A stretch of 32,000 nt of DNA, from the NCBI RefSeq assembly GCF_900079115.1, contig NZ_LT549890.1, positions 1,500,001 through 1,532,000 on the forward strand, read 5' to 3'. Numbering within the stretch: the first letter of the stretch is position 1; every line of letters starts with the position of its first letter. Source of the DNA: Saccharolobus solfataricus. Lineage in GTDB: Archaea; Thermoproteota; Thermoprotei_A; Sulfolobales; Sulfolobaceae. This document shows, piece by piece, positions 1-32,000 of the stretch. The notes beneath the pieces are model-generated. The model had not been told where the DNA came from and ran no database searches. It worked only from the letters and a program-made list of their open reading frames with translations. The position numbers and the translations under genes are program-made.

Positions 1-20
1 TGTCAAAATTTATTTAAATC

Positions 21-1404
21 TTGACACTAACTATTGTTGTGTCATACATTTCACAGATGAGCTTCCAAAACCCTTGGTGGGTTGATAAGAACAGGATACT
101 TGAAGATGAACACGTGAAAAGGGCAAGGGTCATAGTACCACCAATCGATGAGAGTGCTTTGATATTAGGACCTAGGCAAGTGGGTAAAACTACTTACCTA
201 AAGACTACCATAAAGACCTTGCTTGAGAGGGTAGACTCTAGGTCAATTCTCTTCTTCTCTTGTGATGCGTTTTCCAAGAAGGAGGAGTTAATAGGTTTAG
301 TTAACGAGTACAGAACGTTAGTCAATAGGGAGGAAAGTGCGTACATATTTTTAGATGAAATAACTTCAGTGAGCGATTGGAATACAGCTTTGTTACACTT
401 GTTCAATGCTGGTTACTTTAACAACTCATTGGTTTACGTCACTGGTTCTTCCTCTATAAATTTGAGGAAAGAGATGCTACCGGGGAGACCCATAAAGAAG
501 TACGTGTTTTATCCCTTGAATTTTAGAGTTTATTTCGACAGTTTTTATAAAAAATTAATACAAGATCACGTGAAAGTTGACGAAAAGGATGAGCTTTACG
601 AAAACGCTTTGAAGCTTTTACCATATATTTCAGAATTAAACAAGGCCTTATTGGAATACGTTAGGCGAGGGGGTTTCTTCGCGACTTCATTTTCCGAAAA
701 CCCATTATCGCTTTACGAGACTTATAAGGACGCTATACTTTCAGAGTTTTTAAAAACTGAGAGAAAGGAGAGCGTGTTTAAGGTAATTATTAGGAAAATA
801 ATTGAGAGCTATGGTAGTAGGATTTCTGAAAACACTAGTGCTTTCAGAAAGTTTATGGCTTATAGGCAAAGGATATACCACTAGATCATAGTCTAAGAAC
901 TTTTCCAAAATACTAACTATTGCTAAAGACGTTAATGTTTCCCACACCACTGTTGGCGACTATTTAGACGTTTTGGAGAAGTTGTTCATTATAAGGACTT
1001 TTAGGAAGAGAGAGAAAGGGGGAAAGACTAATTATAGGAGTTTGAAGAAGGTGTATTTCATAGACCCCTTCTTCTTTAGGGTAATGAAGATTTATAGTGT
1101 TGGCAAAGACGTAGATGACAATGAGATACCTTTGATCATTGAGGGAATTGTTGGTGAGCATTTGGCAAGGGAATACAAAGAGGTTGGCTATTTACACTTC
1201 AAGAGCGGAAAGGAGGTTGACTTCTCTGTTGGTAATGTAAAAGTTGAGGTTAAGTGGAGAGAGAAAGAGAGGAAGAGATATAACAACGTTAACTACGTTT
1301 TAACTATTGATGAGTTTAAGAAAAGCGATGAGCAACTAACTTTGCCAGTCTCAATTTTCCTCTATTTAATCTCCTCTAACAAGACCTTTTATGAGTTAAC
1401 GTAA
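21..1404 (+). pseudogene. AAA ATPase of the archaeal DUF4143 (COG1373-like) family, split by a frameshift into two ORFs (21-884 and 973-1404)
   Basis: Walker A motif GPRQVGKTTYLK and Walker B-like IFLDEI lie in the first ORF. The frame of the second ORF is open from about 895 and reads SKILTIAKDVNVSHTTVGDYLDVLEKLFIIRTF, the usual middle of this family, so one protein is spread over frames 3 and 1 with the shift at about 840-900. Likely true start is the ATG at 57, with a TTTAAAT box at 13-19. Confidence 0.7.
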
Positions 1405-1818
1405 TATCTTCGCAATACTTTCCTTTTTATCCAATTCTTTATGGCGTTCCATATAACGTGATACTGCTGTCCTAATGGCGTATGCTTCATTTCTGGAATT
1501 ATGTATAGCTTACAATCACCACCGTGGTTCTTTATCATTTCACAATTCTCTAATTAACTCTTTACTCTTCTCCCTCTCACTATTCTTGATGGAGTACGTC
1601 AAGTGCACGTTACTACTTCCAGTAAGTCTATAGTCTAGTATTATTTTATAAAATATTATTGAAAATAATTCCATTGTATTGGCCTTAATGAATACATAAA
1701 GCTTATCAACTTGATTAATTGATTCCTTGTTATCACTATTTATAAGAAACTTATTAATGAATTATAAAGTATAACAAATTTCTGGAAACAGTAGTGTTCT
1801 TCATCTGGTTCAAATTTT

Positions 1819-2394
1819 CTAATTCTTAAGTTCTTCAGCACATTTCTTCACCTTTTCGTATTCATGACTCCTCATTCCGTGTAGTTTCTCGCTGAACGAG
1901 ACTAGTACTGATATTAGGTCTTCAACTAGTTCTTCCTCTTTCTCCTCTTGGTTTAGTACTACTATTTCACAGCCATGTGCTTTACAAGTCTCCTCTAGGA
2001 TTTCGAAACCGAATCTGACTAGCCTATCTGGGTAAGCAATAACTACGCGTGATACTTCGTTGTTTAATATCATTCTCAGCAATTTCAAGAATCCCTTTCT
2101 CTTCATGTTTAACCCGGAACCTATGTCAGTAATTACTAGGTCGTATTCTTTCACTTGTTCCTCTAAATACTTTACTTGGTTCACTAGCTCGTCTTTTTGT
2201 TTTGATGATACTCTAGCGTAAAGTACCACTTTTCTCCTTTTTACTATTCCCATTAATTTCTCTACGTCTTCCTCATTGAATCTCCACTTTCCGCTCTGCA
2301 ATATGACCGGTTTTATGTATCCTTTCTTCACGTATTCCCTAAGTGTTGGGTAGGATATTCCTAGTCTTTGGCATACTTCCTTTGGTCTTAGCAT
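1819..2394 (-). CDS. IS607-family serine recombinase/transposase (MerR-like HTH plus resolvase catalytic domain)
   Basis: N-terminal MLRPKEVCQRLGISYPTLREYVKKGYI is a MerR-type HTH. It is followed by VVLYARVSSKQ (catalytic serine context) and a resolvase-like core (AYPDRLVRFGF). Confidence 0.8.
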   Translation of the reverse strand: MLRPKEVCQRLGISYPTLREYVKKGYIKPVILQSGKWRFNEEDVEKLMGIVKRRKVVLYARVSSKQKDELVNQVKYLEEQVKEYDLVITDIGSGLNMKRKGFLKLLRMILNNEVSRVVIAYPDRLVRFGFEILEETCKAHGCEIVVLNQEEKEEELVEDLISVLVSFSEKLHGMRSHEYEKVKKCAEELKN

Positions 2395-2543
2395 TATATA
2401 AAAAATTTATAATGAACTAATATAAACTTTACGCTCAATGCGAAACTGTTATCCACGGCGGAATGATTTGCTAAAGGTAGTAGTCGTTTTTATTAAATAG
2501 GGGCTTATTAACGTTAAAAGATTAAAAGGAAAAAATTAGGTAA

Positions 2544-3914
2544 TTATATGACCTTCCTAGCCGTATAAGATATAATCTCGTTCGTAGATGGATGTTGCTC
2601 AGCGAAACTAGCAAGTTGTTTAGCGTTTAGTCCGTAAGCTACTGCCAATCCCAATTCGTTAATTAAGTATTGAGAGTGGACTCCAATCATCCAAGCCCCG
2701 ATTAACCTCATACTTCCCCTTTCAAATATTAGCTTAAGTACGCCCTCTTTCTGTCCGTAGATTTGCGCTGACACATCCTCTTCCATGTTGTATTCCGCCT
2801 CAACTATCTCAATGCCCATTTTTCTAGCCTTGCTAGGTAATATTCCAACATAGGATAGTGAAGGAATCGTGTATATCGTTACTGGTATGCTCTTAACGTC
2901 CACATAATCCACTGGCATTCCATTAGCCATTATGTTGTTTGCTGCAGCTATACTCATTCTCACTGCAGCGTGATAATATGGGGCTAAACCATTTGCGTCT
3001 CCTGTCGCGAAAACATTTGGAATGTTAGTCTTCATTGTCTCGTCGACAACTATCCCAGTCTTGCTTATTGAAAGTCCTATTTCCCTTGCCCCTTCTGGGA
3101 TAACCGGTCTTCTCCCAGCAGCTAACACTACAGAGTTTGTGAAAATGCTCTTTTTGGAACCATCTTTGGTCGAATAAATTACTTCGTACTCATCATCCTT
3201 AATTTTCTTAACTTCAGTTACGGGAGAGTTGAACTTTATGTTAAGTTTAAGTATTGATAGTAAAGTATTGACGATATCTTGATCCTCAAGCGTTATTAAG
3301 GCTCTATCTAGCATTTCTATAATGTGAGTTTGTACACCCATTAATCTAAAGATTGACGCAATTTCGAGTCCTATATACCCAGCTCCTATGATCACCATGT
3401 CCTGAGGTAGCTTTCTAAATGACGTCTTATACCCAAATATATCGTCGCTTGTTAAACAGTATTCAACTCCAGGTAACCTCAGTTTAGCGGTTTCAGCACC
3501 ACTGGCTATTATCATATACCTAGTCTCAGCCTCAATTTCCTTTCCCTCATCCGTTTTAACTATCACGTGGGTTGGGTCCTTAATCTTAACGTATCCCTTA
3601 TAGAAGGTTAGAGTTTCGTATTGGGACATGTTCCTCTTATGCTGCTTGAATCTCAACTCTTGAACGTAATCTTTGCGATCTTGAACGGTTGAAAAATCTA
3701 GGGGGATCTTTACGTTAGCTATGTTTGTAAGTCTCCAGGCAGTTTGTATCACTTCTCTAACTGTCTTAGATGGTACACATCCACTATACAAGCAATTCCC
3801 TCCTAATTCACCTTTGGGATCAGCCATCAATACGTTGTATTTTGCCTTTGCAAGCCTGAAGGCCCCATGATATCCTGCTCCTCCAGCTCCTATAACAACT
3901 ACATCATATTTCAT
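2544..3914 (-). CDS. Class I FAD-dependent pyridine nucleotide-disulfide oxidoreductase (dihydrolipoamide dehydrogenase / MerA-like)
   Basis: GxGxxG FAD fold (VVVIGAGGAG), redox-active disulfide GGNCLYSGCVPSK, second dinucleotide fold VIIGAGYIGLE, C-terminal HPSTNE His-Glu dyad motif. There is no C-terminal vicinal Cys pair, so I do not call it MerA. Confidence 0.8.
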   Translation of the reverse strand: MKYDVVVIGAGGAGYHGAFRLAKAKYNVLMADPKGELGGNCLYSGCVPSKTVREVIQTAWRLTNIANVKIPLDFSTVQDRKDYVQELRFKQHKRNMSQYETLTFYKGYVKIKDPTHVIVKTDEGKEIEAETRYMIIASGAETAKLRLPGVEYCLTSDDIFGYKTSFRKLPQDMVIIGAGYIGLEIASIFRLMGVQTHIIEMLDRALITLEDQDIVNTLLSILKLNIKFNSPVTEVKKIKDDEYEVIYSTKDGSKKSIFTNSVVLAAGRRPVIPEGAREIGLSISKTGIVVDETMKTNIPNVFATGDANGLAPYYHAAVRMSIAAANNIMANGMPVDYVDVKSIPVTIYTIPSLSYVGILPSKARKMGIEIVEAEYNMEEDVSAQIYGQKEGVLKLIFERGSMRLIGAWMIGVHSQYLINELGLAVAYGLNAKQLASFAEQHPSTNEIISYTARKVI

Positions 3915-4284
3915 AATTATAACTATTAGTTATCAAAGTATTTATTATTTTTTCTTGTTTAACAGTATCTAATAACATTCAAACTATGATGAGATTAAAT
4001 ACTTATTCTTCACGTAGGAAAAACGTTGTATAACACTAGAATATATGGGTCTTAGCATAGATGAATATGCGTTTAGTCAATATTTTTACGCAATTACATT
4101 TACTTATTCATTATAACACGAGAAAAATTATTAGACTCTATTTCCATTTTAGGTATTTCGCACACGTTAGACCTCATCGACTTTATCATTATTATTATAG
4201 AATATTTTATCTTTTTAATTAGTACTTCATAATACTGGCTAAATGCTGTCAATTACGCTAATGGTTCTCTTTTTCAATATTAAG

Positions 4285-4291
4285 TTTAAAT
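4285..4291 (+). promoter_or_regulatory. Putative TATA box (TTTAAAT) for the small-ORF/radical SAM/MBL unit
   Basis: TTTAAAT lies about 38 nt upstream of the ATG at 4326. This would give a short leader containing the GGGTGA Shine-Dalgarno-like motif at 4316-4321. Confidence 0.35.
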
Positions 4292-4325
4292 GTAATTAAT
4301 CATATCTAGCCTATCGGGTGAAAAA

Positions 4326-4412
4326 ATGGAGGCAATCCTACAGACCAAAAAGATAGTTGTAATAGAGAGGAAATATGGTAGATGTGGATATTCTCCAAGC
4401 TGGGGAGACTGA
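4326..4412 (+). CDS. Unannotated 28-aa ORF MEAILQTKKIVVIERKYGRCGYSPSWGD; candidate precursor peptide for the adjacent radical SAM/SPASM enzyme
   Basis: ATG at 4326 is preceded by GGGTGA (4316-4321). The TGA stop at 4410-4412 is embedded in TGAGGT, the Shine-Dalgarno-like motif 9 nt upstream of the radical SAM ATG at 4425. The N-terminal half is hydrophobic/basic and the C-terminal half is rich in Gly, Cys and aromatics. It is too short for the supplied ORF track. Confidence 0.5.
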   Translation: MEAILQTKKIVVIERKYGRCGYSPSWGD

Positions 4413-4424
4413 GGTTATCTCCCC

Positions 4425-5609
4425 ATGGCTCTCTCTAAATTCAACCTTTTTATTGGCGATATTCTTTTTAATACCCTTACTGGGTACGCGATTAAGCTGG
4501 AATCATGGGAAATTGAGAAGTTAAGGAAAGGAGTTGTGCCAGAACATTTAAAGGATATAATAGAGGAAGGTTTCTCCGCTACGGATGAGGACTTAGATGA
4601 GGAAATTGAGAAGTTTTTAAGGAAGCCCGTTCTAGAACCTACTCTCGTATTAACTTATAATTGTAATTTTGATTGTATCTACTGTTTCCAAAAGGGGTTT
4701 AGAAAAAACATTTCGGTATCGGATAAGGTTACAAGGGGATTCGTAAACTACATTAGGAAGAACGAGAAAGGTAGGAAGGTAAGGGTAACTTACTTCGGTG
4801 GAGAACCAATCTTACAGCTTAGGAAAATAGAGGAGATATCTAGGGAATTATCTGACTTAAAGTACTCGTTTAGTGTAGTAACTAATGGTTCTCTTTTGAC
4901 TAGAAAGATAGTAGAGAGACTGATTCCACTAGGACTAACTCACGTCCAGATAACGTTAGATGGACCAAAAGAAGTTCACGATAAGAGGAGGTTCTTTGTT
5001 AGCGGTGAGGGTACGTTTGATGTGATTGTGAAGAATCTAAAGGAGATACAAGATATGGTAAAGGTTGTATTGAGGATAAACATTGATGTGAAGAACTTGA
5101 ACGAAATAGGGGAGTTATTAAACGAATTGAAGATGGAGGGAATAAATAGAGTGAGATTAGATCCTCATTTGGTTCATTCAAATGTGTTCAGAAATGAGTG
5201 GTGGGATTTCACAATATCTAGTAAGGCTGAAGGAGATGTTATGGTTAAGTTCTGGGAGATTGCTAGGAAGTATGGATTTGAGGTTCCACAAGACGTGCTT
5301 AGATTAGGGTTATGTGTAGCTTATTCAAGTGAAGACATTGTTGTTGACCCAGAGGGAAACATTTATCCTTGCTGGGCTTTCACTGGAAACCCCCTTTACG
5401 TTAAGGGTAAGCTGGAAGAGGATGGGAGTGTTAAAGTAACTAATAAGTCGTTGTGGTGGAAGGTTAAAATTGAGGATAAGTGTAGGGAATGTCCATTTTT
5501 GCCGTTATGTATGGGTGGTTGTAAGTTCTTAGCAACTATTAATGGAGATGATTGTAAGAGAGAGGCGTATGAAAAGATAGTTAGGTCAATACGTTGGGTG
5601 ATGGGCTAA
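4425..5609 (+). CDS. Radical SAM enzyme with a complete SPASM domain (peptide-maturase / anSME-like class)
   Basis: CNFDCIYC is the CX3CX2C radical SAM cluster motif and YFGGEP is a GGE-like SAM motif. The C-terminal SPASM signature is C-X13-G-X4-C (CVAYSSEDIVVDPEGNIYPC), then CRECPFLPLCMGGC (CX2CX5CX3C) and a further Cys. About 78 residues precede the radical SAM cluster motif and resemble the N-termini of peptide-modifying SPASM enzymes. Confidence 0.85.
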   Translation: MALSKFNLFIGDILFNTLTGYAIKLESWEIEKLRKGVVPEHLKDIIEEGFSATDEDLDEEIEKFLRKPVLEPTLVLTYNCNFDCIYCFQKGFRKNISVSDKVTRGFVNYIRKNEKGRKVRVTYFGGEPILQLRKIEEISRELSDLKYSFSVVTNGSLLTRKIVERLIPLGLTHVQITLDGPKEVHDKRRFFVSGEGTFDVIVKNLKEIQDMVKVVLRINIDVKNLNEIGELLNELKMEGINRVRLDPHLVHSNVFRNEWWDFTISSKAEGDVMVKFWEIARKYGFEVPQDVLRLGLCVAYSSEDIVVDPEGNIYPCWAFTGNPLYVKGKLEEDGSVKVTNKSLWWKVKIEDKCRECPFLPLCMGGCKFLATINGDDCKREAYEKIVRSIRWVMG

Positions 5610-6295
5610 TGGTTAAGGTAGGTAAGGTTAGGATAATGGAGTTATTGGAGCCTGAATTTTTCGGTACTGTACTTAATCACAATATATCTGTTATCGAAAA
5701 TGGTCCTTGTGGGGGATTAATGATGATTGATACTGGCTTACCGGGATATCTCGATCAGATTGAATCCTATCTTAAGGCATGGGGTTATTCCTTGGAGGAT
5801 ATTTCAGATATCGTAATAACGCATTGGCATCACGATCATGCAGGAAACGCCATGGCAATAAAGAGGATAAGTGATGCTAAGATATACGCCCACGTGGATG
5901 AGTTAGGGGATTTGGAAAATCCTCCAAAATACAGCACTATATATAGTGATGAATTAGGGGTTTCTTTACCAGTGTTTAAGAGGACCATGGAGAGGATTAA
6001 CAAGTTACACTATGAACCAGTTAAGGTTGATTTTGCATTAAAAGGTGGTGAGGATTTGGGAGGGTTTAGGGTTATACATGTTCCGGGGCATACAAAGGGA
6101 CATATTGCCTTATTTGATGGTAAGTGTTTAGTAGTTGGCGATGCTGTTAGGAACGTTAGAAATAAATTATCTCCACCCCTTAGAATATTCTCTTGGAATT
6201 ACGAATTAGCAGTGAACTCGTTCAATTATTTAATATCACTTCCCTATACTGTACTAATACCATTTCACGGTGATATCGTAATTAGGAATTTTTAA
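5609..6295 (+). CDS. Metallo-beta-lactamase-fold hydrolase
   Basis: THWHHDHAGN is the HxHxDH motif, with later HVPGHTKGH, VVGDA and PFHGD metal-ligand motifs. The ATG at 5609 overlaps the radical SAM TAA stop (TAATG), indicating translational coupling. The ORF track starts it at a TTG at 5594. Confidence 0.8.
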   Translation: MVKVGKVRIMELLEPEFFGTVLNHNISVIENGPCGGLMMIDTGLPGYLDQIESYLKAWGYSLEDISDIVITHWHHDHAGNAMAIKRISDAKIYAHVDELGDLENPPKYSTIYSDELGVSLPVFKRTMERINKLHYEPVKVDFALKGGEDLGGFRVIHVPGHTKGHIALFDGKCLVVGDAVRNVRNKLSPPLRIFSWNYELAVNSFNYLISLPYTVLIPFHGDIVIRNF

Positions 6296-6298
6296 CCT

Positions 6299-7470
6299 TG
6301 ATGGGGGTTAAGGGATGAAAATCCACTTCCATGAAGGTAGACCCAAAATCTTTTATAAAAAAAATAATGCTAGTTAATTAATATCCAGCTTATAAAGAAT
6401 AATAGAGTAAATTGAATAGTAAGAATTCAACAAATTGAAAGGAAAAATTTTAGGTGAGGAGATCTGTGTTACCAAGAGTGAATTCCAAATGATAATACTC
6501 AACTTTCCCCACCCCAATTCATCAAATAAGGGAAGAAAGGGAGAAGAAGTAGCCAAAACACTCGTCACAGCCGTGGAACGGCTCAATCGAGAACAAGTCA
6601 AAGATGTTCAAGACCTCAAGCCAAACAGTGAGAAACTACGCCGAGAAAAAAGAAGTAGCCGAGAAATTACTCGAGCGAGTGAAGCAACTATCCCTTGAAA
6701 TGCTAAAAGCAGTGAAGAAAGTAAACATATCAATAGATTGGACCACGATAAAGTACCAGACCAATAGAGAGGTTAGGTAGCTCAGAAGATGGATACTCAT
6801 GGAACTACGCAACTGCAACGACAAAACACAACGGGAAAATACTAGCATTCATTGAACAAGAGAAAGGGATGACAAAAGACCGCATAGTCAAGCTACTTAT
6901 TGAATAGATCTCAGTAAACTTGATAACACTTAACGCGGGATTCTACTCAGCAGACGTGTTGAACTTCATCTCCAAGTTCAAGTTGCAGTCCCAGTAGGTA
7001 CCTTGAAAATCCACAACGATTTCGATGAAGGTGAAGAATAGCAAGAGACATAGGAGGTAAAAGCAGGTGAAGTTCAAGTCAATTGTTCAAGATAGGGATT
7101 AGGAGGAAGAATTGAGTACTTCGCTAGGGCCACAAACCTAGATCTACCCAAGGATGTGGTGTTTAGGCTTTACAACAAGGTGAACCCAATAGAGACTTCC
7201 TATAGGAATATCAAGTCGTTTCTCCCGGTTATAAGCTCAACCAAGTTAGCGTTTCGTAAGCTGATGTTCATGATAGCTCTCTACTTCCTCCTCACCATAT
7301 TCAAGGATGTGAAGAGGGAAGACTTTTACTCATCCTTTTATTACATTAATACCGGAGGATAATTCCATATAAAACAAAGGAAACGCTTAATAATCTTACA
7401 GATTTATTTTCAAGGGGGTATTTTGGGTCTACCGGTGAAGGCGGGCTAGTTCACCGTGCTGTCCATGCTT
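6299..7470 (+). mobile_element. Decayed insertion sequence (transposase pseudogenised)
   Basis: A perfect 14-bp inverted repeat, GGTAGACCCAAAAT (6336-6349) and ATTTTGGGTCTACC (7420-7433), brackets a stretch of broken transposase-like reading frames. The outer boundaries are uncertain. Confidence 0.55.
6435..7365 (+). pseudogene. DDE transposase pseudogene (multiple stops and frameshifts)
   Basis: Fragments read LNREQVKDVQDLKP..., MFKTSSQTVRNYAEKKEVAEKLLERVKQLSLEMLKAVKK..., and a C-terminal NPIETSYRNIKSFLPVISSTKLAFRKLMFMIALYF, which looks like the YREK-type block of IS4/ISH3-like transposases. The fragments are spread over several frames and interrupted by stops. Confidence 0.6.
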
Positions 7471-7590
7471 TGAATATTTATATTAGAAAAATTTAAACTT
7501 TTTTATTTAATTAAAAGACTTTAACAGTGTTAAATAGCATTTAGAGTAGTTTAAGATGGTTAAGTATTTATTGGAAAAAGAAGATTAGTA

Positions 7591-8154
7591 TTGTATATGT
7601 GTCTCCTTATAATCAACAATGTTACAAGGCCAATAATTTCAAATGACATTGTATTACTTAGGGATAACAGTTTCAGCAAGGTAAAAGATTACTTAAGGGT
7701 TTTAAGCAGTGATAAGAGGGACGGGGAGATAAGTAAGAGTTATTTCTATTTTATCGTTGATAGACTAAGGAGGATGGAATTACTAATAGATAATGCAATC
7801 GGTTTTAAGGCAATACTTCCCTTTACGGTAAATAACAAAGGGATAAGTTTGAAGGAGGGGATAATGTATATCACTAACGATAAACAGTTGATATATTTTA
7901 ACTATTACGATGCTACATATCAATGTGATAGGTGTTCTATTACAACTTTTTCATGCGTTCCATCACTGAAGAAGATTGCTCGTGAGTTAGACGTTAAAAT
8001 AAGGAGCGATATTCCGGGTATAGCCTGGTATGAGTTATTGGAGGATATTCAACATTATCTTCTCGAGGCATCCATATCTTTAAGAGTAAAGATAAGTGAA
8101 ATTGGGAAATCGTTTGAGGCGATTAAAGTTGGTGAATATGCGAGAGATTTATAA
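7591..8154 (+). CDS. Hypothetical protein, possibly DNA-binding
   Basis: Long ORF with plausible composition. I recognise no motif. A more likely start is the ATG at 7597. Confidence 0.4.
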   Translation: MYMCLLIINNVTRPIISNDIVLLRDNSFSKVKDYLRVLSSDKRDGEISKSYFYFIVDRLRRMELLIDNAIGFKAILPFTVNNKGISLKEGIMYITNDKQLIYFNYYDATYQCDRCSITTFSCVPSLKKIARELDVKIRSDIPGIAWYELLEDIQHYLLEASISLRVKISEIGKSFEAIKVGEYARDL

Positions 8155-8521
8155 ATATTCAATTTTTAGTATCATCATAATGTTTTTAGCATTCTCATTT
8201 GGGCTAGTTAGGGCAATGTATGATACTGTTCAAAATACTTTCTCAACTAGCATATTAATATTTCACATTATCTTTGCAGGGCTCACTGGAGGATTTGGAG
8301 TTTACCTTTACGTTTTAGCTAATAAGACCGGTTTACTATTCCCAAAATTCATTGGCCTAGGCAATTTAGTGTCAATTGGAATAGCTGGGTTTAGTGGTTT
8401 AAGTTACTTGTTAACAAATTACGAGTGGCTCACAAGATTAATGCTTTACGGGTTTGAGTTTTCTTTAGCTTTAACTTCAATGCTTATAGGTTACTTATAT
8501 TGTTTTATGAGATATCGCTAG
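8138..8521 (+). CDS. Small integral membrane protein (about 4 TM)
   Basis: Hydrophobic segments run throughout. The ATG at 8138 (MREIYKYSIF...) is more plausible than the track start at 8096, which overlaps the upstream ORF by 59 nt. Confidence 0.5.
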   Translation: MREIYKYSIFSIIIMFLAFSFGLVRAMYDTVQNTFSTSILIFHIIFAGLTGGFGVYLYVLANKTGLLFPKFIGLGNLVSIGIAGFSGLSYLLTNYEWLTRLMLYGFEFSLALTSMLIGYLYCFMRYR

Positions 8522-8551
8522 ATTTTTTAATTACAATCTTTATTTTCACCT

Positions 8552-8935
8552 ATGGTTGACTATTTGGTTTCAAATGTTAAGGAAGTTAAGATGGATAGAG
8601 TACCAGTTAATGGTTCTAAAAATGCGTTTATTCAATGGTTAGTTACGAAAGAAAATGGTGCTAATTACGCTGTAAGAAAGTTCACCCTATTGAAGGATGG
8701 AATTATACCAATGCATATTCATAAGTACCAAGAGACTGTTATTGTAACTAAGGGGAAATGTAAGGTATGTGTAAGCGATAAAGTTTACGAGCTAAGGGAG
8801 GGTGACTACATTTTTATAAACTCTAACGTAAAACACGCAATTATTAATGAAGGGGATCAGTTGGAGTTTTTCTGTATAATTGATTATTCAGATGATATGA
8901 GGATAATTACATTAGATGAGGATTGCAATAGGTAA
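8552..8935 (+). CDS. Cupin-fold protein
   Basis: Size (127 aa) and motifs [13 protein letters not shown] and [16 protein letters not shown] are typical of the two cupin motifs. Confidence 0.6.
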
Positions 8936-10890
8936 TAGAGGGTTAATTTGAGTCAAAGTACGTCTTTATCAAGTTTTATCCCTTTTTATTTCTAAAACCT
9001 TTCAATTGGCATAAATTCCTTTACAACGGGCGATTTAGGTCTTCTTTGCAACTTGTAATTTGTAACTAATGTAGTTGTAAAAATGTTAATATTGGGAATC
9101 GTGTTTCTCTACTAATTAGTCGTCTTCATTTAGTTAATTTTATAGCTTCTTTGAAATAAAGTGAATTCGCAATGGATATCTGAATCACCCGATTTAACTT
9201 AACTGGGAATTACCTTACGGAAGGTAATAACTCAAAATATGGATTAAAAGAGTTTAAAAAAGAAGTAATTTATCTTTTATATTTTGATCTTGTAAGATTT
9301 AATTACACCCTTGAGCGTGTAAATTATAATTACAGTAGCAGCGAAACCTGCGACTATATCGCCAACTATTCTAAGCCAAACTATCAAATTTAGAATAGGT
9401 TGTAGATAGAATAGTGTACCTTTAGCCGCCCAATAACCTACCCTTAAAACTGTAGCTAATTGAACCGCGCCCAAGGCCCATAAGTCTATTCCTTGAAGTA
9501 TGAAACCGATAGCGTAAATTAATATCATAATTCTTAACGTCTTTAGCTCGTTTTCTTTAATCCCATTGGAGAGATATAATGCTGCAATCCACATTAGAAT
9601 AGCAGTTAAACCCCACACTAATGGGAACGCAAGATGCGCATGGGCCATGGTAAATTGTAACCCATGGACATAATAGTTTATTATTGGAGCGTTCAATATT
9701 GAAGCTCCGCCGATAATCGCACCTACAAATCCCCCTCCAATGGCTGAAATTAAAGTTGTAGCTACTAACGTCTTTTGAAATTCGGTCTTAGCTTCACCTC
9801 TTCTCCACAGCAAAAATGCGTAATAAGTTAAGAAAAGAATAGGGACAACCTCTAATATGGCTGCTGATGCTCCCAAATACATCCAGAATACTGGTTCACC
9901 TCCAAAATAATAGTGATGCGCAGTACCTATCATACCTGAAAGTATTTCGCTAGCGGAATCTATACTCGCTGCCATCGTAGCTAGACTTGGTGGTACTAAA
10001 TTGTTGACAACTAAAAGTATTAATACTACTGGTATTACTATAGAGGGCCAGAATCCCTCAACGAACGAGTGTATCATAATCCATAAGAAGAACTGGTCTT
10101 CGGTGAAGTTAGGCCATGGAGCAATTATTGGTAATGATCCGAAGATTGCACCTATTCCAGATCCCAAGAGACCTATTGCAGTAATTCTCGTTAATGGTCT
10201 TAAAGGTTCCGCGGTTGACTTTGAAGCTTTGAAGAATAATGAAGAGGCTAGAAGGAGTATTAGCGCAACTAGGAGCAACCAGAAGGTACCTTGATCAGCG
10301 TCATTTGGCCTTCCTTGAGCACCGAAAATGAACCAATAGGGTGATGGGATCAATTCATTATAGGAGAGCAATATTCCTAGAAGCAGACCTACTCCGGCAA
10401 ATAGCGTTAAGCCTAAAATTGCAAATGAGAGCTTTCTGGATAAGGGAACACCCAGATATGGTAACGCAAAGATTGAAAAGGCAATCCATGTAAGTGCTAT
10501 CCACACCACTGCCATGTTTAAGTGTAAGGCCCTAGTAATGTTAAAAGGTAGGAAGTTTATTAAACCTAATATTCCCTCTGGGTCTACGTAATAATGCATA
10601 GCCAAATATCCTAACAAACCTTGTATACCCGCGAGGACTGAGGCGAAGAATACTCCTATTAAACCTATCCTTTGTGATGCAGATGGTGGAGGAAGGGGGA
10701 CAGATATTCTAGGATCTCTCCAATGGTCAAGTATTTTTAGACTAACGTAGCTCACCATTGAAACTAAGACCGCTAAAAGGACGATTACCATTATCCACGT
10801 TGATAGACTAACGTTTACGGATGGTTGAGTTTGTTGAGGTATGTAGGGAAAACCATTAGTATAGCCTAGGAGAGAAATCATAGCACCCCA

Positions 10891-10909
10891 TGCAGTGGTG
10901 TTTCACCAA
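10891..10909. repeat. Left terminal inverted repeat of the IS
   Basis: TGCAGTGGTGTTTCACCAA is the exact reverse complement of 12315-12333. Confidence 0.85.
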
Positions 10910-11146
10910 TTTTACTCAAAATGATACAATTTCTATGGAAGAGAAAAATATCAGAGCGGAGTTAGAAAAATCGGCTTATTTCAACACAAGAAGCAAAAAA
11001 TTTTCATATTTGTTGAAGAAACTAACAGAAAACGAGTTTATATATAAAGAGTAATACCATTTGTCTAGTATTATCAATAGAGGAAAGTAGGTGGAAGGAC
11101 GAGATGAACAAGAAAAGGTTAAAGCGAGGGACTCCATAACTCCGTT

Positions 11147-12112
11147 ATGCAAACCATACAAGTATCCAAAACGGAGCTGAAGTCCCTCGCTATAAATTTA
11201 GCAACAATCAATATTAACGTTATCTCTCAAGATCTAGACCCGGAAATAGTGAAAGCAGCGCCATCCTTGCTAACCGGAAACAGAGGAAAATACTACTTGA
11301 AGGTAGTAAGACAAGGCGAGAAAGTAATTAGTAAAGGTCAGAGAACCTTCAAGTTCTACCCAATCTACAGAGAAGTAAAGGGAGAGACCAACGTAGTCGC
11401 TGTAGATGAGACCGGATTAACCGTGGGAGAAAAGGAACAAGAAAAAGCAGAGGGCTTTCTACTCTACAACTGGAAGAGAAAAGGAATAAAGATGAGATCC
11501 TTGGACCTCGTATATCCCTTAAGGTTACCCCTCCTAGTGGAGGTAGCAGATTTGAGAAGCGACAGTCCATCACAGTTCCTACTCAGGAGCGTGAGGGAAG
11601 TAAGCCAATACATGGAAATAGATTACGTTGTAGCTGACGCCGGATTCTTGAACCTAGGGGTCATCAAGGAAATGCCCGTGAAGACCATTGTGAGAGGAAA
11701 GTCGAACTTGAAGGGATTCAAGGAACTATCTAACGTTCCATTAGTTGAGAAGAGATACGAGGTTAAGGACAAGGTTTACGTTGCGTATAGGGTCTTGGAA
11801 TTTGAAGGGCTTTATTATTACGATGTGGTTTACGTTAAGGGAAAGCCGAGGCACTTCATGTTCGTAACGAACTTCGAGGGAGATCCCTATGAACTGGCTG
11901 AACTCTATAGGTTGAGGTGGCAGGTTGAGGAGGGTTTCAAGGTTAGGAAGGCAAGGATAAGGTATGTTAGGAAGTTGAGTAATAAGATCTTCTTGTTCCT
12001 CTATTACACGGTTCTGGATTCTGCGTGGAATCTAGTGAATCATCTTCTCTTTAACTTCAAGTCCACGTGTAAGAAGGTTTTGTCCTTCGATTCATTCGTC
12101 AAGCTTCTCTAA
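11147..12112 (+). CDS. DDE transposase of the IS (IS4/ISH3-like)
   Basis: VVADAGF (Asp context) and YRLRWQVEEGFKVRK (the Y-R-E-K block typical of IS4-type transposases). It occupies most of the IS between the inverted repeats. Confidence 0.8.
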   Translation: MQTIQVSKTELKSLAINLATININVISQDLDPEIVKAAPSLLTGNRGKYYLKVVRQGEKVISKGQRTFKFYPIYREVKGETNVVAVDETGLTVGEKEQEKAEGFLLYNWKRKGIKMRSLDLVYPLRLPLLVEVADLRSDSPSQFLLRSVREVSQYMEIDYVVADAGFLNLGVIKEMPVKTIVRGKSNLKGFKELSNVPLVEKRYEVKDKVYVAYRVLEFEGLYYYDVVYVKGKPRHFMFVTNFEGDPYELAELYRLRWQVEEGFKVRKARIRYVRKLSNKIFLFLYYTVLDSAWNLVNHLLFNFKSTCKKVLSFDSFVKLL

Positions 12113-12314
12113 CTTTCTCGGTGTTCAGAGGAGACTATGCACGTCGTTTTCACCACGTGAGAAAAATTCAGAATTCTCCTCTTATTATTAGAATTGTACG
12201 CTATATTTTTTGCAAATTATTTTAACATGTTATGTTTCATAATAATTTTATTGTTTTTCTCTATATCAATCTCTTTTTGAAAGTGCTAATATTATATCTT
12301 TCAAATGAAATAAT

Positions 12315-12333
12315 TTGGTGAAACACCACTGCA
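12315..12333. repeat. Right terminal inverted repeat of the IS
   Basis: TTGGTGAAACACCACTGCA is the exact reverse complement of 10891-10909. Confidence 0.85.
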
Positions 12334-13018
12334 CCCCATAAAATAAATGCCGTTATATTTCTCAAATCATTGGGACTAACCAAGTTAGGCTTAAGTCCAT
12401 AGTTGGAGGAATTGTTGTACAAAATATTGCAAAGCTCATTGTAAAGCGTGTTGTAAGCTTTTACGTAATTGTTGGACACTACCCATCTACTTGTCTCTGA
12501 ATCAGTTATGGAGGAGTAAGCTGGACCGTCTACCTTTATCGTAGGTGGATCTGTAGTTTGATTTATAACTTTTAAGGCTAGAGCAGTAAAATCGGTTCCA
12601 TAATAACCTCCGAATCCCCAAAAGCTACCGTAATCGAATAGTCCATATTTCTGCATTAGTACCTTTCCGCTTATGACTTCACCTCCCGTAAATAATACAG
12701 TACCGTTTTCGGTTTCAACTACTGATGGAATTGGAGGTAAATGCGTTAACGTATAACCAGCTAACGCAATGTAAACTACGTATACAAGGACTGTCGCGAC
12801 CAACACTAAGTTTGACCATACGTCACCCTTAATTCTTTTAGCCATATTTTCCTCCTCAAAGATAATAAAAGGAAATTTGTTGATATATCCTGAACCCCTA
12901 ATAACTTAGGCACATCAAGAAATAAAGTGTAATATCGTTTAAATAGGATTTTTTAAATCTTGTAAAAAGGTAAATAATCAAAGATAAAAATTTATTATAC
13001 ATTTAAAAGAAAATAGAA

Positions 13019-13426
13019 CTATCTATTGACTACAAAGATAGTTTGTATTGTGTAATCTAAGAATTGCTTAAGCGCTATACCTAACAGTTTTGTATACTCC
13101 CCTTTACTGTTTGCTAGAATATCCTCAATTAATTTGGGAACCCAGCTTACTATATGCTCTTTTATAAACTTTCTAGCTTCGTCTTCTTGTTCTACGAACA
13201 AGAGGAATGATGTGAATTCCAATTCTGTAGATATGTGATCAGCTAGTTGTTTCTTTGGATAAATACCATATTTGATGTACTCTTCTAATACTCTTTGTAC
13301 TGAAATGCCATACACAGTTCTCTCCCTATACCACGATTCGTAAGGTGGGCATTTAACGTGTTTGTAATCATTTATAAAACATGAAGTGAATTCTGTAGCT
13401 ACCTTATCATAGTTACTTTCTGCCAA
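13019..13426 (-). CDS. TorD/DmsD-like redox-enzyme maturation chaperone (SreE-like)
   Basis: Small acidic helical protein at the 3' end of the molybdoenzyme operon, in the same position as Acidianus sreE. The frame stays open 141 nt upstream of the TTG start with chaperone-like sequence but no canonical start (see findings). Confidence 0.55.
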
Positions 13427-13557
13427 TTGAATTATTTGTTTTAATGTATTATAATATGGCTTATCCTTTATCTCCTCTACAAGCCCTTTAACCTCTTTAA
13501 TATATCTAGGACTTAGAAATAAAAAGGAAAAGATCTTGAAATCCGTAGAGAGAGACT

Positions 13558-14925
13558 TTATCGTAGATCACCTCTAGGTTTAAATCTTGCATTAAATGAA
13601 AATTGTTTCTGAAACGCGTACTCTGCCCTATGCTTAGGGCATCTCTCCAACCATTCATCTTCACAAGAAGCCCCCTTTTCAATCATTATTTTCTTAACAT
13701 GATTAAGACTTTTCCTCGAACCTATTGGTGCTCCACAAACCCTACATCTAACTAATTCATCGCCCACTAATTTCCTTACCTCTTTGTTAACGCTTTTACT
13801 CTTTTCCACCTTAATAACCTTAGTAAGAGATGCTATATTTGGAGGAATCTCACTTGTTTTACCTTCTTCTAATTTGCACGATTCTGGGCAAACATTGACG
13901 CATATATTACAGCCTATGCATTTCATGGGATCAAAGTCTATTTCTTCCACTCCACTACTCCTTCTGAGCATTATTGCTGATGTGGGACACCAATTAACGC
14001 AGCTTTCACATAAAGTACATCTGTTATTATCAATACTCACATCAAATAATATGTATGGCAATTCATCACTTATGTTCCTTCTAGCCTCAGCCCTATTGTA
14101 AAATGATTGTGGAGTAGTATTTAGTTCCTTTGTCTCTTTTGCCTCAATTTTTTCAGATGGGGAATAAAAGCTGATTCCTCCTATTCTCTCATTATATTCC
14201 TTGATCACTTCAATGAAATCTTTTAGATTATCTTGTAATTCACACCCTACGCATTCAAAGGTTAAATTCCCACTGCCTCTCAATAATACTATGTCTACCT
14301 CCGATAGCATTGCTAGACAAGGTATCTTGACTCCTCTATTTTTAGTATTTCTATAGCATGTAATCCTCTTTTCCCCTTTTACCTTTGCTAACTCAAAAAT
14401 CGAATTTTGAGAAAGTGATGGAAATTGTATAGCACTAACTGGGCATGAAGCAACACATAGACCACAAGACGTACATTTTGTGTAATCAATATTTACTCCA
14501 GTTTTCTTATCAACTTTAATAGCGTTGTAAGGACATGAAAACTCACATACATTACATGCCTTATATAAGCCATTACAATATTCGCTAAGGTAAATTGGCT
14601 TGTCAACCTTTTTAGCCTTTTTTACTTCTCCGCGTAAAAGACTTCGTCTATCAATGGATTTTATCTCTTCAACTGGAGCTAAATCTGCTAGCCAAGCGTT
14701 TTCTAGAACTACTTTGTTGTATTCTACCTCTTCCTTACTACTATCCTTGCCAACTATTCTTACCAGCAAGGGGTTTAGCTCTAGATCTTCTGAAATTTTT
14801 TCCCTATTAATTCCATCTCCTATAACGACTAAGGCTTTGGTATTAATGTTTTCCTTTTTCAACTCAGATGAGGGCAAAACATCTACTCGGTATTTAATAA
14901 GGGGTGAATAAAAAAGGGATGTCAT
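13558..14925 (-). CDS. Polyferredoxin, at least four 4Fe-4S motifs (SreD-like)
   Basis: Cys motifs [33 protein letters not shown] and [12 protein letters not shown], plus extra Cys pairs. It starts 6 nt after the stop of the membrane-anchor gene. Confidence 0.75.
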
Positions 14926-14931
14926 ATGACT

Positions 14932-16227
14932 TCACTTGAATATAAGGTGTCTTGGCTTTTCATCTTCTTCTAATGGTAATAGTATTACGCCCAATGTGTA
15001 AATCCCAAGTAATAGTAGTACTGAGCCAATGAAGAACACTATATCGTAGAACGATATATTAAATGGCAGGTGCGTCCACGATGGACCGTTATTGAAAATG
15101 CTGCGCAATTCGTAAACCCAGTTGGAATTTGATGGAGATATTGGTGAGACTGAATAATACCACGTTATTGATTGAGGTATAATATCAGCAATCGTAATTA
15201 TCGAGAACATTCCAAGTAATGTGAATATCGAAGATGTTACTAACATATGGCTACTTCCCCTCTTATATACAAGCCCGTAAAGGATTATTGGAATTATCAC
15301 ACCAACTAGTACTCCACCTATTAGAAAGACTACACTATATGGCCCAGAAATCATAAGCTCTGCCCAAGCTGAAGTTTGCTGATTCGTTGCTGTTAACCAT
15401 AACCACCACAGTAGTGAAAAACCTACTGCTATCGTAGCTAATACACCGTCTCTTCCTAGTATTTTATACATTTCATGTATACTCAAACTATTCGGATCTT
15501 CTTTAACTTTTCTAAATCTATTATATAACGGAGTCATAAATGATAACATCGCAATACCGGAATAGAATGATAATATGACGAATAACATTGACATGAATGG
15601 ACCGAACTCGTAGACCCATGTTGATAAGTAGCCGAATACTGAGCCTAAGTTCGCATCCAGTATTAACTCCATTAGTATTGCATAGCCAACTATTAATATC
15701 AATACTGATTTAGATGATAGCCAAGCCAAGAGTCTACTAATAGGGTCCTTATATTCCCTTCTCTTCTCCCCTATTAATGCTAGTATTTCTAGAATTATAC
15801 CAATACCCACAAGTGCGTACAATAAACCGTTCCAAGCTATTCTTGAGGTATCTCTAAAGCTCGTGTAAATATAGACAGCTTCTCCAGGCTTATAAGTTGA
15901 TGCAAAGACCATAATCCAGCCCGGTATTAGTACAGTTAGTGCTATCCACTCGTTTCTTAATGAGATATTCTTAAACGGATTCTTTTCTGGATGATTCTTA
16001 TTAAACAGTTCATATAGTGAATTGTAAGTGCTAACGCCAGTACCTATAACTCCGAAAAACATATAGCCAATTACTAAAAGTCCCCAAGGTATTGGCTCGT
16101 CATTAGGCTCAGTAAATGTCACTAGGCCATTAGCCCATGACATGGGATTAAAGCTCATACCGTAAAGTAATATCCCTCCTCCAATTATTATGAATATTAT
16201 AGTCCAAGCTAATAGGAATTTATTCAT
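14932..16227 (-). CDS. NrfD/PsrC-type polytopic membrane anchor subunit (SreC-like)
   Basis: 431 aa and hydrophobic throughout. Its start overlaps the FeS subunit stop (ATGA, 16224-16227), the usual position in complex iron-sulfur molybdoenzyme operons. Confidence 0.7.
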
Positions 16228-16910
16228 GAGTTACCACCTCCTCCCCTACCCAACTGCCTATTAAACACGTAAAAAACTTTAGGTTGAACGTTTAATTCCG
16301 GATTCAACACTACTGCTTGCCCAGTATTAACTAATATACTAACCTCACTATTAGGATCATCAAGACACCCAAATACTCTGGCATGACCCGGACAAGTTCT
16401 TACACATGCAGGAGTATAAGTGCCTTCTGGGGCTGTACCGTAGCAGAAAGTACATTTATCTACGTGAGGAACCACGTGAATTGAATTCAATCCAAAATAC
16501 TCCTTGGACTTCTCAATATCCTCGTAAGTGTAGAAGTATCTAGCACCATATGGACATGCCTCAACACAGTAAAGACATCCCATACATTTATACTCGTCAA
16601 CCACTACAATACCTCCAGCAACAATTTGGGTAGCGCCAGTTGGACATACATAATAACATGGCGGGTTTTCACATTGCATACACAATCTAGGTACGAAGAC
16701 TCTCTGAGTGTTGGGATATTCTCCTAATTCTAGATCTTCAACATGAGTTCTAAATAGACCTCGCCAGAATGGCGTTTGATTCTCTATTGTACACGCAGCA
16801 ACACAAGCATCACAGCCTAGACATTGGTCTACCTTAACCACGAATCCCCAGTGTTTACAAGGTTGAGTATTCCCAAATTGTATATATGGGTTTGAAACTT
16901 GTGTGGACAT
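16224..16910 (-). CDS. Four-cluster 4Fe-4S electron-transfer subunit (DmsB/PsrB/SreB family)
   Basis: Four ferredoxin-type groups: [37 protein letters not shown] and CTFC…CVRTCP. A GGTGATC Shine-Dalgarno motif lies between the catalytic subunit stop and its ATG. Confidence 0.85.
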
Positions 16911-16916
16911 GAGGGA

Positions 16917-19900
16917 TCACCCTAATGTGGAAACATTACCGTATGAGACGTATTGTTGCCAATCATTTTGAGAAGCGGAATTGTTAGGAGTGGTAACTTT
17001 AGCCTGCTGTGAAGGTAATGTGTCTGGAGTTTGCACACTTGCCAATTGTGTTGCAGCTTGAATCTCATCAGACGTCGCTTTTCTAACCCTAACAGTGAAT
17101 TGCTCATTCATGTGATAACCACCTAAAGGATTTCTACCTGGTGCCCACATTACTGATACTGGCTGATTGCCAAACTCGTTTACAGCTTTGGTTGCAGTAG
17201 TTAATGCTGGGTTCCTTTGACCAAAAGGCTCTGGTACTCCTATTGTATCTGGTCTTATCCACTGAGTCAAATGGGCCCTAACAATTAGTTTAGGTATGCT
17301 ACCATCTGGGTTTGGTAATTTCCATCTTTCGATAGCGATCCAATCTCCTTCGTTAATTCCTAATTGTGCTGCAGTAGTTGGATTTATCCAAGCCCTCATT
17401 AAGATATCTTTATGATAACTATTAGAAGTAATAGCCATCAACAGCGGATTGTCAGCGCTAGACGTGTAAGCGAATTGTGGGATCTTATACTCTATGAAGA
17501 AGAGTTCTGGTGGTGTTGGTTTAAACGTTGGATAGTTATATGGTGTTGGTGGTGAGAGATAAACGCCATCTTCAACTGCATAACCTCCATTCCAATTTGG
17601 TGGTATTTCAGCTATTATTGGATCCCATACTGGGTCATATCCATAATTCTGTATAACGTAATAGTATAATATAGTTGAATATATCTCAATTCTACCAGTT
17701 GGAGTTGCAGCTGGTAAGTCCCATGGTATTCTTTCATGGTTTGCAAAATAATCATCAACAGTCTTAATTACAATCACACCATTATTTCTTAAGGTTTGCA
17801 ATATTTGCTCTTTAGGCATGTTTAGTTCCTCTGACAATACGCTAAGTTGAGCCTCTCTCCACGCTTTAGCTGTGAAACTACCCCATTGTGGATAACCGTT
17901 ATTCTTCATTAAATATTGTTGATAATTGGGCATCTCTTGTTGTATAACTGACTTTAATATATCTAAAGGTACCCCAGCGAACCTAGCCATCCATTGTATA
18001 TAGGCGTCTCCAGCTTGTGGATTTAACATGTACGCAAACATTATGAATAAATCCAAACCATTTGCGGTATTAGGCCATAACACTGGTATTGTTTGCCATC
18101 TGCCCCTAATTGCCCTATCCATGGCTGGGCCATCATCCCAGAAGAATTCATCTCTTTCTAGATAAGTTACATCCGGTAAAATCACATCTGCATATAAACT
18201 AGCCTCTGTCGGTAGTATATCTATCATAATGTAGAATGTGGTCTCCAACACTTGTTTATACTCATCCCATTTGAAGTTAAATGGTGAACCTCCATAGGAC
18301 ATTGCAACTTTAGGTTTATAGGGTTGGCCATTCCAAGTAACTTGTCCCTTAATTGCGGCATATGATCCCGATTCTTCAAATAACGTATAAGCTCCAGCTG
18401 GTTTCTTCCCTTGTTGCTTTAGAACTTGATTATAGGCATAGCTAAGTGCTGGAACACCAGTTATCCAGAATGAAGGGTTGTTATAAACATATATGATAGG
18501 AAACATGGCGAAGAAAGCTCCTGGTAATTCATTGACTGGTAGTTGTTCCAATACCTCAGGCCTTTGTAATAATATACCAGGCTTCGTCTTCCCACTACTG
18601 ACCATGTTATTATAAGCATTTACCACTTTCTTAATACCTTCTCTATAAACTGCAGAGTACACCCAACCTCCTCTAATGTCTATGTTACCAGTTAACGCCA
18701 TTATAGTTGCGTAAGCTTTTCTAAATTGTACAGCTTGATCGTTGAAGAAACCTTTTAACCCGGTAATTATCGTCATTGGTTTCATTGTTGCAATTCTAAA
18801 TGCTAACTCTTGAAGTTGTGATAGGGGAACGTCTGCAACTTGAGCCGCGTATTCGAGCGTATAATTACTAACTTTTTGTGCTAGGAATTGGAATACTGTT
18901 TGTACTTGTTTACCATTATAAGTTAAACCTTGAGGAGCGTTTAATGCTGGCTTGATAAAATTACCATTAACGTCGTATTTATTAGTATTTGTAAACGGTG
19001 GTACCTCTATAATTTGCCCACTTATCTCATCGTAAACGTAATATGCCTTTACAGTACCATCATCATAATCTTCCTCTAGTAATTTAACAACATCGTTTTC
19101 TTTATAGGCTAAGAAGGGAGCATTAGTGTAATACCTTACAAACTCGTCATCATAATAGTTATTTTGGATTAAGTAGTTAATAATAGCCATGGCAATATAA
19201 AGATCAGAACCAGGTTTTGCTGGAATCCATAGATTAGCCTTAGATGCGGCTTCAGACATCCTGGGATCGATTGCTATAACATACGCACCGTTTTCTATAC
19301 CTTTTGCATACCTTATTGCCCTATTTACGAATATTCCTGCAGGGATTCCACTGGTACCCCACGCAACTATTAAAGAAGAATACGTCATATCATCCATCAT
19401 ATCAGTGGCATGTAGATCGAATCCACCTATTACGAAACCTATTGGCACTTGATCACTAAATAAGCACGTTTGCATCGGAGTACCATTTATATTAGGTATT
19501 TGTGTACCTAGAGTAAACGGAATGAAATAGGGCTTATAATTTGCACATGGTATTCCACCCCCAATTAAAAGGAATTCGTATGGTTGTGGATTCAATTGTT
19601 TTATGTTCTGCATTATGTAATTAATTGTCTCCTCCCAAGTGGCCTCTCTAAAACTCCAAGTACCTTTTGGACCAGTTCTAATTAGTGGTGTCTTAAGCCT
19701 ATCTACATTGTAAGTTCTGAAAATCCCAGCTCTTCCTCTAGGGCAAACTTTACCCTCATTTAGAGGTGAAAGGGGATTACCATCGATTTCGAGAGCTCTC
19801 ATATAACCATTTATATATTCAGTTTCCACTAAAATGTCACAAGTTGACGAACAAAACGCGCATATACTGGGTACATAGGAATACTGCCAACCCGGTTGTA

Positions 19901-20069
19901 ACTCTTCATCATTTACGGCATCCCGTGTGACGAATATGTTAAAATTATATTTTGATGCAAAATAACCAAGCCCCATTACAAGACCGGCTGCGGCAGAAGC
20001 TTTCAAGAAGTCCCTTCTATTCAGTCTAAGACCTTTATTTTCTACCATTATGTTACTATCGTAGTTCAT
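16917..20069 (-). CDS. Tat-exported molybdopterin (bis-MGD) oxidoreductase catalytic subunit, sulfur/polysulfide/thiosulfate/tetrathionate reductase-like (SreA-like)
   Basis: Twin-arginine signal [17 protein letters not shown]-terminal FeS motif CAFCSSTCD…VCPRG (CX2CX3C…C). 1050 aa with a molybdopterin oxidoreductase-like layout. The C-terminal Ser/Thr/Gln-rich tail is unusual. Confidence 0.8.
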
Positions 20070-20344
20070 ACTTAAAAATTTTTAGAAAAAATGAGAAAAA
20101 CGATAATTACAATAATTAAATAAGACCATTAGATCGAAAATTCTTAAAAAATTGAATTATCTATATAAATTAAATTTCATATAAAAGATTAAATTGATCA
20201 GACGTCATTAATGTAGGAAATTTAATTCATACATTAGATTTATTTTGATGCTAAATTGCTTAAAAGTGAAAAATAGTACTATAATATTATTTTTCCAATG
20301 TTATTTCAAGTAAAACTTAAATTTTTGAAACTTGAATAGACCAT

Positions 20345-22231
20345 ATGGAATATGAGACTATACTCAAGTTGTTCTCTCTTGTTTACATTATTATAATGAT
20401 GACAATTGATTTTTGGATATTTGGTTTGATTTTAAGAAGAGAATACGTAAGGGTTAAGGGTTTGTTAATAATTCTTTCGATAGTATTGATGATGGGTTTG
20501 GAAAGTTTAGCGTTAGCTCAGCTTAATGTATTACTTTTCATATCTGGAATGCTTCTAGTATTGATACCTCTGTTTATATCATTCCTAATAAAGGACCATA
20601 GTATTAACGTTAATAGAAATTGGAAATATGGGTTATTATTATCATCGGTTATAGTTTTCGATGAGTTAGCAATGGGTTATCTTTATGGTAATTACTTCAC
20701 TCCCTTACCTAATCCTTTACTTACCGCGATTAATAATCCAGCCTATGGTGCCATGATGTTAGGTGATGCGATTTTCTTCCTCTATATATTGAGGAGAAGA
20801 AGCATTATGGAGTTCGCTATAACCACATTTGCCATTTCCATGGCTTTCATGCCCTCCCTTTATTTGATGGATAGAATGCTTGAGTTCATAATGTCAATTT
20901 TGACCTCACTTTTTATGATAGTAAACATCGTGTTGTTATACTTAACAGAAATGAGAATGTTAACATTTCAAGGACAATTAGTTGCGATCTCTCTATCCTT
21001 GTTCAATCTCCTAATGATGCTCGGTTTAACCTTTTTTGCTTCACTTAGCAACTTATATTTCCTTACCCTATCTATGATTGCGTCAATGGTTTGGTACTTC
21101 TTTTTGATATTTTACAATGTTCCTGCTAAGAAAATCTCACCTAAACCTTTCCTCTTCCTTGTATTAGTAAACTTAACAGAATTGGCAATGGGTTTTGGAG
21201 AGAGTGTATTAGGGTTTAATCTGACTAACTCACTCTTCGTTAATACGATGAACTGCGAGATGATGATAGGTTCACATATGATGAGATCGCCTTTCAATAA
21301 TCCGTTTTGGTGGTTATTCCCAATTAATCCTTTAACAATGATTACTATGACAATAATGAAGTACAATTTACTTGGTAAACTAGTGATGGTACCATTCATG
21401 ACTATAATGACAACTACCATGGCCCCATTTTACGTAATAATGATGGGCGCTGAGATGAGTTATTTAGTTTATGAGAGGTTTAAGAAAGTTAAGACAAGAT
21501 ATTTAAAGGCGTGGACTTTAGGTATTCTAACCGGGATACCAATATTCGTAGTTTTGATCCCTTACTATACAAACTATTATATTTTCGGAATGAGTGGTAT
21601 GATATTTCCCGTGACTTTAGCACCTTTCGTAATTTCCCTAGTCGTTATTGCATTATTTTCAACATTATTTGGCAGGGGTGTTTATTGTAACCTTGTTTGT
21701 ATGTCCGCTCACATGTGGTCTAATGTGTTCTATGAACAATTTTCAGCTAAGAAAAACAGTAAGTTTTGGGACTACTTGAGGTGGATTTTTCTCGTGCCAT
21801 TGATCATCGCATTTTACCTTTTCGTGATGATGGGTTTAGGGAAAATTAAGCTTCCTATTGATCCCTTAGACTTTTACGGTATGTTTACGTTAAACTACAT
21901 ATGGTGGTTCTTTTACTTTTTAACTCCAATTTTTGGAATATATTCATGTGCTAGGCAAGGCTGGTGTGGTTTCGGCACTTTCAATGGAATATTTAACAAG
22001 GTGTTGTTTAAGATTAGGGCCAAAGACGTTAATACTTGCAAAGAATGCGTTAGTAAGGAATGTGATACTTCTTGCCCAGTTAAGATACCTATTAGTAACG
22101 ATATTTTGAAAAAAGGTTATTCTAATAGGATAAGTTGTATTGTATGTGCTAGGTGTGTCGATGCTTGTGACAATGTTGAAATTGTTAATGTTGTAACTAT
22201 TCTGAAAAATAGAGAAAGTAAAAGTTTTTAA
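20345..22231 (+). CDS. Polytopic methionine-rich membrane protein with C-terminal NapH/NosR-like region and 2x[4Fe-4S] ferredoxin domain
   Basis: About 440 aa of TM segments rich in Met (for example MTIMTTTMAPFYVIMMGAEM). Then YCNLVCMSAH and GWCGFGTF (degenerate CxxxCP-type membrane-proximal motifs), followed by CKECVSKECDTSCP and CIVCARCVDAC. Confidence 0.6.
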   Translation: MEYETILKLFSLVYIIIMMTIDFWIFGLILRREYVRVKGLLIILSIVLMMGLESLALAQLNVLLFISGMLLVLIPLFISFLIKDHSINVNRNWKYGLLLSSVIVFDELAMGYLYGNYFTPLPNPLLTAINNPAYGAMMLGDAIFFLYILRRRSIMEFAITTFAISMAFMPSLYLMDRMLEFIMSILTSLFMIVNIVLLYLTEMRMLTFQGQLVAISLSLFNLLMMLGLTFFASLSNLYFLTLSMIASMVWYFFLIFYNVPAKKISPKPFLFLVLVNLTELAMGFGESVLGFNLTNSLFVNTMNCEMMIGSHMMRSPFNNPFWWLFPINPLTMITMTIMKYNLLGKLVMVPFMTIMTTTMAPFYVIMMGAEMSYLVYERFKKVKTRYLKAWTLGILTGIPIFVVLIPYYTNYYIFGMSGMIFPVTLAPFVISLVVIALFSTLFGRGVYCNLVCMSAHMWSNVFYEQFSAKKNSKFWDYLRWIFLVPLIIAFYLFVMMGLGKIKLPIDPLDFYGMFTLNYIWWFFYFLTPIFGIYSCARQGWCGFGTFNGIFNKVLFKIRAKDVNTCKECVSKECDTSCPVKIPISNDILKKGYSNRISCIVCARCVDACDNVEIVNVVTILKNRESKSF

Positions 22232-22253
22232 ATTAGTAATTAGAATATCTTAT

Positions 22254-23147
22254 ATGTCACAACAGAATACGGAATTGGAAGGAATAGGAAAATTAAGGAG
22301 CGGCTCCCTCTTTATGATACTTGCCGTGTTACTTGCCGCAATAGGAATTCTAGTAATTATATCTGCAGGTATGCTCGGTGGTATGTTTTCCGCTGCGAGC
22401 GGTAACGTTAGCGGAGTAATCGCCAGTGGTATTGGCCTTTTAGTAGGAATTGCTATAGTAATACTAATTGGCGCTATTATAGGGCTAATAGGTATATTGA
22501 GAATAAGGAGTGGTTTCGGTATTTTGAAAAGCCTAGGTAGAGATGTAGGAATAGGTGAAATTGGAACTACCCTCTATCTAGTGGGACTAATTATTATCAT
22601 TATTGGAGCATTGCTTACAATTGTATTGATAGGATTCCCAATATTGATTTTAGGAGAAATAATAGCGCTGATTGGTGGGATATTAATTGGTATAGGGTTT
22701 TACAAGGTTGGTGAAATATATAATGAGGGATTAGTTAAGATTGGTGGGATATTAATAGTAATACCCATAGATCTTATTAATTTCGTCGGCTTTATTTTGG
22801 CATATGTAGGTCTAGGTAAAGTAAGACCGTTACCAACTGTTGCACAGCAACCTTTAGTTCCCCAAGTTTATCAAGTGGGTCAAGGGACTATAAGGAATAA
22901 TGGCTATGCTTATATTACATTATACTCATCAACCCCAGCTAGCATTATATCTGCGAAAATTGAGGGTGCGAATATTATGTCAAGTGCAATAAATCCTACT
23001 GTATTGCAAATCGGTAATAATGAGGTAACAATATTCTTTGGAAATGTTCAATCATTAGCTCCAAATACTACTTACATTATAACACTAACGATAAACATTG
23101 GAGGGAATATAATTAACATATCTACAACAGCCGTTTATCAACCATAA
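22254..23147 (+). CDS. Gly/Ile-rich polytopic membrane protein with C-terminal beta-rich soluble domain
   Basis: Repeated GxxxG-type hydrophobic helices (GIGLLVGIAIVILIGAIIGLIG, LIGGILIGIGF), then about 100 aa of Thr/Asn/Ile-rich sequence. I am not confident about the family. Confidence 0.55.
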   Translation: MSQQNTELEGIGKLRSGSLFMILAVLLAAIGILVIISAGMLGGMFSAASGNVSGVIASGIGLLVGIAIVILIGAIIGLIGILRIRSGFGILKSLGRDVGIGEIGTTLYLVGLIIIIIGALLTIVLIGFPILILGEIIALIGGILIGIGFYKVGEIYNEGLVKIGGILIVIPIDLINFVGFILAYVGLGKVRPLPTVAQQPLVPQVYQVGQGTIRNNGYAYITLYSSTPASIISAKIEGANIMSSAINPTVLQIGNNEVTIFFGNVQSLAPNTTYIITLTINIGGNIINISTTAVYQP

Positions 23148-23275
23148 TTTAATAAATAAGTGGAATTTTTAATTTTTTACGTAATGAATTCCTGATACAA
23201 ATCCCTTTAGCCAATCTCTTTCAATATGATATTTGGATAAAGCTTATTAAATCAGCACATGAAATTGCTATAGCC

Positions 23276-24775
23276 ATGAGACCTAAAATGTTACTCTTAA
23301 TTCCTATACTCCTTTCCCTACCAACACTTGCTCTTGCTGCTAACTCTTCATCACCTTCACTCTACGTAATGTATCAACAATATTCATCAACACTCCAGAT
23401 TACCCCATCTCATATAACGTACAAATACTCGTCAAGTTTTTATAACACTACAACGTCCTCAACCAATGACGAGAGGACAATAAAATACAATAGTAACTCA
23501 TTTAATGTAAATGTAGGTCCCTTAACTAATTATACGGGAAAAGTAAGCGTAAATGTAAGCCCGTTCAGTATAAGTATTACATCACAAATACCGCAATTAG
23601 CTAGAGTGTTACTAATTGAACCAGGGTTAATAGAAGAGGTAGTATGGGCTGGTTTTACAAATACTACAACCACGGTGAAGGGACTGACGTATTTTAACAA
23701 TACTGCAACTCTAGTATTACAGTTCCTAAATGGTAGTAATTTCGCCAATATAACATTTACAATATCACACACTCAAACAACGTATCAAAAGGCGTTAACG
23801 CTATTATTACATAAGGTTAACTTAACGATGACTGGAGAATATCAGCTTACTTTAACTATACAAGGAACACAACCGCAGAGGTATAGTAAGATGGAGTTCA
23901 ATTATGAAGGGATAAGGGCTCAAGCACCTTACAATACTTCAATAGCCTATTATAATGGGACCTACGTTCCCGCAATGATATGGAGTAGTAAAGCCAGTGG
24001 ACTTTTGGCTACTGAGCTTACGAATTTACAAGGTATTGTGGAGTTCACTGATATTGAATTCTTTGGTGTAAATGGTAGTGTTGTAGGATCTCTGGATAAT
24101 ACTTTCTCCTCAATCTACTTTACTCATCAAGGTTTTATATTAAACATAACGTATAATAGTTTAAATTCTAGAATAAAAATTGTTATTAATCCAAATGCAG
24201 AGTACGCTAAAGCCTCAGTAGCTACTACTGTCTTAGTCAACGGAAATCCTGCAGTTGTAGTTATTACTGATCAAGGAGTAGAGAGTACTGCAACTGTTAA
24301 CTTATACCACAAGGTTATGGTATTTGGCCCAACAACCCTAATTTACGTTAATACTACATCCAGTGGAGCATATATTACCATATTCCCTAATGGATCTTAC
24401 GAGTATGTAAGCCAAGTAGAGCCTAGTGTTACAGTTTCAAATATTACTTTAGGAGGAAAAACCTATACTACACAGATCGTTAACATTAACAATAGTTCAA
24501 ATTACGTGATATTTAACGTTAGTATGGCAAAGAATGAGACGTTTGCCGTTTTTAAACAAGGTAGTAATGGAATGGTTGAATTGAATCCAAATAATTATTT
24601 TATCTATAACGGAAAGATTGTGGTGTTTGACGATCCTTCAATGACTTATTACATAGTATATGGATATCAACCATCTTCTCAGTCATTTAGTATCTCCAGT
24701 AATCTACTTCTTCCCATAATTATTGCGATAGTATTTATAGTAGTTGTAGCGATATTAGCATTAAGGAGAAGATAA
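23276..24775 (+). CDS. Secreted, C-terminally membrane-anchored surface protein with many N-glycosylation sequons
   Basis: Signal peptide MRPKMLLLIPILLSLPTLALA. C-terminal TM plus basic tail LLLPIIIAIVFIVVVAILALRRR. Roughly twenty N-x-S/T sequons by eye (NSS, NTT, NYT, NVS, NGS, NIT, NLT, NET…). Confidence 0.65.
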   Translation: MRPKMLLLIPILLSLPTLALAANSSSPSLYVMYQQYSSTLQITPSHITYKYSSSFYNTTTSSTNDERTIKYNSNSFNVNVGPLTNYTGKVSVNVSPFSISITSQIPQLARVLLIEPGLIEEVVWAGFTNTTTTVKGLTYFNNTATLVLQFLNGSNFANITFTISHTQTTYQKALTLLLHKVNLTMTGEYQLTLTIQGTQPQRYSKMEFNYEGIRAQAPYNTSIAYYNGTYVPAMIWSSKASGLLATELTNLQGIVEFTDIEFFGVNGSVVGSLDNTFSSIYFTHQGFILNITYNSLNSRIKIVINPNAEYAKASVATTVLVNGNPAVVVITDQGVESTATVNLYHKVMVFGPTTLIYVNTTSSGAYITIFPNGSYEYVSQVEPSVTVSNITLGGKTYTTQIVNINNSSNYVIFNVSMAKNETFAVFKQGSNGMVELNPNNYFIYNGKIVVFDDPSMTYYIVYGYQPSSQSFSISSNLLLPIIIAIVFIVVVAILALRRR

Positions 24776-25104
24776 TTTTTATTTCCTATTTATTATGAAT
24801 TTTAGTCATAACAGATTTGGATCGTATTTAAAGATTTGGGATTACATCTCTCATCTGGTGGGCAGTCGAGTGGATCAGAGATCCACTCCCATTCGAATAG
24901 GGGACTTTCATCCATAACGTCTAGTCCCTTAAGAGATACTAGATACTCCTCCCACAGTCCCATTAAGCCCTCAATCGAGCTGGGGAGGAGCATCATTAAC
25001 ATCACTAAAAGAATTTCAGAAAAAAGGATTATTTAAATATAAGGGGGCTATCCATCCCCGCTGGCGAGGCTTTCCGCCCCTTAACCTCCAATTTTTGTAA
25101 AGCA

Positions 25105-25956
25105 TTAAGCTAATGTATACAAGGTATCAATTAGATCCTCCATCTTCACTGAATACACTTCCATCTTACCTTGTCCTTTGGCGGAAATTATCAGAGATAA
25201 TGCCTCAAAACCCGCTTTTACATTACTATCGGATCTGCAAATCGCCCTTTTCATGTCCTTATTTTGAACTATAATGTTACAATTTACTTTACCAAAGTTT
25301 ACCTTAATGAGACCTAAATCTAGCTGAGATACCATCTCGTTAATCTTACTTAATATACTAGTAGCATCTCCACTGAACTCAAATAATGGTGTTAGCGATA
25401 ATCCTTGTGTCGTTTTTTCTTTATCAGTTTCTTTATTAGTTAAACTCCTAATAATGTCTCCATATAATGATGGGAAATATACTCTTGCGTAAGTTGCGAA
25501 ATGGTCTTCTACTATATGCTTTGCGAAATCAACGGCTGACTTTCCTAACATTTTATCTAATAGCGAATCGTTATACTTTACATTCGTCGCAACGTATAGC
25601 CTTGTCTGAGTATCTCCTAAACTTTTTGGCATAAATTCTATTGTAAACTCCAATTTTCCATCATCAGACATACCAGAATATTTTATGCTTTGCATGGTAA
25701 CTTTCGGCCCATTGAAAATCCCCTCAGTGTATTTGAAGTCTTTATTGGTTCTCAATAATATGTACAGAGCTATGAACTCGTCTGTGGGTGCTGATAATTC
25801 CCTAATTCTATCTCCCATGATATACTCATCCTTTTGTTTATCCTTAAATTTTAAAATGGAAATATGTCCACTAACTCCACTAATAAACAGAGGATCCATA
25901 AGGAATTTTCTCACGATCCAAATAGGGGAATTTAATGTCAATTCTGTGCTGTACAT
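25105..25956 (-). CDS. Hypothetical protein; N-terminal half possibly SRPBCC/START-like
   Basis: Clean 283-aa ORF. The fold guess rests only on the N-terminal pattern LNSPIWIVRKFLMDPLF and the length. Confidence 0.4.
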   Translation of the reverse strand: MYSTELTLNSPIWIVRKFLMDPLFISGVSGHISILKFKDKQKDEYIMGDRIRELSAPTDEFIALYILLRTNKDFKYTEGIFNGPKVTMQSIKYSGMSDDGKLEFTIEFMPKSLGDTQTRLYVATNVKYNDSLLDKMLGKSAVDFAKHIVEDHFATYARVYFPSLYGDIIRSLTNKETDKEKTTQGLSLTPLFEFSGDATSILSKINEMVSQLDLGLIKVNFGKVNCNIIVQNKDMKRAICRSDSNVKAGFEALSLIISAKGQGKMEVYSVKMEDLIDTLYTLA

Positions 25957-26134
25957 TCATGGTCATCACAACTTCTTAATATGTCTATTTAAATCTTTTC
26001 CAGTTTAGTTTTCGACTTATTTTTAATTTTTATAGAAAGTTTATCGATAAGCTATAGAGTCTTTTTCGATAGGTAGATATATATTGTTAGGAATTTATAC
26101 ATTTCTACCGATCTCAAATATTATGATTTTTAAA

Positions 26135-27046
26135 TTAATATAATATAAGAAATATTATAGCAATTATTGTACTAATAGGTGTTAATATTAAGGTGGATTT
26201 CACTATGATTTCTGTGCCAAAACCATAAACTCTAGCCCAAACCACGTTTGTTATTGCTGGAGCCATAATCGCTGTTACCATAACTTGCTCGATAATTATC
26301 TTGGAAGTGATACCTAGAGAAATTAAGATAAGAAATATTAGGATTGGGCTAATAAGAATTCTTGATATATAAATTATCATGTAAGGCTTTGACGTAACAT
26401 CTTTAATCCTCATTTCACCAATTACTCTTCTTATTTGATAACCGAATTCATAAAGTACTATTAAGATGAGAATCAAATTTATTGTATTAACGATGTCAAC
26501 GTTTATAACTGAGCCTACAACATAATGTAAACTACCACCTATTAGAAAAGTTATTACAGGGAGATATCTTGAAAGATTTGTTCTTATTATTGAATTATTT
26601 GTAGTATTGTGTATCACGCTTATACCCTTGTTTAAATACGTAAAAATTATCATCACTATCGGTAGCCTTAATGTAGCCATCGCCACTGCAACCGTTGCAG
26701 AGATTTCATAATTCCCCCTAAACGCTAGGAGTATTGAGAAAGGTAAATTAATTGTATTCATGAAGATTGAGTTTATTAAAACAGACCCTCTACTAAATGG
26801 TTCGATTTCTCTGGTTAAGTATAAAACTATCACAAACATTAAGAAATTATAAATTACAGAGGTTAGGAAAATCTTAGCGTCACTTACCTCAAAACCCCTC
26901 TGAAGATATGTGACGAGAAATATCAAAGGTAAGTTTATCCAGTTGTTTACAAAACTTACTATTCTCACGGATAACCTATTGTGAAGGAAATACCCTAAAA
27001 TTGCTGACAACACTAGAAAGAGGCCTTGAAGCTGAAATATATCCAC
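26135..27046 (-). CDS. Polytopic membrane protein, possibly an AEC (auxin efflux carrier) family permease
   Basis: 303 aa with about 10 hydrophobic segments. The family assignment is a guess from size and topology. Confidence 0.4.
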   Translation of the reverse strand: MDIFQLQGLFLVLSAILGYFLHNRLSVRIVSFVNNWINLPLIFLVTYLQRGFEVSDAKIFLTSVIYNFLMFVIVLYLTREIEPFSRGSVLINSIFMNTINLPFSILLAFRGNYEISATVAVAMATLRLPIVMIIFTYLNKGISVIHNTTNNSIIRTNLSRYLPVITFLIGGSLHYVVGSVINVDIVNTINLILILIVLYEFGYQIRRVIGEMRIKDVTSKPYMIIYISRILISPILIFLILISLGITSKIIIEQVMVTAIMAPAITNVVWARVYGFGTEIIVKSTLILTPISTIIAIIFLILY

Positions 27047-27351
27047 TTTATAGGTACAATAGCAACAACTTTTATTTTTTATCTCAATAAGGCTAACGGA
27101 TGTCCTTACACAATAAGAATGTGTAAAACATCAGAAAAATACCGCAATACTTCAAGTTTTAACGTAAACCATATGTAGTTCACTAAGGGGAAGTTGACTA
27201 GAAGTCATTATAACGTAGTAACATTAAACTATCCAAGAGTTCACATATACCGAATCGGAAGCGCATATAAAGAGAAGAGATAACGAAAATAGTTGAGTGT
27301 ATCGAAAGTGTCATCATTAAGCTATTTATATTTATATATTGAGTATTACTT

Positions 27352-27769
27352 ATGGATAGGAAACCCGTAACTAGCAGGATATTTCTTGCCCCTCTTGTGG
27401 TTCTCATCATGTAGTTAAGTGTGGTAGGCCTTTGGGTAGGCAGAGGTATTTGTGTAGAGATTGCGGTAGGTACTTCTTGGTGGGTGATACTTCTAATCAT
27501 CATTATCATGAAAAGCCTAGGGAGGAGAATTTGAGGATGCTAACGGTATGAGTATGAGGGCTATTTCCGCTTTAAACGTTCCCTTGGATACTGTGTTCAC
27601 TTTGATTAAGCATCATGGTAGAAAAAGGTATAAGAAGTTAGTCCAGTTATGGAGTAAGGCTAAGGAGTTGGTCAAAGGTAGAAGTACTGGAAAGATTGTA
27701 GTTGAGATGTGGACTTACTTGTTTACGAATACTAGGGCTTTTTATAAGTGGGAGTTTAGTGATGGTTAA
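27352..27769 (+). pseudogene. IS1-family transposase remnant (InsA-like zinc finger and HTH plus the start of InsB), frameshifted and 3'-truncated
   Basis: MDRKPVTSRI (frame A), then SCPSCGSHHVVKCGRPLGRQRYLCRDCGRYF (frame B, zinc-ribbon), then MSMRAISALNVPLDTVFTLIKHHG (frame C, HTH), then VVEMWTYLF (like the IS1 DEMW block), after which the similarity ends. Confidence 0.65.
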
Positions 27770-27865
27770 GTACTCACTAGTCCTAGTATTGTGAGATAGG
27801 GCTATCCCTAAATTTATAACATAATGACGACACTATGAACACACTCAAATAGTTTCAAGTTAAAC

Positions 27866-27872
27866 TTTTAAA
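27866..27872 (+). promoter_or_regulatory. TATA box (TTTTAAA) for a leaderless GntR-operon transcript
   Basis: It ends 23 nt upstream of the ATG at 27895, the spacing expected for a leaderless Sulfolobales mRNA. Confidence 0.5.
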
Positions 27873-27887
27873 CTCATTCTGATATAG

Positions 27888-27910
27888 TTGTTATATGACA
27901 AATATAACAA
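27888..27910. promoter_or_regulatory. Perfect 9-bp inverted repeat TTGTTATAT-N5-ATATAACAA spanning the GntR start codon; candidate autoregulatory operator
   Basis: Arms at 27888-27896 and 27902-27910 are exact reverse complements. The ATG (27895-27897) sits at the inner edge of the left arm and runs 1 nt into the spacer. Confidence 0.5.
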
Positions 27911-28248
27911 TTCGAATAGACCTCAACTCCAAAAAGCAGATCTACGAACAGATAGCTAATCAAATAATTGAACTAATAGCTAAGGGAGTATTAAATCCTG
28001 GAGATCCTTTACCCTCAGTTAGGGAAATGGCTGCAATGTTAAGTGTGAATATGTTAACCGTGGAGAAGGCATACAAATATCTGGAAGGTGAAGGATTTGT
28101 AACCGTTTACAAGAAGAGATTCGTAGTCAAGACTGATATAAGGGATGAGAAGTGGAAGGAATTGATGAAAGAAGCCGTTTATAGGGCTTTGGCTGGTGGC
28201 GCTAAAAGGGATGAGATTCTCTTCTTTATATCAGCTTTGTTGAGGTGA
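27895..28248 (+). CDS. GntR-family transcriptional regulator, YtrA subfamily (short effector domain)
   Basis: IYEQIANQIIELIAKGVLNPGDPLPSVREMAAMLSVNMLTVEKAYKYLEGEGFV is the canonical GntR winged-HTH. The 117-aa length fits the YtrA type. Confidence 0.85.
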   Translation: MTNITIRIDLNSKKQIYEQIANQIIELIAKGVLNPGDPLPSVREMAAMLSVNMLTVEKAYKYLEGEGFVTVYKKRFVVKTDIRDEKWKELMKEAVYRALAGGAKRDEILFFISALLR

Positions 28249-28253
28249 AAAAC

Positions 28254-29288
28254 ATGACACTTTTAGATATAATCATTTACGTGGAGTTCACATTTCTCTT
28301 TATCAATTTATTCCTATTACCTAACTTACAACCTCCAGATATCCTCCTTGGGGCCAGGGTAACTACGGAGTTTAAAAAGAATAAGGGCAAGGATATAGTT
28401 AATAAGTATAGATTATCCCTAATTGGTTTAACGTTGCTATCCCTTTTGCTTTATTATTTCGTAAGCTTTATTTCAGTTTTCATTTACGTTATTCTCCTTT
28501 TATTAAACGTTGTTTATTGGAGGAGGATTGTGATAAGACGTAGGGGGAGTCTACCGGTGGCTTCTTCCAGATATGCTGTAATTGACACCAAAAAGAAGGA
28601 AAGTAGAAAGTGGATAATTACTTTCATAGTAGCGTGGGGGATCTTGATATTTACATTGGTTTTTGGATCCCTAGTATACTCCTCTGCACCTAAATTACTT
28701 CCTACTCACGTTGGTCCTACTGGTACAACTTTTCTCGTTAAGACTCCATTAAACTTTTATAAGGTCGAAATAATTAATACTGTCGTTTTAGGGTTATTAA
28801 CAGTACTGGGAGTCTTCATTACAAGAACTACTAACGTAATTAACCCAGCATATCCAGATAGAAGCTATTACGCATTTCTTAAATTTAAGGAAGAAGTAGG
28901 AATTATTGCAGGGATTGTTGGAGTCTTTATGACTTCACTATATACTACAATATCGCTCTTCATATGGACAATAATAAACTTAAGCGAACTTGAAGTTTTT
29001 ATAATCTTTCTCATATCTATGCTCTTCACAGTTATCATAGTTTACGTGCTTAGAATTGGTATTGAAGGTGCTAGATATCTAAGAGATGTTATAGCTAATG
29101 ATAACTTACTTAATGACGATAAATATTGGAAGGGAGGAATAATATATGTTAACCCAAAAGACCCGAGAATATGGGTTCCAAAAAGAAATGGTTTAGGTTA
29201 CACATTAAATTTCGGTCATGGAATTTCAATTTTGATTATCCTAGCCGTAGTTTTTGCTGTAATAACTACAATAATCCTTGTTAGGTGA
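28254..29288 (+). CDS. Membrane protein with DUF1648/DUF5808-like organisation
   Basis: GAGGTGA Shine-Dalgarno motif (28242-28248) overlaps the GntR stop, 5 nt before the ATG at 28254. Multiple TM segments. The C-terminal motif YWKGGIIYVNPKDPRIWVPKRNGLGYTLNFGH matches my memory of DUF5808. Confidence 0.6.
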   Translation: MTLLDIIIYVEFTFLFINLFLLPNLQPPDILLGARVTTEFKKNKGKDIVNKYRLSLIGLTLLSLLLYYFVSFISVFIYVILLLLNVVYWRRIVIRRRGSLPVASSRYAVIDTKKKESRKWIITFIVAWGILIFTLVFGSLVYSSAPKLLPTHVGPTGTTFLVKTPLNFYKVEIINTVVLGLLTVLGVFITRTTNVINPAYPDRSYYAFLKFKEEVGIIAGIVGVFMTSLYTTISLFIWTIINLSELEVFIIFLISMLFTVIIVYVLRIGIEGARYLRDVIANDNLLNDDKYWKGGIIYVNPKDPRIWVPKRNGLGYTLNFGHGISILIILAVVFAVITTIILVR

Positions 29289-29294
29289 TGGAGA

Positions 29295-29993
29295 ATGAGC
29301 TTTGATCCAATATATTTCCTAACTCCCATAATAGTGATGGTGTTCTCTTTCGGAATGGTATATAAGCTAGTTAAGTCTATCAAAGTATTAATGTTTTCTG
29401 CACTAGCTTATTTCATAGCTATCGTATTAAAGGTTTTAGTACAATTTTTTACCTTAGGTTATTTAGCATCAATTAATAGTTTAGCAGTTTTAGGTTTATA
29501 TTATGGGTTGCAAACTTCCATATTTGAAGTCGGTCTAGCTTACGTCTTTGCACTATTGGGGAAGTTAAAGAATGGTTGGGGTTATGGAGTGTCTTTAGCG
29601 ATGTGGGAAAACGGAGTATTAATATCAATACCCACGCTCTTTATATACATAGCCTATTACTTTTTTCCGTTAATACTATCTACTCCCTCACAACTAGAAT
29701 ATCCAATTACACAAGCACTACCACTCATCGGGCTTAGCATACTTGAAAGGGTCTCGTCACTTCTAATTCATTCATCATGGGGATATCTCTCAGTATTAAG
29801 CGTTATTACGGGGAGAAAAAGATTGATCTTAGTGGCTTTTCCAATGGGTTTCGTGGACTTTCTAGTACCATTCGAGAAGTACCTCGGAATATTGACATTT
29901 GAGTTTATTTTCTTCTGTATTGGATTAATTTGTTTAGTTATGGCTTGGTCTTTGGGAAAATATTATCGTTCAACCTCCTCTAAGGATACGTAA
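29295..29993 (+). CDS. Polytopic membrane protein, possibly a YhfC-type intramembrane metalloprotease
   Basis: AGGTGA Shine-Dalgarno motif (29283-29288) overlaps the upstream stop. Motifs FEVGLAY and LSILERVSSLLIHSSWG resemble the Glu/His motifs of YhfC/CPBP-like proteins. Confidence 0.45.
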   Translation: MSFDPIYFLTPIIVMVFSFGMVYKLVKSIKVLMFSALAYFIAIVLKVLVQFFTLGYLASINSLAVLGLYYGLQTSIFEVGLAYVFALLGKLKNGWGYGVSLAMWENGVLISIPTLFIYIAYYFFPLILSTPSQLEYPITQALPLIGLSILERVSSLLIHSSWGYLSVLSVITGRKRLILVAFPMGFVDFLVPFEKYLGILTFEFIFFCIGLICLVMAWSLGKYYRSTSSKDT

Positions 29994-31270
29994 TTCGTAT
30001 CTATACCTTTAAAGTACCATATTATTGTAGCAATACCTCCAATTAGCCACAGTATCGTGTTATACAATATGTAATTAGTTAAATTAAAGGATTGAGTAAC
30101 ATAAGTTGAGATCGCATATGCGGTAATTGGAACGAGCCTAATTAGGCCTATCATGAACGCCCTCAACTTCTTTGGCATTAACACAGGTTCGTATATCGTC
30201 CTAATTGCCCAGCTAAATTCACTAAACAACATATTGACAATTAGTAATGAGTAAAACATTCCGAAGTTGAAGTTAGTGGTTAGGTATAGAATTGGAATCA
30301 TACTAAGACTACCTCCCACATATGATATTAACGCGAAGATTCTGGTCCTTATCTTGTTCGCAATATACGCTGCTATAAAACCAGAAATTGAAGCCCCTAA
30401 ATTTGCTATGAAGATAATGAAAGGGGTTTGTGACGAGGAGAAATAATAGTCTGCGACCACAAATGCCATTAAGCCATAGGTTAAATATTGAGAAAGTCCT
30501 ATTATAGCTAGAAATGCGTATCTAGAACCTAAACTTAGCTTTTTGTTCACATTAACTTCTTTTGCTTCTGTTGTACCGTCTTTTACAACCTTGCTAGCCT
30601 CAATTTTTGCCTTATTTATATCTCCTTTAGTTGCCAACCATCTTACAGATTCTGGTAACAATAGCCTTATTATCACTGCCGTAACAATGCCCAATATTGC
30701 GACAACGGTAAGGGCTAAGAGTTCTATTATGAAAGAATTTGAAAGGCTATACGTTAAATACCCAACTAGAGCAGCTACCATTGCGCCAATATTGTCGAAA
30801 TTTGGAGCCAATACTAACATCATATCTCTGTATTTGAGAGGCATCATCTCTGCAGTATATGATAGCATCACTGGGACTTCACCCTCAACTCCAAATATTC
30901 CTAAAACTATTCCTAAGATTATTAGAATTAATGAAGGGAATTTTGCTAGATTATCTGTACTGAAACCAGCTAAGACTGACGCTAAAACTAGTAATATGGT
31001 TCCAACAGAATATAGTGACATTGTAATGAAGAAGGTGGTCTTCCTACCCAACTTCTTATCTGAAAATAATGAAAGTGCTAAGTTACCTGCTAGTGTTGCA
31101 AATGTTGGGGTTAGTAGGAATAATACACTATTTATATTAGGATAAATTAAGGGAGCAATAGAAGCAATTACTCCCCACATGAAGTAACCTATTGCAAGTG
31201 AGGCAAACATTAGCGAATGTATTGAAGTCCACTTTGCCGTATCGATTAGTCTCTCAATACTCTTCTCCAT
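29963..31270 (-). CDS. MFS transporter
   Basis: About 12 TM segments in 435 aa, with a motif A-like sequence LFSDKKLGRKTTF between TM2 and TM3. Confidence 0.8.
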   Translation of the reverse strand: MEKSIERLIDTAKWTSIHSLMFASLAIGYFMWGVIASIAPLIYPNINSVLFLLTPTFATLAGNLALSLFSDKKLGRKTTFFITMSLYSVGTILLVLASVLAGFSTDNLAKFPSLILIILGIVLGIFGVEGEVPVMLSYTAEMMPLKYRDMMLVLAPNFDNIGAMVAALVGYLTYSLSNSFIIELLALTVVAILGIVTAVIIRLLLPESVRWLATKGDINKAKIEASKVVKDGTTEAKEVNVNKKLSLGSRYAFLAIIGLSQYLTYGLMAFVVADYYFSSSQTPFIIFIANLGASISGFIAAYIANKIRTRIFALISYVGGSLSMIPILYLTTNFNFGMFYSLLIVNMLFSEFSWAIRTIYEPVLMPKKLRAFMIGLIRLVPITAYAISTYVTQSFNLTNYILYNTILWLIGGIATIIWYFKGIDTNYVSLEEVER

Positions 31271-31406
31271 ATGTAAAAATGATAATTAGTAACTTATAAA
31301 GTCACTTATTTTGAATTTTTAATAGACCATCACCAAATCAGCCCTGAGACCACTCTTCACCTCTCAAGTCCTGCCCACTCATTCCTCTTCAACGAAATAT
31401 AAAAAC

Positions 31407-31949
31407 CTAATCGTCTCCTTTAAATAATAATTCAACAATAGTGTTTCTAATATCGTAGGCTATCTTTTTACCTAATTCAGTACCTGGGCCTATGAAATAT
31501 TCGTTTCCAGGTAAAGAGCCAACTGCAATTGCATCACTTACAGTACCCGTAAACTTATATCCCAAATCCCTTAAAGCTCCAGCCTTAGCCTCTGTTACTG
31601 TTCTTATTAAGTCAACTAATCCATTAATGTTTAACCCTTTATCAACAAACACCCCAATATTAATAGTACAACCTGCATCCTCACCGCTTCTCCCAATTCC
31701 AGCACTGATGAAAAATTTACCCCAATCAGTTTCTTTAAAAGTGTAATTCTTTGCAGCAGTCATGAACATTATGGCAGATTTAGAGGGACACCAGTTAATT
31801 ACATCTCCCCAAGGGTTACCACTACAATAACTTTTATCAACGAAAATACTACAAATTTGGTTAACTCTAATTATTCCTTCTGGATATAAAGCTGAAGTTA
31901 AAATTATGTACTCTTTTCCAAGATCAAACCTAACAATTTTTGGCTCCAT
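31407..31949 (-). CDS. CbiZ-like adenosylcobinamide amidohydrolase
   Basis: 180 aa. TVTEAKAGALRDLG and TGTVSDAIAVGS resemble conserved CbiZ (PF01955) blocks as I remember them. Confidence 0.5.
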   Translation of the reverse strand: MEPKIVRFDLGKEYIILTSALYPEGIIRVNQICSIFVDKSYCSGNPWGDVINWCPSKSAIMFMTAAKNYTFKETDWGKFFISAGIGRSGEDAGCTINIGVFVDKGLNINGLVDLIRTVTEAKAGALRDLGYKFTGTVSDAIAVGSLPGNEYFIGPGTELGKKIAYDIRNTIVELLFKGDD

Positions 31950-32000
31950 TAATCAAAGGTTTATTATCAATCTTTAAATTAATTTAGGTTGAAACAACTA

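Follow-up and report, generated by a model that had tools for sequence, protein, structure and literature searches.

A conserved short peptide gene paired with a radical SAM/SPASM enzyme in Saccharolobus solfataricus: a candidate archaeal RiPP precursor and its maturase

We found that a 28-codon open reading frame (ORF) in a 32,000-nucleotide stretch of Saccharolobus solfataricus DNA (the window, to which all coordinates refer) is strictly paired with the radical SAM/SPASM gene that follows it, and that the encoded peptide is conserved at the protein level. The peptide is very likely the substrate of the neighbouring enzyme, and the two probably make up a precursor/maturase family that is new but of a known kind, the radical-SAM RiPPs, with a chemistry that probably consists of a cross-link at an invariant cysteine. 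The small ORF (4326-4412), the radical SAM/SPASM gene (4425-5609) and a gene for a metallo-beta-lactamase (MBL)-fold protein (5609-6295) are tightly packed, and all features that the original prediction had described for this compact unit of three frames were found in the sequence, including the position of the small-ORF stop codon within the Shine-Dalgarno-like motif of the radical SAM gene and the overlap of the MBL start codon with the radical SAM stop (TAATG). The features of the locus are:

4285..4291, plus strand: TTTAAAT, TATA-box-like element seen in the sequence approximately 35-41 nt 5' of the small-ORF ATG
4317..4321, plus strand: GGTGA, putative Shine-Dalgarno-like motif 4 nt ahead of the small-ORF ATG
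4326..4412, plus strand: precursor-peptide gene, 28 codons and TGA, MEAILQTKKIVVIERKYGRCGYSPSWGD; ATG at 4326, TGA at 4410-4412
4410..4415, plus strand: TGAGGT, peptide stop overlapping the Shine-Dalgarno-like motif of the radical SAM gene, 9 nt before the ATG at 4425
4425..5609, plus strand: radical SAM/SPASM peptide maturase, 394 aa (AAK41779.1 of S. solfataricus P2)
5609..6295, plus strand: MBL-fold metallo-hydrolase, 228 aa (Pfam Lactamase_B, E 2e-31), a facultative accessory enzyme
6336..7433, no strand assigned: decayed insertion sequence whose 14-nt terminal inverted repeats (GGTAGACCCAAAAT) are perfect, outside the system
7597..8154, plus strand: gene for a 185-aa protein (SSO1568 in strain P2), a recurrent neighbour of the maturase

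The TTTAAAT box, which is kept in three relatives of 86% identity (L093, L098 and L101), is a putative promoter of a transcript carrying the peptide, radical SAM and MBL genes, and we infer that the peptide gene is transcribed and translated. At the place of the TGAGGT motif, TGAGGTGA is found in Metallosphaera (L084) and in L092. An Rfam search over the whole window returned no RNA families, so that an RNA element as the explanation of the locus is without support; a scan with sigma-70 promoter and intrinsic-terminator models gave fewer sites than shuffled sequences, these models being uninformative for an archaeon.

To the peptide we assign a basic leader (codons 1-19, 4326-4382) and a conserved core, C-G-Y-S-P-S-W-G-D (codons 20-28, 4383-4409). 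The original prediction expected a small ORF with a G-R-C-G-Y-S-P-S-W core upstream of orthologous radical SAM genes, and this was the case in all seven loci fetched by means of the enzyme alone (the window, L084, L086, L087, L088, L104 and L105, from Saccharolobus, Metallosphaera, two species of Acidianus, Sulfurisphaera and two Thermoplasmatales): each full-length orthologue was preceded, at a distance of 1-19 nt, by an ORF of 23-28 codons ending in RC[G/N]YSPSWG[D/E/N/Q]. The last 10 residues vary only at positions 21 (G/N) and 28 (always D, E, N or Q), though the enzymes are 50-66% identical. All 11 distinct peptides have Cys20, Tyr22 and Trp26, and those of Thermoplasmatales have a second Cys two residues before Cys20. 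Synonymous codon variation was observed at seven of the eight invariant residues (R-C and Y-S-P-S-W-G), including a switch between the TCN and AGY codons of Ser. The leader is of variable length and the conservation is concentrated in the 9-10 C-terminal residues, which, as read from the sequences, is the pattern of a RiPP precursor. Short frames are abundant, 70 ORFs with 20 codons or more overlapping 2500-9000, and the small ORF could have been suspected of being an accidental frame in AT-rich intergenic DNA; this reading is refuted by the protein-level conservation, which extends across genera and phyla and comes with synonymous substitutions, to which the fixed position relative to the enzyme may be added, and its probability is negligible.

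A degenerate DNA pattern for the core retrieved 12 metagenome loci. The orthologous enzyme is encoded directly downstream in 10 of them (in L096, only its 5' part is on the fetched locus), and the remaining two are deletion variants that retain its first 49 codons. Since the pattern itself demands the core, these loci bear on the pairing and not on the conservation. The core motif occurs once within the window. The peptide had no match in Pfam or NCBIfam and is absent from a catalogue of 15 billion proteins; in the Thermoplasmatales records its gene is hidden because over-extended start codons of the enzyme run through it in another frame.

The enzyme contains the radical SAM motif C80-X3-C84-X2-C87 (Pfam Radical_SAM, E 6.9e-21) and seven further cysteines arranged as C297-X13-G311-X4-C316, C353-X2-C356-X5-C362-X3-C366 and C377, in agreement with the CX3CX2C motif and complete SPASM signature noted earlier (SPASM region aa 297-377, 5313-5555). 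All ten motif cysteines are invariant in 20 orthologues, and the Pfam SPASM match is sub-threshold (16.7 bits vs a gathering score of 21.5) despite the complete Cys motif. The best NCBIfam matches were all to peptide maturases, each below the curated cut-off of its model: geopeptide (TIGR04280), 241.4 bits vs 400; CefB (NF038107; Cys-every-fifth), 216 vs 600; TIGR04463, 172 vs 525; and PapB (NF047865), 148 vs 340. The same held for Clo7bot (TIGR04334, 162 vs 600) and SCIFF (TIGR03974, 97 vs 425). The two top models cover nearly the whole enzyme including its N-terminal domain, and their families were defined by bioinformatics. As the enzyme falls below the cut-off of every named maturase family, its chemistry is not transferable from any characterised enzyme. 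The top solved structure was CteB, both by sequence (E 1e-26) and by fold (E 1.6e-17), with the anaerobic sulfatase maturase anSME ranking below it in both comparisons.

The possibility raised at the outset, that the enzyme might group with anSME proteins beside a sulfatase, was not realised: HMM and structure comparisons placed it with RiPP maturases and CteB (anSME model TIGR03942, 87 bits vs a cut-off of 349), and in the loci with gene tables none of the called genes was assigned by Pfam to a sulfatase family. In public records the S. javensis orthologue is named 'geopeptide radical SAM maturase', and other names are 'heme biosynthesis related protein' and 'arylsulfatase regulator'. The latter two names, the AhbC/AhbD-like radical SAM genes in a divergent operon of Metallosphaera and L092, and the overlap of the ORF stop with the enzyme's Shine-Dalgarno-like motif, a layout that could couple translation, would suit an ORF that regulates translation of the radical SAM gene from upstream, as an arrest or attenuation peptide, the substrate of the enzyme then being something else, such as a protein (as for anSME) or a tetrapyrrole. 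We regard this as very improbable, as the anSME, AhbC and AhbD/NirJ models reached 61-87 bits vs 148-241 for the peptide maturases, the sulfatase families are missing from the assignments, the N-terminal domain of the enzyme aligns with the peptide-binding RRE region of CteB, and the conserved C-terminal core behind a variable leader is what is seen in RiPP precursors.

The nearest bacterial relatives of the enzyme are 31-34% identical, and upstream of a few distant ones we found different Cys-containing candidate short ORFs, with nothing like YSPSWG. A contig scan with the enzyme alignment gave at least one locus in Sulfolobales (a truncated Stygiolobus remnant) and at least 79 in distant relatives. 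Orthologues on mobile elements were found neither by a pattern scan of viral contigs nor by tblastn against plasmids.

The putative RRE-like domain occupies approximately aa 1-65 of the enzyme (4425-4619). In the AlphaFold2 (AF2) model, residues 7-65 adopt a beta3-alpha3 arrangement (beta-beta-beta-alpha-alpha-alpha), with a pLDDT of only 40-68 over residues 1-65. The profile alignment begins within the N-terminal domain of CteB (query 26 to CteB 47), and the Foldseek alignment spans both full-length proteins; no PqqD/RRE model matched the first 72 residues in Pfam at E<=1. The PqqD- or MftB-like partner noted as missing is probably the RRE-like N-terminal domain of the enzyme itself, which plausibly explains why there is no separate gene for it.

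The SCIFF system of Clostridia (CteA-CteB; TIGR03974; PDB 5wgg and 5why) resembles the present one in that a short, highly conserved peptide stands beside a single radical SAM enzyme with an N-terminal RRE (here predicted), a radical SAM core and a seven-Cys SPASM region, and that there is no dedicated protease or exporter. However, the two enzymes share only about 20% identity, with the SCIFF maturase model matched far below its cut-off, and SCIFF peptides are of about 45 aa with six Cys, whereas those described here are of 23-28 aa with one invariant Cys and an invariant Tyr and Trp. The host is an archaeon, and the MBL hydrolase and the 185-aa protein are recurrent neighbours. The substrate Cys of CteB binds to an open site on an auxiliary cluster, and CteB begins with an RRE (PMC8172795); here, exactly seven C-terminal Cys are invariant, and the modelled N-terminus is beta3-alpha3.

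We consider it somewhat more probable than an even chance that the locus encodes a RiPP-type peptide-modification system of precursor, dedicated maturase and, in Saccharolobus, MBL hydrolase, working by a Cys20 thioether mechanism. A short transcript would encode the 28-aa precursor, the radical SAM/SPASM maturase and, in Saccharolobus, the MBL-fold hydrolase. The basic, strand-prone leader (KKIVVIERK.GR) would dock on the RRE-like N-terminal domain, and the core C-[G/N]-Y-S-P-S-W-G-[D/E/N/Q] would enter the active site, where the CX3CX2C cluster would cleave SAM and one of the core residues would lose a hydrogen to the resulting 5'-deoxyadenosyl radical. The invariant Cys20, which is probably a ligand of the auxiliary cluster that has only three from the protein, would then close a thioether macrocycle onto a downstream residue, the best acceptor candidate being the acid or amide C-terminal residue (i+8). 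The MBL hydrolase could serve as an accessory tailoring or trimming enzyme kept beside the pair in some lineages, and the 185-aa protein may regulate the locus. The gene anatomy, the conservation of the peptide and its pairing with the enzyme, the family affinities of the enzyme and the pattern of neighbouring genes are observations; how the leader binds the RRE, which cross-link is formed and where, and what the two accessory proteins do are parts of a model. The lack of a conserved protease or exporter near the locus and the gaps in the occurrence of the MBL gene speak against this model, as does the low confidence of the RRE-like part of the enzyme model. Taken on its own, the participation of Cys20 as a thioether is given slightly less than an even chance.

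Tyr and Trp, both invariant in the core, are typical sites of radical SAM carbon-carbon cross-links. The same peptide-maturase pair could therefore form a carbon-carbon or carbon-oxygen cross-link on Trp26 or Tyr22, with Cys20 not acting as the nucleophile, for instance by closing W-G-[D/E/N/Q] or Y-S-P into a three-residue cyclophane, or by making a link like those of streptide or darobactin. Aromatic-X-X is the pattern of cyclophane-forming maturases (the triceptide family), and W-G-X with X = D, E, N or Q fits it; both aromatic residues are invariant in the 11 distinct peptides, and the NCBIfam matches of the enzyme include DynA (103 bits) and YhhB (68 bits). Nevertheless, the stronger HMM and structure matches (geopeptide, CefB, TIGR04463, PapB, CteB) act on Cys-containing peptides, Cys20 is itself invariant, and the Thermoplasmatales carry their second Cys just ahead of it, so that we hold a link at Trp26 or Tyr22 to be unlikely, at a minor but real share of the probability.

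Of the maturases matched by HMM whose biochemistry has been characterised, the closest is PapB of the ranthipeptide system PapA/PapB, which makes thioethers from Cys to the beta-carbon of Asp. PapB uses carboxylates as acceptors and strictly requires Cys-X3-Asp (PMC8172795). The D/E/N/Q residue at the C-terminus of our peptides recalls these carboxylate acceptors, but the spacing would be Cys-X7-X, with one Cys and not six repeats. Another SPASM radical SAM enzyme that makes thioethers from Cys to Asp or Glu is QhpD. In the gamma-subunit of quinohemoprotein amine dehydrogenase (QHNDH), QhpC, a QhpD-made thioether joins Cys41 and Asp49, and Cys37/Trp43 form the pair of cysteine tryptophylquinone (CTQ) (PMC7876137). 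The Cys-X5-Trp and Cys-X7-Asp spacings recur in our peptide, which we take as a lead only; QhpC is an enzyme subunit (leader-bearing cross-linked precursor of about 14.9 kDa, PMC7876137) and not a 28-aa peptide, the QhpD model (TIGR03906) gave 89 bits vs a cut-off of 453, and genes for QhpA, QhpB, QhpC, QhpG and QhpE were found neither in the window nor in the related loci.

The original comparison with PqqA/PqqE/PqqB and MftA/MftC holds for the gene cluster, as the PQQ system likewise groups a very highly conserved peptide, about 25 aa long, with a SPASM radical SAM enzyme and a gene of the MBL fold (PqqA, PqqE with PqqD, PqqB, PqqC), but not for the details. Our peptide lacks the conserved E-X3-Y of PqqA and ends in W-G-[D/E/N/Q], whereas MftA ends in Val-Tyr; PqqE and MftC (TIGR03962) are outside the 25 best models of the enzyme; the RRE-like domain is fused to the enzyme and not separate; and no PqqC-like gene was present in the gene tables of the loci. 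The likeness of the MBL protein to PqqB is limited to the superfamily level: it carries an HxHxDH motif, its AF2 model (pLDDT 94.9) has generic small MBL hydrolases as nearest folds, and PqqB is absent from its 25 best NCBIfam matches and top 50 structural matches.

By analogy with PQQ, mycofactocin and the CTQ of QHNDH, the modified peptide could give rise to a small redox cofactor or to a metal ligand and would then not be a secreted natural product, with the MBL enzyme, plus a U32-family protein where present, performing later hydrolytic or hydroxylating steps. In the fullest version, thermoacidophilic archaea would have a hitherto unknown redox cofactor or metal-binding prosthetic group derived from this peptide: the radical SAM enzyme would make it, the MBL protein (with a U32-type hydroxylase where there is one) would complete it, and horizontal transfer would account for its presence in both Sulfolobales and Thermoplasmatales, one candidate being a Cys-Trp (CTQ-like) or Cys/Tyr-based quinone. 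Such a role would agree with the extreme core conservation across two archaeal phyla, the single copy of the core motif in the window, the gene tables of the loci, which contain no conserved protease, exporter or immunity gene near the locus, the linkage of the MBL gene in three arrangements, and the occurrence of prephenate-dependent hydroxylases among U32-family proteins (TrhP, a weak match). The Cys20-X5-Trp26 and Cys20-X7-[D/E/N/Q]28 spacings equal those of QhpC (PMC7876137), but this is a single resemblance at the level of coincidence. The QhpD, PqqE and MftC models are far below the peptide-maturase models or unlisted, the MBL protein has a generic hydrolase fold, U32 proteins are broadly distributed in archaea, no candidate cofactor-dependent enzyme is conserved nearby, and the occurrence of the system among Sulfolobales is patchy, as one would not usually expect of an essential cofactor. 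Both the general and the fullest form of the cofactor reading thus appear improbable to us. Caldariellaquinone, a tyrosine-derived benzothiophene quinone, is general to Sulfolobales; the peptide was rejected as its precursor, since the system is patchy and also present in Thermoplasmatales.

Conservation of the core across two archaeal phyla points to a conserved cellular role and not to a strain-specific antibiotic. Searches of the literature on the core motif, geopeptide, RiPP with SPASM and Sulfolobales, and SSO1566-1568 returned nothing relevant, and the searchable literature contained no report of a radical-SAM-modified ribosomal peptide from Sulfolobales, as the original prediction had supposed. 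The system is small, comprising a peptide, an enzyme and no more than one or two accessory genes, its origin makes it thermostable, and its hosts (S. islandicus, S. solfataricus) are genetically tractable. With the product solved, radical SAM peptide chemistry would gain a new precursor/maturase family and possibly a new type of cross-link, and there would be a first handle on the role of such peptides in thermoacidophiles.

Membership of the MBL gene in the unit, as first proposed, was confirmed in part. It stands beside the peptide-enzyme pair in three arrangements (following the enzyme on its strand, divergent together with U32, or divergent by itself), being downstream in Saccharolobus and divergent in four other lineages; however, it is facultative, as it was not found within 6-7 kb of the locus in A. 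hospitalis, A. manzaensis and S. javensis. In S. ohwakuensis and Sulfolobus sp. A20, MBL and U32 genes occur where neither the peptide nor the enzyme is encoded nearby. The MBL orthologues form a narrow family (39 clusters at E<=1e-20; all those with a name are from Sulfolobales), and in a further group of 44-46% identity one member (P0154) is on the same Thermoplasmatales contig as a radical SAM orthologue (P0024). Whether the MBL protein acts on the same peptide we judge to be evenly balanced. A U32 protein as the dedicated leader protease was rejected, as the family is broad and found in many archaeal genomes that lack the pair.

The unit does not end at 6295, as had been assumed, since a conserved partner gene for the 185-aa protein is located beyond the remnant of the insertion sequence. 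This protein has a CxxCx6C motif and no matches in Pfam, NCBIfam or the PDB; from the appearance of its sequence it is possibly a regulator. It is 32% identical (E 1e-25) to the product of a 178/179-aa gene next to the radical SAM gene elsewhere, which directly follows the enzyme in Metallosphaera and A. hospitalis and is convergent in L092. In the present genome the cluster is split by the decayed insertion sequence, within which weak matches to DUF4322 transposase fragments were detected; there is approximately 0.9 kb of extra DNA in comparison to L093, L098 and L101, where the gap between the MBL gene and the 185-aa gene is 0.42 kb.

The layout described in the original prediction, a small ORF followed by a radical SAM gene and a metallo-beta-lactamase-fold (MBL) gene, was in agreement with the sequence:

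Features of the peptide locus
4285-4291, + strand: TTTAAAT box, 5ʹ of the peptide ORF
4317-4321, + strand: GGTGA, 5ʹ of the peptide ORF
4326-4412, + strand: peptide ORF, 28 codons, encoding MEAILQTKKIVVIERKYGRCGYSPSWGD
4425-5609, + strand: radical SAM/SPASM enzyme gene, 394 aa
5609-6295, + strand: MBL-fold gene, 228 aa, its ATG overlapping the TAA stop of the enzyme gene

The TGA stop of the peptide ORF begins a TGAGGT motif, located 9 nt 5ʹ of the enzyme ATG. An identical enzyme is encoded on CP033235.1 and, as AAK41779.1, in strain P2. The region 1819-3914 (- strand) contains, divergent from the putative peptide promoter, a gene for a dihydrolipoyl-dehydrogenase-type flavoprotein (NF004943, 668 bits; not MerA), and past it an IS607-like serine recombinase that carries a MerR-type HTH (1819-2394).

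To examine the conservation of the peptide, we used seven full-length loci, the window among them, that had been fetched via the enzyme only, without reference to the peptide. All seven contained an ORF of 23-28 codons ending 1-19 nt 5ʹ of the enzyme start, so that the small ORF expected upstream of orthologous enzymes was retained throughout, with a nearly unchanged core.

Peptide sequences
Window: MEAILQTKKIVVIERKYGRCGYSPSWGD
Metallosphaera tengchongensis: MQATKKLLRIERRAGRCGYSPSWGE
Acidianus hospitalis: MQRKVVKLERKIGRCGYSPSWGE
Sulfurisphaera javensis: MKAVKVVKIERKMGRCNYSPSWGQ
Acidianus manzaensis: MNSPKVVKIQRKTGRCNYSPSWGQ
Acidiplasma: METIERKVLKVERKACRCGYSPSWGN
Second Thermoplasmatales contig: MKTTTEVKIVKLDRKLCRCGYSPSWGN

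The last ten residues varied only at position 21 (G/N) and at the final residue (D/E/N/Q), whereas the enzymes of the same loci were only about half identical. Of the eight invariant residues in R-C and Y-S-P-S-W-G, seven had codons that differed synonymously between lineages, and one invariant core Ser alternated between TCN and AGY; selection therefore acts on the peptide as a protein and not on the DNA or RNA, and the peptide is conserved at the protein level. A search with a degenerate core pattern at the DNA level yielded 12 metagenome loci, which, being chosen by the core, are evidence of pairing and not of conservation. The orthologous enzyme followed immediately 3ʹ in ten of them (in L096 just its 5ʹ part lay on the fetched locus), and the remaining two, L091 and L094, were deletion variants that kept the peptide gene and the first 49 maturase codons. 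The pairing of peptide and enzyme is strict. The two deletion contigs are without approximately 2.95 kb that L095 has. The peptide sequence did not occur among some 15 billion catalogued protein predictions and matched no family in Pfam or NCBIfam. Its calculated monoisotopic mass is 3226.663 Da for the unmodified 28-mer of the window and 970.349 Da for the core CGYSPSWGD.

Orthologues of the enzyme (49-89% identity) were found in Saccharolobus, Metallosphaera, Acidianus, Sulfurisphaera javensis, Sulfuracidifex (Sulfolobus) metallicus and Candidatus Aramenus, as well as in Acidiplasma and other Thermoplasmatales; below this set identity fell to 31-34%, in bacteria. Searches of plasmids and viral contigs returned no orthologue. 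Judged by sequence, the peptide-maturase family is common to Sulfolobales and Thermoplasmatales. In the Thermoplasmatales records the peptide gene is hidden because the maturase start was mis-called: the annotated N-terminus (MQVW/RLFTKLGKL...; P0023, P0024; L104 7001-7040) is over-extended, and its additional residues are the peptide core region in another reading frame. In Stygiolobus sp. CP850M (L001 6001-6659) just the C-terminal half of the maturase was present (residues 181-391; the frame changes near residue 327) and the 12-kb locus had no YSPSW-type ORF, apparently the decayed relic of such a system.

In Pfam searches the enzyme matched Radical_SAM (E 6.9e-21) and, slightly below threshold, SPASM. 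Its cysteines were complete and invariant in 20 orthologues, both in the radical SAM motif (C80-X3-C84-X2-C87) and in the SPASM region (C297-X13-G311-X4-C316, C353-X2-C356-X5-C362-X3-C366, C377). The top NCBIfam models were all peptide maturases (geopeptide 241 bits, CefB 216, TIGR04463 172, Clo7bot 162, PapB 148), and the SCIFF, QhpD and anSME models gave 87-97 bits. Since every model scored remained under its curated cut-off, the enzyme is placed by its family scores within the peptide-maturase class but outside all named families; database names include 'radical SAM protein', 'heme biosynthesis related protein' and 'arylsulfatase regulator'. The closest solved structure was the thioether-forming SCIFF maturase CteB, both by profile search (E 1e-26) and by Foldseek with the AlphaFold model (E 1.6e-17, the alignment covering both proteins), followed by anSME. 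In this model (mean pLDDT 71.7) residues 7-65 adopted, with low confidence, a three-strand, three-helix topology, which is that of a RiPP recognition element (RRE). CteB has such an element at its N-terminus (PMC8172795). Because of the low confidence in this region and the lack of a PqqD domain in the Pfam search, we consider the N-terminal domain only a probable RRE; if real, it would account for the missing separate PqqD/MftB-like gene.

According to the mechanism that we propose, the leader, with its conserved Lys, hydrophobic strand and E/Q/D-R-K/R-x-x-R pattern, would bind the N-terminal RRE-like domain, and the core would be modified at the radical SAM active site. As the invariant C-terminal cysteines of the enzyme are only seven, one of its auxiliary clusters would be expected to leave a site open; the open site of CteB binds a substrate Cys (PMC8172795). 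The expected open site, the invariant Cys20 and the affinity to maturases of Cys-containing peptides lead us to prefer, tentatively, a single thioether macrocycle over its main chemical rival, a C-C cross-link at the invariant Trp or Tyr, which seems rather unlikely. For the thioether, a ring from Cys20 to residue 28 would be our best guess, since the final residue is always of the D/E/N/Q type, a type of acceptor that PapB and QhpD also use (PMC8172795, PMC7876137). The core spacings Cys-X5-Trp and Cys-X7-acid are also found in QhpC, in the CTQ pair Cys37/Trp43 and in the QhpD-made thioether Cys41-Asp49, respectively (PMC7876137), a resemblance and no more.

The extreme conservation of the core, its single copy in the window and the lack of conserved export, immunity or protease genes near the pair lead us to expect a conserved cellular role for the peptide; in these respects it resembles SCIFF, PqqA and MftA more than antimicrobial RiPPs. 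The similarity to PQQ and mycofactocin loci noted earlier held for the presence of a peptide, a SPASM enzyme and, for PQQ, an MBL-fold gene, but did not extend to peptide motif, family scores or partner genes, and both systems were ruled out. The same applied to QHNDH and to anSME, for which the defining peptide motifs and partner genes were likewise lacking and the family scores fell short. SCIFF/CteB and ranthipeptide systems may work similarly, yet family-level membership failed for every model and their peptides are unrelated in sequence. The searched literature contained nothing relevant on the core motif, Sulfolobales SPASM RiPPs, geopeptide or the P2 locus tags, in line with the statement that no characterised radical SAM RiPP is known from this order. 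On sequence grounds, the pair represents a precursor/maturase family new to the radical SAM RiPP class, and the first well-supported one that we can find for Sulfolobales. Uncharacterised peptide-SPASM pairs are frequent in bacteria; the present pair stands out for its clear delimitation and is archaeal and thermostable, with tractable hosts and an invariant core that spans phyla.

The orthologue group around the MBL protein is narrow, with 39 clusters at E<=1e-20, and all of its named members come from Sulfolobales. Beyond it were a second group, at 44-46% identity, whose member P0154 shares a Thermoplasmatales contig with enzyme P0024, and a final match at 36%. The predicted position downstream of the pair, on the same strand and with a stop/start overlap, was confirmed for Saccharolobus (window, L093, L098, L101) but not elsewhere: the gene was divergent, either as the second gene of an overlapping pair with a U32-family gene (Metallosphaera, L092, Acidiplasma, L104) or alone (L095, L100), and in A. 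hospitalis, A. manzaensis and S. javensis there was no MBL gene within 6-7 kb of the pair. S. ohwakuensis and Sulfolobus sp. A20, which were not named among the enzyme orthologues, had U32-MBL with no peptide or enzyme within 8 kb. The adjacency kept despite rearrangement argues for a functional, though not obligatory, link. The suggested resemblance to PqqB was not borne out beyond the superfamily level: the MBL model (pLDDT 94.9) matched generic small MBL hydrolases (TTHA1429, B3 lactamases, glyoxalase II-like proteins, lactonases, PqsE), and PqqB was neither within the top 50 structural matches nor among the HMM matches listed. U32 was rejected as a dedicated partner, its family being broad in archaea. 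In other Sulfolobales, the U32-MBL pair was followed by two more radical SAM genes (L084 1462-5791, - strand; L092 851-4752, - strand; L103 6145-10590, + strand), one AhbD/TIGR04053-like (354 bits) and one AhbC/NirJ1-like (318 bits), both below cut-offs, and in Sulfolobus sp. A20 a UbiE-type methyltransferase gene lay 5ʹ of the pair. This looks like a separate conserved operon, possibly tetrapyrrole- or quinone-related, whose MBL member seems to have moved behind the peptide maturase in Saccharolobus.

Another recurrent neighbour was a protein of about 180 aa of no known family. Its gene comes directly after that of the enzyme in both Metallosphaera and A. hospitalis, is convergent in L092, and corresponds to window 7597-8154 (SSO1568, 185 aa; 32% identity, E 1e-25). 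The family had no Pfam, NCBIfam or PDB match and is multi-copy in Sulfolobales; paralogues 37-39% identical to the window copy (L084 11564-12145, L090 1401-1904, L096 3818-4321, L099 191-694) sit 4-6 kb from the pair in Metallosphaera and A. hospitalis-type contigs. In the window genome this gene is displaced by an insertion sequence between it and the MBL gene:

6336-7433: decayed IS with perfect 14-nt terminal inverted repeats GGTAGACCCAAAAT / ATTTTGGGTCTACC

It holds just fragmentary DUF4322-type transposase ORFs and is absent from the relatives L093, L098 and L101 (86-89% identical). Further downstream, an operon unrelated to the peptide system (13558-20069, - strand) encodes a TAT-exported molybdopterin oxidoreductase of 1050 aa, an NrfD-type membrane subunit and a multi-4Fe-4S protein, and includes an unclassified 228-aa ORF (16224-16910). 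A 1.44-kb IS (10892-12330; DDE_Tnp_1 transposase ORF 11147-12112, 9-bp target duplication) interrupts a NorB/COX1-like gene that is intact (706 aa) in CP033235.1 (L081); this IS is missing from that record, from which it follows that the window belongs to another strain or isolate.

Follow-up and report, generated by a model that had tools for sequence, protein, structure and literature searches.

A conserved 28-codon gene upstream of a radical SAM/SPASM gene in Sulfolobales and Thermoplasmata, probably encoding a RiPP precursor

A short open reading frame (ORF) directly upstream of a radical SAM/SPASM gene of Saccharolobus solfataricus raises the question of whether it encodes the substrate of the enzyme, controls the expression of the enzyme gene, or is a chance frame. 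The analyzed stretch of DNA (the window) comprises 32,000 nt of the forward strand of NZ_LT549890.1 (positions 1,500,001-1,532,000), and all coordinates refer to this window. The unannotated ORF runs from the ATG at 4326, the earliest start available past the upstream in-frame stop, to GAC TGA (4410-4412), and it ends 12 nt before the radical SAM/SPASM gene. Its translation, MEAILQTKKIVVIERKYGRCGYSPSWGD, contains one Cys (C20), two Tyr (Y17, Y22) and one Trp (W26). An initial annotation of the locus had given the same extent, the same residues and the same GGGTGA motif 4 nt before the ATG, all of which was read correctly from the sequence. AT-rich Sulfolobus spacers are rich in short ORFs, the gene was not called in the NCBI annotation, and since the same 400 nt hold several further ORFs (20-53 aa), the bare ORF does not rise above what is expected by chance. 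It is the conservation upstream of orthologous radical SAM genes that raises it above this level. The features around the ORF are the following:

4285..4290, forward strand: TATA-box-like TTTAAA, putative archaeal promoter of an operon comprising the peptide gene, the radical SAM gene and an MBL-fold hydrolase gene
4316..4321, forward strand: Shine-Dalgarno-like motif GGGTGA in front of the peptide ORF
4326..4412, forward strand: probable precursor peptide gene, 28 codons plus TGA
4411..4415, forward strand: GAGGT, Shine-Dalgarno-like motif for the radical SAM gene, overlapping the peptide stop codon
4425..5609, forward strand: radical SAM/SPASM peptide maturase, 394 aa, identical to AAK41779.1 of S. 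solfataricus

The putative promoter TTTAAA belongs to a block of 27 nt (ATATTAAGTTTAAATGTAATTAATCAT) without any difference between S. solfataricus and Saccharolobus islandicus, while the surrounding spacer varies; synteny between the two species starts at window position 4190. The distance from TTTAAA to the ATG is about 36-41 nt, and with the TATA-to-start spacing that is usual in archaea, a 5' UTR of about 10-13 nt is predicted. The counterpart of the GGGTGA motif is GGGTGG in S. islandicus, and GGTGAT is found at a comparable place upstream of the peptide ORF in Acidiplasma. No obvious Shine-Dalgarno-like motif precedes the peptide ORF in Acidianus and Metallosphaera, and thus the motif is not a family-wide feature. 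Equivalents of the second motif, GAGGT, occur in the other Sulfolobales within the 12-18 nt spacers between the peptide and radical SAM genes (TGAGGTGA, GGAGG), and in Thermoplasmata the peptide stop and the radical SAM start overlap or abut (TAATG, TAAATG). Judged from the sequence, this spacing is an operon-type arrangement.

Orthologous loci with upstream DNA were available from 14 species-level lineages of Saccharolobus, Acidianus, Metallosphaera, Sulfurisphaera, Aramenus, Acidiplasma and Thermoplasmata metagenome-assembled genomes, and thus from two phyla; a scan of a genome collection, which was limited by the search pattern, yielded at least ten orthologous loci. All 14 loci contain an ORF of 23-28 aa directly before the radical SAM gene, with a gap of -1 to 18 nt between the peptide stop and the start codon of the enzyme gene, and every peptide ends with R-C-[G/N]-Y-S-P-S-W-G-[D/E/N/Q]-stop. 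A check of orthologous loci for stops, indels and codon-position bias had been proposed in the initial annotation, and its outcome favors a gene: stops and frameshifts are absent from the 14 lineages, and the substitutions are strongly biased to synonymous sites. Summed over all pairs, the nine core codons differ 88, 88 and 435 times at codon positions 1, 2 and 3, respectively, so that third positions are about fivefold more variable, and all differences at the first two positions stem from the G/N site and from switching of the Ser25 codon between AGY and TCN. The pN/pS ratio is 0.14 in the core (pN 0.107, pS 0.77), 0.32 in the leader region and 0.245 over all 18 aligned codons. Across genera, the nucleotide identity is 66% for the last 54 nt of the ORF versus 31% for the upstream flank. 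Between S. solfataricus and S. islandicus, codons 11-28 contain only two changes, both synonymous, the 12-nt spacer contains seven changes, and the three amino acid changes all lie in codons 4-10.

The reverse approach, starting from the peptide, used a degenerate DNA pattern for the core against metagenomes. It retrieved 19 stretches. In 15 of them, the match is the end of a short ORF that also has the leader motif, and the radical SAM gene adjoins each of these ORFs wherever the contig reaches that far. Five pattern hits (L034, L036, L041, L046, L047) were discarded as chance matches, four of them being located inside longer ORFs and one lacking a matching short ORF. No copy of the core pattern was found in viral contigs. 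Taken together, these sequence comparisons show the 28-codon ORF to be a real gene that is under purifying selection at the protein level and strictly coupled to the radical SAM family, and a heavily used reference genome gains one missed gene. The S. solfataricus 28-mer has no exact match in a collection of 15 billion proteins, which contains the S. islandicus peptide only as a JGI gene call named 'hypothetical protein' and the Acidiplasma peptide only as a nameless JGI gene call, and the precursor peptide has no NCBIfam or Pfam match.

The peptide itself is composed of two parts, and their division is supported by the pattern of conservation in the peptide alignment (A2). This agrees with the initial annotation, which had proposed a leader-like N-terminal half and a C-terminal core:

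4326..4373, forward strand: leader region, residues 1-16, presumed boundary, with the conserved motif K9-I-V-V-I-E-R-K16
4377..4409, forward strand: core region G18-D28, presumed boundary, with R19, C20, Y22, S23, P24, S25, W26 and G27 invariant

The N-terminus is variable in length and leads into K-[VIL]-[VIL]-[KRV]-[ILV]-[EDQ]-R-[KR], in which K9 and R15 are invariant and positions 10, 11 and 13 are hydrophobic. A single variable residue (position 17; Y, I, A, M, T or L) separates this motif from the near-invariant [G/C]-R-C-[G/N]-Y-S-P-S-W-G-[D/E/N/Q]. Thus, the 12-residue core that had initially been delimited was placed correctly at the C-terminus and started one residue too early, as Y17 is variable. 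G21 is replaced by N in a C-N-Y subfamily (four of the 14 species-level loci and most of the additional metagenome variants), and the final residue is always D or E (6/14), N (4/14) or Q (4/14). Two of the three aromatic triads that had been named as possible cyclization sites, Y22-S-P and W26-G-[D/E/N/Q], are retained in all sequences and are conserved candidates; the third, Y17-G-R, falls because Y17 is not conserved. The single Cys, likewise put forward as a candidate modification site, is invariant (C20); the peptides contain one Cys, or two in Thermoplasmata.

Three regions are distinguished within the enzyme:

4425..4634, forward strand: N-terminal RRE-like (peptide-recognition) domain, residues 1-70, predicted from an AlphaFold2 model and a profile alignment
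4662..4685, forward strand: CX3CX2C motif (C80, C84, C87; CNFDCIYC), which binds the SAM-cleaving [4Fe-4S] cluster
5313..5555, forward strand: SPASM domain, with C297, C316, C353, C356, C362, C366 and C377 as invariant columns of alignment A1

The match to the Pfam family Radical_SAM (PF04055) has an E-value of 6.9e-21, and C80, C84 and C87 are invariant in the 21 orthologs of alignment A1. Seven further invariant Cys are spaced as CX13GX4C...CX2CX5CX3C...C, which we take to be the published seven-Cys motif of SPASM domains; the Pfam SPASM model stays below its threshold (16.7 of 21.5 bits). The predicted fold matches CteB and anSME along the full length of the enzyme. At the N-terminus, the AlphaFold2 model contains three strands (E7-10, E13-16, E22-24) and then three helices (H27-34, H40-46, H54-65), with low confidence in this region (pLDDT 36-70), the profile alignment enters the N-terminal domain of CteB from query residue 26, and the segment F15-N-T-L-T-G-Y-A22 is nearly invariant in the enzyme orthologs (A1). 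No PqqD or RRE match to Pfam was found in the enzyme.

All of the best NCBIfam matches are peptide maturases, the full-length ones Cys-peptide maturases, and each is below its cut-off: the geopeptide model (TIGR04280) scores 241.4 of 400 bits and the CefB model (Cys-every-fifth) 216 of 600, the models TIGR04463 (172 bits) and Clo7bot (162 bits) match over nearly the full length and also below their cut-offs, and the PapB model (NF047865) matches over the full length with 148.5 bits against a cut-off of 340. The enzyme is thus below the curated cut-off of every named NCBIfam maturase family, those of the top curated models being 400-600 bits. To our knowledge, the products of the geopeptide, CefB, TIGR04463 and Clo7bot families are uncharacterized, and no paper on the geopeptide family was found in a literature search; in one database source, the ortholog of Sulfurisphaera javensis bears the name 'geopeptide radical SAM maturase'. 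Among the matches listed, enzyme orthologs with 49-89% identity are confined to Sulfolobales and Thermoplasmata, and the next matches have at most 34% identity. The nearest bacterial homologs belong to the geopeptide/CefB/TIGR04463/Clo7bot clade, and the closest of them (31-32% identity) adjoin Cys-rich precursors that have acidic or amide residues downstream of Cys. The hosts of the peptide-radical SAM pair are acid- and heat-loving archaea of the Sulfolobales and Thermoplasmata.

Therefore, the most probable answer, in which we have considerable confidence, is that the ORF is a RiPP precursor gene that is co-transcribed with the radical SAM/SPASM gene and encodes the peptide that this enzyme modifies. 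Both the role of the peptide as substrate and the chemistry described here are what we infer from these data. The leader (about residues 1-16, K-V-V-x-I-E-R-K) would pair as a strand with the RRE-like N-terminal domain of the enzyme, so that the near-invariant core R-C-[G/N]-Y-S-P-S-W-G-[D/E/N/Q] could move into the active site. Reductive cleavage of SAM at the C80/C84/C87 cluster would generate a 5'-deoxyadenosyl radical, which would take a hydrogen atom from a core residue. Most likely, Cys20 would form an intramolecular thioether to a carbon of a downstream residue; the first candidate for the acceptor is the C-terminal D/E/N/Q residue, which would result in a nine-residue ring, and handling of the electron and of the thiol would fall to the two SPASM auxiliary clusters. 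A carbon-carbon cross-link of the three-residue cyclophane type at Trp26 or Tyr22 might replace the thioether or accompany it. It should be noted that cross-linking through C-C or C-O bonds would suit the invariant Tyr and Trp equally well, that the clade's thioether maturases normally act on Cys-rich peptides, whereas the peptide described here has a single Cys (two in Thermoplasmata), and that at identities of 20-30%, radical SAM chemistry is not readable from homology.

The best relative with a solved structure is CteB, the thioether-forming maturase of the thermocellin precursor CteA of Clostridium thermocellum (SCIFF type; PDB 5WGG, 5WHY), which is matched by profile with an E-value of 3e-27 (query residues 26-372) and by fold with an E-value of 7e-18 (TM 0.65). 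The two systems have in common a radical SAM barrel, a SPASM domain and, as predicted for the archaeal enzyme, an N-terminal peptide-recognition domain, as well as a short Cys-containing peptide encoded beside the enzyme, which in the archaeal case is the presumed substrate. However, the identity to CteB is only about 20%, and the host is an archaeon. The archaeal peptides comprise 23-28 residues with one or two Cys and a different, invariant aromatic-rich core, and they are unlike SCIFF precursors, in which about 45 residues contain six Cys; the score against the SCIFF maturase model TIGR03974 is 96.7 bits with a cut-off of 425.

A second comparison is offered by PapB and its substrate PapA, the precursor of the ranthipeptide freyrasin. 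PapB connects the Cys thiol with a downstream Asp or Glu at the carbon beside the carboxylate, and macrocyclization onto the last residue of a peptide is possible as well (PMC12373016). This agrees with the archaeal peptides, in which the invariant Cys is eight positions away from a C-terminal D, E, N or Q. In contrast to PapA with its six CX3D repeats, the S. solfataricus peptide has a single Cys with an i+8 rather than an i+4 spacing, and four of the 14 species-level peptides end with Asn and four with Gln, which have no side-chain carboxylate. The three-residue cyclophane enzymes of triceptide systems (XyeB, GrrM, FxsB, YhhB type) cross-link an aromatic-X-X motif, which W26-G-[D/E/N/Q] and Y22-S-P fit, and short precursors are a further common feature. 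However, the enzyme is much closer to the thioether-type maturases than to the triceptide enzymes; the YhhB model (NF041707) gives 68.2 bits against a cut-off of 445 and covers only the generic radical SAM core (residues 79-210).

A 2025 survey describes archaeal radical SAM RiPP clusters as known from predictions only, and the archaeal RiPPs validated before it comprise only two haloarchaeal lanthipeptides (PMC12144867). In the antiSMASH-7 table of the survey, the locus is not flagged in Acidianus manzaensis, the one genome that was checked (PMC12144867), and a literature search for the GYSPSWG motif or a Sulfolobus radical SAM RiPP found nothing on this system. Peptide and enzyme constitute a new precursor/maturase family of the radical SAM/SPASM RiPP type, a compact precursor-enzyme pair with an invariant nine-residue core. 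Because both S. solfataricus and S. islandicus, in which the pair is present, are model organisms amenable to genetics, its product and function are directly testable.

Two further genes lie downstream of the radical SAM gene:

5609..6295, forward strand: MBL-fold metallo-hydrolase, 228 aa from the ATG at 5609, HxHxDH motif, Pfam Lactamase_B match with 2e-31
7597..8154, forward strand: F3, a 185-aa protein found only in Sulfolobales, without an assigned function

The MBL gene is translationally coupled to the radical SAM gene by a TAATG stop/start overlap (5607-5611), with a GGTGAT motif at 5597-5602. It may serve in processing of the product in the Saccharolobus operon, and its membership in the pathway is tentative. 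No protease, exporter, transporter or immunity gene is conserved in the neighborhoods compared, which leaves no conserved candidate for removal of the leader or for export. That the core is so extremely conserved in two phyla, and that export and immunity genes are lacking, would point to a possible physiological role in hot acid rather than to antibiosis.

The same observations lend some weight to a less probable explanation, namely that the peptide is indeed the substrate, but that the product, rather than being an antimicrobial or secreted RiPP, is a small intracellular peptide-derived metabolite or redox cofactor made according to the logic of PQQ and mycofactocin, with the MBL-fold protein and perhaps a U32-family protein trimming or oxidizing it. 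The core is invariant over two archaeal phyla, as is usual among cofactor precursors but not among antimicrobial RiPPs, and the precursor (23-28 aa) is as short as PqqA, which has a length of 22-24 aa. Like the PqqA/PqqE/PqqB system, the archaeal system combines a very short precursor and a taxonomically wide core with a radical SAM/SPASM enzyme that is predicted to use an RRE and a possible MBL-fold accessory, PqqB of the PQQ pathway being an MBL-fold protein. Apart from the coupling in Saccharolobus, the MBL ortholog adjoins the peptide-radical SAM pair in four other arrangements (Metallosphaera, four Thermoplasmata loci, L039 and L043/L050). A U32-family gene, whose product has the hydroxylases TrhP and UbiU as best NCBIfam matches, adjoins the system in Metallosphaera, Thermoplasmata and L039. 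A further-reaching form of this explanation, which we likewise consider rather unlikely, is that the modified peptide is no bacteriocin-like RiPP and instead gives rise to a conserved small molecule, for example a signal, a metal ligand or a redox cofactor, which the thermoacidophilic Sulfolobales and Thermoplasmata would share owing to horizontal transfer. A PQQ-like route would lead to it from the invariant C-x-Y-S-P-S-W-G core, with the MBL and possibly U32 proteins as downstream processing enzymes.

Several findings argue against a cofactor. The E-X3-Y motif of PqqA is absent; the PqqA-like pair E14-x-x-Y17 that had been noted initially is an E-X2-Y spacing, and it falls with the lack of conservation of Y17. 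The likeness of CGY to the C-terminal C-G-V-Y of mycofactocin precursors did not hold either, as the GVY end of MftA is missing, C-[G/N]-Y is internal, six residues from the C-terminus, and G21 is N in the C-N-Y subfamily. Neither PqqE (TIGR02109) nor MftC (TIGR03962) is among the 25 best NCBIfam matches of the enzyme, PqqB models are absent from the 25 best matches of the MBL protein, and no PqqC-like or PqqD-like gene is present. The peptide system is patchy within the Sulfolobales, with no radical SAM ortholog listed for Sulfolobus acidocaldarius or Sulfurisphaera tokodaii, whereas the U32 and MBL orthologs are more widespread: in S. tokodaii, the MBL ortholog lies beside the U32 gene, and no peptide or radical SAM gene is found within 6 kb. 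Both proteins may therefore belong to another pathway. A dedicated tailoring function of the U32 protein was rejected, since the family is far broader than the peptide system and its gene lies elsewhere, unlinked, in S. islandicus; U32 is thus downgraded to a possible association.

Far less probable is that the ORF is a regulatory upstream ORF, encoding a leader or arrest peptide that controls expression of the radical SAM gene, with the true substrate encoded elsewhere. The geometry would permit translational control, as the ORF ends at most 18 nt from the enzyme start or overlaps it, and the strongest conservation, including Trp and Pro, lies at the C-terminus beside the stop codon, a pattern that is also found in the arrest peptides TnaC and SecM. 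However, the leader motif is conserved as well, which is not needed for C-terminal arrest, and the region contains no terminator or attenuator structure and no Rfam family match. In addition, the enzyme is a member of the SPASM peptide-maturase clade with a predicted RRE-like domain that aligns with that of CteB, characterized members of this clade have their substrate encoded beside the enzyme, and no other candidate substrate gene is conserved nearby. A chance origin of the frame within a promoter or 5' UTR, with a DNA or RNA element as the cause of the conservation, is effectively refuted by the codon-position analysis, with saturated pS, Ser25 kept through its codon switches, no Rfam match and background identity outside an ORF whose orthologs are not misaligned paralogous fragments.

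Besides the probable RiPP precursor and its maturase, some minor observations concern the wider neighborhood. A connection of the system with caldariellaquinone, a benzothiophene quinone that Sulfolobales derive from tyrosine, was considered and dropped: S. acidocaldarius and S. tokodaii, for which no radical SAM ortholog is listed, make this quinone, and the Thermoplasmata, which have the system, are not known to make it. F3 is often encoded directly downstream of the radical SAM gene, and the two genes are direct neighbors in Acidianus hospitalis, two Metallosphaera species, Aramenus and the loci L003, L035 and L039; its link to the system is uncertain, and F3 paralogs and orthologs also occur in genomes without a listed radical SAM ortholog. 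The sequence of F3 had first suggested a winged-helix regulator, an idea that was given up, as searches of Pfam, NCBIfam, PDB sequences and Foldseek gave no significant match. F3 has three invariant Cys, which are C110, C113 and C120 in the 185-aa form starting with the ATG at 7597 and C112, C115 and C122 in a longer form starting with the TTG at 7591. In Metallosphaera, the U32 and MBL genes adjoin AhbD- and AhbC-like radical SAM genes, and TIGR03962 does match an unrelated second radical SAM protein of this genus.

The best-supported reading of the locus is that an unannotated short frame and the radical SAM/SPASM (rSAM) gene downstream of it encode a RiPP precursor and its maturase. The ORF that the initial annotation had placed at 4326-4412 of the window, a stretch of the Saccharolobus solfataricus genome, is present, reads MEAILQTKKIVVIERKYGRCGYSPSWGD followed by TGA, has ATG 4326 as the earliest possible start in its frame, and is preceded, 4 nt upstream, by the reported GGGTGA motif. 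Taken alone, a 28-aa ORF would attract no notice in such an AT-rich spacer, where 400 nt contain several ORFs of 20-53 aa. The exact peptide is absent from a collection of 15 billion proteins (exact look-up), which lists the S. islandicus and Acidiplasma versions solely as JGI gene calls, the former named 'hypothetical protein' and the latter unnamed, and the ORF is missing from the gene calls at every other fetched locus. The genes considered here are:

4326-4412 (+): 28-codon peptide ORF, putative RiPP precursor gene
4425-5609 (+): rSAM gene, 394-aa product identical to AAK41779.1 of S. solfataricus
5609-6295 (+): MBL-fold metallo-hydrolase (MBL) gene
7597-8154 (+): gene of F3, a 185-aa protein restricted to Sulfolobales, often 3' of the rSAM gene

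Orthologs of the enzyme, with 49-89% identity, were found only in Sulfolobales and Thermoplasmata, and all other relatives have at most 34% identity. Orthologous loci were collected from species-representative genomes and by exact-protein look-up, and every locus with upstream DNA contained an ORF of 23-28 aa (14 of 14 species-level lineages: S. solfataricus, S. islandicus, Acidianus hospitalis, 'A. copahuensis', A. manzaensis, two Metallosphaera species, Sulfurisphaera javensis, Aramenus, a 'Desulfurococcales' MAG, Acidiplasma and three Thermoplasmata MAGs), which ends at most 18 nt before the start codon of the enzyme or overlaps it by 1 nt. The C-terminus reads R-C-[G/N]-Y-S-P-S-W-G-[D/E/N/Q] in all 14 lineages. 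Pairwise differences summed over the nine core codons amount to 88, 88 and 435 at codon positions 1, 2 and 3, all four codons are used for Pro24, and Ser25 is retained despite switches between AGY and TCN. Nei-Gojobori counting yielded a pS of 0.77 (saturated), a pN of 0.107 and a pN/pS of 0.14 for the core, and a pN/pS of 0.32 for the leader part. Cross-genus identity is 66% over the final 54 nt of the ORF versus 31% in the upstream flank. In the comparison of S. solfataricus with S. islandicus, codons 11-28 contain two changes, both synonymous, and the adjoining 12-nt 3' spacer contains 7 differences. Thus, the conservation signal is at the protein level; indels, stops or a lack of codon bias, which the initial annotation had named as signs of a chance ORF, were not found across the orthologous loci.

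A reverse search of metagenome contigs with a degenerate core DNA pattern retrieved 19 stretches, 15 of which are the ends of short ORFs that share the leader motif; these ORFs adjoin the rSAM gene wherever the contig extends there, and they add new peptide variants, for example ...RCNYSPSWGE. The remaining stretches are chance matches, and viral contigs contained no copy of the pattern.

In the alignment, an N-terminus of variable length is followed by a conserved amphipathic motif, K-[VIL]-[VIL]-x-[ILV]-[EDQ]-R-[KR], with K9 and R15 invariant, by one variable residue (Y17 in the window) and by [G/C]18. R19, C20, Y22, S23, P24, S25, W26 and G27 are invariant, position 21 is G or N, and only D, E, N or Q occurs at the final position. 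Three earlier proposals, namely a PqqA-like E14/Y17 pair, an aromatic triad at Y17 and an analogy to mycofactocin precursors, have to be abandoned on the grounds of conservation and enzyme family.

The enzyme carries a CX3CX2C motif (C80, C84, C87) and seven invariant cysteines in SPASM spacing. Its N-terminal 70 residues are strongly conserved and were modelled by AlphaFold2, with low confidence, as three strands and three helices, arranged like a RiPP recognition element (RRE). CteB, a thioether-forming sactipeptide/ranthipeptide maturase, ranked first both in the PDB profile search (3e-27) and in Foldseek (7e-18), and was followed by anSME (anaerobic sulfatase-maturating enzyme) and the RiPP maturases ChlB, SkfB and SuiB. 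The best curated families were the geopeptide, CefB, TIGR04463, Clo7bot and PapB maturases; because all of these full-length matches are below the cut-offs, the archaeal enzymes form a separate, unnamed family within the clade whose substrates are Cys-containing peptides. This clade also includes the enzyme's nearest relatives in bacteria: in Natranaerobius thermophilus the gene lies 3' of three tandem Cys-rich precursors and 5' of an ABC transporter, and at a second locus a 46-aa ORF ending ...ACLMCGINNPDNR lies upstream. The Natranaerobius precursors (locus L055, 2233-2876; 55-60 aa each) end in ...APWDD, ...SPTDD and ...SPYDD, a faint likeness to the archaeal ...SPSWGD tail. A Stygiolobus sp. 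locus (L010, 4001-4447) contains only an rSAM gene fragment (residues 181-329) and no peptide ORF, and appears to be a decayed remnant of the system.

The RRE-like domain would bind the leader of the peptide, and radical chemistry would then cross-link its core. A thioether from the invariant Cys20 is the favoured candidate for the cross-link, because the nearest characterised relatives of the enzyme all make Cys thioethers, because Cys-containing peptides are the substrates of its nearest homologs in bacteria, and because the restriction of the C-terminal residue to D, E, N or Q recalls PapB, which joins Cys to the carbon beside an Asp or Glu carboxylate and can also macrocyclise onto the C-terminal residue of a peptide (PMC12373016). 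At 20-30% identity the thioether step is one that we infer, radical SAM chemistry not being predictable from homology, and cyclophane-type C-C bonds could equally well form at the invariant Tyr22 and Trp26, which belong to the aromatic-X-X triads Y-S-P and W-G-X.

The product might also be an intracellular peptide-derived cofactor or metabolite that follows a PQQ-like logic; this variant of the precursor-maturase reading, though improbable on balance, deserves to be kept in view, and it is favoured by a core that does not vary between two phyla, by the MBL partner and by the lack of export genes. No conserved protease, transporter or immunity gene was found near the system. A regulatory upstream ORF or an arrest peptide would be compatible with the geometry and the C-terminal conservation, but the enzyme is of the maturase type and has a recognition domain, the leader is conserved too, and no second candidate substrate gene is conserved in the neighbourhood, which makes this explanation very improbable. 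A chance frame or an RNA element is excluded by the codon analysis; the peptide region contains no Rfam family and no terminator-like site.

The combination of a radical SAM/SPASM maturase and a short adjoining precursor is well known. The precursor family has no model in Pfam or NCBIfam, the enzyme is below all family cut-offs, and literature searches retrieved no publication on this system. According to a 2025 survey (PMC12144867), archaeal radical-SAM RiPP clusters are so far predictions only, and the only archaeal RiPPs validated earlier are two haloarchaeal lanthipeptides; for A. manzaensis, one genome, its antiSMASH-7 table lists three regions, none of which overlaps the peptide-rSAM locus. 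The system matters because its host is a tractable model archaeon and its conservation pattern is odd for a RiPP.

A 27-nt block with TTTAAA (4285-4290) is identical in S. islandicus, and synteny between the two species starts at 4190, from which we infer that a putative promoter lies at this block. A GAGGT motif ahead of the rSAM start shares bases with the stop codon of the peptide gene, and the rSAM stop overlaps the MBL ATG (TAATG, 5607-5611), with GGTGAT 7-12 nt 5' of this ATG; therefore, the three genes look like a single operon in Saccharolobus. Further upstream, 4-1400 matches an S. islandicus AAA_14/DUF4143 ATPase gene, inverted and split into ORFs 21-884 and 973-1404. This gene is separated from the peptide by a serine-recombinase gene (1819-2394, HTH_17 and Resolvase) and a dihydrolipoyl-dehydrogenase-like gene (2544-3914), neither of which is found at the equivalent S. 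islandicus position.

MBL orthologs adjoin the system on the opposite strand in Metallosphaera, at four Thermoplasmata loci and in L039 and L043/L050 (fetched loci or contigs), and are accompanied by a U32-family gene, with the hydroxylases TrhP and UbiU as best matches, in Metallosphaera, Thermoplasmata and L039. The distribution of the U32 family is much broader than that of the peptide system, Sulfurisphaera tokodaii has a U32-MBL pair with no peptide or rSAM gene within 6 kb, and S. islandicus carries its U32 gene at a different genomic location; therefore, the MBL gene is a tentative member of the system, and the U32 gene a possible one. In the S. tokodaii pair (L053, 6001-7824) the MBL ortholog was matched in two tblastn segments and appears to be split by a frameshift. 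In Metallosphaera and one metagenome contig (L002, 956-3838; L032, 854-4791; L039, 5888-9798) the peptide-rSAM pair directly faces a divergent cluster with the order U32, MBL hydrolase, radical SAM/SPASM protein (TIGR04053/AhbD-like, 352 bits) and another radical SAM protein; the last two are possibly AhbD and AhbC, which are haem enzymes, and not part of the peptide pathway.

Members of the F3 family (elsewhere L001, 5319-5855; L002, 5273-5821; L032, 6274-6813; all about 180 aa) have in common a SKSYYYYI motif as well as an N-terminal M-C and three cysteines (C-x2-C...C), both of which are invariant. F3 has paralogs elsewhere; searches with its sequence and its usable model (pLDDT 71) found no sequence or fold match and no homolog of known function. 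Between the MBL and F3 genes, an element of about 1.1 kb (6336-7433) with perfect 14-nt inverted repeats, GGTAGACCCAAAAT / ATTTTGGGTCTACC, and short broken ORFs only has the appearance of an inserted, degenerate IS or MITE; the region 6296-7473 stands where S. islandicus has about 280 bp. About 1.3 kb 3' of the pair in Sulfurisphaera javensis (L028, 7558-9765) lies a gene for a 735-aa DUF929/PQQ_2 beta-propeller, an architecture of quinoproteins but also of many unrelated beta-propellers. A 534-aa ORF at 9277-10881 (-) is the counterpart of the S. islandicus gene for a 706-aa NorB/COX1-like haem-copper oxidase (92% DNA identity), with an apparently shorter N-terminus.
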